DNA of 64,000 nucleotides, taken from the NCBI GenBank assembly GCA_964642855.1, contig CAZXSK010000010.1:3711-67710 (forward strand), in the 5' to 3' direction. Made by a program: the position numbers and the translations under genes. Source of the DNA: an uncultured Planctomycetaceae bacterium. GTDB lineage: Bacteria; Planctomycetota; Phycisphaerae; SM23-33. Shown here piece after piece: positions 1 through 64,000 of the stretch. The first letter of the stretch is position 1, and each line of letters starts with the position of its first letter. The notes beneath the pieces were generated by a model. The model saw only the letters and a program-made list of their open reading frames with translations. It did no database searches and was not told the origin of the DNA.

Positions 1-162
<162 letters not shown>

Positions 163-590
163 TCTGTGTGTCCTTTCCATTCGATGCGGCTCCTTGACGA
201 TTCTTCTGCGATCCTGTTTCGGTGCGCCGGCCGCCCTATCTCGCAACCGGTGCCTGTCGATGTCCGCCGAGAGGCAGTGCCGTGGTAAGAAACCACACAC
301 AAACCCGGGACTGCCGCCCGGCACGCCTAAGAGAATGAACGCCAAGCCTGCAGATTGGATAAAGGGCAGGCGAAATCGATGTTTCGCTGTCGCTAAGGTC
401 GGGCTCAGCTCACGGGGGCGTCATCGAGCGCCAGAAGCACAGCCTGGAGGGGTTTTCGCCGCATCGCCGCAAGAAGCCCGTTCACGCAGTGAGTGGAACC
501 TCTCACGCAGAGATCGTGATCGATGCAAGGGAATGGTTAAGCGGCGATGAAGATACCCTCGCAGGCGAAGCGCCGGCCTGTTGGTCGGGG

Positions 591-1412
591 CTACGGCAGG
601 AAGCCCTGCTCGCCAAGCCAGTCTCGGCAGGCAGCCATCCACCGGGGGCAGACGGCCGGGTCTTTGGTGATGCCCACGCCGTGGGCTCCGCGGGGGTAAA
701 CGTGCAGGGCAAAGGGAACGTGGCATCGCCGAAGGGCAGAAGCCATCAGGAGCGAATTGTCCACCGAAACGGCCGGATCGTCGCTCGTGTGCCACAGGAA
801 CATCGGAGGCGTGCCGGACGATACGTGATTCTCAAGGCTCATCCGGTCGCGAAGCTCCTCGGGCGGGTCCGTACCAAGAAGAATCTGCGCAGACCCCTTG
901 TGTCCGGCCGGGCCGAAGGAGATCACCGGGTAGCAGAGAATCGCAAGGTCAGGCCTCGCGGAGACCGATCCAATCTCCGGATCCCCGGCATCGCCTGCGG
1001 TTTCGGGCTGGTCGTGAAAAACAGCGAGCGACCCGGCCAGGTGCCCCCCTGCCGAGAAACCCAGCACCCCGATGCGTCCCGGATCCACGTGCCATTGCCC
1101 GCATCGGTGGCGCACGATGCGAACCGCCCGGGCCAGGTCCTTCAGCGGATGCGAGTAGTGGGCTGGTTTCACGCGGTAGTCGCAGAGGAAGGCCGAAAGA
1201 CCCATCGTGTTGAGCCAGCGGCAGACCGGAGCGGATTCGTGCTCGGCCCGCCGGGCGTAGCCTCCGCCCGGGCAGACAACAACGGCCGCTGACGGAGAAT
1301 CCGACTCGCAAAGGAACGGCGTCAGCCGGGGCGGATCGCCGGGGTCGCAGCGAAGGTCCGCGGGGTCGCGGTCCGGCCAGAGATCGATCGCCGGAAGCCT
1401 TCCGTTGGTCAT
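591..1412 (-). CDS. Alpha/beta hydrolase (esterase, BD-FAE/xylan esterase-like)
   Basis: CPGGGY oxyanion motif, GFSAGG nucleophile elbow, DDPAV and HG catalytic residues; GGAG RBS before ATG 1412. Confidence 0.85.
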   Translation of the reverse strand: MTNGRLPAIDLWPDRDPADLRCDPGDPPRLTPFLCESDSPSAAVVVCPGGGYARRAEHESAPVCRWLNTMGLSAFLCDYRVKPAHYSHPLKDLARAVRIVRHRCGQWHVDPGRIGVLGFSAGGHLAGSLAVFHDQPETAGDAGDPEIGSVSARPDLAILCYPVISFGPAGHKGSAQILLGTDPPEELRDRMSLENHVSSGTPPMFLWHTSDDPAVSVDNSLLMASALRRCHVPFALHVYPRGAHGVGITKDPAVCPRWMAACRDWLGEQGFLP

Positions 1413-1515
1413 GGGCTCTCCTTCGCGCAACGAGTACCGTGCAAAACCTGCCCCGGGAGTATATCATTCGCGATCTGCGCCCGACAGGATCGGGCCCCAG
1501 CCGCAGGAGGAAACC

Positions 1516-3429
1516 GTGTCACTGGTGGTCGGTGAAGGCGTCAGCAAGAGCTACAGCGAGAAGGACGTTCTGACGAACGTTGCCTTCCGGCTGGGTCCGC
1601 GCCAGCGGATCGGCCTGGTGGGTCCCAACGGCGAGGGCAAGACCACGCTGCTGCGCATCGTGGGGGGCATGGACCAGCCGACACGCGGCGAGATCCATCG
1701 CAAGAAGGCACTCAGGACAGGGTACCTCTCCCAGGACCCGCCAGCCCTGGGAGACACCACGCTGTGGGAGTCGCTGCTCCAGACCCGCCGGGACCTGCTG
1801 GACATGGAGCAGGAGCTTCACGATCTGTCGGAAGCCCTGGCCGGCGACGGCGACCAGGAGCAGACACTCGAGCGGTATGGCCGCCTGCAGACGGCTTTCG
1901 AAGCCAGCGGCGGTTACGATTACGAGACGCGGATGAAGGCGATTCTGACCGGCCTGGGGTTCGACGAGCCGCAGTACCATTCGCCGCTGGGGCAGCTCTC
2001 GGGTGGACAGCAAAGCCGGGCCATGCTCGCCCGCCTGCTGGTGGAAGAGCCCGACCTGCTGCTGCTGGACGAGCCGACGAACCATCTCGATCTCGACGCG
2101 GTCGAGTGGCTGGAGAAGTACCTGCAGGGCTACCCGAACGCCGCGCTGATCGTCTCGCACGACCGGTACTTCCTGGACCGCGTGACGGACACGACCTGGG
2201 AAGTCGCCTTTGGCAGCTTGGAGAGCTACTCGGGCGGATACAGCGAGTACCTCAAGAAACGCGAGCAGCGCTTCGACGAGCGGATGAAACGCTACCAGGC
2301 CCAGCAGGAGTACATCGCCAGGACCGAGGAGTTCATCCGCAGGAACCTTTCCGGCCAGCGAACGAAAGAAGCCCAGGGCAGACGGACCCGCCTGGAGAGG
2401 TTCATCAAGACCGAAGCCATGGCCAGGCCCCGGCGTCACGAAACCATCAACATACGCCTGCAGCCGGAAACCCGCAGCGGCGACCTGGTTCTCCGTGCGA
2501 CCGACTTGCAGGCGGGATACCAGCCGGGCAAACCGATCGTGTCGGCGGAGCGGCTGGAACTTCGTCGCGGACGGAGGCTGGCTGTCGTGGGGGGCAACGG
2601 CACGGGCAAGACCACGCTGCTGAGGACACTTCTCGGGCAGCTCCCCCCGCTGGCCGGACAGGTCGAGCTGGGGGCGAACGTCACCTGCGGGTACCTCAGC
2701 CAGACGCACGAGAATCTGCGGGGGGAGAGCACCGTGCTTGACGCGATGACCGGCGTGACCGGCCTCAAGCCGCAGGAGGCCCGCTCGCTGCTGGGGAGTT
2801 TCCATCTCAGCGGCGACGACGCATTCAAGAAGGTCTCCGAACTGTCCGGGGGCCAGCGAAGCCGGGTAATCCTCGCGCAGCTCTCGGCGCTGAGAGCGAA
2901 TCTCCTGATGCTGGACGAGCCGACCAATCACCTGGACCTGCCCTCGCGCGAAGTGCTGCAGGAAGCCCTGCTGAACTACCGCGGAACGCTGATCTTCGTC
3001 AGCCACGACCGCTACCTCGTCCAGTCCGTTGCTACCGATCTCTGGGCCGTCGAGGACGGGCGGGTGCATCGCATCCATGGCCAGTGGGAGGAGTATCTGC
3101 GTTGGCGGTCGGACCACCGGGCCGGCCAGGCCAGCACCTCCCCCGAAAGAGCCCGCGAACAACATACGCGCAGGGAAGACCGTCGCGAGCAGCGCAGGCA
3201 ACAGAAGGAACGCCGGCGGGCAGAGCGCCGGATGGAGAAACTGGAAGTCGACATCGAACAGCTCGAAAGCCGTGTGTCGGAGCTTTCCGACGAGATCTCA
3301 CGTGCCGGCCAAGCCGGCGACCTGGATGCCGTCCATCGTCTCGGCGAGGAATTCGAGAAGGTCCAGTCCGCACTGACCGAGAGCATGGACGCCTGGAGCC
3401 TTCTCGGCGAACAGCTTGACGAGGACTGA
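1516..3429 (+). CDS. ABC-F family ATP-binding protein
   Basis: Two ABC domains (GPNGEGKT, GGNGTGKT, LSGGQ, LLLDEPTNHLD), inter-domain linker, C-terminal coiled coil; GGAGG RBS before GTG 1516. Confidence 0.95.
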   Translation: MSLVVGEGVSKSYSEKDVLTNVAFRLGPRQRIGLVGPNGEGKTTLLRIVGGMDQPTRGEIHRKKALRTGYLSQDPPALGDTTLWESLLQTRRDLLDMEQELHDLSEALAGDGDQEQTLERYGRLQTAFEASGGYDYETRMKAILTGLGFDEPQYHSPLGQLSGGQQSRAMLARLLVEEPDLLLLDEPTNHLDLDAVEWLEKYLQGYPNAALIVSHDRYFLDRVTDTTWEVAFGSLESYSGGYSEYLKKREQRFDERMKRYQAQQEYIARTEEFIRRNLSGQRTKEAQGRRTRLERFIKTEAMARPRRHETINIRLQPETRSGDLVLRATDLQAGYQPGKPIVSAERLELRRGRRLAVVGGNGTGKTTLLRTLLGQLPPLAGQVELGANVTCGYLSQTHENLRGESTVLDAMTGVTGLKPQEARSLLGSFHLSGDDAFKKVSELSGGQRSRVILAQLSALRANLLMLDEPTNHLDLPSREVLQEALLNYRGTLIFVSHDRYLVQSVATDLWAVEDGRVHRIHGQWEEYLRWRSDHRAGQASTSPERAREQHTRREDRREQRRQQKERRRAERRMEKLEVDIEQLESRVSELSDEISRAGQAGDLDAVHRLGEEFEKVQSALTESMDAWSLLGEQLDED

Positions 3430-3439
3430 CCGCCCCTGG

Positions 3440-5590
3440 CTATCGGCTGGGGTCGTAGTACATCTCGAGGTCGAACTCGTCGCTGTCCGAGAAGAACCGC
3501 TCGCCTTCGAGTTCCTCCCGCTGGTCGTACGGCTCGACGGTCATCTGGTAGACCTCGCCGACTTCCCTGCCCGGATCGCGCTGCTTGCGGTCCAGGATCA
3601 CCCAATGTGCAACCAGGATCCGTTTGCCTTCGTATTCGCCACGGATCACCTTCTCGACCTCGTAGGTGTAGACCGCAAGCGCACGCCGGTAGTCGCCGAT
3701 GTCCTTGGGGTCTGGCGTTTGCGTAACTTCCACCAGTTTGCCGCGGAACGTCAGGGGCTTGGGGGCGTTCCTGGCCCGGCCGGCTGTCTTTTTCTGCCAG
3801 AGCTTGTACTTCCTCCTGGCCTCGCCGGGTCCCATGAACCGGCTGTAGATGCAGACCCCCTCGATCCTGCCCGACCAGTCGCGGTCACCGTCGTACTCGT
3901 CGCCGAAAACGAGATGCATCTTCTCCCAGTTCGAGAAGCCGCCCCCTACCGAACGCGTGACGGTCGCAAGCTTGCCATCGATGTAGCAGTAGAGAAGCCC
4001 CGGCGAGTAGGACACGACCACGTGATTCGACTGCCCCTCCTTCAGCGTGCCAAGCGTCACCTGCGGATCGATGCCGTTCTTGCCGGTCTTTGGTGTCCGA
4101 AGTCGCAGGACAAGCTTGTCGCCGGATTGCCCCAACGTGAAATTGCGCAGCCGGCTGTCCTTCGAGAACGAGATGATCCGGGCCGGGCCGTCCTGTTTGG
4201 CCTGGCCGGGGTAGACTGCCGCCTCGATGGTCAACTGGTTGCTCTTGCGGCAGGCCTCCAGCAAGGGCTTGTCCGATTGCGGAGAAACGAAACTCCCTCC
4301 CGCGGTGTCCATGGATCCGTATCGACCGTAAATCGCCCTGCCCCGGGGAACCACGTTGCACGTGCGGCGCGTGTCTCCCTTCTCGCTGACGATCTGGTTG
4401 GTCGCGCCGACGTGGTCCCAGATGAACACCAACCCCTCCCTGCTTCCGGGCCATTGCTGCCTGGACCGCTCCGCGGGGTTCCATTCGGGCAGCGACTTCT
4501 GCAGAACGGCTTCCACGGTCGACCGGTCGCCGCCCTCGATCCAGGCATCGGGGTAAAAATCTCCCGCCCGGTTGTGGGTGATCTTGACCCACTTCTCCAC
4601 ACCGCTGAAGTCGCTCTCGAAGCGGCCGAGATATACCTCCACCAACGGCCCTCCCGCCCTGATGCGATTGGCCCCGCCGCCGACCTTGTAAGGCCCGGTC
4701 ATGACCAGATACCGCACGTGATTGGACCACCGCGGATGGTACACCTCATACCCGCCAATCCCGGGAGCGTCGTTAATGTTGACCTTCCAGCCCCTGCCCG
4801 AGCCGGGGGGCATCATCATGACATTGCGGTGCGGGCCGTCGAAAATCCACGTCATCCCGCTGCTGTCCGGGGCCATCGACGTCCAGCATCCCCTGCCCCT
4901 CTTTTCCAGCCTTCCGTTGGGCAGAAACGCCACCCCGCCATGGGGCCAGGGGAACAGCCCGCTTGCCATGTTGCCGTCACGGGAGAGCTGGAAGTTATCG
5001 ATGGTCACACCGGTCTTGTTCCAGACCACCTCGCTGTCGTTCGGGTCGTCGAGCTTCGTTCGATGGATGTATGCCTTTTCGCCCTTCCAGTTTCTCGCGT
5101 TCTTCTGGTAGTAGACCCACACCTGTTCGCTATTGGGGTCCATCCAGACGTCGGCCGCCCAGCCGTCGGTCAGCTTCCGGTCTCCGCTCCCGTCGAAATT
5201 CACGAAGCGGACCTCGGACTTCACGCGGTCGGTGTAGACAACACCGTTGCCGTCCGGGGTCAGCAACGGCTTGCAGTAGTTCCGCTCCCTGGCAAGCAGG
5301 ACCCGCTCGCCTTTCCCGTCGGAAGAATCGTACGCCATGAGCCTGAACTTCGTGGATTCGGCGAATACGTCCCGGTTGCGTCCGTCGGTAGCCTGCACCC
5401 ACACCAACCGCACGCGCCCGCCGACGAGTCGGGCAATCTCCCTGTCCGAAAACTCCCTCGCTTTGCGGGGCACACCGTTGGCGTCGGCTGCATGCAGGGA
5501 CGACGACCCGCCGATCAGGCCGACGGCCAGACCGCCTGCGATCGCTGCAACAAGGAACCGTCTGAAGCTGGCCATCCGAATCCGTGACAT
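3440..5590 (-). CDS. Secreted protein with TolB-like beta-propeller and LamG-like jellyroll domain
   Basis: Signal peptide; KPLLTPDG and YHPRWS propeller motifs; LTIEAAV..ARIISFS..NFTLGQ..HVVVSY..YIDGK LamG pattern. Confidence 0.7.
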   Translation of the reverse strand: MSRIRMASFRRFLVAAIAGGLAVGLIGGSSSLHAADANGVPRKAREFSDREIARLVGGRVRLVWVQATDGRNRDVFAESTKFRLMAYDSSDGKGERVLLARERNYCKPLLTPDGNGVVYTDRVKSEVRFVNFDGSGDRKLTDGWAADVWMDPNSEQVWVYYQKNARNWKGEKAYIHRTKLDDPNDSEVVWNKTGVTIDNFQLSRDGNMASGLFPWPHGGVAFLPNGRLEKRGRGCWTSMAPDSSGMTWIFDGPHRNVMMMPPGSGRGWKVNINDAPGIGGYEVYHPRWSNHVRYLVMTGPYKVGGGANRIRAGGPLVEVYLGRFESDFSGVEKWVKITHNRAGDFYPDAWIEGGDRSTVEAVLQKSLPEWNPAERSRQQWPGSREGLVFIWDHVGATNQIVSEKGDTRRTCNVVPRGRAIYGRYGSMDTAGGSFVSPQSDKPLLEACRKSNQLTIEAAVYPGQAKQDGPARIISFSKDSRLRNFTLGQSGDKLVLRLRTPKTGKNGIDPQVTLGTLKEGQSNHVVVSYSPGLLYCYIDGKLATVTRSVGGGFSNWEKMHLVFGDEYDGDRDWSGRIEGVCIYSRFMGPGEARRKYKLWQKKTAGRARNAPKPLTFRGKLVEVTQTPDPKDIGDYRRALAVYTYEVEKVIRGEYEGKRILVAHWVILDRKQRDPGREVGEVYQMTVEPYDQREELEGERFFSDSDEFDLEMYYDPSR

Positions 5591-5691
5591 CGCTGCCTCC
5601 AGCCTGTGGAATCACACCTCGGTTGCGCCCCGGCAAGCACAGTCTAGTACAACCCCTCTGGGGCCCCAAGGTACTACGGACAGCGCAGAAA

Positions 5692-5721
5692 GACGGGAAC
5701 GCCCCGAAGGACGTCCCCGTC
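5692..5721 (-). terminator. Putative intrinsic terminator downstream of the MCP gene
   Basis: GACGGG...CCCGTC hairpin followed by TTTCT on the minus strand. Confidence 0.4.
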
Positions 5722-5751
5722 GCAGTTGCTTTCAGCGATTGTCGAACCGAC

Positions 5752-8118
5752 TCAGAACTTGGCCAGTTGCTCCTCGTCCTGCATGGGGAAGTCTTCCTCG
5801 ACCTCGCCGCCGGAAGTGTTCGCCTTGCTCTTGGGCTTGCCCTGGGAGGAAGGCTGCTTCTGTGCGGTGGAGGGCTTGAACTCGGACTTCCCGCCGCCCT
5901 GGCCGGAGCCGCCCTTGGACTGCGTCGGGCCCGACTGGACCTTGTGAGAGCCGCCGACCATGTTCTGGAGTTCCTCGACCATGTGGGCGAGTTCCTCGGC
6001 CTGGGCGCTGAGTTCCTCGGCCGCCGAGGCGGACTCTTCGGCATTGGCGGCGTTGTTCTGGACCACCTGGTCCATCTGGGTGACGGCCTGGTTGATCTGC
6101 TCGATTCCCTGGGCCTGCTCTTCGCTGGCGGCGGCAATCTCGGTAACCAGGTCGTTGACCTTTCGGGATCCTTCGGCGATTTCGCTGAGGGCCGATCCGA
6201 CTTCCTGGCTGATCGCGACGCCGTTGTCGGAATTCTTGACGGCTTCCTCGATCATGTTGGCGGTGTTCTTGGCCGCTTCGGCCGACCGCATGGCCAGGTT
6301 CCGGACTTCCTCGGCGACGACGGCGAATCCCTTGCCCGCCTCGCCTGCACGAGCGGCTTCCACCGCTGCGTTCAGGGCCAGCAGGTTCGTCTGGAACGCG
6401 ATGTCGTCGATGGTCTTGATGATCTTGGCCGTTTCGTCCGACGAATTCTTGATGTCGTCGATGGCCTTGCTCATCCTGCCCATCGCCTCGGTACCCTTTT
6501 CTGCCGAACCCTTGGCAGAGGCGGAAATGTTCTTGGCCTCCTGGGCGTTGGCGGCGTTCTGCCGGATCATCGAGGTCATCTCCTCGACGCTGGAGGAGGT
6601 CTCCTCCACGGCGGCTGCCTGCTCGCTGGCGCCTTGGGCCAACGACTGGCTGGCCGAGGACACTTCACCCGAAGCGCTGGCCGTCTGGTCGGAACCGGCG
6701 GTCAGCCCGGAGATGATCCGATGGATCGGGCCGGTGATCGAACGCGTGATGAACACGGCCATCACGATGCTGAGAGCCACGGCCACACCGAGGCCGATAA
6801 TCATCGTCGTCGACGCCAGGCTCAGTGCGCCGGCGGCCCCGTCAGCCACCTCGAGGGCACCTTCCATCCCGGCTGCGGCTGTATCCTGGGCCTGGGCGAG
6901 AACCACGTCGGCAGCCTCGCCTCGCCTGCGGGAGGTCTCTTCCCGGGCAAGCCAATTGGTCAGCAGGTTGTTCATTGCCGTCTTGTAATGATTCCCTGCC
7001 TGCTCGGTGTTATCGATGCGTTCGAGGTCCACCTTCAGGCGAGTGATCTTCCTGAGGTCTGCGAACAGGTCCTTCATCTGGTCGAAATTCGCATTGGCTT
7101 CGCGGATGATCGCCGGATCCCGCAAGGCCTGCGACTTGAAGCACGCGATGCGCGTCTCATTGCCGACGCTTACGATCGTCTGGGCGAGATTGATCTTCTG
7201 CTGGCGCTCGGTCATGTCCTCGGTGAGCGCTTCCTGCTGTTTGTTGAGGAACTCTTCGCAGCAGGTAACATAGACGCCCGCGTTCTTGTCCATTTCGGCA
7301 CGCCACTGATCCAGCACCTTCTGGTCGGCAGCCTGGCCCTTCTTGTACTCGGCCAGGAAGCCTTCCATCGCCTTGGTGTACCCCCTCGCGGAGGATTCGG
7401 TCTGATCGATGCGCCGGATGTCTTCGGCATCGTGCGTGATGGGGCGCAGGGCCTGGGTCTTCTTGAACGCGTTGGCAAGATTCTCGATGGCCTGTTCCAT
7501 CAGCTTCGGATCGCCCAGGGCCTGGGACTTGAAGTTCAGCACCCGGGTCTTGGTACCGATGGCGACGATGTCGGTCACGAGTTCGATCTTCGTCTGGCGC
7601 TCGGTGAGATCCTTCTGGAAGGCCTTGTTCTGGCCTTCGAGGAACTCGGCACAGTTGGACATGTATTTTGCGGCAGCTTCGTCCAGATTGCTTCGGTTGA
7701 TATCCAGCTTCGCGTTCAGGTCGACGGTCTGCTGGACCAGGTCCTTGTAGCTCCCGACCGCGGCCTGTGTTTCCTTGACGGCCGGGCCAAGCTTGGTGAG
7801 ATTCTTGGCTTCCTTGGCAAGCTGTTCGCACTTGGTAAGCCAGTTGTCCACCTCTTGGAGGTACTTCATGCCCCGGTCGTAGAAGGCCTTGTCCTCCGTC
7901 AGTCCGTACCCGCGCATCTCGTACATGGTCATCAGCGAGTTGCGCTCGACGTTGTTGCAGAGGTCTACTTCAGGAACGTATTCCTTGGCGAGCATGTTGG
8001 ACTGCGTCTCGACGCCCTTCATGCTCCAGACGGCCAAGCCACCCAAGGTGACAGCCACGGCTACGAGCAACGTAAAGCCTACTGCGATCTTCGTTCCCAG
8101 CTTCATGTTCTTGAACAT
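5752..8118 (-). CDS. Methyl-accepting chemotaxis protein
   Basis: Two TM helices flanking a helical periplasmic domain; [34 protein letters not shown] signalling hairpin. Confidence 0.95.
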
Positions 8119-8149
8119 TTCAGTCTCCCGTTGGTAGTTTCCCCGGATC

Positions 8150-8653
8150 TCAGCCTTGGGAAGCTGTATCCTGCATGATTTCCAGTTCTTCTGCGTTGAG
8201 TACCCTGGCGATGTCCAGGAGGATGCTTACCTTCCCCTCCGTCTTGCCCATGCCAAGGATGTAGTCGGTGGTCACGTCGTCCCCGAACTTCGGGGAGTCC
8301 TCGATGTCGTCTTCTGCGATGTCCAGCACCTCGTTGACGCAATCGACGATGATCCCCATGTCCACCTCGCCAAGCGTCACGACGATGATGCAGGTCTCCT
8401 CGGTGTGTTCCGCCTCGGGCATCCCGAACTTCAGTCGCAGGTCCATCACGGGAATCACCCTGCCTCGAAGATTGATCACGCCCTTGATGAACTCCGGCGT
8501 TCGGGGCACGGCCGTCACTTCCATCACTCCGATGATCTCGCGAACCCGGAGAATCTCCAGCCCGTAGGCTTCCTCCGCCAGTGAGAACGTCAGGTATTTC
8601 CCCTCGCGCTTCCTGACGTCGGCTACCGACTGGCCAGCTTCCTGTTCAGCCAT
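8150..8653 (-). CDS. cheW: Chemotaxis coupling protein CheW
   Basis: [34 protein letters not shown]. Confidence 0.95.
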
Positions 8654-8942
8654 CTGAATCCCCTCATTAAGAGGTCTTCTCGATCAGATCGTCCGTGAAC
8701 ATGCCCGGCCAGGCGTATCCGTGCCTACCCCATGCGCGGCTTGGCGGCGCTAGCTGCCAAGAGCAGTACCGCTGGCGGAGTTCCCCGACGAAGAGCACAG
8801 CTGCCTGACACCCCCCGGGCGCACGCAAGCTCTTGAAAACAGCACGAGGGTGACCCGCCGGCGCCCGAGCACAATGCCCGAGACGTACGAAAGGAGAACC
8901 CCCGCGAGTCCATTCCCCGTCGAAAGGACCCCGCTAAGGACA

Positions 8943-8969
8943 ATATCGGAATCTCAGGGCGATACTTTC
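8943..8969 (-). promoter_or_regulatory. Sigma28/FliA-like promoter for cheW-MCP
   Basis: Minus strand GAAAGTAT-N11-TCCGATAT versus consensus TAAAGTTT-N11-GCCGATAA. Confidence 0.55.
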
Positions 8970-9030
8970 CTAACTGCCGAATTTCTTTCGCACCCAATCA
9001 ACTCGCTCCAGAATCCGCTGGCGCAAAGTC

Positions 9031-9059
9031 TTGGGGGCGGAACGGGCGGAAGGTATGCT
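9031..9059 (+). promoter_or_regulatory. Sigma70-type promoter, probably leaderless start of the ResB-like gene
   Basis: TTGGGG-N17-TATGCT, 6 nt before ATG 9066; no SD sequence. Confidence 0.45.
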
Positions 9060-9065
9060 GGGTCC

Positions 9066-10226
9066 ATGCCCGCACCCGATACGCACAGCAAGAGCTGCCC
9101 TGCCCGCTCCGATCGCAGCACGGCCAGACCCAGAAGTCAGGCAGCCATCGTACTCTGCCTCGCCGCCACGACACTCCTGGCAGCCGCTTCGGTTGCATGT
9201 GCGTTTGTCGGACCCGAGAAGTCAGCCGCTTTTCTTCACTCCGCGGCCGGCCTGCCGCTTTGGGGGGTGACTCTCGGCGCCCTGCTTTGTGTGTTCCTTC
9301 TGTATCCGCGCCTACTCCGCAAGCCGGGCCTGCTGATGGCGCATTGGGCAGCGCTGGCCGTGATGGCCGGGGGAATGCTGGGGGCCCAGGAAACCCAGAG
9401 ATTCCTGATGCAGCGCAGCGGCCGATCGAACCCCATCGAAGGCTACCTGGTGGCAGGGCCCGGCCAGGAAACCCGGAGAATCGTCGATTTCCGGGACAAC
9501 CGATTGCTGGTTCGGGGCGAACTGCCCTTCTCACTGCGGATCGAGCGGTTCTGGACCGAGTACTACCCGGTGCCCCCCTACCGTCCGTGGCGGCTGCTCG
9601 GGGGGTATCTGCAGGATGCCAACGCCTCAAGGCCGGACGCCTGGAGCCTTCGGGCCATTCCCGTGGATGTCGGCGAGCCGACCGCCTTCCCCCCCCCGCC
9701 CTACGAGACCGCCGCAGTCGATGTTTCAATCGTCGTCCAGGCGATTACGTGGGAGCCCTGGGACGGGGATTCTCCGTGGCCGGCGCCGGTGATCCCCGTC
9801 CAGCTGCGTCGGGGAGGGAAAACGGTCTACACGGTGCTGACGGCACCTGCGTCCTCGCCGACGGGGCGGATGGAGCTTGCCGAAGTCTTCCCATCGACAG
9901 AGGCCTGGAGGAAGGCGGGTTCGCCCACGTTGTTCGTCACCAGGCCGCCCCCGGCCGTTCGCGACTACCTGACGGAGCTGACGGTCCTGGACGATAACCA
10001 GGAGAAGGTTCACCGGACCATCGAGGTCAACCGTCCTCTGCGCTACGGAAACTACCACCTGTACCAGCAGGACCCGATCGGTCAGGACTTCGCGGTCGTC
10101 AAGGCGGTTCGAGACCCCGGCTGGCCGATCGTGCTGGCGGGGCTGCTTCTCGGGGCAGCGGGGCTCGTGCTCCAACTGCTGATCCTCCCGGCTGCGGCCT
10201 GGCTCCTCCGGCGGAGGCAACCGTGA
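9066..10226 (+). CDS. ResB/Ccs1-like cytochrome c biogenesis protein (system II)
   Basis: N-terminal TM segments with AHW motif; IEVNRPLRYGNYHLYQ; VRDPGWPIV..G before the last TM; overlaps ccsA by 4 nt. Confidence 0.75.
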   Translation: MPAPDTHSKSCPARSDRSTARPRSQAAIVLCLAATTLLAAASVACAFVGPEKSAAFLHSAAGLPLWGVTLGALLCVFLLYPRLLRKPGLLMAHWAALAVMAGGMLGAQETQRFLMQRSGRSNPIEGYLVAGPGQETRRIVDFRDNRLLVRGELPFSLRIERFWTEYYPVPPYRPWRLLGGYLQDANASRPDAWSLRAIPVDVGEPTAFPPPPYETAAVDVSIVVQAITWEPWDGDSPWPAPVIPVQLRRGGKTVYTVLTAPASSPTGRMELAEVFPSTEAWRKAGSPTLFVTRPPPAVRDYLTELTVLDDNQEKVHRTIEVNRPLRYGNYHLYQQDPIGQDFAVVKAVRDPGWPIVLAGLLLGAAGLVLQLLILPAAAWLLRRRQP

Positions 10227-11011
10227 TGCTCGCCGCGTTCACCGTCAAGACCTCGCTGCAGGGGTTGTTGATCTACCTGACGATGGGGCTGCTGCTTGTG
10301 GGCGCACTGCTGTTCCTTCTGCGGCGACGCCGTCTGGCCTGGTCGGCATACGCTGCAGCTTTCGCCGCCGCGGTTGCATCGATCGTCTGGCGAGGGCTGC
10401 ACACCGGGCACCCCCCCATGCAGAACCTGTTTGAGGTGTTCCTGGTGCTTTCGGCGCTGCTTTGGCCGGTAAGCGTGCTGGCGCTGCGCATGGCTGGGCT
10501 GCGGCAGGAATGGCTGGACTGCCTGCTGGCCGCGGTGGTCCTGGTGCCGGCGGGGTTCGTGTTCTCCGAAGAGGTCCAGGAGCTTCCGCCCGCGCTGCAG
10601 AGCCCGCTGTTCGTTCCCCACGTGCTGGCGTATCTGCTGTCCTACGTGCTCGTGACGAAGGCTGCATTCGCCTCCGTCGGCGCGTGGCTGGGGAGGGCGA
10701 AATCAGCCGGGGCCCGGGCGGCCGATGGACTCGCCTCGGCGGGGCTTGCCTTCATGACGACCGGCCTGGTCCTGGGAGCCTGGTGGGGCAAGCTGGCATG
10801 GGGCGACTGGTGGAACTGGGACCCCAAGGAGATGTGGTCCCTGGCGGCCTGGCTGGTGCTGGTCGGTACGTTCCAGCTTCGCCTGCTCCGGCCCGACGGC
10901 TTGGCCCGACTGCGGACCGTTCTTCTCCTGCTCGTGCTGCTGCTGGTGCTGATCACCCTCACGTGGGCCAACCTGTCCCGGGCATTCTCGGGACTGCACA
11001 GCTACGCATGA
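10223..11011 (+). CDS. ccsA: Cytochrome c biogenesis protein CcsA/ResC
   Basis: WWD motif WGKLAWGDWWNWDPKE, HPP..NLFE, C-terminal GLHSYA. Confidence 0.92.
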   Translation: MMLAAFTVKTSLQGLLIYLTMGLLLVGALLFLLRRRRLAWSAYAAAFAAAVASIVWRGLHTGHPPMQNLFEVFLVLSALLWPVSVLALRMAGLRQEWLDCLLAAVVLVPAGFVFSEEVQELPPALQSPLFVPHVLAYLLSYVLVTKAAFASVGAWLGRAKSAGARAADGLASAGLAFMTTGLVLGAWWGKLAWGDWWNWDPKEMWSLAAWLVLVGTFQLRLLRPDGLARLRTVLLLLVLLLVLITLTWANLSRAFSGLHSYA

Positions 11012-11163
11012 CGACGGGCCGGCCGGGGTGAACACCGCGCCTCGCCCGGAAGACCCCAAGCCCACCGGGCCGGAACGAGACGCATCGGCCGGGGTTTCAG
11101 GATCGACAACGCATCGAAGGCCGGGCGGGCCGCCTGACGTGGAAAGAGAACGGGAGAATCAGC

Positions 11164-12810
11164 ATGGATCGCACGATCGGATGGATCGCCGTGTTCTGCC
11201 TGGTCGGCGGAATCATCCCGGCCGGGCGGGCGGACGAAGTCGACGACCTCGTCACGAAGCTCAAGCCCGAGGTCCGGTTCCGGGACCACACGCCGGACTT
11301 CTCCGTCGAGAAGAAGACCTTCACGTTCCACCAGATGCCGACCGAGAACAACCCGTCGGGCAAGACGCAATGGCCGTTCTGGGTGATCAAGGATGGCCGG
11401 AAGCACGTGGCGATTGTCTGCATCAAGGGCTTCCACAGCGGCACGGTGTACCTTCTCACGCATGACCCGACCAAGGCGTCAACGAAGCTCGAGATGCCCA
11501 CCGAGCGGTGGCACATCGACACGGCTATCGGGTCGGAGATCCGCACCGACTGCTTCATCCCGCCCAGCGAAGGCGACAAGGACAAGACTTACGACTGGTC
11601 GAAGGGTGGGGAGACCCTCACGCTGGTCCGCAGGTTCAAGGGCAAGGCGAAGTACTACAAGTGGCCCAACGCCCACCGCAGAAAGATGGACCAGACCATC
11701 GACACGACCAACACGATCGTGCTTCGCTGCGACCCGGTGTTCGGGTACGTGGTCGAAGCCACCTTCGACTCCAAGGCCAAGCCGATCCCCAGACGCATCG
11801 AGTATGTCTCTGCCGCCCCGGCCGGGAGGTACTCACTCTGGCCCGGCACGGAGACCTGCTATCGTACGGCGATCACGCCCGAGGGTGAGAAAGGCTACAG
11901 CGGGTACTACCTGAACCTCGCAGCGATCGACCTGTGCGACAACAACCGCAAGAAGTTCCGCTGCCGGGATGGCGGCTTCGCCTCCTTCCTCAACGACAAG
12001 ACCGGCTGGAGCCCGACGACCACCCTGGACGGGGGCGTCGCGAACCTGGTGGTCTGCAATGCCCACGCCGACGTTGATTTCGACGTACAGTGGCCGAAGG
12101 TCAAACCGGACGGCCAGGGCATGGGGCACCTCGTGGTGAAGCATCGGTTGCTCTTCCTGCCGCCCAAGCTCACCAGGCACGTCTGGGACCGCATGGAGGT
12201 CCGCTTCAAGGACCTCCGGAAGGTTGCGATCCGCCTGGGTGACACCGAAACATTCGAGGATCAGCCGCTGCCCCTGACTACCCGCGTCCGCGGCCTGTCA
12301 TTCGCCGGCCCCGGCCCGAAGATCACCACGGACGACGCCCATTCGGGCAAACGATCCATGGTGGTAGATGGTCGCGTCTGGCCGAACCTTCCGCAGATCG
12401 CCCTCAAGCCGAATACCCGCTATCACATGGAAGCCTGGATCAAGGTCACGCCCTGGTCAGAGACACAGAAGAAACAGCACCTCGAGAAGATCAGGAAGGA
12501 CAATCTCAAGCGGGAGGAGAAGGGCAAGCCGCTTCGCGAGGTCCCGGACATCGACGATCTCAAGGCCCGGGCTTACATCCGCGGCGACTTCTACCAGTGG
12601 ACGCCCCACAGCCCCGACCGCGCGAAGCGTCAGCAGACCTCCGACGCCCTGCCGGGCAAGGGCTGGCAGAAAGTCACGCTCGATTTCACCACCCCCAGAT
12701 GGGGGCCGTTCATCGACGTAGTGTTCGTCTGCGAGAACGGAACAGCCCTGGTCGACGACTTCGTTCTGCGTCCAGAAGAAAGCGAGGCGACCTCCGCCTT
12801 GGCAGAATAG
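11164..12810 (+). CDS. Secreted hypothetical protein with C-terminal CBM4/9-like carbohydrate-binding domain
   Basis: Signal peptide; AHSGKRS..LKPNTRY..AWIK..WQKVTLDFTTP..VDDF pattern. Confidence 0.6.
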   Translation: MDRTIGWIAVFCLVGGIIPAGRADEVDDLVTKLKPEVRFRDHTPDFSVEKKTFTFHQMPTENNPSGKTQWPFWVIKDGRKHVAIVCIKGFHSGTVYLLTHDPTKASTKLEMPTERWHIDTAIGSEIRTDCFIPPSEGDKDKTYDWSKGGETLTLVRRFKGKAKYYKWPNAHRRKMDQTIDTTNTIVLRCDPVFGYVVEATFDSKAKPIPRRIEYVSAAPAGRYSLWPGTETCYRTAITPEGEKGYSGYYLNLAAIDLCDNNRKKFRCRDGGFASFLNDKTGWSPTTTLDGGVANLVVCNAHADVDFDVQWPKVKPDGQGMGHLVVKHRLLFLPPKLTRHVWDRMEVRFKDLRKVAIRLGDTETFEDQPLPLTTRVRGLSFAGPGPKITTDDAHSGKRSMVVDGRVWPNLPQIALKPNTRYHMEAWIKVTPWSETQKKQHLEKIRKDNLKREEKGKPLREVPDIDDLKARAYIRGDFYQWTPHSPDRAKRQQTSDALPGKGWQKVTLDFTTPRWGPFIDVVFVCENGTALVDDFVLRPEESEATSALAE

Positions 12811-12837
12811 CCCGGAATCAGCAGACCCCTGCATACG

Positions 12838-12869
12838 GCGAGAGGCCCGCCGGTAGGCCGACCTCTCGC
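12838..12869. terminator. Hairpin between convergent genes
   Basis: GCGAGAGG...CCTCTCGC inverted repeat between the stops at 12810 and 12913. Confidence 0.35.
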
Positions 12870-12912
12870 TTACTCCTTGTTCGTCTCGCCAGGCGCCCAG
12901 CCATACGGCTGG

Positions 12913-15900
12913 TTACCCCAGGGGGACTTCCAGTGCCAGAAGATCCAGAACGTTGACGAGGTCTTCGCTCGTCGCATCGGGTCGAAAGGCCGCTCCGTCA
13001 GGGGCTCCGATCGCGTGGCGGTTGCCTTGCTGCCGGCCTGCCGGTTGGGCGTGTCGTCCGCTCCCTGAAAGGCCTGGCGCAATCTCCGGACGGTGGGTCA
13101 GGAAGCCCAGGGGTTCCGAGGCGGTCGAAACCTGTTGGTCGCCTGCTGCACCCGCCGCGTCGATCATCTCGACGTGCAGGTCTTCCTCAGCCATCGGTTG
13201 CTCCTGCCAAGCCGTCAGAACCGTCGAGGAAGAGGGGGCCCGGGGAGGGATTGTCTCTGACAGGTAGCTGGCCACCGCAGCGTCGGCATCGATGACCGTC
13301 ACGACGCTGTCGCCGTCGCTGTCGCCGTCTTCCCAGGTAGCGGGGGTTCTGCCGATCCGTGCAACGACCGTTGCCGCCTCCAGGAAGGAGACCGATCCGC
13401 TCCGATCGAGATCACCGGGCTGGTACTGCTGCACGGTGACGGACACTTCATTGGAGTACGGCGAGTAGACGTCTCCGCTCAGGCGGTGCGCTCGGACCCG
13501 GTACGTGTAGGTGGTGCCTGTTGTCAGATCGATGTCCTCAAACGCAAAGACCGTCTTCCCGAGCTGCCCGATCTCCTGGAAGGCCCCTCCCTCCTCCTTG
13601 CGTTCCACCAGGAAGTAGTTCTTCAGGCTGGCGTTGTCGACCCACTCCAAAGACGCGGTGTTCGCGCCGCTCTGAGAGGCCTGCAGTTGCGGGGCGTACA
13701 TCTGGTCGGCCCATCCGCCCCACGTCACCAGGTACGACTCGTCGCTGGAACCCCGCTCCGGCTGGGCTGCGTTGGCGGTCGTAATGACGCGCCCGTCCTC
13801 GCTGTCCAGGGAAATCGCCGCTGCAGTCAACCCGTTCCGCGTGGCGATTCCATACCCGCCCGGCCTCTTGATGCTCCATCCGGAATTGCCCGACTCGGCC
13901 AGCGAAGTCCAGATCGTTCTGAAGGCGAAACTGCTGTGCAATTGCAGCAGGAACCCGTCGCCCGAGTAGCTTCCGGTGGCCTGCCCTTCCACCATCTTCC
14001 CGTTGCGATTCTCGATGGCGTAAGCACTGACCCCCGCAACGTACACATTCCCGTCTTCGTCCGCAGTGATTCCGCGGGAGCGGATCGTATTGCCCGCTCC
14101 CCCGCTCAACCGGGCGATCAGCCAGGTCGCCTTGTCAATGGCGCCGGTGTAGGCGTCGTAGCGACCGATGAAGGTAATGTGATTGCTCGCGGTGTTGTAG
14201 GCAGAGTTGTATGCATCGGACTGGTAGAACACCGAGCCGTCCAGGCGGACGGAGGCGTCCTGGGGATCAAACAGGAAGGTGGAATTCCCGCCTGCCGATT
14301 CGCCGAGATAATACAGGTTTCCGTCCCGTCCGATGGAGATCCGATAGCCCCTGCTATCGGCCACGTTGGGAGCCTGCACGCCGGGCCGAAGCGTCGAACC
14401 GGGCCAATCGTAAAGCTTCCACTCGTAGCTGCTCATGTCACCGGTGTAGTCGAACGCGCGGACGAAGTTCACCTGAGCCGGCTCAGCCGAGGTGAACTTG
14501 TTGTTATACCCGCACACGTAGACCAACTGGCTGGAGGCATGGATCGCTACGTCCTCCAAAGCCGTGTCGCCAAGATGTCGCTCAGCGATCAGCTCGCCGT
14601 CCAGAACGCCGTCGGTGTCGTCATGGTCGTTCTCGAAGACCAGCACGTAGTGGTCGTATCCCGCCGACGGGTTCGAATAGATCGCGGCGACCACGCCGTC
14701 GCCCGCAGCCACCCTCTTGATGCTGTACGAAGCTGCATCCTCTCCGGCGCCGTACGTTGGGTTGCCCGCCGACCAGAGAACGCTGGAAGCGTCGCTTGAG
14801 AGAACCACCAGTCCCGTATTGCGCACGGCCAGCGCGATGTCACCACTGGCCGCCAGTTCCATGTCCCAGATGCCGTCTGGAGCGGCGTAGGACGTCTTGT
14901 CGCCGTCCTGGTAGTAGAAACCCGCCGTGCCGGGCAGCCGGGTGAGAGAAAGCAACTGGGTGCCCGTCTGGTCGTAGCGGACGACTGCACTGTCCCCCCC
15001 GCCGAGCAACTCCGTGGCTACCAGGCCTCCCGGCGCGAAGCCTTCGTCCAGGATGCCCGCCCAGACGATCGTACCGTCATCCTGAATGTCCACCGCCATG
15101 CCTGCGTCCTCTCCGTCGCCACCCACGTAGGTGCTGGTAAGAACGTCGAAGTCGTCGGTCCTGGCATTGGTGGTATTGATGGCGATGTTGGACCACGGCG
15201 ACTGTCCCTCGCCGTTGTACGCACGCACGCGGTAGTAGTAGGTCGAGTCCACCTGCAGGCCGGTGTCATTGTAATACGCGGTGTCCGAAGCCAGCTCGGC
15301 GATCTGCTCCCAGGGCTGCAGCCCGTCGTCCGGATCCAGATAGGCCCGTTCCACGAGAAATCCGTCCTCGTCGGTGGAATTGTCCTGCCAGCGGAGCTCG
15401 ATCCGTTCGACCGGAGCTGCCCCCGCTTTCAGGAACGACGGCGGAAGAGGTCCGGGCGGATAGGAGTCCACGAAACCCGCATTGGCCATGACCATGTTCC
15501 GGTAACTGGACGTCCAGCCCCACTGATCCGCCCCGAAGGCAAATGTCAGGGACGTATAGCCGTCCACGCCGAGGTAGATGTCCTCGATCACGTCACTCGT
15601 AGCTGCGGTGTAGAAGGCAAGCAGCGTCTGATTCGACGTTCCATAGTCGCCGTAGATCTCCACCTCGGGACGGTTTCCACTGTTGAAGGCGGGGTCGCTG
15701 AACAGGTCCATCCGGAAGATGTCTTCTCCCTCGGGAACGTAGTAGGTCAGATCGATCCCGCTGAACGGAGCCAGGCTGAACAGCACGCCCACGCCGTCGG
15801 AGAAGACTGTCCCGTCGGAAGCCTGCAACGCCGAGCCGTCAAACCAGGAATCTTCGTAGGCTCCTGCGGCGGGGTTTACGGTATGCGGTATGTCGATCGC

Positions 15901-18390
15901 GATCGGCCCGAGGTCGGCGAGTGAACGACTGGCGCTTGGAATGGCCTTTGCCACCGCCGAATAGGACGAGTTCAGATCCGTCGGCGGATCCCCGAATGTC
16001 TGATGCGCCCGGACCCGGTAGAAGTACGGCATGCCCGCGGTGGGCACGTCATCGATGAAGAAGATCCGATCGCCGGTGTCGCCCGTAGTGGCACTGGAGT
16101 GTGTGCCAATCTCCGTCCATACGTCGTGATCGAGAGATCTTTCGATCCGGAAGTAGTCCTCGGTGGTCGACATGTCCGTCCAGGAGAGCACGATCTTTGA
16201 GTCATCACCCGACACTGCCGACGCTGTCACGCTCATGGGGGTGGCAGGGCCTGACGGAACAGACGCGGCGAATGACGTGTCCGCCAGCACCAGCCCGAAG
16301 TGAGGATGCGATCCGTCGTAGTGATCCTCGTACACGGCGATGGTGAAAGTTTCGTGGCCCGCAAGATCGACGTACACGTCCTCCAGCACAGCAGCGTCGC
16401 CGGCCCCGTAGGAGAGATTGCCCTCATAGAGCAGTTCGGGGCTCGTCCCGAAGCGGCCATCGGCCCCCCGGACGAAACTCCCGAACACCTTCAGCCTCAG
16501 ATTCCGGGCCGTGGCCTGCGTGAAATCTCCCCGGCTGGGGTCCAGGAAAGCATCGAAGGTCAGTACCTGCTTGCCGCTGTCAACCGAGGGAGCGAAGAAC
16601 GTGCAATAGGAGTCGGGATTGGTATACGCGATGCCTCCGTAGAAGCCCAAGCCACCCGACGCACTCGTGCCGTCCGGCCTCTGGAAGCTCGACCCATCGT
16701 ACCAGGAATCCACGTATACGCCGTTTCGCTGCTCCCCGTCGCTGCCGAACTCCTCGACGATGGGAGTGAGAACTGCCGGCGACGGCAGGCTGGAGGCCGT
16801 CGCAGAGACCACAGGCGTGAACTGACTCCACCCGTCGGGCACTTCGTCGTTGTCAGTGTCCACGTATCCACGGACCCTGTACCAGTAGGTATTGCCCGCC
16901 ACAGCCGACGTGTCCTGCCATGTCTCCCAGTTCACAACTCCCCCGTTGGTACCCGAGACATCGTGCAGTGCCCACGTCTGGCCGCCATCGGCGCTGCGAT
17001 GGATCTCGAAACCATCTTCGCCGGAGACATCGTCGTACCAGAAGAGGCCCGTCCTGTTGCCATCTCCACCGATGGCCGAGGCGACCAACCCCCGGCCGGC
17101 TCCCGCCAGCTCGTTCGGGTTCGACGTCACGAACTCCGCATCGCCAAAGACCACCCCCCCGTGAAGCCCCGGCGAGACGAACGTGTCGGTATCCAGCTGA
17201 ATCGTAAAGGACGTCCGCGTTCCGAAATCCACGTAGATGTCGTCGTGCAACGGGGCATCGTCAGCCCCGAGCGTTACGTTGCTCTCGAAAAGAACCGACC
17301 CCCCGGAGACAATCCTGACGTGCATCCGTTCGCCGCTGATCGCCGGGAAGTCGCCTGCGCCGGCGTCTGCGAACAGGTCGAACCGGAGCACGCGGTTGGC
17401 CTCCGGAAGCTCCGTCAGGTCATACGTGGCTGAAAGCCCGGGGTAGAAGCCGTCGCCGTAATAGAACCCCACGCCCTCGCTGTAGGCCTGGCCGGACTGC
17501 GTCATGAACTGCGAGCCGTCCCACCACTGCCGCGCATGGACCCCGCTGTTGGGGTCGACGTCGCCGGAAGCCACGGTGACTGAGGGGGTCATGTCCGCAA
17601 GAGCGGTGTACGAGTCCAGATCCACGGTGAACTCCGTCCACCGTTCCCACAGCCGTGTGGAGCCCCACGTGTCCGCGTCGTTCAGTATGCCGACCGCGGT
17701 GATATCCGTGAAATCCGCCGTCGCCACATTGAAGGGACCTGTCTGATCGAAGTCCAGCCCCGCCACGTCGGACGTGGGGGCATAGGCCGCCCAACTCATG
17801 TTCATCAGGTCATCGCCGGTCAGCCAGTTGACCCCTGACCCGAACGTGCCCTGCGAGACGTAGAAGTCGCTGCCATCCCGCACGACCCACCTTCCGGTCC
17901 CGCCCGGATAGACGACGTTCAGCCGGAGGTAGGTATCACTGTCGAACGTGATCGGCTGGCCGGGGTCATTCAGGAAGTCTTCCTTCTTCCAGTAGAACAG
18001 GGAGTGATAGGAACGGGCGGTCCCTTCCGACGTCTGGAACCGGATATTCACAAGCCCGTCACCTTCCACCCGGTAGTTGTCGAAGTTCTCCGTGGCAGTC
18101 CCGTCGTGCGCAATCCCCACAACACCACCATAGAAGCGGGAACTCGTTCCCAAGTGGCTGGGCTGACCCTCACGGAAGGCGACCGAGTCACTGAAAAGCC
18201 GGCCTGCAGCTTGATCGTCCGCCAGGCCGTCGCCGTCGAAATCGCCGGCGTACGCGGTATAGGCATCGAGACTGGGCGTGCCCGAATAGTCGCCGCCCCA
18301 ATCCACGAGGACGGTACCGGACAGCAGCAATCGAGGTTCCAGAGATTCGAGAGAGAATACGGATGGACACGGGCTGGCCTTCGGTTCCAT
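12913..18390 (-). CDS. Large surface protein: LEPR-XLL motif, 3x (NPCBM-like + FN3), beta-propeller, FN3, dockerin-like domain
   Basis: LESLEPRLLLS; FN3 motifs (W.D.S..EDGF.IER..Y.YRVRAY); GDLDRSG..DGDSDGD EF-hand-like pair; GGAGG RBS before ATG 18390. Confidence 0.85.
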   Translation of the reverse strand: MEPKASPCPSVFSLESLEPRLLLSGTVLVDWGGDYSGTPSLDAYTAYAGDFDGDGLADDQAAGRLFSDSVAFREGQPSHLGTSSRFYGGVVGIAHDGTATENFDNYRVEGDGLVNIRFQTSEGTARSYHSLFYWKKEDFLNDPGQPITFDSDTYLRLNVVYPGGTGRWVVRDGSDFYVSQGTFGSGVNWLTGDDLMNMSWAAYAPTSDVAGLDFDQTGPFNVATADFTDITAVGILNDADTWGSTRLWERWTEFTVDLDSYTALADMTPSVTVASGDVDPNSGVHARQWWDGSQFMTQSGQAYSEGVGFYYGDGFYPGLSATYDLTELPEANRVLRFDLFADAGAGDFPAISGERMHVRIVSGGSVLFESNVTLGADDAPLHDDIYVDFGTRTSFTIQLDTDTFVSPGLHGGVVFGDAEFVTSNPNELAGAGRGLVASAIGGDGNRTGLFWYDDVSGEDGFEIHRSADGGQTWALHDVSGTNGGVVNWETWQDTSAVAGNTYWYRVRGYVDTDNDEVPDGWSQFTPVVSATASSLPSPAVLTPIVEEFGSDGEQRNGVYVDSWYDGSSFQRPDGTSASGGLGFYGGIAYTNPDSYCTFFAPSVDSGKQVLTFDAFLDPSRGDFTQATARNLRLKVFGSFVRGADGRFGTSPELLYEGNLSYGAGDAAVLEDVYVDLAGHETFTIAVYEDHYDGSHPHFGLVLADTSFAASVPSGPATPMSVTASAVSGDDSKIVLSWTDMSTTEDYFRIERSLDHDVWTEIGTHSSATTGDTGDRIFFIDDVPTAGMPYFYRVRAHQTFGDPPTDLNSSYSAVAKAIPSASRSLADLGPIAIDIPHTVNPAAGAYEDSWFDGSALQASDGTVFSDGVGVLFSLAPFSGIDLTYYVPEGEDIFRMDLFSDPAFNSGNRPEVEIYGDYGTSNQTLLAFYTAATSDVIEDIYLGVDGYTSLTFAFGADQWGWTSSYRNMVMANAGFVDSYPPGPLPPSFLKAGAAPVERIELRWQDNSTDEDGFLVERAYLDPDDGLQPWEQIAELASDTAYYNDTGLQVDSTYYYRVRAYNGEGQSPWSNIAINTTNARTDDFDVLTSTYVGGDGEDAGMAVDIQDDGTIVWAGILDEGFAPGGLVATELLGGGDSAVVRYDQTGTQLLSLTRLPGTAGFYYQDGDKTSYAAPDGIWDMELAASGDIALAVRNTGLVVLSSDASSVLWSAGNPTYGAGEDAASYSIKRVAAGDGVVAAIYSNPSAGYDHYVLVFENDHDDTDGVLDGELIAERHLGDTALEDVAIHASSQLVYVCGYNNKFTSAEPAQVNFVRAFDYTGDMSSYEWKLYDWPGSTLRPGVQAPNVADSRGYRISIGRDGNLYYLGESAGGNSTFLFDPQDASVRLDGSVFYQSDAYNSAYNTASNHITFIGRYDAYTGAIDKATWLIARLSGGAGNTIRSRGITADEDGNVYVAGVSAYAIENRNGKMVEGQATGSYSGDGFLLQLHSSFAFRTIWTSLAESGNSGWSIKRPGGYGIATRNGLTAAAISLDSEDGRVITTANAAQPERGSSDESYLVTWGGWADQMYAPQLQASQSGANTASLEWVDNASLKNYFLVERKEEGGAFQEIGQLGKTVFAFEDIDLTTGTTYTYRVRAHRLSGDVYSPYSNEVSVTVQQYQPGDLDRSGSVSFLEAATVVARIGRTPATWEDGDSDGDSVVTVIDADAAVASYLSETIPPRAPSSSTVLTAWQEQPMAEEDLHVEMIDAAGAAGDQQVSTASEPLGFLTHRPEIAPGLSGSGRHAQPAGRQQGNRHAIGAPDGAAFRPDATSEDLVNVLDLLALEVPLG

Positions 18391-18661
18391 TTTCGCCTCC
18401 GGGTAGAAAAGCCGTCCGCCCTCGGGACCTCGATCTCGACGAGCAGTCGGCAACTCCGCTGAAATGATGCATGCATTATCCAGCGGAAGGCTGGAGGCGT
18501 CAATACGAAGCAACTCCGGAGATGGGGAAAAGGAGGTGTCCCGCCACGGAAGACAGAGCGAGGAAGGGAGTAGAGAGTATAGCGAAGCAGCGAGCGCCCC
18601 TCCGTGGGACGCCCGCTGCCTCAGGCTTTACGCGTGCCTGATAGGGGGGTGGTCTGGTTAC

Positions 18662-19402
18662 CTATTGTGCCGCTGCCCGCCGTCGACGCCGGAGGACGAA
18701 TCCCAGCCCGCCCAAGGCCATCACCGCGCAGGTGCCGGGTTCGGGAACACTGGGCGAGGTGACCACGGAGAAGTTGTCCACCGACAGCGTGGCTCCGCGC
18801 CGGCTGGAGAAGCCCAGCTTCCGTGAGGAACGGAAGGAGTCCATCCCGCCCGTGAAGACCAGGCCGATATCGTCGGCATCGGCGAGCACCTGTTCGAATG
18901 TTCTGCTGTGAGCGGCCTGGTTCGGCCACTCGATGAAGTTCGAGGACGTCAAGGCGATGGTATGGTTGGTCCATCCCGTATCGTGATTGGGGTTCCAACT
19001 GACCAGGTCGGAGGAGACGAAGTAGTCGTTCCTGCCGCCGTCGTTGGCGCCCACGTAGAATCGCACGGTCGGGCTTCCGCCCCGGGACTCCACGGAACCT
19101 TCGAGCAGGAAGTCCAGGCTGAGCGTGCCTCCGGTCAGGTCGCCGTAGGCATCGGCCGTCGCAGGCTGCATGCCGTACAGCCTCCATCCTCCGCGGCGAA
19201 CGTCAGCGGAAGCGTACCCACCGGCACGACTGGACTCATTCCACTCCGGGGCCTGCTGTCGGACCCGGCCGCCGTTGTTGATCTCCCACGCCTGCCAGTC
19301 TTGCGTTCCCTGGTCGAAGGTCTCCACGAAATCGCCGTAGACGGACGAGACAGCCGCAAGTACACAGAGTGATACCACAGAAACACGCACGAATCGACTC
19401 AT
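18662..19402 (-). CDS. PEP-CTERM sorting domain protein
   Basis: Signal peptide and C-terminal VPEPGTCAVMALGGLGFVLRRRRR. Confidence 0.9.
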   Translation of the reverse strand: MSRFVRVSVVSLCVLAAVSSVYGDFVETFDQGTQDWQAWEINNGGRVRQQAPEWNESSRAGGYASADVRRGGWRLYGMQPATADAYGDLTGGTLSLDFLLEGSVESRGGSPTVRFYVGANDGGRNDYFVSSDLVSWNPNHDTGWTNHTIALTSSNFIEWPNQAAHSRTFEQVLADADDIGLVFTGGMDSFRSSRKLGFSSRRGATLSVDNFSVVTSPSVPEPGTCAVMALGGLGFVLRRRRRAAAQ

Positions 19403-19573
19403 CGCCAAGCTCCCTGGCCTGCTGGCATCAACTGCACGCCCCGCGCTACACACGCGACCCGCCTGCAGATCTGCAGCAGCCACAGCCCTTTTCGAGTGCT
19501 ACAGGGGGAAGGTACGATTTGCCGGGGAGGAAGCCAAAACGGCTTGGGGTTTTCTGCCTGCAGAGCGGAGCGC

Positions 19574-19613
19574 AAAAAGAAGGCGGATCGCCTCACGAAA
19601 AGGCGTCCGCCTT
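19574..19613 (-). terminator. Intrinsic terminator after the cold-shock gene
   Basis: AAGGCGGA..GCCT/AGGC..TCCGCCTT stem followed by a TTTTT run on the minus strand. Confidence 0.7.
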
Positions 19614-19635
19614 GCTTTCATCGTAACATGCTTTT

Positions 19636-19839
19636 TTAGAGAGGCTTGCGCACGTTTGCCGCCTTGAGACCCTTCGGGCCCTGGGTTACGTCAAACTCGA
19701 CTGCCTCACCCTCGGAGAGGGATCGGAACCCCTGTCCGTCGATGTCACTGTAGTGGACGAAGACGTCAGTGCCGTCGTCACACTCGATGAAGCCAAACCC
19801 CTTGGAGTCATTGAACCACTTGACTTTTCCGCTTGCCAT
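19636..19839 (-). CDS. cspA: Cold-shock protein
   Basis: [30 protein letters not shown]. Confidence 0.97.
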
Positions 19840-20238
19840 AATCGGAAGCTCCTACATGCAAATTGGCGCCTCGAATTTGCTGGAGACAAGCAGGCACGAC
19901 TTGGGATCAGCATTGAAGGGAGGGCCCGAAATGGGATGTAACTCTCTCAAAGACTTGATACCGCCTGACAGATCCTGCAAATCTGCCCGGTCGCCAGCCG
20001 GGCAAGGTACCGGCGGGACGCGAAACCCTTCCACGAACAACCCGCCAGCAATTCATCAATTTCAATTATCCGGTTCCCCGTCGACAAGTCAAGCGATCTG
20101 CCCGGAAAAACCAGTTTAAGATTTCGCAGAGCTTGCGCATCTCCGGCCCGGCTATGCGGACTTCTCAACCGGCGGGCCTGAGCCTGCAGTCAACCCACTG
20201 GGGTCTGCGCCCGGTCAGCCGCTTGCGCCCGGCCCGCC

Positions 20239-20775
20239 TCAGTCGTTCGCGTGCTCGCGATAGTAGTCTGCCCGGTTCGTGCCGCACTTGGGGCAGTTGG
20301 TCTTCTTCGACTCGCTCTCGAACCGTTCGTATTCCCGCTCTGTCAGAGGCCTTCCCAGCCGCTGCTCTTCCGCCTGCATCCTGGCACGCACCTTTGTATC
20401 ATTCAGCACGTAGTACGTACCACATTCCGGACAGTGAACGGCCGGGTAGCAGCTTTTCTTCGCCTGGCAGTTCGGACAATCCAGCAAGAGGACTTCTTCC
20501 TCGGAGCGGCTCTCACGACGGCGCTGGGCCGTCTGCTCCTGGGTCAGAACCACCTCGTGCTGGCATTCATCGCAGATGAAATGGTTCTTGCCGTCTCCCC
20601 CGAAGTCCGTGCCGGGCGTACGGAAAAAGGCGCCGTAAACAGCAAACCCCAACGCCAGAACAATCAGAAGCGCAAGGCCACCGGCTACAACGTAGTCCAT
20701 GTTCAAACCGCCCCCCGCACCGCCCCCCAGGTGAAGTCGGCGACGCCTGGAGAAAAAGGGTCTATTCCTGTGCAT
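20239..20775 (-). CDS. Membrane-anchored zinc-ribbon protein
   Basis: One TM helix then four CxxC motifs (CDEC, CPNC, CPEC, CPKC); AGGAG RBS; alternative start at 20700. Confidence 0.65.
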   Translation of the reverse strand: MHRNRPFFSRRRRLHLGGGAGGGLNMDYVVAGGLALLIVLALGFAVYGAFFRTPGTDFGGDGKNHFICDECQHEVVLTQEQTAQRRRESRSEEEVLLLDCPNCQAKKSCYPAVHCPECGTYYVLNDTKVRARMQAEEQRLGRPLTEREYERFESESKKTNCPKCGTNRADYYREHAND

Positions 20776-20891
20776 CCTGGAACTCCTGTATCTGGAAGTG
20801 TGTTCTTCAAAATGGACCTGTCACCTGCGTATTTTCGCACAATGCAGGGCCGCTTTGCAAGGCTGTTTCGTCCCACCCGGGCTGGCCTGGG

Positions 20892-23372
20892 CTACTTCTT
20901 CCGCCCTCGACCGCCCTTTCGCCTGCTGGCGGGCTTGCTCCGCGTCTTTCCCGCCCGGCCTTCCAGGGCGACATCGAGCACGTCGTCCACCGTCCGAACG
21001 AACCGGAAATCCAGCTTCTTCCGCACGTCCTCGGGGACATCCACCAGATCCTTGCGATTCCGCTCCGGCAGAATAACCCGCCTGATTCCCGCGCGTCGGG
21101 CGGCAAGGACTTTCTCCTTCACCCCGCCGATGGGCAAGACAACGCCACGCAACGTTACTTCGCCCGTCATGGCCACGTCGGCCAGGGCGGGAGTGTCCAT
21201 GAACAGGCTGGCCAGCGCGGTGAACATGGCCGTCCCGGCAGATGGCCCGTCCTTGGGCACCGCCCCGGCCGGAACGTGAATGTGCAGGTCGCTGCTGCCG
21301 AAACCGTCTCCATGGAGCCCCAGCGATTTGGCGCGGCTCTTGACGAGGCTCAACGCCGTCTGGGCCGATTCCTTCATGACATCGCCGATCTGCCCGGTCA
21401 GCAGCAAGCCGCCCTTGCCCGGATACCGCGTGGCCTCGACAAAGATGATTTCGCCACCCACCGGGGTGTACGCCAGGCCCGTCGCCACGCCGGGAACCGG
21501 ACTCCGCATCGCCAGTTCGCTTTCATATTTCGCCGGGCCAAGCAGTTGCTCCACCAGCTTCTCGTTGACGGTCCGACTCTTGGCCTTGCCCTCGGCGATC
21601 ATCGCAGCTACGCCGCGACACAGCGTGCCGATCTGCCGTTCCAACTCGCGCACTCCGGCTTCCCGCGTGTAGCGGTCGATAACAACCCTCAATGCCTTGT
21701 CATTGAACTTGATCTTCGAAGGCGTCAGGCCGTTCTCTTCCACCTGCCTGCCCACCAGGTAGCGCTTTGCGATGTGAAGCTTCTCGGCCTGGGTATAGCC
21801 GGGCAGTTCAATGACCTCCATGCGATCTCGAAGGGCCGGAGGAACCGGGGCCATATAGTTGGCCGTGCCGATAAAGACCACCTTGCTCAGGTCGAATGGC
21901 ACATTGAGATAGTGGTCCTGGAAGCTGGAATTCTGGGCGGGATCCAGCACCTCGAGCAACGCCGAAGTCGGGTCGCCCCGGAAATCCTGGCCGACCTTGT
22001 CCAGTTCGTCCAGCATGAAGACGGGGTTATTGGTTCCTGCCTTGCGCAACTCCTGGATGATCCGCCCGGGCATGGCGCCGATGTATGTTCTGCGGTGGCC
22101 ACGCAGTTCGGCTTCATCGCGCATTCCGCCCAGGCTCATGCGGATGAACTTCCGGCCCAGGGCGCGAGCGATGCTCCTGCCCAGCGACGTCTTGCCGACG
22201 CCCGGAGGGCCGACGAAACACAGGATCGGCCCGCGGGATTCCGGGGCCAGCTTCCGCACGGCGAGGTACTCCAGAATCCGGCGTTTGACTTTGTCGAGGT
22301 CGTAGTGGTCCTCGTCCAGGACCTTCCGAGCCAGATTCACATCCAGGCGGTCTTCGGACGACGTCGACCAGGGCAGCTCGCTGAGCACCTCCAGGTACGT
22401 GTGCGTCACGTTGTGATCCGGGGATGCGACCGGGATCTTCTCCAGGCGCCCCAGTTGCCGCCGGGCCTCCTGCAAGACGTTGTCCGGCATGCCCGATGCC
22501 TCGATCTGCTCGCGAAGCTCCTCGATTTCGGCCGACTGTTCGTCCTGCTCCCCGAGCTCCTTCTGGATCGCCTTGAGCTGCTCCTGGAGGTAGTACTCTC
22601 GCTGGGTCCTGTCGATCTTCTGCTTGACCTGAGACTGGATCTTGCTGGACAGTTCGAGAATCTCCAGTTGCTTCTGGAGTTCTTCATTGATCCCCACCAA
22701 CCGCTGCTGGACGGATAGCTCCTCGAGGAACTCCTGCCTTCGCCCGATGTCCATCTGCAGGTTCGAGGCAAGGAAATCGGCCAACGCTCCGGGATCCTCG
22801 AGATTCTCCAGCAGCATGTGGGCTTCGTCGGGGATGTTGGGAGCGAGGTCGATGACCCTCGACGCGACGTCGCGCGTTGTGACTTCCAATGCCTTCGCCC
22901 GCTTGGACGCGCTGTCCTGATCCTCAAGCACTTCGATCGTCGCGGTGAAGTACGGGTCGGTGGACAGCCATTCCTTGATTGCGATCCGGTTGAGCCCATG
23001 GACGATGACGCCCTGCTGATCGTCCTCAAGCTTCATCAGTTTGAGAATCGTCACGGCACAGCCAACGTCGTAGAGGTCCTCCGGGTCGGGCTCGTCGGTG
23101 TCCTGGTTCCTCTGGCAGACACAAGCAATGATCTTCTGACTGGGAAGAACACTGCTGACCAGTCGTCGGGATTTCTCCCGTGCCAGCGCGAGCGGAACCA
23201 CGGTGCCCGGGAACAACACCATGTTGCGCACGGGGAGCACCGCAACTTCGTTCGGCACCGAGACGAGCTCTCTCTGTTCCGTGGCTTGCGTCTCTGGCTT
23301 GTCGGGGATGATCACGACCTCTTCCGGGTCACCGTTGGTGATCGTCGGCTTTTCGGTCTTTTTGTCAGCCAT
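20892..23372 (-). CDS. lon: Lon protease
   Basis: LON N-domain, GPPGVGKT, PKDGPSAG catalytic Ser, GGVKEK catalytic Lys. Confidence 0.97.
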   Translation of the reverse strand: MADKKTEKPTITNGDPEEVVIIPDKPETQATEQRELVSVPNEVAVLPVRNMVLFPGTVVPLALAREKSRRLVSSVLPSQKIIACVCQRNQDTDEPDPEDLYDVGCAVTILKLMKLEDDQQGVIVHGLNRIAIKEWLSTDPYFTATIEVLEDQDSASKRAKALEVTTRDVASRVIDLAPNIPDEAHMLLENLEDPGALADFLASNLQMDIGRRQEFLEELSVQQRLVGINEELQKQLEILELSSKIQSQVKQKIDRTQREYYLQEQLKAIQKELGEQDEQSAEIEELREQIEASGMPDNVLQEARRQLGRLEKIPVASPDHNVTHTYLEVLSELPWSTSSEDRLDVNLARKVLDEDHYDLDKVKRRILEYLAVRKLAPESRGPILCFVGPPGVGKTSLGRSIARALGRKFIRMSLGGMRDEAELRGHRRTYIGAMPGRIIQELRKAGTNNPVFMLDELDKVGQDFRGDPTSALLEVLDPAQNSSFQDHYLNVPFDLSKVVFIGTANYMAPVPPALRDRMEVIELPGYTQAEKLHIAKRYLVGRQVEENGLTPSKIKFNDKALRVVIDRYTREAGVRELERQIGTLCRGVAAMIAEGKAKSRTVNEKLVEQLLGPAKYESELAMRSPVPGVATGLAYTPVGGEIIFVEATRYPGKGGLLLTGQIGDVMKESAQTALSLVKSRAKSLGLHGDGFGSSDLHIHVPAGAVPKDGPSAGTAMFTALASLFMDTPALADVAMTGEVTLRGVVLPIGGVKEKVLAARRAGIRRVILPERNRKDLVDVPEDVRKKLDFRFVRTVDDVLDVALEGRAGKTRSKPASRRKGGRGRKK

Positions 23373-23799
23373 GGTCTGCCAGACGTTTCTTGGGGATACG
23401 TACCGAGAGGAATCCGCCGCGGTAGGAAGCGGCGATATCGTCGGTGTCTGCATTCTCGGGCAGTTCCAGATTGCGGGAGAACTCGCCGTGGTCGATCTCC
23501 ATCATGTGCAGCCTCACCTGACCTTCCGCCGTGGGGGGTTTGGGCATCTCGCGCACTCCGCGGATGTCCAGCACGCCCCCGTCGGTCCGCAGGTCGATCC
23601 TCTTGACGTCGACACCGGCGAGGTCCACGATCACGTAGTAGCAGCACGCATCTTCATAAAGGTTGATCGCGGGCGACCAACTCTGGGCGGGAGTGTAGTG
23701 CCGGAAGGACGGACCAAGAACCTGGTCGACCCAGGCACTCATCTTCTTGGCCATGGAGGTGAACTCGTCTTCGTTTCGGTTTGCCAGAGACTGTTTCAT
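23365..23799 (-). CDS. Hsp20/alpha-crystallin family protein
   Basis: PAINLYE..VDLAGV..I.G.R..MEI.HG.FSR.LELP..I.ASY.GGFL.VRIPK; overlaps the lon start. Confidence 0.92.
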   Translation of the reverse strand: MKQSLANRNEDEFTSMAKKMSAWVDQVLGPSFRHYTPAQSWSPAINLYEDACCYYVIVDLAGVDVKRIDLRTDGGVLDIRGVREMPKPPTAEGQVRLHMMEIDHGEFSRNLELPENADTDDIAASYRGGFLSVRIPKKRLADHG

Positions 23800-23940
23800 C
23801 GCACCATCCCAGCATCAATGAGTGACCTGCCACGCAATCGGCCACGATGACCGGCCACGAGAAAATGGAAGCGACGGGCCCGGGCGACACCGGACCCGTC
23901 GCTTCCATTCTACCGGACTCCCGGGCCGTTGGGAACCGCC

Positions 23941-25467
23941 CTACTTCTCAGGCGTCAGCAGAACGAACCGCTTCGAGCCGGATGGATCCATCACGCGAAG
24001 GATCAGTCCGCCGTCGGAATCGGCGATCGCGTCCCGCAGATCCTCGGTGTCCTTGATTGGCTTCTTGTCTGCCTCGAAGATTACCAACCCACGGCGCAGG
24101 CCACGGTCGGCGGCGTCGGAACCTCTTTCCACGCCCGTAATCAGCACGCCACCGGTGTCGTCGTTGTAGCCGTATTCTTTCGCAAGCTCCGGCGTGAGGG
24201 TACGGACCTCCAGGCCCAGCTTCTCGAACTGGTCGGGCTGGTCCGGCGTCTGCACGCCCTCGCGAGCGGCGGTCCACATGTCCTTGGGCTGTTCGTCGAT
24301 GGTGACCTTCACGGTCTGCTTCTCGCCGTCCCGGTAGATCACGAACGGATAGGTTTGGTTCGGCTTGAGGACGGCTACCTCGTTGCGGAGATCGTTGCTG
24401 TTGGCGATTTCATTGCCGTTGACCGACACGATGAAGTCTCCGGGGCGCAGTTCCGCCTTGTCAGCGGGACTTCCCTCCACCACCTGGTGAATGAGCGAAC
24501 CCTTCGTGGTGGGGATATCAAACTTCTTGGCGAAGCGCTCGTCGATATCGTCGATCCGCACGCCCAGGTACCCCCGTACCACCCTGCCCGTCGAGACCAG
24601 TTGGTCCATCACGTTCCTGGCCATGTTCGACGGAATCGACAGGCCGATCCCTTCGTTCACTCCGGTGCGCGAAACGATGGCTGTGTTGATGCCAATGACC
24701 TGGCCTTTCATGTTCACCAGCGGACCGCCCGAGTTGCCGTGGTTGATCGCCGCGTCGGTCTGGAGGAAATCCTGGTACTTCTGGCCGTTGGTGGTCCTGC
24801 CCTTGGCGGAGATGATCCCCGCGGTAACCGTCTGGTGCAGGCCCTCGGGCGACCCGATCGCCAGCACCCAGTCTCCGACGGCCATTTTGTCGCTGTCTCC
24901 CAGGGGCGCGCTGATCAGGCGGTCTGGCTTGATCTTCACGATCGCCAGATCCGTGGGCGGATCGGACCGAACCCACTCGGCCTGGATCTTGCGACCGTCG
25001 TGCAGAACCACCTCGATGTCATCGGACTTGGCGCCCTGCACGACGTGATGGTTCGTGAGGATGAAGCCTTTCTCGCTGTCGACGATCACGCCGCTTCCGA
25101 GGCCACGCTGGATGAACTCACGCTCGCGCGGCACCTGGGGCATGTCCTCTTCGTTCCCGCCGAACGGCCAGTTGTCCTGGAAACGGCCAAACGGCCCGCT
25201 CTGGGGGACGCGCACTTTCTTGGCGACCTGCACCTCCACCACGGCAGGCCTGACGACACGAGACACCGTCCGAAACAGCTTGGACATCGTGTCGTATTCG
25301 CCCACGTCGCGGAGCATCTCACGGTCGGCGTCGTTGCGGGCCGCCTGGGCGGCAAAGGCCACCCGATGGGCGACCATCGGGCCGAGGAGGAATCCGAGCA
25401 TCAGCACGGCCACGACGACTACGACGGGTATCAGAACGGTCGATGCGATCATTCTCTGATGGTTCAT
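23941..25467 (-). CDS. Do/DegQ (HtrA) family serine protease with two PDZ domains
   Basis: GLGSGVI, TNHHVV, DLAIVK, QTDAAINHGNSGGPL triad; two PDZ domains. Confidence 0.95.
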   Translation of the reverse strand: MNHQRMIASTVLIPVVVVVAVLMLGFLLGPMVAHRVAFAAQAARNDADREMLRDVGEYDTMSKLFRTVSRVVRPAVVEVQVAKKVRVPQSGPFGRFQDNWPFGGNEEDMPQVPREREFIQRGLGSGVIVDSEKGFILTNHHVVQGAKSDDIEVVLHDGRKIQAEWVRSDPPTDLAIVKIKPDRLISAPLGDSDKMAVGDWVLAIGSPEGLHQTVTAGIISAKGRTTNGQKYQDFLQTDAAINHGNSGGPLVNMKGQVIGINTAIVSRTGVNEGIGLSIPSNMARNVMDQLVSTGRVVRGYLGVRIDDIDERFAKKFDIPTTKGSLIHQVVEGSPADKAELRPGDFIVSVNGNEIANSNDLRNEVAVLKPNQTYPFVIYRDGEKQTVKVTIDEQPKDMWTAAREGVQTPDQPDQFEKLGLEVRTLTPELAKEYGYNDDTGGVLITGVERGSDAADRGLRRGLVIFEADKKPIKDTEDLRDAIADSDGGLILRVMDPSGSKRFVLLTPEK

Positions 25468-25709
25468 AGGCGGACTCCCTATTGATGGACCTGCCAGCTT
25501 TGCTCTCCCTGGCTGGCGACATCGTATGTATTCTATCGGTTGAGATCCGGAATCTTCTGTACGGATCAGGAACACAGAAGGTTTGGTCTTTGTTCCTCGT
25601 TTCCTCCTGAGCCTTCCGCCAGAATCCCCAGCGCAGACAGACAGCCCGGGCTTGGCGATCGCTGCGCGGAACCGGCTGGCAGCCATTGGTCCAACGGCCC
25701 GGCTACGCT

Positions 25710-26612
25710 CTAGCCCGTCAGCACGCGCGACCTGCGCAGCGTATGGAGCACCAGCCGCTCGAAGGGCTGGTCCGTGCGAGCGGAGACATACGTAGCCCCC
25801 CGGGATGAGCAGGTGCGACGTGCTCCGGCAATGAGGTCCTCGAACGTCCGGCGATAGGCGTGTCGAAGATCGGGCGTGACATCGACGGTCATCCGGTCAC
25901 CGGTTTCGGCGGACTCCAGTTCGGACGCACCCTCGATAGGGGGCTCGGCGTCCGCGGGTGAAACCAGGTGCACAAGCGTGGTCTGCCAGTTCCGCCCGGC
26001 AAGCAGTGCAAGGCCGTCGGACAGATCCTCGCTGCAGTCCAGCAGATCGGTGATGATCAGCGCCGTACCCGGGGCCTCCGAAGCGCGGGCAAACCGATGC
26101 AGGCACTGACCGAGGTCCGTCCTGCCTCCAGCCTGGAGCTGCGAGAGGTACTCCAGCACCGACAGCAACTGCGACTGATCCCTGCCGCAGTTCATCGGGT
26201 TCCGCAGGTCGTCAGCAAATGGCTGGAGCGCGACGCGGTCGAGACCGGCCATGGCCACGAATGCCAGCGCCGCAGCGGTGCGAAGGGCGTAGTTGAGCTT
26301 CTCCCCGCCGTCCTGGCCGGCATTCATGGAGCCCGAGACGTCCAGCAGAATCGCCACCCTTGCGTCGCTGTGCTCGTGGAAGAGCCGCAGCAACAGCTTC
26401 TCCATCCGGGCATAGTACGGCCAGTCGACAAACCGTACGTCGTCGCCGGGGGCATAGTCGCGATGGTCGGCGAACTCCTGCCCATCGCCCATCCTCAGCG
26501 AGCGCCTCGATCCGCCCTGCCCGGCGGCAACCATCCGCTTGGCGACCAGCCTCAGGCGCTCCAGCCGGGCAATGAACGCCTCGTCGAACAGTTCGCGATG
26601 CCGATTACTCAC
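25710..26612 (-). CDS. DUF58 domain (vWA-like) protein
   Basis: G.G.EFADHRDY.PGDD.R.VDW..YAR..KL..R.F; ILLDVSGSM; GTG start overlapping the upstream stop. Confidence 0.88.
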   Translation of the reverse strand: MSNRHRELFDEAFIARLERLRLVAKRMVAAGQGGSRRSLRMGDGQEFADHRDYAPGDDVRFVDWPYYARMEKLLLRLFHEHSDARVAILLDVSGSMNAGQDGGEKLNYALRTAAALAFVAMAGLDRVALQPFADDLRNPMNCGRDQSQLLSVLEYLSQLQAGGRTDLGQCLHRFARASEAPGTALIITDLLDCSEDLSDGLALLAGRNWQTTLVHLVSPADAEPPIEGASELESAETGDRMTVDVTPDLRHAYRRTFEDLIAGARRTCSSRGATYVSARTDQPFERLVLHTLRRSRVLTG

Positions 26613-27318
26613 CGGTGATCTCCTGCTCCTTCTCGAAGAGCATCCGCCCCAACTCGGCCGGGGATTCAGCCTCCATGAGTTCGGCAACGAACCGATCGTC
26701 GTGAAGAATCTGAGCGGTCCGGGCAAGTACATGCAGGTGCGTCCGGTCGTCCTTGCAGCAGATCAGGAAGAACAGCCTCGTAAGGGAGCCATCTTCGGCC
26801 CCGAACGGAATGCCGCTGGGTGTCAGGCCGACTACCACGAAACTGTCGGCGATATCATAGGGCACGGGGTGCCTTGGATGGGGCATCGCCACGCCGGGGA
26901 CCATGGCCGTCGAGCAAAGTTCCTCGCGGCTGCGTATTTCGTTGAGCAGCTCATCCCTGACATACACCAGGTCGTTGAGTTCGGCCAGGTCCACCAAAGC
27001 CCGGATCGCGGCCTCTCGGGTCTTGGCGACCATCGGAACACCGATGCCCTTGCCCGGGATCAGCTCGTTGACGAGCATCCGTTCGTACGGGAAGCCGTGA
27101 TGCAGCGAGACGCCTCTCTCGATCCTTGCCAGCTCTTCGGGGTCGAGCTCGGGCATGCGTGTCTCGACCCAGTGGTCGATCGCGCTCTTGGTGAAGACAA
27201 ACTCTCCCCCCACCCGCCTGCAGGGGATCTTGTCGCGTGAGGCCAGTTTGCGGACCTCTCGAAGGTCCATGTGAAGATACGCTGCGACCTGGCGTTCATC
27301 CATCTGCTCGTGTGGCAT
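26605..27318 (-). CDS. PTS EIIA domain protein with N-terminal excisionase-type HTH
   Basis: QVAAYLHM..V.KLA..IPC.RVGGE..F..SAID.W, then IRSRE..ST..GVAMPHPR with the phospho-His. Confidence 0.88.
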   Translation of the reverse strand: MPHEQMDERQVAAYLHMDLREVRKLASRDKIPCRRVGGEFVFTKSAIDHWVETRMPELDPEELARIERGVSLHHGFPYERMLVNELIPGKGIGVPMVAKTREAAIRALVDLAELNDLVYVRDELLNEIRSREELCSTAMVPGVAMPHPRHPVPYDIADSFVVVGLTPSGIPFGAEDGSLTRLFFLICCKDDRTHLHVLARTAQILHDDRFVAELMEAESPAELGRMLFEKEQEITGE

Positions 27319-27591
27319 GGATCGGATTCCTTCAGAACTCACGGGGGCGCTATCTGATGCTATCTGCGAAAGAGTAGTTCCACAAGTCTCGGCTGGGGTG
27401 CCTGCGGGGACATTCCCTTGTGTCCGTCGGCCCGCAATGCCGATCAGATATCCAGGCGGGCCCCTGGGGGCCTCCGGCCGGGAAGCGGACGAGGGTTTGA
27501 CTCTAGCCTTTCGGCGGCATACATTTAGAAGTAGCGGGGGCGACTCGCTCGCCGCTGGGAAATCCGCATGTCTTGTCGTAAGGAGTTGGCA

Positions 27592-28623
27592 ATGGCCGAT
27601 CACGCAGGCCGCTTCATCTGGGTGACCCGATTCGCCCGCGTAACGATGATCCTCACGCTGGTGGTTCTTGCGGCAGCATTCATTGCGGGCGTCGCAACCA
27701 CCGTGGTAGGCCTGATCGACTGGGACTCGGGCGAGACAGAGTTTTACTGGGGGGCTGCGATGGCTCTCGGCTCGCTCGTGGCAGCCGTGTGGACCATTCT
27801 GTTGTACGGAGTGATCGTGGCTGTGATCGCCAACGAAGTGGCCGTTGCATCGGCGGCCAGCCGCCTCCGACGGATCGAATCGCTGACGGGGGAAGTCCAC
27901 ACCGATACGGCCAAGCTTGCGGATCTCTCGCAGTTGTCGGACCAGGCCAAGAGCCTGATCTTCCGGGAGCGTGAAGTCGAGGCGTTCCGGGAGTCGATTC
28001 ATGCCGACCTGATGCGCCAGGACTACAAGACGGCCGAGGCGTTGGCCGACGCTGTGGAAAGCCGCTTTGGGTACATCGAGGAGGCCTCGCGGCTTCGACA
28101 GGAGATCGAGGAGTCCCGCAAAGCGACCCTTCAGGAGAAGATAGACGCCGCGATCGAGCGGATCGACTCGATCCTGGCTCGACGCGACTGGGCCCAGGCC
28201 TTGCGTGAAGCCAACCGCATCATCAAGCTGTTCCCGGATAACGAGAAGGTCTCTTCGCTGCCCCAGCGGATCGAAGAGGCCCGCAACGATCACAAGCGCA
28301 GACTGCTCCAGCAGTACGGGGAGGCGGTTCGAAGAAATGACGTAGACCGGGGCATTGAGCTCCTGCAGGAACTGGACCTGTACCTGACTCCTCAGGAAGC
28401 TGCCGCCCTGGAAGAATCCGCCCGCGGTGTGTTCCGGGCCAAACTCCACAACCTCGGCGTTCAGTTTGCCATCTCGGTGACCGACGCACGCTGGGCAGAA
28501 GCCATCGCCACCGGCGAGCAGATCATCAACGAGTATCCCAACACGCGCATGGCCGCCGAGGTGCGCGAGAAGATGGATCAACTCCGAGCGCGGGCCGGCA
28601 TCGAAAAGGGCAAGCAAGGCTAG
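27592..28623 (+). CDS. Conserved hypothetical membrane-anchored helical (coiled-coil/TPR-like) protein
   Basis: Two N-terminal TM helices, charged helical remainder; AAGGAG RBS. Confidence 0.75.
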   Translation: MADHAGRFIWVTRFARVTMILTLVVLAAAFIAGVATTVVGLIDWDSGETEFYWGAAMALGSLVAAVWTILLYGVIVAVIANEVAVASAASRLRRIESLTGEVHTDTAKLADLSQLSDQAKSLIFREREVEAFRESIHADLMRQDYKTAEALADAVESRFGYIEEASRLRQEIEESRKATLQEKIDAAIERIDSILARRDWAQALREANRIIKLFPDNEKVSSLPQRIEEARNDHKRRLLQQYGEAVRRNDVDRGIELLQELDLYLTPQEAAALEESARGVFRAKLHNLGVQFAISVTDARWAEAIATGEQIINEYPNTRMAAEVREKMDQLRARAGIEKGKQG

Positions 28624-28706
28624 GCCGGTTCGCCCGACTCCCGGCTCCGGCATGTGGAGGCTGCTCCGACAGCTTCCGGCCGTTTGCTGCGGGCGTGCAG
28701 TTGACC

Positions 28707-29081
28707 CTATCTCTTGCGGCTGCGGCGTCGGGCCCGACGGATGTCAACGCTTCCGGGTGACCCCTTGGACTGAGAGTTGTGAACCCGAAGTTTCTTTCCC
28801 GGGGGTTGTTTACGCACCCACGCGATGAAACGGGCAATTCCCGGATGGCCCAGAAGAGCTTCCCGCGTGTTGTATTCGCGCTCGAGTTCCTTCTCGGTCA
28901 GGTTGGCATGGATCGTCTTATGGCATGGCCAGCAGACCATCAGCAGCTTCTCTCTGACCTCCCGACGGTCGAACTCGCGTTTGTTTCTCCGATTGCTGTG
29001 ACGCATGCGCGGAATCAGGTGGTGTTTGGTCAATCGGGGGACGCACCGACCACAGAGCTCGCATCGATCCTCGGAAGTCAT
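28707..29081 (-). CDS. HNH endonuclease-like protein (YisB-like)
   Basis: CELC..LTKHHLIP..VC.PCH..IH..L...EL...YNT.E.L...P.I..F..WV.K. Confidence 0.8.
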   Translation of the reverse strand: MTSEDRCELCGRCVPRLTKHHLIPRMRHSNRRNKREFDRREVREKLLMVCWPCHKTIHANLTEKELEREYNTREALLGHPGIARFIAWVRKQPPGKKLRVHNSQSKGSPGSVDIRRARRRSRKR

Positions 29082-29089
29082 CGCCCGTC

Positions 29090-29098
29090 AGTATAGCA
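29090..29098 (-). promoter_or_regulatory. Extended -10 promoter for the HNH gene (leaderless or near-leaderless)
   Basis: TGCTATACT 8 nt upstream of ATG 29081. Confidence 0.6.
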
Positions 29099-29361
29099 GA
29101 TCTCGTTCGGATCCCGACCGTGCTGTCACATTCAACGCCCTGCCGGCGGGTAATGCCTGCCGACTGATGGAATGCAGAACGGCCAACCAGGCTCGACGGG
29201 AAGGCAGCACAAGCAGAGGCCCATGCACTTCTCCTTTGGCGATAATTCTTCTCGTCTTTTCTGGTTTTTCCGATTCCGCAGGGAACAATTTCGTCCCCGG
29301 AGACGTATCGATAGTTGAAGAGTTTTCCTAAGGGAAGACGTTGCCTTCGGAGGTACCGGAA

Positions 29362-29550
29362 ATGGCAAGTCACAATATACACAAGACCGTTGCGACCATT
29401 CTCGCACGAACCACCAAACTGCTTTGCGCAACACCGTCTGCCAGGACAGATGACAACTTCGTGCGGGTTCCTGTTCTTGATATGGAATCCAAAGTCCCGG
29501 TACCCGTGCCCGTTCACGCGTCTCATCGTCCGGATGACGCTTCATTCTGA
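29362..29550 (+). CDS. Small hypothetical protein (62 aa)
   Basis: GGAGG RBS 8 nt before the ATG; followed by a strong terminator. Confidence 0.5.
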   Translation: MASHNIHKTVATILARTTKLLCATPSARTDDNFVRVPVLDMESKVPVPVPVHASHRPDDASF

Positions 29551-29580
29551 TCCGAACCGTTCCGCCCTTGACTGCGCATT

Positions 29581-29621
29581 GCAACGGCCGGCGCCTTTCG
29601 AGTCGCCGGCCGTTGCGTTTT
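29581..29621 (+). terminator. Intrinsic terminator (possibly bidirectional)
   Basis: 13-bp perfect stem GCAACGGCCGGCG/CGCCGGCCGTTGC followed by GTTTTG. Confidence 0.75.
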
Positions 29622-29665
29622 GTATCTGCCATGAGCCCGCCGTCACAGGCATGATTGCAGCCGTC

Positions 29666-30412
29666 TCAGTCTTTCATGCTGACCTTCCGTTTCGGGCCAG
29701 GCCGGCCTCCGATTCGCTTGCGCTTCTTCCGTCTCCTGCCCGGTTGCGGCAGGTCAGGCTTGGGGATGCGTACCGGGTGTTCTTCGACGGTTTTCAGGGC
29801 GCTCTTGGCGGTGGGGGCGAACAGGTCGGCCCGAACTTCGTCGGCCAGGCCCTCTGCGCGGTTGAATACCCCGCCGGTTACCAGGATCTGCATGTCCTCA
29901 CAGACACCGACTTCGCGAATCATGTCAATGAGCTTCCGGCTACCGGGAACGCCCTCGGGCTTGGTGCCGTAGATCACCAGCAGGTCCGGCTCCAGGTCGC
30001 CGACAAATTGCAGGATCTCGTCGTTGGGAACACCCGCCCCGATGAACCACACACTCCAGCCGACCGCCTCGAACAGGTCGCACAGGATCTGGGCACCGAG
30101 TTCCTCAATCTCACCGTCGCCGCAACTGACGACCATGCGCTGGCCTGTCTTGGGGTCTCGGGCAAGGAACATGTGCAACTGATCGGCGATCATGCGGTTG
30201 ATCCGCGTGGCCATGTGCTCGCTAAGCCGCGAGATGTGGTTCTCTCGATAGAGCTTCTCAACCTGCTCCATGGCCGGCCAGATGATGGAGGTCAGCAGTT
30301 TCTTTGCAGGGGTTCCCCGGTCCTGTGCCGCAAAGATCAGTTCTCTGGCCTGGCAGCGTTTGCCTGCGAAAAGGTGTTCGAGGTACTGCTTGAAGAGTTC
30401 AGCGATGGTCAT
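29666..30412 (-). CDS. Cobalamin-binding (B12-binding_2 + B12-binding) domain protein, CarH-like sensor without HTH
   Basis: Cap domain ..PAMEQV..LY..ISRLSEHMAT; Rossmann domain GEIEELG..GW.V.FIGAGVP. Confidence 0.8.
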   Translation of the reverse strand: MTIAELFKQYLEHLFAGKRCQARELIFAAQDRGTPAKKLLTSIIWPAMEQVEKLYRENHISRLSEHMATRINRMIADQLHMFLARDPKTGQRMVVSCGDGEIEELGAQILCDLFEAVGWSVWFIGAGVPNDEILQFVGDLEPDLLVIYGTKPEGVPGSRKLIDMIREVGVCEDMQILVTGGVFNRAEGLADEVRADLFAPTAKSALKTVEEHPVRIPKPDLPQPGRRRKKRKRIGGRPGPKRKVSMKD

Positions 30413-30746
30413 CTTGCCCATCCTCGTCTGGGCCGCCTCCGTAGCATCCCCTGCCATGGAAGGGCGACGGGTTCACTGGGCAAGGCTCCATCCAGGCCCG
30501 TCCGAGACCGCTGCTGCCCTGCCGGGTCGACATGAGTTACACGGGCTAGCCAGCAGAAGGCCGGACTTCGGTGGACCCGTCGGGCAGTAGTACATCCATC
30601 GACAATCAAGCCCGAAAATCTCCAGCCGAAATGGTAAAATAGATAAGATGGGGGCTATGGGGTATATTGGCTCACAGGACGGAAGCCACCACTCAGTCGT
30701 CAAAATGGGAGCTTACCTTCAGCCGGAGCGAATCGAGAGAAGGCGA

Positions 30747-31691
30747 TCAGGCCGGGCTGTCTTCTTCTGCAGCTTCCGGGACCTCCAATGCCGCCTCCAC
30801 GCGGTTCCTGCCGGCAGACTTGGCCTGGTACATCGCCGAGTCCGCCTGATGGACAAGCTTCTCCACGTCACAGGGCTCTCCCGAAGCCGTCGTCGATACA
30901 CCCACGCTCACCGTCAGCGGAAGCTCGCCCCCGGGAATCTCGATCGGCTTGGCTGCTACGGCCTGTCGGAAGGCCTCGCCTCGCTCCATGGCCGAACCTG
31001 CGTCCATGCCCGGCAGGATGACCAGGAACTCCTCCCCGCCGTATCGGCCCAGCGAATCGTAGGGGCGAATCGTCTTCAGCATCCGCCTGGATATCTCCTG
31101 GAGCGCGACGTCGCCGGCGCGGTGGCCGAACGTGTCGTTGACATTCTTGAAGAAGTCGATGTCCACCAGCAACAGGCTGAGAGGCTGTTGTTCCCTGCCG
31201 ACGCGGTCGATTTCCTTCTGAAGCACCTCCAGCGTGGCCGACCGGTTCAGCAACCCGGTGAGTGAATCGTGGGTGGCCTGTTGGCGCAGGGCAGACTGGG
31301 CGGCCAGGAGCTTGGTCTGCAGATCGATGATCCGGCGGGCTGCACGAAGGCGGACTTCCAGTTCGTCCGAGTCGAAGGGCTTGGTGACGTAGTCGTCCGC
31401 CCCTGCGTTGAGCCCCTCAATGATGTGTTCCTTCCGATCGCGCGCGGTGAGCAGGATGACATACGTGTAGTTCTCCTGCTGCTTCCTGCGGATCTGCTGA
31501 CACAACTCAACGCCATCCATGCGGGGCATAATCCAGTCGAAGATCGCCAGTTTGGGGGAGTCTTCCTCGTTGAACAGCTCCCACGCCTCCTGACCGTCAC
31601 AGGCTACCAGAACATCGTAGCCCCAGCGGCGGAGGGTACCCTCCAGCAGACGTCGGGAAACCGGTTCGTCTTCGGCAATCAGGACTCGCAC
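30747..31691 (-). CDS. Response-regulator diguanylate cyclase (REC-GGDEF)
   Basis: AED..D..MP..K receiver; HDSLTGL.NR, DIDFFK.VND.FGH..GD, RPYD I-site, GGEEF. Confidence 0.95.
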   Translation of the reverse strand: MRVLIAEDEPVSRRLLEGTLRRWGYDVLVACDGQEAWELFNEEDSPKLAIFDWIMPRMDGVELCQQIRRKQQENYTYVILLTARDRKEHIIEGLNAGADDYVTKPFDSDELEVRLRAARRIIDLQTKLLAAQSALRQQATHDSLTGLLNRSATLEVLQKEIDRVGREQQPLSLLLVDIDFFKNVNDTFGHRAGDVALQEISRRMLKTIRPYDSLGRYGGEEFLVILPGMDAGSAMERGEAFRQAVAAKPIEIPGGELPLTVSVGVSTTASGEPCDVEKLVHQADSAMYQAKSAGRNRVEAALEVPEAAEEDSPA

Positions 31692-34600
31692 GGAATCTGT
31701 TCCTTTCGCACGGTAGCCAGGACCTCTCGTAGACAGCGAACCTGGTCTTCGAGTTCTTCGGTCTTGGCGACCGCCTGAGTCATATCTCCCCTCTTGCCCA
31801 GTTCCTCCAGCTCCAGAGCACGGTCAAACACCCGCCCCGCGGCTACGCTTCCCGCGGCGCCTTTCAGGCTGTGCGCGCTTCGTGAAAGCTTCTCGGCGTC
31901 TCCAGCAGCAAGTGCTCCACGAATCTCCCGCAGCAACTCCGGGCTGGTTTCTTCGAAAATGTCCAGAACTTCCCCAAGCAGCTCCTTACTACCATCGGTC
32001 CGCGCCAGGGCTTTCTCCATATCAAAAATGGAAGCAATATTATCCTCTTTTCCGCTACCGCCTCGCTCTTCCGACGAACTCACTTCCTCCTCCTTCTCGC
32101 TTTCGACGTCCCGGCAGAGTCTGTCCAGTACAGCCTGCAGGTCCGGCGGGTTGACCGGCTTGGAGACGTAGTCGTCCATTCCCGCATCCAGGCAACGCTC
32201 ACGATCCCCCTTCATCGCGTGGGCGGTCATCGCGATGATGGGAATGTGGCGACGGGTGCCGGCTTCCTTCTTGCGGATTGCCTCGGTCGCCTCCAGGCCT
32301 GAGATTTCGGGCATCTGAATGTCCATCAGCACCACGTCGAATCCCCCGGACTCCACAGCTTCAATGGCCTGACGACCGTTTCCGACCACGGTCGTCTCGT
32401 GTCCCCACCGTTTGAGCAGATGGGCAGCCACGCGCTGATTGACGGGATTGTCTTCTGCCAGCAGAACCCGCAGAGGACGGCCGCTTCCGGGTTCCCCGCA
32501 TGGATCGATCTCGGACCGATCATCGGTGAATCCGGAGGGATCTCTCTGGCCCAGCACGACCATCAGCGAGTCCAGCAGATCCGAAGCCGTAATCGGCTTG
32601 GTGAGATGGGCATCCACGCCGACCTCCTTGCACCGGGAAACGTCTCTTCCCATCCCCCAGGCGGGGAGCATCAGGATCACCTTGTGCCCATCGGGCCAGC
32701 GGGAGCGCATCTGCTCGACCAACTGGAACCCATCGACGCGGGGCATGCCCGCATCAACAACGACCACGTCGTACCCATCTGCGTTGGTGCTCGCCCTGTC
32801 GAGGAACTCCATCGCCAGGCTGGCCGACTCCACGCCGTCGACCACCGCGTTCCACCGCTGCAGCATCCGCTCGATCACGTCTCTGCTTGCGCGGTTGTCA
32901 TCAACGACCAGAACCCTCAGGCCATCCAACGAGAGCCCGGTCTCCTCGGACCTGGGGAATTTCTGCTGCGACCGGTGACCAAACCAGGCGGTGAACTGGA
33001 ACGTGCTGCCCTTGTCGGGATGGCTCTCGACCCAGATGCTGCCGTCCATCATCTGCACCAGCTGCGCCGAGATCGAAAGCCCCAGGCCCGTGCCCCCGAA
33101 TTTGCGGGAGGTGGACCCGTCGGCCTGCTCGAACGCATCGAAGATCATCGGCAACTTCTCGCTCGGGATGCCGATTCCGGTGTCCTCGACAGCCACGTGC
33201 ACGCACGCCCTGCCGTCGTCGGTGGTTTCCTTGACCTTGACGCGAACAACAACCTGGCCGATCTCCGTGAACTTCACTGCATTTCCGACGAGGTTGACCA
33301 TGATCTGCCGCAGCCGCCCCGGGTCGCCGACCAGGCTGTCCGGGCAAGCGGGATCCACATCACAGACCAGCTCCAAGCCTTTGTTGGCGGCCTTGATCCG
33401 CATGCCGTTGATCGTCGATCGGATCGCGCTGCGGAGGGAGAAATCCAGTTCCTCAAGCAACAGCTTTCCCGCTTCGATCTTGGAGAAGTCCAGAATGTCG
33501 TTGATGATCGTCAGCAAGCTGTCTGCTGACTCCTTGACGGTCCGAAGGTGCTCCTGCTGCTCCTCGCTGAGTTCGGTAGCCAGCGCCATGTCCGTCATCC
33601 CGATGATTCCGTTCATGGGTGTGCGGATCTCGTGGGACATCTTCGCCAGGAAGTCGCTCTTGGCTCGACTGGCTTCCTCGGCTGCCCTGCGGGCCTGGAC
33701 AAGCTCCGTTACATCCACAAAGGACCAGATCCCGCCCACCACGCTGCCGTTCTCGTCGCGGACTTCGTCACCTGACCGGATAATCGCCAGTTCCTTCCCG
33801 CCGGCAGTGACCACCCGGGCTTCCTGACGAGTTACCTTGGCGATCTCCCAGTCGCTGGCGTTATCACCTGCCGGCAGATCAGGCTGCAGGAGGTTACAGG
33901 ACCGACCCAACACCGACTCCTCGCAGTAACCGGTGAGATTGCAGAACACCTCGTTGACGCTCGTGATCCGCAGCTGGTTGTCCACGGTGAGCATTGCGCC
34001 GGCGGCAGTGGACAGGAGCTTCTCCTGGAATTCGTTGGCTGCCCGAAGCGCGCGTTCGCGGCGCTCGAGGTCGTCGACCATGTTGAGCGTCGCGCGTCGA
34101 GCGTCTTCCAACTCCCTTGCCCGGGCAGAGAGTTCCTTGCTGATTTGCTCGGCATGGAGATGGGCGTTTCGCGCCGCCTCCTCCGCTCGCTTGCGTTCCG
34201 TTACATCGAACGCGATACCCACCATGCCCGTGATCTGACCGTGGGAGTCGCGCACGGGAGACAGCGAAATCGCAAACAGCGCCACTGAACCGTCCCGAAG
34301 CCTCGCAGCCCGTTCCATCTCCAGGCTCTCCCCTTCCTGCATCACCCTGGCGTCCTCGCGCTGGAAGCGCTTGGCCAGAGAAGGGGAAAACACCTCCTGG
34401 TCGGTCCTGCCAACCGGATCGTCCACACCGTGCGGCAGCGTCTCCAGAAAGGCCCGGTTCACCGCGGTGTACCGCCCCTGGGTGTCCTTCAGGAAGACAC
34501 CTGCGGGCACATTCTCGAGGATGGCCTCTTGGCGACGAAGCACTTCGTTGAGTTGATGGTTGGTCATCTGGCGGTCGAGAATTTCCGACACAGCACACCG

Positions 34601-35158
34601 CAGGCCGACTACTTCGCCCTCGCGCGATTTCAGCGGATAGCTGTTGACCAGAACAATCAACTCGCTTCCGTCAGTCCGAGTTGCACTGTACTCCGTCGAG
34701 CCGATCGGTTCACCGCGGGAAGCGATCCTGGAGATTCTCTGCATGACCCTGCCACGGTCGCGCAGGTGGATCAGTTGGGCAAGCCACACACCCCGGGACA
34801 GGTGCTCTTCACCCAGCCGAAACGTCTCACGGAAGGAGCGGTTCGTCCTCAGAATCTGACCGTCCATGCCCACCTCGATCAAACCCGTTGGCAACCAATC
34901 GAAGGCATCGGCGGGTAGATCGGCCGGGCCCTGTTCGGAGGGGACAGCCGGCGGCGTCAGTTTCCTTGTCATAGCCGCCGTTACGCAGACAGCCAACACA
35001 AGCCCTGCGCAACAAGCCCCGATCGCACCGGTCACAGGCCACGCCGCGCAGGCGCCCATCGCACCGGTCGCTGCGCCCAAGACGCATGGCAGGACCACGC
35101 CGACCCCATGGTTGAGCCCGCGCGCGGAATGCGCATCCTTGGGAGATTCGGAACTCAT
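31679..35158 (-). CDS. Hybrid sensor histidine kinase (TM, 3 PAS, HisKA, HATPase, 2 REC, Hpt)
   Basis: FLAKMSHEIRTPMNG, NLVGNAVKFT, DTGIG, GGTGLGL, two receivers, AHSLKG Hpt. Confidence 0.95.
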   Translation of the reverse strand: MSSESPKDAHSARGLNHGVGVVLPCVLGAATGAMGACAAWPVTGAIGACCAGLVLAVCVTAAMTRKLTPPAVPSEQGPADLPADAFDWLPTGLIEVGMDGQILRTNRSFRETFRLGEEHLSRGVWLAQLIHLRDRGRVMQRISRIASRGEPIGSTEYSATRTDGSELIVLVNSYPLKSREGEVVGLRCAVSEILDRQMTNHQLNEVLRRQEAILENVPAGVFLKDTQGRYTAVNRAFLETLPHGVDDPVGRTDQEVFSPSLAKRFQREDARVMQEGESLEMERAARLRDGSVALFAISLSPVRDSHGQITGMVGIAFDVTERKRAEEAARNAHLHAEQISKELSARARELEDARRATLNMVDDLERRERALRAANEFQEKLLSTAAGAMLTVDNQLRITSVNEVFCNLTGYCEESVLGRSCNLLQPDLPAGDNASDWEIAKVTRQEARVVTAGGKELAIIRSGDEVRDENGSVVGGIWSFVDVTELVQARRAAEEASRAKSDFLAKMSHEIRTPMNGIIGMTDMALATELSEEQQEHLRTVKESADSLLTIINDILDFSKIEAGKLLLEELDFSLRSAIRSTINGMRIKAANKGLELVCDVDPACPDSLVGDPGRLRQIMVNLVGNAVKFTEIGQVVVRVKVKETTDDGRACVHVAVEDTGIGIPSEKLPMIFDAFEQADGSTSRKFGGTGLGLSISAQLVQMMDGSIWVESHPDKGSTFQFTAWFGHRSQQKFPRSEETGLSLDGLRVLVVDDNRASRDVIERMLQRWNAVVDGVESASLAMEFLDRASTNADGYDVVVVDAGMPRVDGFQLVEQMRSRWPDGHKVILMLPAWGMGRDVSRCKEVGVDAHLTKPITASDLLDSLMVVLGQRDPSGFTDDRSEIDPCGEPGSGRPLRVLLAEDNPVNQRVAAHLLKRWGHETTVVGNGRQAIEAVESGGFDVVLMDIQMPEISGLEATEAIRKKEAGTRRHIPIIAMTAHAMKGDRERCLDAGMDDYVSKPVNPPDLQAVLDRLCRDVESEKEEEVSSSEERGGSGKEDNIASIFDMEKALARTDGSKELLGEVLDIFEETSPELLREIRGALAAGDAEKLSRSAHSLKGAAGSVAAGRVFDRALELEELGKRGDMTQAVAKTEELEDQVRCLREVLATVRKEQIPCES

Positions 35159-35994
35159 GGTTTCGGCTCCGTGGGCGACCACCTCGTATCGCGCGAATGG
35201 AGCCCGTCAAGCATCTCCGGAGAAAGCTCATATGGAGTCGACACACCCGCCCTGCGGGCCATCTCGTTGACTTCCTGCTTGAGCTCGATCATCCGCAACT
35301 CGCGATCGACGGTCATGCGGTTGAACCGCTCGAGCTCAGCGATCTTCTCCTGGAGTTGGTCCTGCACGTGCTGTGAATGCACGATCCGCTCTTCCAGATC
35401 GTTGTTGGTCCGGCGCAGCTCCTCGGTCTTGGTACGAACCTGCTGAAGCATCCATGCCTGCCCGACCCGCAGCTGCTGCTCCACGCGCCATTTGGTACCC
35501 AGGGCAACCGTGAACTGACGGATCTCCTGGGCATGGAAGGGCTTCTCCACGAACAGAAGCCGATCGGGCGGAGGCACCCGGTACATCAGTTCCATCGGGT
35601 CGGCAAGCGAGTGACCGGTGACCAGTACGATCTGGATGTTGTGATCGATGATCCGGATCTGCTCGGCCGTCCATTTGCCGTCCGGGCCCGGGGGCATGTT
35701 CAGATCGATAAACGCCACAGCGAACGGCTTGCCGTCATCGCAGGACCTGCGAACTACCTCGATGGCCTCGTCGCCCTGGCGGCAGCAAGTCAGTTCCGCC
35801 TCGGGAAGCTGCGGAACCATGCCTCGGCCGCCGAAGAGCCTGTCGGTCAGGTCCTCCATCTTGTCCCGGTCCTGGCTGTCTCCTGCGAGATTGCGCGTTA
35901 TGACCTTGCGGTACAGGTCAAGCGTGGGCTGCTCGTCATCGACGGCAAGCACGCGGATCGGCTGGACGCGATGGTCTGTCCTGTTCCTGCTCAC
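35155..35994 (-). CDS. Response regulator (REC + C-terminal coiled coil)
   Basis: VDDE..FIDLNMPPGPDG..KPF; C-terminal RELRMIELKQEVN. Confidence 0.85.
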   Translation of the reverse strand: MSRNRTDHRVQPIRVLAVDDEQPTLDLYRKVITRNLAGDSQDRDKMEDLTDRLFGGRGMVPQLPEAELTCCRQGDEAIEVVRRSCDDGKPFAVAFIDLNMPPGPDGKWTAEQIRIIDHNIQIVLVTGHSLADPMELMYRVPPPDRLLFVEKPFHAQEIRQFTVALGTKWRVEQQLRVGQAWMLQQVRTKTEELRRTNNDLEERIVHSQHVQDQLQEKIAELERFNRMTVDRELRMIELKQEVNEMARRAGVSTPYELSPEMLDGLHSRDTRWSPTEPKP

Positions 35995-37139
35995 TTGCCA
36001 GACCTCGCCTTCGCTTCGGGCATGGCGACCTGAATCTCCAACTGCTGGTCGGTTGCCTGCAGTTCGATCTCACCGCCCAGAGCCCGGATGATTCTTCTCG
36101 CCCAGGACAGGTCAACGCGATCCAGAATGTTCTTCCCGCTTTGATCCTCGTCGAAGATCCAGTCCAGATCGCTTTGCCCTGGGGTACCGGCCGGAACCGA
36201 CACAACCAGCCAGGGATCCAGGTCTCCATCTTCAGATAACTTGGCCGACACGGAGGCTATTCTCTCGCCGCGTCCGGTGCGCCTGGCATAATCGAAGGCG
36301 AACTCCAGCAGGTTGACCAGCACCTCGCGAACCGTAGCGATCTCCACCCTGACCTCTCCGACACGCTCAACGGACCGGTCCACGTGAACCACCCCGGGCC
36401 GAACTGATTCTTCCCGGGCAATCCTGGCCGCCTCGCTCACCAGTTCGGCCAGCGGGACCGACTCGACGACCCCCCTGGCCCGGACCTCCGGGCTGGCATT
36501 GCGGATCATCGCCTCGACCTCATGGGTTATATTGATCAACAGGTCCATCTGGCTTCGTCCCTGGTCGACCACTCGCATCAGGCGATCGGTCCCAAGGGCC
36601 AGATATTCCAGCAGGTCCTCCTTGCGGGAGGCGTCGGTCTCATTACCGGCCAGTTCCAGCCTGGCTTCCTGCAAATGCTCCAAGGGCACGGAGTTCAGGT
36701 CTTCGCGAAGCATCTCCAGTCGTCCGGCCAGCGGAGTCAGCGCGTTGCAGATATCGTGGAGGAACCGCGAGGAGACCCCGGCCCGGTTGAGCTGGCGAGT
36801 TTGGGTGGTCAGGCGTCGGTTGCTCTGGCGAATACGCTGGGCAGCACCATCGAGCGTTTCCTCCAACTGGCGGATCTCGTCGGAACAACCATATCTTCCG
36901 CGTTGACGACGGGCCTGCCCTTTGACATCGGCGGCAAAGTCACTCAGGCGGGCGAGCGGAACCACAACGGTTCTTCGCAGCAGAAGATACAGTGTACCGA
37001 GCATCACTCCGGACATGGCCAGAGTCATCAGTAATGGAGGGATCGGACGAAATGCCCAGCGGTTCAGCAGCAGCTCCACGCCGACGCATAGCGCAATGAC
37101 GCCAAGAATCATAAGACCGAGTTTGGTGCGTATGGACAT
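35991..37139 (-). CDS. Membrane histidine-kinase-like protein with degenerate ATPase domain
   Basis: Two TM helices, HAMP, H-box FLHDICNALTPL; N/G1/G2 boxes eroded. Confidence 0.7.
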   Translation of the reverse strand: MSIRTKLGLMILGVIALCVGVELLLNRWAFRPIPPLLMTLAMSGVMLGTLYLLLRRTVVVPLARLSDFAADVKGQARRQRGRYGCSDEIRQLEETLDGAAQRIRQSNRRLTTQTRQLNRAGVSSRFLHDICNALTPLAGRLEMLREDLNSVPLEHLQEARLELAGNETDASRKEDLLEYLALGTDRLMRVVDQGRSQMDLLINITHEVEAMIRNASPEVRARGVVESVPLAELVSEAARIAREESVRPGVVHVDRSVERVGEVRVEIATVREVLVNLLEFAFDYARRTGRGERIASVSAKLSEDGDLDPWLVVSVPAGTPGQSDLDWIFDEDQSGKNILDRVDLSWARRIIRALGGEIELQATDQQLEIQVAMPEAKARSGK

Positions 37140-37348
37140 CGTCCTCCGGTTCCCTTATAAGCCCCTATATAATTGCCACTTACGAGCGAGTCATCTGCAT
37201 ACGCGAAGGTCCACGAGCCTGCGGCCGATGCGTAGAGCATTGACGGATCCTCCGGGAGGGTTCCTGCCCTCCTGCCTGAGCTATCGACATCGGAAAGGGC
37301 TACGTTTACTAAGTCGCTGCAAGGAATAGGGATTCTTTGTCATGCCCA

Positions 37349-37377
37349 TTGCCCCTGCAAGCCTTCCAAGGTACATT
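37349..37377 (+). promoter_or_regulatory. Sigma70 promoter, leaderless ispF
   Basis: TTGCCC-N17-TACATT, 7 nt before ATG 37385; no SD sequence. Confidence 0.65.
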
Positions 37378-37384
37378 CCCACCC

Positions 37385-37864
37385 ATGGCACGCATCGGAT
37401 TCGGATACGACTCCCATCGCTTCACGTCCGACAGGCCCCTGGTTCTCGGCGGGGTCACAATCGACTACGAGCAGGGACTTGCAGGCCACAGCGACGCCGA
37501 CGTGGTGCTCCATGCTCTGACCGATGCAATCCTTGGAGCCATCGCAGCTGGCGACATCGGCCAGCAGTTCCCGGACACCGATACTCGTTGGAAAGGCGCT
37601 GACTCGACACAGTTCCTTGCCCATGCAGTTGAACTGGCCTGGCAGCAAGGGCTTACCGTCGCCAACGCCGACATCACCATCCTGGCCGAGGCCCCCACAC
37701 TCGGACCCGTCAAGAAGCACATCGCCGACCGCATCGGAGGGCTGTTGAACGTCTCAACCGGCTGCGTGTCCGTCAAGGCCAAGACCGGCGAGGGCATGGA
37801 CGCGGTGGGGCGAGGCGAAGGGATCGTAGCGATGGCGGCGGTCCTCCTCGAACAACACGGATGA
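37385..37864 (+). CDS. ispF: 2-C-methyl-D-erythritol 2,4-cyclodiphosphate synthase
   Basis: RIGFGYDSH, GHSDADV..HA..DA.LGA, GDIG..FP, SVKAKT.E. Confidence 0.96.
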   Translation: MARIGFGYDSHRFTSDRPLVLGGVTIDYEQGLAGHSDADVVLHALTDAILGAIAAGDIGQQFPDTDTRWKGADSTQFLAHAVELAWQQGLTVANADITILAEAPTLGPVKKHIADRIGGLLNVSTGCVSVKAKTGEGMDAVGRGEGIVAMAAVLLEQHG

Positions 37865-37946
37865 CTCACCCCTTCCACGCTCGGAGGGATCCTGTATAAT
37901 CCCCCTCTTGCCAAGCCGTTGTGTTCAGGATAGCAACCCAGCGGCC

Positions 37947-37952
37947 TACAAT
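37947..37952 (+). promoter_or_regulatory. -10 box before cysS
   Basis: TACAAT 8 nt before ATG 37961; a further TATAAT at 37895-37900. Confidence 0.45.
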
Positions 37953-37960
37953 GCAGCGAC

Positions 37961-39370
37961 ATGGATACCGATAAGATGGAAACGATCAAGCTCTACAATA
38001 CCCTCACCCGGAGCAAGGACCCACTCGAAACAATCGAGGAAGGCAAGGTTCGCCTCTACACTTGCGGCCCGACGGTCTACAATTACGCCCACATAGGCAA
38101 TCTGCGGACGTACGTATTTGAAGACGTCCTGAAGCGAGCCCTCCAGCTGGTCGGCTTCGAGGTCCACCACGTGATGAATGTGACCGACGTAGGCCATCTC
38201 ACCGATGACGCCGACGCCGGGGAAGACAAAATGGAGAAGGGCGCCCAGCGCGAGGGCAAGACGGTCTGGGACATCGCCGAGGAGTACTGGCAGGCCTTCC
38301 GGCTGGACCTCCAGAGACTCAACGTCATCGAGCCGACCGTGTGGTGCAAGGCCACCGAACACATCGAGGAGCAGATCGACCAGGTCCGAGCCCTTGAGCA
38401 GAAAGGCTATACCTACATCATCGACGATGGCGTGTATTTCGACACGTCCAAGCTGGACGACTACGGCAAGCTTGCCCGGCTGGACATAGAGAACCTCAGG
38501 GCCGGCGCCCGCATCGAAATGGTCCAGGGGAAACGAAACCCCACGGACTTTGCCCTGTGGAAGTTCTCGCCGAAAGACAAACAGCGTCAGATGGAATGGC
38601 CCAGCCCGTGGGGCAAGGGGTTCCCCGGCTGGCACATCGAGTGCTCCGCGATGGCGATGAAGTATCTCGGCGAGAGGCTGGACATTCACTGCGGCGGGAT
38701 CGACCACATCCCGGTTCACCATACCAACGAGATCGCCCAGGCAGAGGCAGCGATCGGCCACAAGTGGTGCAACTGGTGGATGCACGGCGAATTCCTGACT
38801 TCCGGAGAGAAGATGAGCAAATCGTCAGGCGAGTTCCTGACACTCCAGTTGCTGGTCGACAGGGGCTACGAACCGCTGGCGTACCGCCTGTTCCTTCTCG
38901 GCGCGCATTACCGGCAGCAACTTGCCTTTTCGTGGGAAGGCCTCGACTCCGCGACAAGCGCCTACTCTCGGTTAAGATCGGCCGTCTGCGAGCTTCGGGC
39001 TGAGCAGACCGGCCCGGGCCAGCCGATAGACCAACACATGGAGGCCTTCACCCAAGCGGTCAAGGACGACCTGAACATGCCCCGCGCCCTGGCGGCCATG
39101 TGGAACGCCCTCAAGGACACCAGCGCATCCAGTGACGACCTCTACGCCACCCTTCTGAAAATGGACGAAGTCCTCGGGCTGGGCTTGGCCGTAATGGAAC
39201 CAACCGAACTGGGTATCGGCGAAGACGAGATCCGTGCCCTGATCGACGAGCGAGAGCAGGCCCGAGCCAACAAAGACTACGCCCGGGCCGATGCCATCCG
39301 CGACGAACTCGCCGAGAAGGGAATCGAGATCAAGGATTCTCCCGAGGGCACGACCTGGAAGCAGAAATAG
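37961..39370 (+). CDS. cysS: Cysteine--tRNA ligase
   Basis: CGPTVY..HIGN, GFPGWHIECSAM, KMSKS. Confidence 0.97.
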   Translation: MDTDKMETIKLYNTLTRSKDPLETIEEGKVRLYTCGPTVYNYAHIGNLRTYVFEDVLKRALQLVGFEVHHVMNVTDVGHLTDDADAGEDKMEKGAQREGKTVWDIAEEYWQAFRLDLQRLNVIEPTVWCKATEHIEEQIDQVRALEQKGYTYIIDDGVYFDTSKLDDYGKLARLDIENLRAGARIEMVQGKRNPTDFALWKFSPKDKQRQMEWPSPWGKGFPGWHIECSAMAMKYLGERLDIHCGGIDHIPVHHTNEIAQAEAAIGHKWCNWWMHGEFLTSGEKMSKSSGEFLTLQLLVDRGYEPLAYRLFLLGAHYRQQLAFSWEGLDSATSAYSRLRSAVCELRAEQTGPGQPIDQHMEAFTQAVKDDLNMPRALAAMWNALKDTSASSDDLYATLLKMDEVLGLGLAVMEPTELGIGEDEIRALIDEREQARANKDYARADAIRDELAEKGIEIKDSPEGTTWKQK

Positions 39371-39431
39371 CGGGCGCTCAGGACTCAGGAAGCTCTACCG
39401 GACCAGACCATGCCTGTGGTACAACCACCCC

Positions 39432-39920
39432 ATGGTCGACAAGAGCACCTATCGCGTACTGGGGATCGATCCGGGCCTGAACATCACCGGATATGGGGCC
39501 GTCGACTTCGACGGCCGGGATTTCCGCGTCATCGAAGCCGGGACCATTCAGACCGACCGCAAGGCTTCCCTCGCACGTCGAATCGAACAGATCCACGTTG
39601 ACCTGACGGAAATCCTGGGTGACCTCCAGCCCGATGCCATGGCCGTCGAGAAGCTCTACGCACATTACCGGCATCCCCGGACTTCGATTCTCATGGGCCA
39701 TGCGCGCGGGGTCATTCTCCTGGCTGCGAGTCAGGCGAATGTCGCCCTGCGAGATCTTCCCGCGACCGAGATCAAAAAGAACCTCACCGGCAATGGGCAC
39801 GCCACCAAACACCAGATGCAACGGGCGATTCAGTCGGCACTGTCGCTGCAGGAGCTGCCCAGCCCACCGGACGTGGCCGACGCCCTGGCGGTCGCGCTGT
39901 GTGCGTGCAGGAAGGTCTAG
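39432..39920 (+). CDS. ruvC: Holliday junction resolvase RuvC
   Basis: LGIDPGL..TGYG, AVE, HARG, ATKHQMQ, DVADALAVA. Confidence 0.95.
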   Translation: MVDKSTYRVLGIDPGLNITGYGAVDFDGRDFRVIEAGTIQTDRKASLARRIEQIHVDLTEILGDLQPDAMAVEKLYAHYRHPRTSILMGHARGVILLAASQANVALRDLPATEIKKNLTGNGHATKHQMQRAIQSALSLQELPSPPDVADALAVALCACRKV

Positions 39921-40018
39921 TGACTCTGCAGAGAAGCGGAGCGAAATCCCACGGATCGGCTTCAGAAGCGTTGAAAACGATTCGCACTTTGTTAGGATAG
40001 GCTCCAACGGAGCCAGGC

Positions 40019-40645
40019 ATGATCTCACGCATATCGGGAAGACTGGAAGAAATCGCCGACGGAGCGGTGCAGCTCGACACGGGAAGCGGCCTGTGGTACG
40101 AAGTGCTTGCTCCCGCCTGCGACATCGAGAAACTCACGCGGCGCCTTGGCCAGGAGGTCGTGCTCTTCACGATCCACTACTTCGAAGGCGACCCTTCCCA
40201 CGGCCAGCAGACGCCCCGCTTGATCGGCTTCCTGAACGATACCGATCGCGACTTTTTCCGCCTGTTCACAACGGTCAAAGGCATCGGGATTCGTAAGGCG
40301 CTGCGAGCTCTGGTGCGCCCCCCCGCTGAAGTAGCCGGCGCCATCGGAGGTAAGGATGCCAAGTTCCTCAAATCTCTGCCCGAAATCGGTCAGCGGACCG
40401 CAGAACGCATCATTACCGAACTCCATGACAAAGTCGAAGCCTTTGGGACGACTGCTTCAACCGGCGAACAAGCGGGCGAACTCAGTGAAGCCGCCCAGGA
40501 GGCGATTTCTGTTCTGGTCCAACTCGGGGAGCGCCATGCCGATGCAGCTGCACTGGTGGAGCGGGTCATGAATGTTTCTCCGGATGCCTCCGAACCGCAG
40601 GAGATTATCCAGTTGGTCTACCGACTCAAGGCAGGAGCAAAATAG
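40019..40645 (+). CDS. ruvA: Holliday junction branch migration protein RuvA
   Basis: MISRISG.L, L.GF..R.FF.L.TVKGIG, LPEIG.RTAERI..EL. Confidence 0.93.
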   Translation: MISRISGRLEEIADGAVQLDTGSGLWYEVLAPACDIEKLTRRLGQEVVLFTIHYFEGDPSHGQQTPRLIGFLNDTDRDFFRLFTTVKGIGIRKALRALVRPPAEVAGAIGGKDAKFLKSLPEIGQRTAERIITELHDKVEAFGTTASTGEQAGELSEAAQEAISVLVQLGERHADAAALVERVMNVSPDASEPQEIIQLVYRLKAGAK

Positions 40646-41719
40646 ATGGCCCGGCAGAAGATCCTCTCCCAGCAGAGCACCGGCGCAGACGACGAGAAGC
40701 TCAACGTCGCGCTGCGCCCCGAAACGCTGGACCAATGCATTGGGGCCGAGGAACTTCTGGAGAAACTCCGTATCGCAATTCAGGCGGCGCGCCAGCGCGA
40801 GGAACCCATGGAGCACGTGCTCCTGCATGGCCCGCCGGGCCTGGGCAAGACGACTCTGGCCTACGTTATCGCCCACGAGATGGGCTCGACCATCAAGGTT
40901 ACCTCAGGCCCGGCGCTGACCAGACCCAGCGACCTGATCGGCATTCTGACGAATCTCGAAAGCAAAGACGTACTGTTCATCGACGAGATTCACCGTCTCT
41001 CCTCTGCTGTGGAGGAGTACGTCTATCCGGCGATGGAAGACTACAAGGTCGACTTCGTCGTTGACTCCGGCATGCACAGCCGGACGATCAACCTTCCACT
41101 CCAGCCGTTCACGCTGATCGGCGCAACCACCCGCGCAGGCCTGCTGAGCCCGCCTCTTCGGACGCGATTCGGCATCAACCATCACCTGGAGTTCTGGTCG
41201 TCCGAAGACCTGCTCGCCCGCTGTCGGATGAGCGCGGGCATGCTCAGAATTGACTCCGATCCGGCTGCTCTGGAAATGCTCGCCGGACGGGCTCGCGGCA
41301 CCCCTCGGATTGCCAATCGTCTGCTTCGACGCTGCAGGGACTATGCCCAGGTGAGAGGCAACGGCAGGTTGACCGTCGAAAGCGTCCAAGCCGCTCTGAA
41401 GCTTGAAGGCATCGACGAGATTGGCCTGGACGAACTCGATCGCAAGTTCCTGCGTACCATCGCCACCACGTACCACGGCGGGCCGGTGGGCATCGAAGCG
41501 GTCGCTGCAACGCTTGGCGAGGAAACCGACACCCTCGTAGACGTCGTCGAACCGTTCCTGCTGCAGCAGGGCATGCTCGCAAGAACCCGTCGAGGCCGGC
41601 AGCTTACCCGCCAGGCGTGGAAGCATCTCGACATGAAGCCCCCCGCGGACCTGCCGGGCCCGGCGAAGCCGCTGTTTGGCGAAACCCGTAGCGACGACGA
41701 AGAGGCCGTCGAGGACTGA
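40646..41719 (+). CDS. ruvB: Holliday junction branch migration helicase RuvB
   Basis: [42 protein letters not shown]. Confidence 0.97.
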
Positions 41720-41730
41720 AGGCATTGATC

Positions 41731-42045
41731 ATGTCAGGTCACCGCGTCACTCGAAGAGGCTTCCTGAATGCGACGGCAAAGGTGACTGTCGCCGCCCTGC
41801 TCGCACGCTGGCTGACCGGTTGCAGCGAGGAAGACCCTCCCCGCCAACTACCCAAGCCGCCCAATGACACCGTCCCGCCTGAACAGCGCAGGTACCGCTG
41901 CAGATCGTGCGGATACACTTATGATCCAGCCGAGGGCGACCCCCAACACGGTCAGCCGGCTGGCACTGCGTTCGCCGACCTGCCCCAGACCTGGACATGC
42001 CCCGATTGCGGGGCCAGGAAGAGCGAATTCTATCCTGTTACCTGA
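41731..42045 (+). CDS. Rubredoxin with Tat/lipoprotein signal
   Basis: TRRGFL, LTGC lipobox, [14 protein letters not shown]...GT.F.DLP..W.CPDCG..K..F. Confidence 0.88.
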
Positions 42046-42054
42046 AAAGTTCCG

Positions 42055-42249
42055 CTACAGATTCCATGCCTTGGCAAACGCCGCGAAGCTGCGATCGTAG
42101 GACTTCTCTGCTTCGGGAGGAAAGCAGCATCCTGGCAATTGCCTGCTCTTGAGGTGGTATTGCAGGCAATCGCAGCAAACGCCCTGGCGCCCGCATGAGG
42201 TATACGTGCATCCGCAGAACTCCAGATTCTGCTGTTTCTTGCACTCCAT
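42055..42249 (-). CDS. Small Cys-rich protein (DUF6485-like)
   Basis: C.C.Y.SC.R.G.CC.C..YH....QLPGC.F...AE..YDRS; 9 Cys in 64 aa. Confidence 0.8.
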   Translation of the reverse strand: MECKKQQNLEFCGCTYTSCGRQGVCCDCLQYHLKSRQLPGCCFPPEAEKSYDRSFAAFAKAWNL

Positions 42250-42278
42250 ATGACATCTCCTCGAGGTCTTGGGCCCAC

Positions 42279-42782
42279 TCAGGCAAGCCTGGCCAGCATG
42301 GCCAGCTGCTCGCGGTGCATCAGCCAGCGCAACTGGGTCTTGAGACCGATCTTCTTGGTTCGGAGCCTGACACACCCCGCCCCCGCTTTGCTTAGAGAGG
42401 TGCCGATATCGTCCGCCGCGGCGGTAAGATAGGCCAGGCAATGGTCCAGGGACGGCGCATGGCCGACGACAGCGACCACGTCGAGCTTCTCGTCCATCAG
42501 CCGCAGCACGTGATCGGCGAGGGCTTCTGGGTTCCCCGGCGGGCTGAGCGCTTCTTCCTCTTTCGGTCCGTTCAACCCGCAGGTCTCGGCGACGATCTCA
42601 GCCGTCTGTCTTGCGCGCGTCAACGGGCTGGTGAGCACCGTCTGGGGAACGCAATCGATCACCTTCAGGGCACGGGCGGTGTTGCGGGATTCTTCCCTTC
42701 CCGCATCGGTGAGCTCCCGCGCAGCATCGCCGTTTTCCCGAGCAGGCTCTGCGGTTGCGTGTCGGATGAACAGCACATCCAT
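42279..42782 (-). CDS. sixA: Phosphohistidine phosphatase SixA
   Basis: RHA.A, R.LT..G, SPL.RA.QTA, VGH.P. Confidence 0.88.
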   Translation of the reverse strand: MDVLFIRHATAEPARENGDAARELTDAGREESRNTARALKVIDCVPQTVLTSPLTRARQTAEIVAETCGLNGPKEEEALSPPGNPEALADHVLRLMDEKLDVVAVVGHAPSLDHCLAYLTAAADDIGTSLSKAGAGCVRLRTKKIGLKTQLRWLMHREQLAMLARLA

Positions 42783-42910
42783 GATGTCGCTCCTTTTTCT
42801 GTCTTACCCCGTCGGGGGGATTCTATCGCTCCCGCTGCTGCGCGTCCAGCCGAGGGGGGCTCTTGGGTGGGAGTTCCGCCTGGCACGGAAGATTTTCCGA
42901 ACTTTCCCTA

Positions 42911-42941
42911 TTTACATGCAAAGTACTTTGTTGTACAAAGT
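42911..42941 (+). promoter_or_regulatory. Promoter overlapped by an inverted-repeat operator
   Basis: TTTACA-N17-TACAAA overlapping CAAAGT-ACTTTG-N5-CAAAGT. Confidence 0.6.
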
Positions 42942-42959
42942 GAATGTCGGAATTTACCG

Positions 42960-43409
42960 ATGACATCATGGACTGCCGAGATAGACCCCGACGATCAGGC
43001 CGGAATCTCAAGCCCCCAACAAGAGAATCAACCCATGTATGAGCTGATTGAGAGAAACCCGGGACTGGACCAACTGGCAGAACGAGTAGGCCTGCTTCTA
43101 CGGGAAGTCTGGACGGCCGGAACCATCGTGGGGATCTCAGGGGCGCTGCTGATCAGCGGCTTGATCACACTGCGGATACGCCTGGGGACTAGCGAGGGCC
43201 TCCACAAGGTTCACCCACACCTGCTGTGGCTGGCCGTTCGCCTCCTTGCGGGATGGTCCGCGTCAGCACTTGCCCTGTCCCCAAGACCCTTGAAGCTCAT
43301 CGTAGCAGGGATTGCAGCTGTACTGGTTCCTAAGACGGTCATCGCCGTCGCCGACCACTCCGGCGTGTTGGCGGTCCGCCAGGTCCTGCTGGAGCGAGGA
43401 AAGAGCTAG
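42960..43409 (+). CDS. Hypothetical membrane protein
   Basis: ORF with 2-3 hydrophobic segments directly after the promoter; start uncertain (42960 or 43035). Confidence 0.5.
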   Translation: MTSWTAEIDPDDQAGISSPQQENQPMYELIERNPGLDQLAERVGLLLREVWTAGTIVGISGALLISGLITLRIRLGTSEGLHKVHPHLLWLAVRLLAGWSASALALSPRPLKLIVAGIAAVLVPKTVIAVADHSGVLAVRQVLLERGKS

Positions 43410-43444
43410 ACAGACCGAATCACTGGAAGACAAGCGAGAGACGC

Positions 43445-44080
43445 ATGAATCCACAGAAAGCTGCGGAAGAAATCAAAACGATCCGGGCATTGATGGAGCG
43501 CCCGGTCCGCTACTCCACCCAGAGCGGCGTGGCAGGTATCGTTGCGGGGCTTATTGCCCTGTGTGGCCTGGCGGGCGACTGGCTTCTGTACACATCCATC
43601 CTCGACCTTGAAACTCGCCTGCTCGCAACCATGGGTATGTGGGCGTGGGTCTTCGTCGCCGCGCTGGTGGCCGTGCTCGCGCTGACGCGGATCCGCGAAA
43701 GGCGACAAGGGATGCCCATCTGGTCGTCGGTCAAGAAGCGGATCCTCCTGACCATCCTTCCGCCATTCGTCGCAGGGGCGGGGCTGACCCTGGCTATCGT
43801 CTACCACTGGTACGTTCAGGACACCCCCAACAGCTGGCACCTGATCCCGCCTGTCTGGATGCTCTTCTACGGCGTGGCATGCTGGCAGGTAGGCGAGTTC
43901 TCGACCGTAGAAATCCGTGTAATGGGAGCGGCGTTCATCGCTGCAGGACTGGTCACCGCGCTGCTGTTCCCCGTGGGGTTCCTCTGTGGCGTCTGGATGC
44001 CGTACATCACGCTGGGTGCTACGTTCGGGGGATTCCACCTGGTCTATGGCGTGGCCGTCCTGATCCGCCATGGCGGCTGA
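43445..44080 (+). CDS. Hypothetical multi-pass membrane protein
   Basis: I..IRALMER..YST.SG..GI.AG N-terminus, about 6 TM helices, FGGFHLVYG C-terminus. Confidence 0.8.
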   Translation: MNPQKAAEEIKTIRALMERPVRYSTQSGVAGIVAGLIALCGLAGDWLLYTSILDLETRLLATMGMWAWVFVAALVAVLALTRIRERRQGMPIWSSVKKRILLTILPPFVAGAGLTLAIVYHWYVQDTPNSWHLIPPVWMLFYGVACWQVGEFSTVEIRVMGAAFIAAGLVTALLFPVGFLCGVWMPYITLGATFGGFHLVYGVAVLIRHGG

Positions 44081-44097
44081 AGCAGGGAGACACACCC

Positions 44098-44403
44098 CTG
44101 GCCGAGAGACCACACAACCAGATCGACAGCACCATACACCAGCGAACGCGCCTGGCGATCATGGCCACGCTGGCGGGTGTCGACGGGATGGAGTTCAACG
44201 AGCTCAAGGCCCAACTGGGGCTGACCGACGGGAATCTCTCGACCCACCTCAGTTCGCTGGAAAAGGCTGGATACGTGCATATCGAGAAGGGTTTCCGTGG
44301 CAAGAAGCCTGTGACCACGGTCCGGCAGACGCCGACAGGACGGCGCGCCATGGAAAGTTATGTTCGCCTCCTGCAGGGCATTTTGGACCAGGCCAAGGGC
44401 TGA
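44098..44403 (+). CDS. Winged-helix transcriptional regulator (HTH_34/MarR-ArsR-like)
   Basis: IDSTIHQRTRLAIM..L..F.ELK..LGLTDGNLS.HL..LE.AGYV..K.F..KP.T..T..G; probable CTG start after AGGGAG. Confidence 0.88.
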   Translation: MAERPHNQIDSTIHQRTRLAIMATLAGVDGMEFNELKAQLGLTDGNLSTHLSSLEKAGYVHIEKGFRGKKPVTTVRQTPTGRRAMESYVRLLQGILDQAKG

Positions 44404-44455
44404 ACGGAAGACAGACGAGTCGACAACACCATATACGAGAGGACAGGAGACTGAC

Positions 44456-45817
44456 ATGAGTGTACTTCGATTTTTCGCGATCATCCTGATCTTTGGCTGC
44501 GTGTCGGTAGCTTGGATGATCCTGGCCGGAACGGTCTTTGTTCGCACCGATCAGCAGGACGAGCAACTCGCCCAGGAAGTCCGAAGCCTCTGGGGGCCGA
44601 AGACACTTGCCCAAGCCCATCCCTATTGGGGAACGGGTCCGGAAACTGACTGGTCGTCCGACAGTGTGATCGTGCCCGAGGCAAGCAATATCAACGTCAA
44701 GCTAACGCACGAGAACCGCCGCAAGGGCCTGCTCTGGTACAGCATGTTCACGGCCGACTTCCGCGGAGAGTACACCATCCCCGCCGCAGAAGACGGAGGA
44801 GATCGTGGCTTCTTCCACTTCGACCTCCCCAACGGCGCCACCCCAATCGACCTGGAGGTACATGTCGACGGTAACGCCATTGATCTGCCTTACAAGCAGC
44901 GCGTCAGCGGGAAGATCGCCGTACCACTCGCTCGAAGCCAAGCGCGGACCGTCACTGTCGCCTTCCGTGCCCGAGGACAGCTGCACTGGCTGTATTTCCC
45001 CGCCGGCGTGGAATACCATCGGGGAAGCGGCCGCGTGTGGGACCGCGATGAAACCGACAGCGACCTCGTGCTCAACCAGAGCGACGCCGGAGTGGGAGAG
45101 TTGCGCAATTTCTCGCTGACGGTCACTACCGACTTCAAGGCCATCGACTATCCCACAGGAGCCCAAAGCCCCAATAGCGAGGCGAGTCCGACGAATGGAG
45201 GTCTGGCTGCAACGTGGGAATACGACAGCCTCATCACCGGTCAACCGATCGGCGTGACCATGCCCGCCAAGCCCAACGCCGGACCGATCATTGGCAAGAT
45301 GACGCTGCTTGCCCCCGTCAGCCTGCTGTTCTTCCTGACGGTGCTCTTCACCGTCGTTGTCCTGAAGAAAATACCGCTGCATCCCATGCACTACCTGTTC
45401 GTTTCCGCCGGATTCTTCGCCTTCCACATTCTGCTGGCCTACCTGACTGATCACATCGACCTCTACGCAGCCTTCTGGATCTGTGCCGCGGTCAGCGGAC
45501 TGCTTGTGGTCTCCTACATGAGGCTGGTGGCCGGGATCACATTCGCCGCGGTCTACGTGGGCGTGGCTCAACTGGTGTACCTGGTGGGCTTTTCGTATGC
45601 GTTCTTCTGGAAGGGTATGACGGGCCTTGCGATCACTATCGGCGCGGTTCTGACGCTGCTGGTACTCATGCAGGCCACGGGACGGGTCAACTGGTTCGAA
45701 GTGTTCGGCTCCCGAAAACCTGGCGAACAGGATGGGCACACCCCGCCGGTTCCCGGAAGCGGGCAATCGGATCCGGTTCTGACTGAAGAGTCCACGTCTT
45801 CCGCCCCGGAGCAATAG
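44456..45817 (+). CDS. CreD-like inner membrane protein
   Basis: N-terminal TM, large periplasmic beta domain, LHPMHYLFVS..F.AFHILL.YL then further TM helices; AGGAG RBS. Confidence 0.75.
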   Translation: MSVLRFFAIILIFGCVSVAWMILAGTVFVRTDQQDEQLAQEVRSLWGPKTLAQAHPYWGTGPETDWSSDSVIVPEASNINVKLTHENRRKGLLWYSMFTADFRGEYTIPAAEDGGDRGFFHFDLPNGATPIDLEVHVDGNAIDLPYKQRVSGKIAVPLARSQARTVTVAFRARGQLHWLYFPAGVEYHRGSGRVWDRDETDSDLVLNQSDAGVGELRNFSLTVTTDFKAIDYPTGAQSPNSEASPTNGGLAATWEYDSLITGQPIGVTMPAKPNAGPIIGKMTLLAPVSLLFFLTVLFTVVVLKKIPLHPMHYLFVSAGFFAFHILLAYLTDHIDLYAAFWICAAVSGLLVVSYMRLVAGITFAAVYVGVAQLVYLVGFSYAFFWKGMTGLAITIGAVLTLLVLMQATGRVNWFEVFGSRKPGEQDGHTPPVPGSGQSDPVLTEESTSSAPEQ

Positions 45818-45942
45818 ACAGTCGGAACCGAAGACGTTGCTTCGGGTACGTCAGGTCATCACCACCGGCGTGTCTGCAGGCCTTTGCGTTGCGGGCACGC
45901 CGGCTTCTCTGCGCGCTTGGCTCGGATGGAGAAGAATCGGCG

Positions 45943-46626
45943 TCAGGCCTTCCCCCTGCCCGCAACAGCCGCCACAACCCACCACCCGGCTGCCACGCCA
46001 GGCCAAGCCAGCCAGGCCCAGATGGGTTTCGGCAGCAGGTGACCTTGCCTGGCACCGGCAGCCGCCCAGACGAAAAAGGACGGGGACAATCGCCACAGCG
46101 TCGACGAGCCCGCGCCGGACAGGAAGTCTGCTGACACATACCAGCACACAGGCAGCCCGGCGAAAACGACAAGGATGACCAGAAGCGAAGAAGCCCTTGC
46201 AGCCGGAGTCGAGGGCAACAGGCCCGCTGCCAGTGAGAGTGGTACCACCGCCAGCACGGCAAGCCCCGCACGAAATGCGTCTGTCGCCACTGCATCGCCC
46301 AGGTAGGTAGCCGTTGCATAGAACGGACAGGCTGTCACCGCAAAGCCAACCAGCTCGACCAGTGACAGCACGTTGAGTCCACAGCTGGTTCGACGTCGCG
46401 CATAGAGCATCGCCGGATAGAGCGTAAGCAGGAATGCTGCCTGGGCAATGGCGAGGGTATGTAACGCGGGAAGCGCTGCGGAGCGAGCAGAACTCCGAGC
46501 CTCATAGACCGCGTCGGGGAACAGTCCAGCAGCCATCCCAACCAGGCAAGCCGCCATCCACGCGACACCCGCGGGCCTCCAGAGGGCTTCCAGCAAGCAC
46601 CGTTGATTGCAGGGGTCTCGCGACAC
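45943..46626 (-). CDS. Hypothetical multi-pass membrane protein at the end of the dcw cluster
   Basis: About 6 hydrophobic segments; starts 4 nt after the ftsQ-like stop. Confidence 0.6.
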   Translation of the reverse strand: MSRDPCNQRCLLEALWRPAGVAWMAACLVGMAAGLFPDAVYEARSSARSAALPALHTLAIAQAAFLLTLYPAMLYARRRTSCGLNVLSLVELVGFAVTACPFYATATYLGDAVATDAFRAGLAVLAVVPLSLAAGLLPSTPAARASSLLVILVVFAGLPVCWYVSADFLSGAGSSTLWRLSPSFFVWAAAGARQGHLLPKPIWAWLAWPGVAAGWWVVAAVAGRGKA

Positions 46627-46630
46627 GAAA

Positions 46631-47695
46631 TCAGTAGGGGTCGTACGTCAAGTTGTCGCCACGCAGATTGATCGTACGGGCCTCCCCGGCAAGCTGCCCG
46701 CCATGACGCCGGACGAACTCGTCGAGATTGTCCATCTTCCGATCCGGATGCACAACCCAGTCACCGCCGGCATCGGGGAATCGGCCGAACTCAATTACCG
46801 TAGGCCGGGACTTGCCCTCTTGGGCGCAGAACTTCAGCTGTGGCTCGCGACGGGTACGCGGCGTTACCCTCCAGCCGTAGTTGCTGACATCAATCCACGT
46901 GACCTCCCTCCAGTATCGCCGGGAGTGCAGGAGTCTTGCCAACCGAATGCCGGCCTGGAGGTCTTCCCCCGGCCAGCGCTCGCCCGGATCAGGCGGCGCA
47001 CTGAGGACGCCGTCGATCAGGATGTAATGAATGCTACCGACCTGCACGCCGCAGTCTGGAACCTGGTTGCCATTGGCAAGGCAATACTTCTCGTCCTTGG
47101 TCCCACCCAAGGGGGCAACAACCAGCCGGGGGACTTCGTAGTACTGCACCGCGCCGGTAGGCGTTGCGTAGGCCCTCCCGTCGCGTAGAAGCACGCCGTC
47201 CTCGTCTACGAAGTAGATTTGGCGTTCAAAACGTACGGCTACCACCGGCCGGCGGAAGGTTGCCTGCACCTCCACCAACCCGAGATTGGGATCGCTTGTT
47301 TCCTGTTTCCGCACCAAATGGACCTGGCGGATCCAAGGGTGCCTCTCGGCCAGGGCGTGCACCCGGCGAACGAGATTGCGCGAGTAAAAAGTCATCCCCT
47401 CCGGTGCGAGTTCCCGGCAAATGCGCGCATTGACCGAAGGCGGAAGCCACATCGGCGTGTCGGCAAGTGTCACGCGAAACGCAGGCGGCGTCCGGCCGAA
47501 TTCTCCGGTCCGTACGCGGTGTTCCAACACCTTCATGCCCCATGCAGCCGACGCCCCGCAGACGATTACCAGCAGTGCCCAGATCGTACCCTTGACCAAG
47601 CGTCTGCGCCTGCCCGACGTGTCTGCATCCCACACGTCATGAAGAGATTTCTTCCTGCGCTTGCTCTCGGCTGGCTTCTTCTGCTTCCTTGCCAT
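46631..47695 (-). CDS. ftsQ: FtsQ/DivIB-like cell division protein
   Basis: Basic N-tail, single TM, POTRA-like segment (HPWIRQV..V), R.PVVAV..YFVDEDGVLL, terminal I.LR; position after ddl. Confidence 0.75.
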   Translation of the reverse strand: MARKQKKPAESKRRKKSLHDVWDADTSGRRRRLVKGTIWALLVIVCGASAAWGMKVLEHRVRTGEFGRTPPAFRVTLADTPMWLPPSVNARICRELAPEGMTFYSRNLVRRVHALAERHPWIRQVHLVRKQETSDPNLGLVEVQATFRRPVVAVRFERQIYFVDEDGVLLRDGRAYATPTGAVQYYEVPRLVVAPLGGTKDEKYCLANGNQVPDCGVQVGSIHYILIDGVLSAPPDPGERWPGEDLQAGIRLARLLHSRRYWREVTWIDVSNYGWRVTPRTRREPQLKFCAQEGKSRPTVIEFGRFPDAGGDWVVHPDRKMDNLDEFVRRHGGQLAGEARTINLRGDNLTYDPY

Positions 47696-47706
47696 GGCAT
47701 CCTGCG

Positions 47707-48687
47707 TCAGTTTGGTGTTTTCTGAACCCGATCGCTCCGGCGATCCATCGCCATCATGACCAATCGATCTACCAGTTCTGGGAAGGAACAACCCGCCTTC
47801 GCAGCGGCCTTGGGCACCAGAGAATGACCGGTAAAGCCCGGGATCGTGTTGATCTCCAGCACGTGCGGTGTTCCGTCGGCGGCTAGAATAAAATCGACCC
47901 GAGAGAGGTCACGGCAGTTCAGCACGCGGTGAGCTTCGAGAGCGTCGTGCTGGAGGCGACCGACGACCTGTGCGTCCAAGCCGTGATCGAAGACATACTC
48001 GGTGCCTGCTCCGTCTTCGTATTTGGCGGGGTAATCGTAGAAAGGTCGCTGGCAACAAACCTCAAGTGCAGGCAGAGGCTGGTCGCCCAGAATGCCGATG
48101 GTCATCTCTCGACCGGGTACGAATCGCTCCAGCATCGCCCTGCCGTAGAGGTCGAACAGTTCCTCGATGGCTTCGCGTCGCTGTCGATCGTCGCGGGCAA
48201 TGGTCACATGCACGCTCGACCCGCCGTCGACTGGCTTGACGACCACGGGAGGGGGTATCTCGTCCAGCCATCGATTGACCGTGCTCGGGTCGTGATACTC
48301 CTCGACGATCATCCAGTCGGGGGTGGTCAGACCGACCACGCGGAACAATTGCTTCGCAGCGGCCTTGTCCATAGCCATCTTGCTGGCCCGAGGCCCGGAC
48401 CCCACGTACGGAAGCGACCGCTGCTCGCAAAGCTCCTGGACTTCCCCGGACTCGCCGAAAACACCGTGCAGAGCAATGAACACAACATCGATGCCCGCGC
48501 GATCCAGCGCGGAAGTGTCGTTAGGAGCAATATCGGCACGCGTGACCTGGTGTCCTGCCTGCTCGAGCGCGCATGCGACGGCCTGGCCGCTCATCAATGA
48601 GACTTGCCGCTCCGACGAAGGCCCTCCCATCAGGACCGTGACGTCCAGGGGGCGGACCGTTTTGAAAAGGGCTTCACTGCCTTCCAT
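47707..48687 (-). CDS. ddl: D-alanine--D-alanine ligase
   Basis: GGPSSER.VSL.SG, ALHG.FGE.G, MDK..K, VVKP..GGSS, EINT.PG.T..S. Confidence 0.96.
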   Translation of the reverse strand: MEGSEALFKTVRPLDVTVLMGGPSSERQVSLMSGQAVACALEQAGHQVTRADIAPNDTSALDRAGIDVVFIALHGVFGESGEVQELCEQRSLPYVGSGPRASKMAMDKAAAKQLFRVVGLTTPDWMIVEEYHDPSTVNRWLDEIPPPVVVKPVDGGSSVHVTIARDDRQRREAIEELFDLYGRAMLERFVPGREMTIGILGDQPLPALEVCCQRPFYDYPAKYEDGAGTEYVFDHGLDAQVVGRLQHDALEAHRVLNCRDLSRVDFILAADGTPHVLEINTIPGFTGHSLVPKAAAKAGCSFPELVDRLVMMAMDRRSDRVQKTPN

Positions 48688-48706
48688 GGCAACTTCCTTG
48701 CGACAC

Positions 48707-49585
48707 CTACCACACTTCCAACTCGAGTTCCAGGTAGACGCCGGCACTGTCGTACACCTGATCTCGAATCGTGTTGACCAGTTTCAGTACGTCCGACGCC
48801 GTCGCGCCCGGATCGGCCAGAATGAAGTTCGCATGCTTCTCCGAGACATACGCGCCCCCGACCCGTCTTCCTTTCAGACCTGCCCGATCGATCAGGGCAC
48901 CCGCCGACAGGCCACGCGGGTTCTTGAACACACAACCAGCGTTCCTGCTGCCCAGAGGCTGGGTGTTCTTCTTGTAGATCCAGATCTGCTTGACCTGCCG
49001 AAGGATCCGTTGAGGGTCGTCCTCGGCGAGATTGAACTCCGCCGACAGAACGTACTTGGACGTAATGTTCGTCGATCGATAGGCGAAGGCCAGATCGTCG
49101 GAGTAACGGGTGAATACCTCACCCTCTTCGGTCATGACCTGGACGCTGGCGATCGCGTTGCCGATATCACCAAATGCACCGCCCGCGTTCATTCGCACGC
49201 ACCCGCCAATGCTGCCCGGGATACCCGTCAGCCCCTCAAGCCCGGAAAGCCCTTCCCGTACGCACCGAAGGACCAGTCGACCCATGTCGGCCCCGGCCAT
49301 GGCGTGCACCCCGCCGTCGACGAGAGTGACGTTCTTGAACGCCCCTTCGGTCAGGTGCATCACCGCACCCTTCACTCCGGCGTCGTCAATCAACAGGTTC
49401 GCACCCGAACCCAGCACGCGGGTAGGGATCTCGTTTTCGTGGCAGAGAATCGTCAGTTCGCGAAGCTCATCAATCGTCCGCGGTTCCATGAAATACTGGG
49501 CGTTGCCACCGATACCCAGCCAGGTATACGGCGCAAGAGGAACATCCTGCCTCGCGATTTCCTTGTATTCGTCGAACAGTCCCAT
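48707..49585 (-). CDS. murB: UDP-N-acetylenolpyruvoylglucosamine reductase
   Basis: LG.GANLLI.D.G, GLEGL.GIPGSIGG..MNAG, NAGCVFKNP, KHANFI, LE.E. Confidence 0.96.
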   Translation of the reverse strand: MGLFDEYKEIARQDVPLAPYTWLGIGGNAQYFMEPRTIDELRELTILCHENEIPTRVLGSGANLLIDDAGVKGAVMHLTEGAFKNVTLVDGGVHAMAGADMGRLVLRCVREGLSGLEGLTGIPGSIGGCVRMNAGGAFGDIGNAIASVQVMTEEGEVFTRYSDDLAFAYRSTNITSKYVLSAEFNLAEDDPQRILRQVKQIWIYKKNTQPLGSRNAGCVFKNPRGLSAGALIDRAGLKGRRVGGAYVSEKHANFILADPGATASDVLKLVNTIRDQVYDSAGVYLELELEVW

Positions 49586-49629
49586 CGGCGTATCTGCAGC
49601 ACTTCCTTGTCTTGTGACGTGCTTTGGCC

Positions 49630-51060
49630 TCAGTCTTCGCATTCCAGCCAACGCACGATCCGATCGGCGATATTCCACACGTTCCCTGCCCCCATCGTCA
49701 CGCACAGGTCACCCGGGGCAAGCGAATCCTCCAGACGCTCAACGATCTCGTCGAACGTCTCGACGTAGCTGGCGGCTCCGCCATGCAGACGGATCTGCGC
49801 GACGAGGTCCTCACTGGAAATGTAATCCTTCTCCCTGTCCGAGTCCCGCACAAAATAGATGTCGGGCACAATGACCTCATCAGCCAGGGCAAAACTGCGC
49901 GCGAAGTCCTTCAGAAGGAATCGCGTCCTGCTGTGCTGGTGAGGCTGGAATACACACCGGACCCGCCGGGGTTGATAGAAGTCACGAAGGGCCCGTAACG
50001 TGGCCTGGACCTCTGTGGGATGGTGCGCGAAGTCATCGACAACCGTAATGCCCCCGACCTGGCCTTTGAGTGTCATCCGGCGGCGAGGTCCGGTGTAGTT
50101 GCCCAGGATCGTCACAATCCGCTCGGGCTCAATACCCGCATGGTGCAGAAGCCCCACCGCCGCCAGCGAGTTGTACGCGTTGTGAAGGCCCGGCAGTGGA
50201 ACTGCCAGGTGAGCGTAATGCTGCCCACCCTTCTCGATGTCCATCCGCAGGCGACCTCGGTCAGACGTCAGGTTCACACCCCGCCAGTGGCAATCCTCGG
50301 CGAAGCCAAACGTCTCCACCTCGCAACTGGCCGTACGAACTGCCTCGATCGCGCTGCGGTCCTCTCCGTTGACCACCAGCACACCGGCAGGATCCATGCG
50401 TGCCGCGAAGGCTCGGAACGCCTCGATAATCGCCGACAGGTCGGCGTAGCAATCCAGATGGTCCTCCTCCACGTTCAGGATGCCGGCGTAAAGCGGGCGG
50501 AGGTTCAGGAAGCTCCGATCGTACTCGCACGCTTCGGCTACGAAATAGCGCCCTTCGCCGACGCCGCTGGGCCCGCCGAGTTGCTCAACGGTCGCACCGA
50601 CGACATAGCTCGGGTCGGTTCCCGCGCGGTCCAGAACGAAGGCCACCATTCCTGAGGTCGTGCTCTTGCCATGCGTTCCCGCCACCGCAATACCCACACG
50701 CTGGGCCATCAGCCGCCCGAGCATTTCCGAATACTTCAGAACCTCCACGCCCCGATCGATCGCCGCGACGAGTTCGGGGTTCTCCCCATGGATGGCAGCG
50801 GAGTAGACCACCAGATCGACCTGATCGGGAATGTTGGAAGGGCACTGGCCGACATGCACATCCACCCCGGAATCGCGAAGCCGCTGGACGGCGGCACTCT
50901 CGGCCATGTCCGAGCCGCTCACCCTCGCCCCATTGGATCGGAGCATGGTCGCGATAGCGCGCATGCCCGACCCGCCGATACCAATAAGATGAATGCGCTT
51001 TCCCGCGAAGGACTCTCCGCCCTGGCGACCGGCTGGTCCGTGCTGACTGCGGGTTTCCAT
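49630..51060 (-). CDS. murC: UDP-N-acetylmuramate--L-alanine ligase
   Basis: IHLIGIGGSGM, GTHGKSTTS, EACEYDRSFL, DDFAHHPTE, FQPH..SRT. Confidence 0.96.
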   Translation of the reverse strand: METRSQHGPAGRQGGESFAGKRIHLIGIGGSGMRAIATMLRSNGARVSGSDMAESAAVQRLRDSGVDVHVGQCPSNIPDQVDLVVYSAAIHGENPELVAAIDRGVEVLKYSEMLGRLMAQRVGIAVAGTHGKSTTSGMVAFVLDRAGTDPSYVVGATVEQLGGPSGVGEGRYFVAEACEYDRSFLNLRPLYAGILNVEEDHLDCYADLSAIIEAFRAFAARMDPAGVLVVNGEDRSAIEAVRTASCEVETFGFAEDCHWRGVNLTSDRGRLRMDIEKGGQHYAHLAVPLPGLHNAYNSLAAVGLLHHAGIEPERIVTILGNYTGPRRRMTLKGQVGGITVVDDFAHHPTEVQATLRALRDFYQPRRVRCVFQPHQHSRTRFLLKDFARSFALADEVIVPDIYFVRDSDREKDYISSEDLVAQIRLHGGAASYVETFDEIVERLEDSLAPGDLCVTMGAGNVWNIADRIVRWLECED

Positions 51061-51210
51061 CGCTTCCGCCTTTCGTCTGTTCGATCGTGCCGGCGCAGAG
51101 AATCCCTGCTCCGCGCCTCTACGTATCCTATCGCCTCTTGACGAGCACGAGCTTTAGCGATTGCCCCGCGACCAACACCCATCCAAGGGATCCGCCGGGG
51201 CATCCTCACT

Positions 51211-52335
51211 CTATCCCGACGACGCGCGGTGACCCTCCACGAGCCAGCGAGCTACTTCCTTGGCCGCTCCCGCCTTTGCCACCCGCCCGGCAGCTTCGTG
51301 CATACCTCCCAGGACGCCGTCGCTATCCAGGATCGGGAGCAGTACCTTCCAGAGTCGGGCCGCATTCTCATCCGGGTCAACGGCGTCGTCGACAAGCACA
51401 ACCCCGCCTGTCTCGACCAGCTCAGCGGCATTGTGTCGTTGCTGCTGATCACGGTGATACGGATAGGGCAGAATGACCGCCGGCGTTCCCGTCACCGCAA
51501 GTTCCGCAGCCGTACCCGCACCGCATCGACAGATCGCCAGATCCGCAGCTTCATAGGCAAGATCCATACGATGGCAGTAGTCCTGCACAACGAGGTGAAT
51601 GCCTCTATCGGTAAATGCTTCTCGCAGGCGAGCCATCTTCTCGCGACGAGTGATCGCCAGCACCTGCCAATGATTCGCGTACTTCGCCAGGTCGCCGGCA
51701 AGGGCAGCAACAGCATTCGTTATCGAATCGGCCGACAGGCTTCCGCCGAACACCAGCAGCGTCCTGTGGTCGGCGCGAAGGCCGAAATGCCCGAGAGCTT
51801 CGTCTTTGGAGGCCCACGCGAAGTTGTGTCGGACCGGGCAACCCACGCTCCGAACCTTGCTGCGGAACACCCCGAACCGCTGGGTCGTAGACTCAAACTG
51901 CGTGAAGATCGTCTCGACATGCCGCGCCAGGAACCGATTGGCAAGGCCGACGACGGCATCGGGATTCAGCAGGCCTGCCCGAATGTTCATTCTGTGGGCC
52001 TGACGGACAATTGGCCCGGCGGCAAAGCCCCCCAGTCCGAGCACGGCCCGGGGGTCGAGGTCCGAGAGCATCTGCCGCGCCTGCTTCCGTGAACGCCGCC
52101 AACGGCGAAGGAACCGTCCCCATCCACCGAAACCGCGCGGCACGGGGACCACAGGCTGAGGGACCATCGCGTGGGGCGTGGTTTCCAGGACCCGCCGGTC
52201 AATCTCGCGATCACTGCACGCGAACACGACCCGCACGCCACGTTCGATCCGAAGCAGTTCGTCAGCCACAGCCAGCCCCGGATACAGATGGCCTCCCGTT
52301 CCGCCCCCCGCGAAGATGTAGATCGCCTCGTGCAT
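51211..52335 (-). CDS. murG: Lipid II N-acetylglucosaminyltransferase MurG
   Basis: GGGTGGHLYPG, GLGGF..GP, GCPVR, FGGSL, CRCGAGT.AEL, QQ..NA. Confidence 0.94.
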   Translation of the reverse strand: MHEAIYIFAGGGTGGHLYPGLAVADELLRIERGVRVVFACSDREIDRRVLETTPHAMVPQPVVPVPRGFGGWGRFLRRWRRSRKQARQMLSDLDPRAVLGLGGFAAGPIVRQAHRMNIRAGLLNPDAVVGLANRFLARHVETIFTQFESTTQRFGVFRSKVRSVGCPVRHNFAWASKDEALGHFGLRADHRTLLVFGGSLSADSITNAVAALAGDLAKYANHWQVLAITRREKMARLREAFTDRGIHLVVQDYCHRMDLAYEAADLAICRCGAGTAAELAVTGTPAVILPYPYHRDQQQRHNAAELVETGGVVLVDDAVDPDENAARLWKVLLPILDSDGVLGGMHEAAGRVAKAGAAKEVARWLVEGHRASSG

Positions 52336-52351
52336 CCGATTTCTGTCCTGA

Positions 52352-53269
52352 TCAGGCCTTGACCTTCAGGCAATAGTCGAAGAATCCGATCGCCTCCAGC
52401 TCCCCACGAAGCGATGTGAGTTCCTGGGAAGAGAAACTCCGTTCGGGCGTTCGGACCGGCCCACAGTCCAGGCCCGCGAGTTTGACCATCGCCTTGCTTG
52501 CCCGCATTCCGCCGTAGCGTTCCATCACCGCGATCATCTCATCGGCGAGTTGCTGACACCTGCGGGCGGTGTGCATTTCACGTTTCTCGAACGCATCGAG
52601 GATCTGCAGGTACAGCCCCGGGGCGAAGTTGTACGTTGTGCCCACGGCACCGCGGGCACCGAGCGCCAGTCCGGCCAGAAGGAACTCGTCGCGACCGAAC
52701 AGCATGTCAAGCCGTCCCTCGTCCAACTGTACGCAACGACCGAAATCCATGAGATCCTCATGGGTGAACTTCGCTCCGACCAGCGTCGGAACAGTCTCTG
52801 CTGCGACGGTGAACAGATCGCGCAGGCAGATGTCCACCCCCGTTCGAGAAGGAATGTGGTAGTAGTACAGTGGCATATCAGGGGCCGCTGCCGATACATG
52901 GGCGATGAACACCACCAACGAGCTGACATCTGCGGGCCTGTGGTAGCTGGGTGGAGCCAGCGCGATCGCCGCTGCACGGTTCTCCGCGGCGTGCCGGGCC
53001 AACGTGCAGGCATCGCCGGCAGCGTTGGCTCCCACGTGGATGATCACGGGGAAGTCTTCTGAGGCCAGTCTCGTCCAGCGTTCCGCCACCCTCATTCGCT
53101 CGTCTACGGTAAGCGAGAGTCCCTCGCCGGTGGTCCCGCATACAAACGCCCCGCGAACGCCGTTCTCCTCCAGTACCTCTCGCTGGTTCTCTAGCGTATC
53201 CAGCGCAAGCTCCCCGGCGGCGCTCATGGGTGTGTGAACAGCTGCGATCAGTCCGGTCCGTCGCTTCAT
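52352..53269 (-). CDS. N-acetylneuraminate lyase / DHDPS-family class I aldolase
   Basis: GTTGEG, YYYHIP catalytic Tyr, AKFT Schiff-base Lys, LFGRDE, GAVGTTYN. Confidence 0.88.
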   Translation of the reverse strand: MKRRTGLIAAVHTPMSAAGELALDTLENQREVLEENGVRGAFVCGTTGEGLSLTVDERMRVAERWTRLASEDFPVIIHVGANAAGDACTLARHAAENRAAAIALAPPSYHRPADVSSLVVFIAHVSAAAPDMPLYYYHIPSRTGVDICLRDLFTVAAETVPTLVGAKFTHEDLMDFGRCVQLDEGRLDMLFGRDEFLLAGLALGARGAVGTTYNFAPGLYLQILDAFEKREMHTARRCQQLADEMIAVMERYGGMRASKAMVKLAGLDCGPVRTPERSFSSQELTSLRGELEAIGFFDYCLKVKA

Positions 53270-53366
53270 GGTCGCTCCTGCACGAGTGTCGACACTCACC
53301 CCTCGGGTAAGCATACATCGAACCCACTGGACGGACAGCAGGAAATGGTGCTGCCCCGCCTGCTGA

Positions 53367-54542
53367 TCAGTCAACCTGCAGCGAGTCCGGATCGGGACGG
53401 GCCGAAACCGACACGATCAACGCCGTCGCGCCCGCCATCATGATCAGCAACGTTCCGCCAGCCGAGATGAACGGGAACTGGATGCCCGTGGGAGGAAGCA
53501 CGCACAGGACGACAGCTACGTGCAGCACGGCTTGGAGTGCAATCAGGAACCCCAGCGATCCGGCGAGTACAGCCCCGAACCGGTCACCCGCCTTCGCCGC
53601 GGCCGAGCGAGCGCAGAAGATCCACACCAGCAACAGGCCCATCAATGTGGCGGCCCCGACAAAGCCCCACTCCTCGCAGAATACGGCGAAGATGAAGTCG
53701 GTGCTGTCCTCAGGTAAGAATCCCAGCTTGCGTGTGCCGTTTCCCAAACCGCATCCCAGCCAGCCTCCCTTCGCCAGTGCGATAAGCGATTGTCCAGCCT
53801 GGTACGAAGAATGGTTGTCCTGTGACCATGGGTCCAGCATGGCCATGATGCGCGCCCATCGATGGGGGCTGCGGTAGACCAGAAAGTAGAATCCCGCCGC
53901 GGCGGGGGGAAGATATGACATCAGGTACAACAAGGGCACCCTGGCCATCCACATGGCTACGCAGGCAACTGCGCCGATGATCACGCCCGTGCCGAAGTCT
54001 TCCTTGATCACCACACCGACGCAAACAGCGGCACTCAGAGAAGCGGGAAGAAACGTACGAAGGAAATCTTTCTTGTTTGTCGAGTCCCGCGACAGCCATG
54101 CCGACAGGAACACCACCAGTGTCAGCTTGACCAACTCTGAAGGCTGAAAGCCGATACTCACCCCCGCGACGGTCGCGCGAAGCCACCGGCGAGCTCCGTT
54201 GATCTCCTTCCCAATTCCGGGCACATAGACCAAGGCAGCGCAGCCTACGGCCAGCACCAGACCCACAAGGGGAATCCAGGGCAGGCGTTTACCCCAATTG
54301 AGCTTCCGATAGTCCAGCCGCCAGCTAAGAAGAAACACCAAAGCGGCAACTCCCGCGAAGACTGTGTTGCGCATGTCGACTCGCTGATACCAGCGGGCGG
54401 GAACCGACGCCACCGACGCCAGCGCGCTATGAACCATCACCACGCCAATGCCAAGCAGCACAAGCGTCGTAAGAATCAGTGCCTGCCCCGCCGGATTGCT
54501 CCGCAGGGCAAGCGTCAGGTTCGGCGTTGGCCTCCGTGCCAT
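53367..54542 (-). CDS. ftsW: Peptidoglycan glycosyltransferase FtsW (SEDS family)
   Basis: NGARRW, FQPSELVK, EDFGT, YQ..QSL.A...GG..G.GLG, FLPE..TDFIFA...EE.G, P.TG...PF.S.GG. Confidence 0.93.
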   Translation of the reverse strand: MARRPTPNLTLALRSNPAGQALILTTLVLLGIGVVMVHSALASVASVPARWYQRVDMRNTVFAGVAALVFLLSWRLDYRKLNWGKRLPWIPLVGLVLAVGCAALVYVPGIGKEINGARRWLRATVAGVSIGFQPSELVKLTLVVFLSAWLSRDSTNKKDFLRTFLPASLSAAVCVGVVIKEDFGTGVIIGAVACVAMWMARVPLLYLMSYLPPAAAGFYFLVYRSPHRWARIMAMLDPWSQDNHSSYQAGQSLIALAKGGWLGCGLGNGTRKLGFLPEDSTDFIFAVFCEEWGFVGAATLMGLLLVWIFCARSAAAKAGDRFGAVLAGSLGFLIALQAVLHVAVVLCVLPPTGIQFPFISAGGTLLIMMAGATALIVSVSARPDPDSLQVD

Positions 54543-54605
54543 GGTCCTTCTTCTGTATCGTCAGCGGCAGGGATTTCTCTCCACCGCATCAACTCTTTCG
54601 TTCCT

Positions 54606-54635
54606 GTCCGCCTTCGACCGGTCCGCCTTCGACCG
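54606..54635. repeat. 15-bp perfect tandem repeat
   Basis: GTCCGCCTTCGACCG x2 in the mraY-ftsW spacer. Confidence 0.85.
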
Positions 54636-54641
54636 GACGCC

Positions 54642-55766
54642 CTAGCTCTTGAGCTTAAGCGTCGCCAGAGCGATGGCTGCAAATGCGATGCTCAGCAACC
54701 AGAACCTTGTAACCACCTTATTCTCCGCCCAGCCTCCCAGATGGAAATGATGGTGAAGTGGTGCACAGCGGAAGATCCGCTTGCCGCCGATTCCACCCGG
54801 CCCCTTGGTGAGTTTGTAGTAGCCCACCTGCAAAATCACGCTGACAGCCTCCATCACAAATACCCCTCCAGCGATGAACAGCAGGCACTCCTGACGGGTC
54901 ACCACGGCGATGAATCCCAGCAGGCCTCCCAATGGCAGGGATCCGGTATCGCCCATGAACACCTGGGCCGGGTTGGCGTTGTACCACAGAAAACCAAGGC
55001 ATCCTCCGAGCATGGCCCCGCACAAGATCGTCATCTCTGCTGATCCCGCCACGAAAGGCATATCGAAAAAAGCCGCCCAGGCTCGAACACCTACGATCCA
55101 CGCGAGAAGAAGGAATACCATCGAGACGATGCCCAGGCACCCCGCTGCCAAGCCGTCCATCCCATCGGTCAGATTCACCGCATTGGACGAACCGACCATC
55201 ACAAGCACCACGGAAATCATGTACATCCACTTGCTCAGGGCAATCGGTTCAGCGAGGAACGGCAGGTAGAATCCATGCGCCGGGTTGATGAGCTCCTGCC
55301 CTTCGTACACATGAGACGCCCCACCGTATTTGTACATGAACGGACTGAGCACGATTGCCACGCCGATCTGGAACAGCAATTTCTCCCAACTCTTCAAGCC
55401 ATCGCGCGTTCCTTTACCCGCCTGATGCCGCAACTTCAGCCAGTCGTCCAGTCCCCCAAGCGTCCCAAGCCAGATCAGTGCGAGCACGCCCATGCGGATG
55501 TACATGTTGTAGAGGTCCGCGAACAACAACACTGACACGAGCATCGCGGGAACGATCAGGACCCCGCCCATTGTGGGCGTATTGGACTTGTGGCGAGTCA
55601 GTTCATTGAGGTCTGCATGGTCGAACTCAGGTCGATCTCCGAGTTTCATCTTGATCAGAACACGAATCAGCCTTGGCGCGAAGATCATTACCAGGGCGAA
55701 AGATACAACCGCCGCTCCCGTGATACGTAACAGCAGGTGCTTGCCGCCCAGTACCCAGTAGATCAC
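54642..55766 (-). CDS. mraY: Phospho-N-acetylmuramoyl-pentapeptide transferase
   Basis: K..TPTMGG, G.LDD, SNAVNLTDG.DGLA, FMGDTGS, APLHHHF. Confidence 0.96.
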   Translation of the reverse strand: MIYWVLGGKHLLLRITGAAVVSFALVMIFAPRLIRVLIKMKLGDRPEFDHADLNELTRHKSNTPTMGGVLIVPAMLVSVLLFADLYNMYIRMGVLALIWLGTLGGLDDWLKLRHQAGKGTRDGLKSWEKLLFQIGVAIVLSPFMYKYGGASHVYEGQELINPAHGFYLPFLAEPIALSKWMYMISVVLVMVGSSNAVNLTDGMDGLAAGCLGIVSMVFLLLAWIVGVRAWAAFFDMPFVAGSAEMTILCGAMLGGCLGFLWYNANPAQVFMGDTGSLPLGGLLGFIAVVTRQECLLFIAGGVFVMEAVSVILQVGYYKLTKGPGGIGGKRIFRCAPLHHHFHLGGWAENKVVTRFWLLSIAFAAIALATLKLKS

Positions 55767-57190
55767 GCGTGCGTCCCCTCCTCGCCTCGCTGGTCTCCCC
55801 GCTGAGTATCCTCTGCGCCCATCTCGCTGGCGATCGCCCGGACAACCCGCTCCATTCGCATGGAACGGGAGCCTTTCACCAGCACCAGGTCACCGGGCCT
55901 CAGCCAATCGCACACGTCGTCCATGACCTGCTCCACCGTCAAGTAGGTCCGTGTCTGCTGGTCCTCTTTCGCTGCTCCCTCCGCCAACTTCACCCCCAAC
56001 TCACCGACCCCGATGACCAGATCCAGCCCGCGCCGGGCTACGTCAAGCCCGGTCTCCAAGTGCAACTGCTCCGCCTGGTCGCCGAGTTCGCACATATCTC
56101 CGGCTATGAGCACCCGGCGTTTCGCGTCGTTGTCGACCAGCACATCCGCCGCGGCGACCATGCTGGCGGGGTTGGCGTTGTAGGCGTCGTTGATCACGGT
56201 CACCTCACCGGCATCGGTCCACTCCAGCCGCATTGCTTCGCCGGTGAAATCCGCCAGTGCCTCGGCGGCTTCGTCCTGAGAGAACCCAAACCGCTGGGCA
56301 ACGGCAATAGCCGCCAGCGCATTGAGTGCGTTATGATGCCCGGCAACGGGAAGGTCTGCCCAGAGGCGATTGTTGACCTCAAACCGCACGCCTCGTCCGG
56401 ATGGTTCGTAGCCGGTCAGACGAATGTCGGCTTCCTCAGCCTCGCCGAAAAGGATCACCCGCTCACGGTAGGCTCCCAAGCTGCGACGAAGCACATCGCT
56501 GTCCGCCGTGACGACTGCCATGCCGCGCTGCCGGAGTCGCCCCAACAACGATGCCTTCTCACTGGCGACACGATCCACGCTGCCCAGCCCCTCCAGGTGC
56601 GTCGCCGAGCAGGACGTAATCACAGCCACGTTCGGCTCGCACGCAGCAGCAAGTCTGGAGATCTCGCCCGGGGCGCTCGTGCCCAGTTCGACGACCACGT
56701 AATCATCACTCAGACCGGCATCCAGCAAGGTCAATGGGACGCCGATCCGGTTGTTGTAGCTCATCGGGCTGCACGAGCCCTTGAGTTTCTTGCCGAGGAC
56801 ATGATGGATCATCCGCTTGACCGTGGTCTTGCCATTGGAACCGGTCACCGCAACGACGTCGGCAGAACCCGCTTTGCGGTTGGCCGCCCCCAGTTCCATC
56901 AGTGCCTGGTGAGTGTCCAACACCCCGATGATCCCGCCATAAAAGAGGCAGGACACTTCATCGGGCACCTTTACGTCCCGACGAATCACCGCCGCTACGC
57001 ACCCCTTCTCGCCGGCCTCCCGCAGGAAGTTGTGGCCATCGAAGTGCTCGCCGGGAATCGCAACGAACAGGTCACCGTCCCTTGCGGTTCTGCTGTCGAT
57101 GCTCACATTGCCCACCATCAGGTCCCCGCCGGAGCTTAATCGCCACCCGCGGACCACCTTCCGGATTTCTTCCATCGTCAGGGGCTTCAT
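55763..57190 (-). CDS. murF: UDP-MurNAc-tripeptide--D-Ala-D-Ala ligase
   Basis: IDSR, DGH.F, TGSNGKTTVK, NN.IGVP.TLL, INDAYNANP.S, GDM.ELG, KGSR. Confidence 0.95.
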   Translation of the reverse strand: MKPLTMEEIRKVVRGWRLSSGGDLMVGNVSIDSRTARDGDLFVAIPGEHFDGHNFLREAGEKGCVAAVIRRDVKVPDEVSCLFYGGIIGVLDTHQALMELGAANRKAGSADVVAVTGSNGKTTVKRMIHHVLGKKLKGSCSPMSYNNRIGVPLTLLDAGLSDDYVVVELGTSAPGEISRLAAACEPNVAVITSCSATHLEGLGSVDRVASEKASLLGRLRQRGMAVVTADSDVLRRSLGAYRERVILFGEAEEADIRLTGYEPSGRGVRFEVNNRLWADLPVAGHHNALNALAAIAVAQRFGFSQDEAAEALADFTGEAMRLEWTDAGEVTVINDAYNANPASMVAAADVLVDNDAKRRVLIAGDMCELGDQAEQLHLETGLDVARRGLDLVIGVGELGVKLAEGAAKEDQQTRTYLTVEQVMDDVCDWLRPGDLVLVKGSRSMRMERVVRAIASEMGAEDTQRGDQRGEEGTHA

Positions 57191-58656
57191 GCCCGCTCCT
57201 CTCGCTGCTGCAATGCCTCAGACGCTACGGCTACGTCGTCGAAGTCGCTCCACTCGTCGCCCACCACCTGGTAGGTTTCGTGGCCCTTGCCGGCGATCAG
57301 CACAACGTCGCCGTCTTCGGCCATGGCCACGGCATGGGCGATCGCCTGGCCTCGATCGACAAGCACATCGGACCGCGTTCTGCCGTCGGAGTCCAATCCG
57401 CCGACGATTTCTCCGATGATCACGCGAGGATCCTCGCTGCGCGGGTTATCGCTGGTAATCACCAGCCGGTCAGCAAGATCCTCGGCCACCTGCGCCATCC
57501 TTGGCCTCTTCGTGCGGTCACGGTCGCCTCCGCATCCGAACACCACGATCAGCCGTCCCCGGGTAACCGGCCTCAAAGACCGCAGCACATTCCGCAGCGC
57601 ATCGTCGGTGTGGGCATAGTCCACGAACACGTCGAAGCCGGCGTCATTGTGCACGCGCTCAAGCCGCCCGGCTACGCAGGAAACGTTGGCCAGGGAGTCG
57701 GCGATAGTCTCAAGGCCCACCCCGAGGGCAAGGGACGCACCACTGGCAGCGAGGGCATTGTACACATTGTGACGGCCGATCAAGGGCGTAACCACCCGGA
57801 CCTCACCGAGAGGCGTCACCAGATCCAGTTTGCTTCCGGTGGCATCCATCCCGTGGACTCGCCCGCGAACCTGTGAAAGCGGATTCAGACCGTACCAGCT
57901 TATCTCCGCAGGGGTGGCCTGCGCGATGGCTTCACCAGCCGGATCGTCACGGTTGATTACCGCCGCGGCCCGAGGCGACAGACGTTCGAAAAGGAGCCGC
58001 TTGGCCCCAAGGTAGTTCTCCATCGTCTCGTGGTAATCCAGATGGTCGCCCGAGAGGTTGGTGAATACCCCAACGTCGAAACCCACGCCAGCCGTTCGGT
58101 CCTGATGCAGAGCATGGGACGAAGCTTCCATTACGAGATGTGTCCTGCCCGTCCGGACCATCTCATCGCACAACTCCGCCAGAGATACTGGATCCGGGGT
58201 GGTCGTCCCCGCCGGACGGACTCGAGCGCCCGTGTCGTAGCGAATAGTTCCCAGAAGCCCGACCCGGTGGCCTGCTCCCTCCAGGATGGCACGAACCAGG
58301 TGAGCGACCGTAGTCTTGCCGTTGGTTCCCGTGATGCCGACGCACGTGAGCTTCCGCGAAGGCCAGCCAAGAATGGCCTGCGCCAGTTTACCGCATGCCG
58401 ATCGGGAATCGGCCACGATTGCGTGCGGCACGCCCTCCGGCACTCGCGATGGATCCTCACATGCGACCGCCGCCGCGCCGCCCTCAATGGCGGCTTCGAT
58501 GAACTCGTGCCCGTCTCGGGCCCACCCTCGAACCGCCACGAAGCACGATCCTGCCCTGCACGCGCGCGAATCGATCACAACGTCCGAGACGTCGGCGTCT
58601 CCGGAGAGTTCGGCGGGAGTCAGGCCCGCCTGCTGAAGCAACTGGGAAAGCCGCAT
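57187..58656 (-). CDS. murE: UDP-MurNAc-dipeptide--meso-DAP ligase
   Basis: GITGTNGKTT, TTPD, MEASSHAL.Q.R, DYAHT.DA, GCGGDRD..KR, DNPR (meso-DAP specificity motif), GKGHE.YQ. Confidence 0.96.
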   Translation of the reverse strand: MRLSQLLQQAGLTPAELSGDADVSDVVIDSRACRAGSCFVAVRGWARDGHEFIEAAIEGGAAAVACEDPSRVPEGVPHAIVADSRSACGKLAQAILGWPSRKLTCVGITGTNGKTTVAHLVRAILEGAGHRVGLLGTIRYDTGARVRPAGTTTPDPVSLAELCDEMVRTGRTHLVMEASSHALHQDRTAGVGFDVGVFTNLSGDHLDYHETMENYLGAKRLLFERLSPRAAAVINRDDPAGEAIAQATPAEISWYGLNPLSQVRGRVHGMDATGSKLDLVTPLGEVRVVTPLIGRHNVYNALAASGASLALGVGLETIADSLANVSCVAGRLERVHNDAGFDVFVDYAHTDDALRNVLRSLRPVTRGRLIVVFGCGGDRDRTKRPRMAQVAEDLADRLVITSDNPRSEDPRVIIGEIVGGLDSDGRTRSDVLVDRGQAIAHAVAMAEDGDVVLIAGKGHETYQVVGDEWSDFDDVAVASEALQQREERA

Positions 58657-58800
58657 CACCACATCCCGTCTACGCCAGGAACCACGCGAGAGCGGGTAAT
58701 CATATCGCCGTCCGGGGCCGTCGTGGACCGTCCACGACGGACCCCGGACCAACGCTGGGTTCCAACATACCACGTTCCGCGCCCCAGAGGAGGGCCTGCC

Positions 58801-60552
58801 TCACCAACCTCGGGCAACAGTACCAGCCGGCTCGCGGTCCGGAGGCACGCCCAGATAGGTTAGCGTTTCCTTCAGCACCTCTCTGACCGCCGGAGCGGCT
58901 ACCGTGCCGCCGTAGTAACCCTTTGAGCGGTCCGGCCAGTAGACCGATACCAGGCAGATCACGGCGGGCTTATCAACCGGCGCCCCGCCCACAAACGAAC
59001 CAACGTAGGCGCCTTCAACATATCCCCCGGGGCCTGCAATCTGTGCCGTACCGGTCTTACCGAAGCTGGTCCACTGATCGAGACGACATCTCTTGCCAGT
59101 GCCCCGCTCAACGACCTGGGCCAGAACTTCTCGGCTGCGACGAGACGTTTGCTCACTGAGAAGGTGCCTGATCGTGCGCGGGTTGTTCCGCCACGCAACC
59201 TGGCCGCTGGGGTCCGTAACATGGCTGACCAAACGAGGCTGCATCAGATACCCGCCATTGCATATCGCGCTGTAGGCCATGGCCAGTTGGATCGACGTCG
59301 TCGAGATCTCCTGCCCGAACGGCACCCGCCGCAGACTGTATCCGTCCCATCGATCGGCTGGCCGGACAATGCCCGGACTCTCGCCCGACAGCCGAACGCC
59401 CGTACGCTCACCAAATGAGTACAGTCGGCAGATGCGATACAACCGGCGGTTGCCGATCATCTCGCCGAGCTTGGCCATCAGGATATTGCTGGAATGCACG
59501 ACGCCATCCTCAACCGTCATGTCGTCGTAGGCCTTGCCGTGATCACTGATTCGTCCTCCGCGATGAGCGCGGTAGACCCCGTGATACTGGCCGATGGGCA
59601 TGACGGTATCGTAGCTGACGATCCCCGCTTCGACAGCGGCAGCCGTTATCAGTGGCTTGAATATGCTGCCCGGTTCGTATGGCGCTGTGACGGCCTTGTT
59701 GGTCCGTGCGTTCGGGTCGGCAGTGCTGTACTCGTTGGGGTTGAAGGCGGGAGCCGAGCACAATGCCAGTACCGCGCCGGTGTACGGGTCAATCACAACC
59801 CCCGCCGCCCAACGGGCACCATACCGGTCGGCAGCACCAGACACCGCTCGCTCGAGGCTCGACTGGATCATCGCATCGATACAGAGATGCACGCTGCCAC
59901 CGTCCCGTGGAGCGACACATTCATCCGCGATAGGCCAGATCGCTCGCCTTCGGGCATCAGCCAGCATCACCCGCTTACCTCCCTGGCAGCGAAGAAATGT
60001 CTCCATTGACAACTCAATGCCGCCGCCAGGCCTTCCGTCTCGCAGGCGGAAACCCACCACCGAAGACGCAAGCCCGTCGTTGGGATACTCACGTCGCCAT
60101 TCGTACTGGATGCCAACCGCCCGATATCCCAGATCGCGAACGGCCTGGGCCTGATCGGACGTGATCTCTCGCTTCAGCCACGCGAACTGCCTGTCGCGAC
60201 GCTGAAGAATTGCCATCTGGATCTCGTAGGGGTCGGCATCGATGGCCTGACCTACCTTCTCACAGGTTTCGGCCAGATCTTTCGTGTCGATCAGAGAAGG
60301 GTCAACGAAGCAGGAAGGCACCTGCCTGCTGCCAGCCAACAGGACCCCCCTGCCCCGCGTGGCCGCGTAGATGCTTCCGATCCGCCCGGGCAGCCGAACC
60401 ACCAGCCGTTCCTGTCGGTCCGCCTTGGCGACCATCTCGGGGCGGTCATCCCGCACGAGCACCGCAAGTCTCAGGCCCAGTCCTGCAAGCGCAATGGCAA
60501 GCAGGCCGAATGTCAGATCGAATCGCCATGTCTTGCGGAAGGTTACCACCAA
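58801..60552 (-). CDS. ftsI: Class B penicillin-binding protein FtsI/PBP3-like
   Basis: N-terminal TM, dimerisation domain, EPGSIFK (SxxK), SSN (SxN), GKTGT (KTG). Confidence 0.9.
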   Translation of the reverse strand: MVVTFRKTWRFDLTFGLLAIALAGLGLRLAVLVRDDRPEMVAKADRQERLVVRLPGRIGSIYAATRGRGVLLAGSRQVPSCFVDPSLIDTKDLAETCEKVGQAIDADPYEIQMAILQRRDRQFAWLKREITSDQAQAVRDLGYRAVGIQYEWRREYPNDGLASSVVGFRLRDGRPGGGIELSMETFLRCQGGKRVMLADARRRAIWPIADECVAPRDGGSVHLCIDAMIQSSLERAVSGAADRYGARWAAGVVIDPYTGAVLALCSAPAFNPNEYSTADPNARTNKAVTAPYEPGSIFKPLITAAAVEAGIVSYDTVMPIGQYHGVYRAHRGGRISDHGKAYDDMTVEDGVVHSSNILMAKLGEMIGNRRLYRICRLYSFGERTGVRLSGESPGIVRPADRWDGYSLRRVPFGQEISTTSIQLAMAYSAICNGGYLMQPRLVSHVTDPSGQVAWRNNPRTIRHLLSEQTSRRSREVLAQVVERGTGKRCRLDQWTSFGKTGTAQIAGPGGYVEGAYVGSFVGGAPVDKPAVICLVSVYWPDRSKGYYGGTVAAPAVREVLKETLTYLGVPPDREPAGTVARGW

Positions 60553-60601
60553 AGGCTCCCAGGCATCAGGTCCGGTCCGAGGTCACTCATGTCGCGACCA
60601 G

Positions 60602-60901
60602 CTAGTCGTTTTCTGCGTAAACGGATGCCAACTCACCCTCGACGGGTATCTCGTCGGTTAGGTCCAGCGCCATACTCTGGGCCCGCTCCATGACGGCATC
60701 GGGCGACGTCACATAACCGAGGCGTACGTGTCGGTCGGCCAGTTCGCGACGCAATGCAACCCGCTCCAATTGGAGGCGTTGAGTCTCATGGCGCATCGCC
60801 ATGTCACGACGCACCAAGTGCACCTTTGCCACCTGAACCCCGACGACCAGCAGGATCGCGGCGACGGCCGATACGAATATGGTGTGAAAACTCGGGCGCA
60901 T
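60602..60901 (-). CDS. ftsL: FtsL-like cell division protein
   Basis: Short bitopic protein with leucine coiled coil and ..TSP..V.ERA..M.L; immediately upstream of ftsI. Confidence 0.65.
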   Translation of the reverse strand: MRPSFHTIFVSAVAAILLVVGVQVAKVHLVRRDMAMRHETQRLQLERVALRRELADRHVRLGYVTSPDAVMERAQSMALDLTDEIPVEGELASVYAEND

Positions 60902-60938
60902 CGTTCTCTCCGTAGAATCGAGGGAATGCGTCAGTGGC

Positions 60939-61388
60939 TCAGGGAATCACCAGCCTCACACCCACGGGCACTACGCCGGGGTCACTGATTACATCCCGAT
61001 TTGCGCGGAAGATGTCCAGGTACCGACCGCCCTGATCGGGCCCGTAGTGACGACGGGCAATTGCGATCAACGTGTCACCGTCGCGGGTCAAGTAGGTTCG
61101 TCGACGAGGCTGACTTGGCTGTCGGTGGGTTGTCGATTCGGATCGCTCGTCACGGCGCCGAGTGGTTCTCTCAACGGAGGCACGTTCAGCCGCCCGGCGT
61201 GCCCTCTCGTACGAACCGGCCAGCACAGGCTGCGGCTCAGGCTGGTCCTGCAGATCGGCTGCACCACGCAGCGAAGCAGCCATCTCTCGTGGCACACCGG
61301 CCTCATTGGTCAGCTCCCCGAGCACCAACCCAAAAGCGAAGATGAAGACCAATCCGATCAGTAGTCCAACTCTCGTCTCTCGCGTCAT
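60939..61388 (-). CDS. Membrane-anchored LysM peptidoglycan-binding protein
   Basis: MTRETRVGLLIG TM anchor; YLTRDGDTL..IAR.HYG..Y..IF.AN...V.VG..L.IP. Confidence 0.85.
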   Translation of the reverse strand: MTRETRVGLLIGLVFIFAFGLVLGELTNEAGVPREMAASLRGAADLQDQPEPQPVLAGSYERARRAAERASVERTTRRRDERSESTTHRQPSQPRRRTYLTRDGDTLIAIARRHYGPDQGGRYLDIFRANRDVISDPGVVPVGVRLVIP

Positions 61389-61426
61389 CGTGCACTCCCT
61401 TGCTGCTGTGTTGGCTTCCTTGCCAG

Positions 61427-62335
61427 TCAGGCGATTCGTTCGATGGCCCGCAACCTGGCCGACCGGCTGCGCGGGTTGTTTGCAGTCTCTTCGTCGGTGG
61501 CGGTCACTGGCTTTTTCGTCAGCCGCCGCATCACGCCCTGCACCTCCCACTCGATGAAAGCCCGTTTGACGGGGCGATCTTCGAGTGAGTGGAAGCTGAT
61601 GATCGCCGCCCTGCCACCGACAGCCAGCCCGTTCCGAAGGGTCGCCAGCAGCTTGTCGAGGCTGTCGAGTTCCTCGTTGACCGCGATCCGAAGCGCCTGA
61701 AAGGTTCGTGTTGCCGGATGCACGCCTCGCCTTGACCGCCGAGCCCGTACCGGCACAGCCGACGCGACGATCTCAGCCAGCTGCAATGTGCGGTCGATCC
61801 GTCCGCGCTTCCGTGCGTGGACGATCGCCCGCGCTATCCGCCGACTGAAGCGATCTTCGCCCCATCGGTAGATCAGGTCGGCGAGTTCCTTCTCGCCAAG
61901 GTCGTTGACAAAGTCGGCCGCGGTGCGGCTTCGCCGTTCGTCGAGTCTCATATCCAGAGGCCCGTCCGCCTGGAAGCTCAGACCCCGCCGAGGATCATCC
62001 AGTTGCGTGGAGGCGATGCCCAGGTCCGCGAGGATCGCATCGACCCGGGCAACGCCCACCTGCCGCAACACCTCAGCCAACTCCGAGAAGTTCGCCTGAA
62101 ACAACCGAACACGGTCGCCGAACCTCTTGAGGCGCTCCTTCGCCTTCCGGAGGTTCGCTTCGTCGACATCCATGCCGACAAGCCTTGCCGAAGTCCCAGC
62201 CTTCTCGAGCATCGCCTCTGCGTGTCCTGCCAGCCCGATAGTGCAGTCCACCAGCACCGACCGGCCGGTCAGGTCAAGCTGCTCAAGCACTTCCCGGCAT
62301 AGAACCGGAATGTGCCCCGCGTGGCGACCGGTCAA
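61427..62335 (-). CDS. rsmH: 16S rRNA C1402 methyltransferase RsmH (MraW)
   Basis: HIPVL, VDCT.G.AGH, DLG..S.QLD..RG.SF..GPLDMR, HPATRTFQALRIAVN.EL, ISFHSLEDR, NPRSRSA.LR. Confidence 0.97.
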   Translation of the reverse strand: MTGRHAGHIPVLCREVLEQLDLTGRSVLVDCTIGLAGHAEAMLEKAGTSARLVGMDVDEANLRKAKERLKRFGDRVRLFQANFSELAEVLRQVGVARVDAILADLGIASTQLDDPRRGLSFQADGPLDMRLDERRSRTAADFVNDLGEKELADLIYRWGEDRFSRRIARAIVHARKRGRIDRTLQLAEIVASAVPVRARRSRRGVHPATRTFQALRIAVNEELDSLDKLLATLRNGLAVGGRAAIISFHSLEDRPVKRAFIEWEVQGVMRRLTKKPVTATDEETANNPRSRSARLRAIERIA

Positions 62336-62347
62336 GAGTTCCGTCTC

Positions 62348-62590
62348 CTAGGTCGCCGCAACACTGGAGCCCAAGGCCGCCCTGACGCGGGCAGAAAAGT
62401 CGATCGAGGCGTAGCCATCCCCCAGGGCCTGAACCCGGACCAGCCTTTCAGCCAGCTCCGACAGGCGCCGACGAGACCCGTCGTCCAGCCTCGACGGGTC
62501 GTTCAGCCGGTCCCGGAGTTCCGCGAGGGACACCCGGCGACGTCCTTGCCGCCCGTTCCGCTCGCCCTGGACTTGCTGAGGGATTGGCAT
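62348..62590 (-). CDS. Small hypothetical protein (80 aa) between mraZ and rsmH
   Basis: GAAAGGA RBS; stop 12 nt before the rsmH start. Confidence 0.55.
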   Translation of the reverse strand: MPIPQQVQGERNGRQGRRRVSLAELRDRLNDPSRLDDGSRRRLSELAERLVRVQALGDGYASIDFSARVRAALGSSVAAT

Positions 62591-62712
62591 TGCGAATCCT
62601 TTCTCGCCCCGATCTCTTTCTCTCTTGCGCCACCTGCCCAGCGTTCCTTCGCCAAGCACCGTAGCGACCACTTCTCTGTCTTGGTTCATCTGCCGGGTGC
62701 GGGCATCCATGC

Positions 62713-63186
62713 CTACAGCCCGGGCTCCCCGCCAGCCGCATCGAGGCGATCCGCCGCCTCGGCCAACATCTCTCCGTAGGCCGGCAAGGCCGATTCCATC
62801 TGCCCCTCCCACTCGGAAGTGGGCCAGATCTCGATATGATCGTAGTTGCCCACCAAGGTGACCTTCTTGTCGACAATGGCTCGCTGCATGGACTTCTCCG
62901 GAACGACGATGCGCCCCTGGGCGTCAGTCTTGACGATCCTAGCCATCGCGAACAGCATGTTGATTCCCGCGGCCTGCTTCTTCGGAAGAGGCGATCTTTT
63001 CAGGGTCGCCACCAGCTTGCGGTAGTACCGATCCGGATACAGCCAGAGATGACGGTCCGGTCCGAGCACAAGGTAGAAGTTCTCCCCGTCCTCGTCCGGA
63101 TCCATCCCATCGCGAAGGGCCGACGCAATCGCCAGACGCTTCTTGGCATCGATGGACTGCTCGAACTCTCCGACAAACAGCGGCAT
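62713..63186 (-). CDS. mraZ: Division/cell wall cluster transcriptional repressor MraZ
   Basis: F.GEF..SIDAK.RL, D.QGRI..P, LVG..DHIEIW. Confidence 0.93.
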   Translation of the reverse strand: MPLFVGEFEQSIDAKKRLAIASALRDGMDPDEDGENFYLVLGPDRHLWLYPDRYYRKLVATLKRSPLPKKQAAGINMLFAMARIVKTDAQGRIVVPEKSMQRAIVDKKVTLVGNYDHIEIWPTSEWEGQMESALPAYGEMLAEAADRLDAAGGEPGL

Positions 63187-63666
63187 GTTCCGGTCCTTGT
63201 TCTGCCGCGACAGGTCACTCGCCCAAGCCGGTTCTGACCGCCCAACTTGGGCACATCCTGGTCTTAGCCACCATAACCTGGGATATGCAGGGATTATTAG
63301 CTACAAACAGGGACAAGGCAAGCAAAAAAAACGCTCCGCCTGCAAAGTCATCCGGCTGGAAACGCTGCAAGCAAAGCATGTTCTCATATCCACCCAACCG
63401 GTTGGGCCTACATCCAGCAAAGCCCCTAGCAATTGGGGGCCCTGACGGAGAAGTGCTCCCCGGCCTTCCGAGAATTCTGCAGAAACGCCTGTCCACAATC
63501 GATTGTCTTTCGCATTCGCCTTGAAGCCCGCATCGGCCTCTGTCTGTCTTCATCGTCCTGCCCGGGGCAGGTTCATTACCATTCTTAGCACACTGGATCT
63601 GTGAACCAGCCAACACGAGCGATAGAGTTCTGGCGCAAGAAGCCATTGCCCCGAACACCGGAGACT

Positions 63667-64000
63667 ATGATGTTGATCACAACGGCCAGTGGCCTCCACT
63701 TCTTCGATCCCGCGAGGCCTGACGTAGAACCCGTCCAACGCGACGATCAAGCCCCCGCATTTGCGCTGGAAGGGATCGGTCTTACCGTCACAGCAAATCG
63801 CGACGGCGCACTGATTTTTGCGCCGTCTTCTGCACCGGCTACCCCGGCCCCCACGGCCTACTCGCGCACGGTGGACACAGAGATTGACGAACCGATCACG
63901 TCACTGTTGCTGCTACAGGAGGCGCCGCCCAAGCTGCTGGTCGGAACGGAAGGAGCACACCTGTTCCTGATCAACGATGATCACGCCGATCGTATCGACG
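63667..64000 (+). CDS. Hypothetical protein, possibly WD40/BNR-type beta-propeller (partial, runs off window end)
   Basis: Manual translation MMLITTASGLHFFD...ITSLLLL...LLVGTEGAHLF; GGAG RBS; open to the window end. Confidence 0.6.
   Translation, partial: MMLITTASGLHFFDPARPDVEPVQRDDQAPAFALEGIGLTVTANRDGALIFAPSSAPATPAPTAYSRTVDTEIDEPITSLLLLQEAPPKLLVGTEGAHLFLINDDHADRID

Follow-up and report, generated by a model that had tools for sequence, protein, structure and literature searches.

An N-acetylneuraminate lyase-like gene carrying a DapA-type arginine between ftsW and murG in a Phycisphaerae-like dcw operon

The 64-kb stretch of DNA analyzed here (the window) carries, inside a dcw operon of peptidoglycan genes, an aldolase gene that we are inclined to read as encoding a working NPL-type sialic-acid lyase. 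On this reading, which draws on sequence comparison, the gene would be an accessory member of the operon, and its Arg142, which falls in the column of Arg138 of E. coli DapA, would be a tolerated and recurrent substitution.

The gene (52352..53269, minus strand; PF00701, E=4.3e-43) encodes a 305-aa class I aldolase of the DHDPS/NAL superfamily. It starts with an ATG at 53269, and an AGGAG ribosome-binding site lies 7 nt 5' of the start. As an earlier note on this DNA had described, and as the coordinates confirm, it is located between ftsW, its upstream neighbor (53367..54542, minus strand; PF01098, E=2.4e-77), and murG, its downstream neighbor (51211..52335, minus strand; PF03033 and PF04101, the N- and C-terminal GT28 domains). 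The ftsW-lyase spacer, which contains the ribosome-binding site, measures 97 nt (53270..53366, minus strand), and the lyase-murG spacer 16 nt (52336..52351, minus strand). The operon reads ftsI, murE, murF, mraY, ftsW, lyase, murG, murC, murB, ddl, followed by a gene in the ftsQ position. The DNPR motif of MurE, which the same note had linked to meso-DAP, is likewise in place (57439..57450, minus strand, in the murE gene at 57187..58773), and is given here as context only. Within the 64-kb window, we saw neither further sialic-acid genes (transporter, NanM, epimerase/kinase, or sialidase) nor any dap genes, and a tblastn search of the window and of 171 loci with E. coli DapA as the query returned no canonical dapA. 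A protein identical to the window lyase is encoded on a 15-kb contig of the MAG GCA_054922075.1. Our literature search found no description of a NAL gene within a planctomycete dcw cluster.

The gene is, by these measures, real and predicted to be functional: compared with a 90%-identical copy, it has a dN/dS of 0.15 (murG 0.17, murC 0.03), and the AlphaFold model of the protein has a pLDDT of 93.7. Its GC3 matches that of the neighboring genes. No terminator-like or sigma-70-like site was found in either the ftsW-lyase or the lyase-murG spacer, making co-transcription of the lyase with the operon plausible.

Both its sequence and its predicted fold class the protein as an NPL-type N-acetylneuraminate lyase (NAL). 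Its top matches in a phmmer search against the PDB are the NALs 6h4e, 6arh, and 5afd (E 7e-61 to 2.5e-58), with DapA structures in the same search at E ~1e-24 or weaker. Foldseek with the AlphaFold model placed NALs at all of ranks 1–44, with a TM of 0.93 for 6h4e, ahead of the first DHDPS at rank 45. The (beta/alpha)8 class I aldolase barrel is closest to solved NALs, and neither in sequence nor in structure is DapA the branch of the superfamily nearest to it. The NanA/NPL-like motifs reported earlier (LYYYHIPSRTGV, MLFGRDEFLL, and GAVGTTYN) are present, and the PDB and Foldseek matches bear out the NPL-type assignment to which they pointed.

The window lyase stays under every NCBIfam equivalog cutoff. 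The dapA model TIGR00674 scores it at 116.8 bits, below its cutoff of 206.15 and inside the range of 104–135 bits spanned by seven relatives whose residue 142 is Met, Leu, or Arg, so the window protein is no more DapA-like than its kin. The NCBIfam NanA equivalog models also score it below their cutoffs (NF003164, 123.4 vs 281; TIGR00683, 90.3 vs 382). Because all seven tested relatives from the PVC subfamily fall under the NanA cutoffs as well (126–165 bits), these models leave that subfamily uncovered. NanA of Planctomycetes, Verrucomicrobia, and Bacteroidetes has been placed beside the eukaryotic and Vibrio clades (PMC2693436). Thousands of homologs were found in a large protein database; the best 120 share 50–57% identity with the window lyase, apart from two at 99% and 90%, and those with a name or label belong mainly to Planctomycetota and Verrucomicrobiota and less often to Armatimonadota and other groups. 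Within the family, the window lyase is fairly divergent without being an outlier (rank 5 of 78). Accelerated evolution was considered for it and set aside, as the effect is mild (mean identity 50% vs a family median of 54%).

We aligned the protein using MAFFT with E. coli NanA (YNIPALSG) and DapA (YNVPSRTG), both from MG1655, and took residue roles from PMC5380162 (Table 2) and PMC3014015. The window lyase reads Y137-H-I-P-S-R142, and the Arg142 codon, CGA (52844..52846, minus strand), occupies the column of EcNanA Leu142 and EcDapA Arg138, exactly where the earlier note had put it. No NAL catalytic or sugar-binding residue is missing, and all are invariant or nearly so across the family. These residues comprise the Schiff-base lysine Lys167 (52769..52771; column of EcNanA K165 and EcDapA K161, invariant in two alignments), the catalytic tyrosine Tyr137 (52859..52861), the GxxGE pyruvate-carboxylate binding motif G45-T-T-G-E49 (53123..53137; motif role from PMC5380162), the segment G192-R193-D194-E195 (52685..52696), whose Gly, Asp, and Glu serve NAL sugar recognition (EcNanA G189, D191, and E192), and Thr211 (52637..52639) in the column of EcNanA Ser208 (GSTYN/GTTYN), all on the minus strand. 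Ser-to-Thr replacement in the last of these columns is common in the close family, with Ser dominating among broader representatives. The alignment also matches the full DHDPS substrate set, namely R142, G192, D194, Y109 (the column of DapA Tyr107), T46/T47, Y137, and K167, and the NAL-specific Glu195 and Thr211 are kept where DapA has Ala189 and Val205. On paper, the window lyase would be an L142R NAL of natural origin, able to carry out both chemistries.

What an arginine may do at this position is known from E. coli. Leu142 of EcNanA reportedly makes no contact with Neu5Ac (PMC5380162), wild-type EcNal already has measurable activity on ASA, and the engineered L142R enzyme (Joerger 2003, PDB 1HL2) is shifted toward DHDPS activity; on this last point, PMC5380162 and PMC3014015, which cite that work, confirm what the earlier note had stated. 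In the mechanism suggested by the conserved residues, Lys167 would react with the 2-keto group of open-chain sialic acid to give a Schiff base, the proton relay would be Tyr137, Thr46 and Thr47 of GTTGE would grip the carboxylate, and Gly192, Asp194, Glu195, and Thr211 would hold the polyol tail, with retro-aldol cleavage yielding N-acetylmannosamine and pyruvate. Arg142 would sit at the pocket mouth. It probably raises a side activity with aspartate semialdehyde without marking a switch to DapA function, and a promiscuous DHDPS activity of the window lyase is plausible from its residues.

The distribution of Arg142 bears on whether the residue marks a change of function. Among 208 close-family sequences, column 142 holds Met in 150, Leu in 28, and Arg in 11 (a count that includes the E. 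coli DapA reference and several near-duplicates), with Val, Phe, Ile, or Asn in the remainder. Within the close family, Arg is spread over five lineages. Two are dcw-embedded, the window clade (window, L084, and L087; codon CGA) and L085/P0046 (AGG). L010 (CGC) precedes murG and is itself preceded by a GH35 gene, L086/P0084 (AGG) adjoins an MFS transporter, and L028 (CGG) is a non-dcw locus where a BNR_2 match too weak for the Pfam cutoff occurs a few genes upstream. A single base change leads to Arg from the Met codon (ATG to AGG) or from Leu codons (CTN to CGN). In a broader sample, drawn by exhaustive HMMER search from 1.84 billion cluster representatives, 14 of the 150 best representatives (9%; clusters at 50% identity) have Arg in this column. 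One of them, P0248, comes immediately after a BNR_2 gene; of the Arg-bearing representatives, the closest, P0121, has lspA and a DksA-type gene as neighbors, a context that is uninformative. Judged from these gene contexts, Arg142 also arises elsewhere in ordinary sialic-acid settings.

Within the operon, most dcw-embedded orthologs have Met or Leu at position 142. The FtsW tree groups the window with L015/L016 at 100% bootstrap, and the lyases of L015/L016 have Met142 and occupy the same ftsW-lyase-murG slot; this Met142 sister indicates that Arg arose in a lineage that already carried the dcw insertion. Two statistical associations of Arg142 were examined and not retained. Its excess in dcw copies (3/10 dcw-embedded lineages vs 2/75 non-dcw genome loci) gives p=0.011 in a naive Fisher test that ignores kinship and p=0.066 when L010 and L085 are treated as one event, and, set against the 9% base rate, 3/10 does not reach significance. 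Covariation with a His81-to-Ala/Gly change appeared in 4/5 Arg lineages of the close family (p~0.005) and was dropped as an argument because His is kept in 7/14 Arg representatives of the 50% identity set.

These observations weigh against the proposal, made in the earlier note, that the lyase may be a natural NanA-to-DapA convert supplying DAP to the cell wall. Such a protein would act in the cell as a dihydrodipicolinate (HTPA) synthase that is not orthologous to DapA and supplies MurE with meso-DAP. Its chemistry is plausible, but none of the comparisons calls for it and most speak against it, and we consider it very unlikely that the dcw-embedded Arg142 lyase became, or moonlights as, the cell's DHDPS in a Phycisphaerae-like subset. 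The proposal draws on Arg142 and the accompanying match to the DHDPS set, on the ASA activity of wild-type EcNal and the DHDPS activity gained by the L142R enzyme (PMC5380162, PMC3014015), on the position of the gene in a peptidoglycan operon with a DNPR MurE, and on the nominal Arg excess among dcw-embedded copies. Yet the insertion is not tied to Arg, most dcw copies, including the L015/L016 sister, having Met or Leu. Arg142 copies also stand beside MFS or sialidase-like genes and make up 9% of representatives, Glu195 and Thr211 have not given way to the Ala and Val of DapA, the dapA score is far under the cutoff and no higher than that of Met142 relatives, and no dap genes were found nearby in the 64-kb window. 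The insertion is, moreover, patchy among close relatives and shares its junction with unrelated cargo, as detailed below. If the proposal were nevertheless true, the window lyase would be a natural replay of engineered NanA L142R, and the Arg excess in dcw copies would reflect selection.

The ftsW-lyase-murG order, at times with extra genes, is not confined to the window and recurs in ~10 lineages (the window with L084 and L087, L002, L015/L016, L081/L082/L120, L083, L085, L097, L098, L106, and L108). FtsW of the lyase-carrying loci is only 52–66% identical to the window FtsW. Gene boundaries overlap in L081 at both ftsW/lyase and lyase/murG, and in L010 the lyase has stayed with murG despite loss of the cluster's upstream half. 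Conservation of the order, which the earlier note had suggested checking, extends to these lineages and stops well short of the wider group: in a survey of junctions sampled via FtsW rather than via the lyase (FtsW at least 44% identical, junction readable), ftsW leads directly to murG in 27/32 loci and the lyase intervenes in 5/32. L002, which has the lyase and a BNR_2 gene, is sister at 100% bootstrap to L122, where the junction is direct.

Other genes have entered the same place. In L002 and L083, the lyase is followed by a BNR_2 gene. L083 and L106 contain an AAA_21/AAA_15 ATPase and its ~210-aa partner, and the L094 junction is occupied by a GFO/IDH/MocA oxidoreductase gene, a URO-D-like gene, and a gene for a PD40 protein, with murG not within 6 kb. 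A lyase phylogeny was run by neighbor joining (100 bootstraps for the 88-sequence set); it yields trees with a star-like backbone, in which descent of the dcw-embedded copies from one insertion and from several are not separable. The junction evidence fits a putative insertion-tolerant site with captured accessory genes, of which the lyase would be the most persistent, and retention of the lyase in the operon across lineages with only ~53% FtsW identity hints at selection for location.

Selection for location might go further and reflect adaptive coupling, in line with the second option of the earlier note, a link between sialic acid or amino sugars and wall metabolism. In that case, scavenged sialic acid would pass through ManNAc, GlcNAc(-6-P), and UDP-GlcNAc into peptidoglycan precursors by co-expression of the lyase with murG and the mur genes. 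The recurrence of the order in lineages with such distant FtsW, the overlapping boundaries in L081, the lyase of L010 that stays with murG after loss of the upstream half of the cluster, and a constraint on the lyase resembling that on murG are all consistent with this scenario. We regard it as plausible but rather unlikely, given that just 5/32 related operons with a readable junction contain the lyase, that close relatives such as L002 and L122 differ in its presence, that unrelated cargo uses the same junction, and that epimerase, kinase, and transporter genes are absent from the window. The lyase also evolves faster than its neighbors: between the window and L015, lyase identity is 52%, compared with 66% for FtsW and 63% for MurG, making it the fastest to diverge of the three.

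Outside the dcw operon, the gene keeps different company. We took 80 genome loci of the family, called ORFs with a GC3-based script, and scanned the neighborhoods of 73 non-dcw loci against Pfam. Among the 94 immediately adjacent same-strand ORFs, the most frequent matches were to BNR_2/BNR_3/BNR sialidase-type repeats (19), MFS (9), SSF (8), NanM (8), and GntR/FCD (5). By domain content, the non-dcw neighborhood is of the classical sialic-acid catabolic type, and these BNR, NanM, SSF, MFS, and GntR neighbors agree with the published placement of PVC NanA beside eukaryotic NPL (PMC2693436). A ~370-aa BNR_2 gene follows the lyase both in dcw loci (L002 and L083) and in non-dcw loci (L004, L040, and L062), at 57–68% identity, so a lyase and BNR_2 cassette exists independently of the dcw operon. 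The BNR_2 partner resembles sialidases weakly, and its N-terminus, judged by eye, has no evident signal peptide.

Such neighbors also inform the question of substrate. Arg142 and the subfamily residue Arg193 might together fit the pocket to a different 2-keto-3-deoxy acid, such as another nonulosonic acid or a substrate with an anionic group on its aldehyde half. Arg193 of FGRDE is invariant in the PVC subfamily and is replaced by Val or Tyr in characterized NALs, the window protein has its own residue at 22 positions that the family otherwise conserves well (Y109, H110, A81, V262, and E276 among them) and is one of the more divergent proteins of the family (rank 5 of 78), and the BNR_2 partner, with its weak likeness to sialidases and no apparent signal peptide, would suit a less usual substrate. 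Against this, every Neu5Ac-contacting residue is kept, Leu142 itself is reportedly without Neu5Ac contact in E. coli (PMC5380162), and the neighborhood counts, with NanM (a name that refers to Neu5Ac) among them, suggest sialic-acid catabolism of the ordinary kind. Altered specificity strikes us as improbable.

The reading that we prefer remains that of a working NPL-type sialic-acid lyase housed in the dcw operon as an accessory gene. The lyase would have landed in the ftsW|murG junction of a Phycisphaerae-like lineage and then been kept there under purifying selection, in some relatives as part of a two-gene cassette with a putatively cytoplasmic sialidase-like (BNR_2) gene, and it is probably co-transcribed with the dcw operon. 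Arg142 would have been reached by one base change from a Met or Leu codon.

Several observations point the other way for this lyase: its scores below the NanA cutoffs, a window with no other sialic-acid genes, a full DHDPS residue set, the nominal Arg excess, and the retention in the operon that hints at selection for location.

If a sialic-acid lyase is indeed what the gene encodes, the case calls for caution, as one DapA-type residue on a NAL scaffold would be a common natural polymorphism (~9% of cluster representatives) that brings no switch in function. New in that event would be a sialic-acid lyase, at times with a cytoplasmic sialidase-like partner, lodged stably inside the dcw operon of several uncultured Phycisphaerae-like lineages, and an ftsW|murG junction that acts as an insertion-tolerant site in the Phycisphaerae-like group. 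The pairing of Arg142 and Met142 in one slot (window vs L015/L016) would furthermore offer a natural test of a single-residue shift from NAL to DHDPS. Neither Arg142 as found in nature nor the dcw location amounts to a new system; both are curiosities of a known kind of enzyme.

Among characterized enzymes, the window lyase most resembles human NPL (6ARH), Proteus mirabilis NAL (6H4E), and Aliivibrio salmonicida NAL (5AFD), with 35–40% identity over near full length and TM 0.92–0.93 in Foldseek. It shares with them the motifs YYYH(I/S)P, K-F-T, G-x-D-E, and G-S/T-T-Y-N and the catalytic Lys, Tyr, and GxxGE. It differs from them in having Arg142 rather than Leu or Met and Arg193 rather than Val within GxDE, and in being part of a dcw operon where those enzymes would be expected in a nan cluster. 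Like engineered E. coli NanA L142R (1HL2), it combines an Arg in the DapA-Arg138 column with a NAL scaffold, which in that enzyme keeps Asp191, Glu192, and Ser208; unlike that enzyme, it is natural, ~25% identical to EcNanA, and a member of a different NAL subfamily. With E. coli DapA (b2478; TIGR00674), it has in common the superfamily, the fold, and pyruvate Schiff-base chemistry, as well as equivalents of Arg138, Tyr107, Tyr133, Lys161, Gly186, and Asp188, whereas identity is 25% and Glu195 and Thr211 stand in place of Ala189 and Val205. Corynebacterium glutamicum CgNal, which is reported to be bifunctional in vitro as NAL and DHDPS, provides a precedent for one enzyme with both activities (PMC5380162), but it groups with DHDPS and has neither the Arg nor the NAL sugar triad, whereas the window lyase groups with NAL and has both sets.

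The lyase is accompanied in some related genomes by a BNR_2 (sialidase-type repeat) beta-propeller of ~370 aa, which directly follows it at loci L002 (10902–12038) and L083 (6929–8032) and lies just downstream of it at L004, L040, and L062, an adjacency that is constant across these loci. In MAG loci from planctomycetes (Brocadiia-type) and from Spirochaetes, the BNR_2 partners share 57–68% identity; the protein is conserved and, from its sequence, looks cytoplasmic. Its top PDB match is an uncharacterised protein (5hx0), and its resemblance to sialidases is weak. The window itself encodes, next to a PEP-CTERM protein, a protein of 1866 aa that bears fn3 and SBBP beta-propeller repeats (12913–19483).

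The junction between ftsW and murG also carries other cargo. Two related operons hold an AAA_21/AAA_15 ATPase and a ~210-aa partner inserted between the lyase and murG (L083, 8121–9910; L106, 4142–6012); the partner has no Pfam match at either locus, and the pair resembles a defence- or toxin-antitoxin-type module. At L094 (7273–11345), ftsW is followed by genes for a GFO/IDH/MocA oxidoreductase, a URO-D-like protein, and a PD40 propeller protein, with no murG within 6 kb, and this operon is broken at that same ftsW-murG junction, where other loci carry the lyase or cargo. At L010 (7467–12000) the dcw cluster is missing its upstream half: a GH35 beta-galactosidase-like gene stands immediately 5' of a lyase with Arg142 (VR), the residue aligned with E. 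coli NanA Leu142 and DapA Arg138, and murG-murC-murB-ddl follow the lyase.

Within the window's own dcw cluster, murF shares 4 nt with murE on one side and 4 nt with mraY on the other. Taken as longest ORFs, the genes at 47707–49705 overlap by 76 nt (murC/murB), 41 nt (murB/ddl), and 85 nt (ddl and the gene in the ftsQ position), although these longer overlaps may merely reflect over-extended start codons. The gene in the ftsQ position (46631–47791) has no Pfam match. What comes next after it (45943–47791) is neither ftsA nor ftsZ but a 227-aa ORF, hydrophobic-looking by eye, an arrangement in keeping with FtsZ-less planctomycetes.

In the window's mraY-ftsW region (53367–55766), murD is absent from its usual slot between the two genes, as it is in every one of ~40 FtsW-related loci (L090–L130). 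Because murE, murF, and murC are the only Mur-ligase genes in the 64-kb window, murD must lie elsewhere in the source genome and in those of the FtsW-related loci.

The lyase also carries an arginine, Arg193 (codon at 52691–52693), within an F-G-R-D-E motif, and this residue is invariant across its PVC subfamily of N-acetylneuraminate lyases. Among characterised enzymes, by contrast, the same column holds Val in the human, Proteus, and Aliivibrio lyases and Tyr in that of E. coli.
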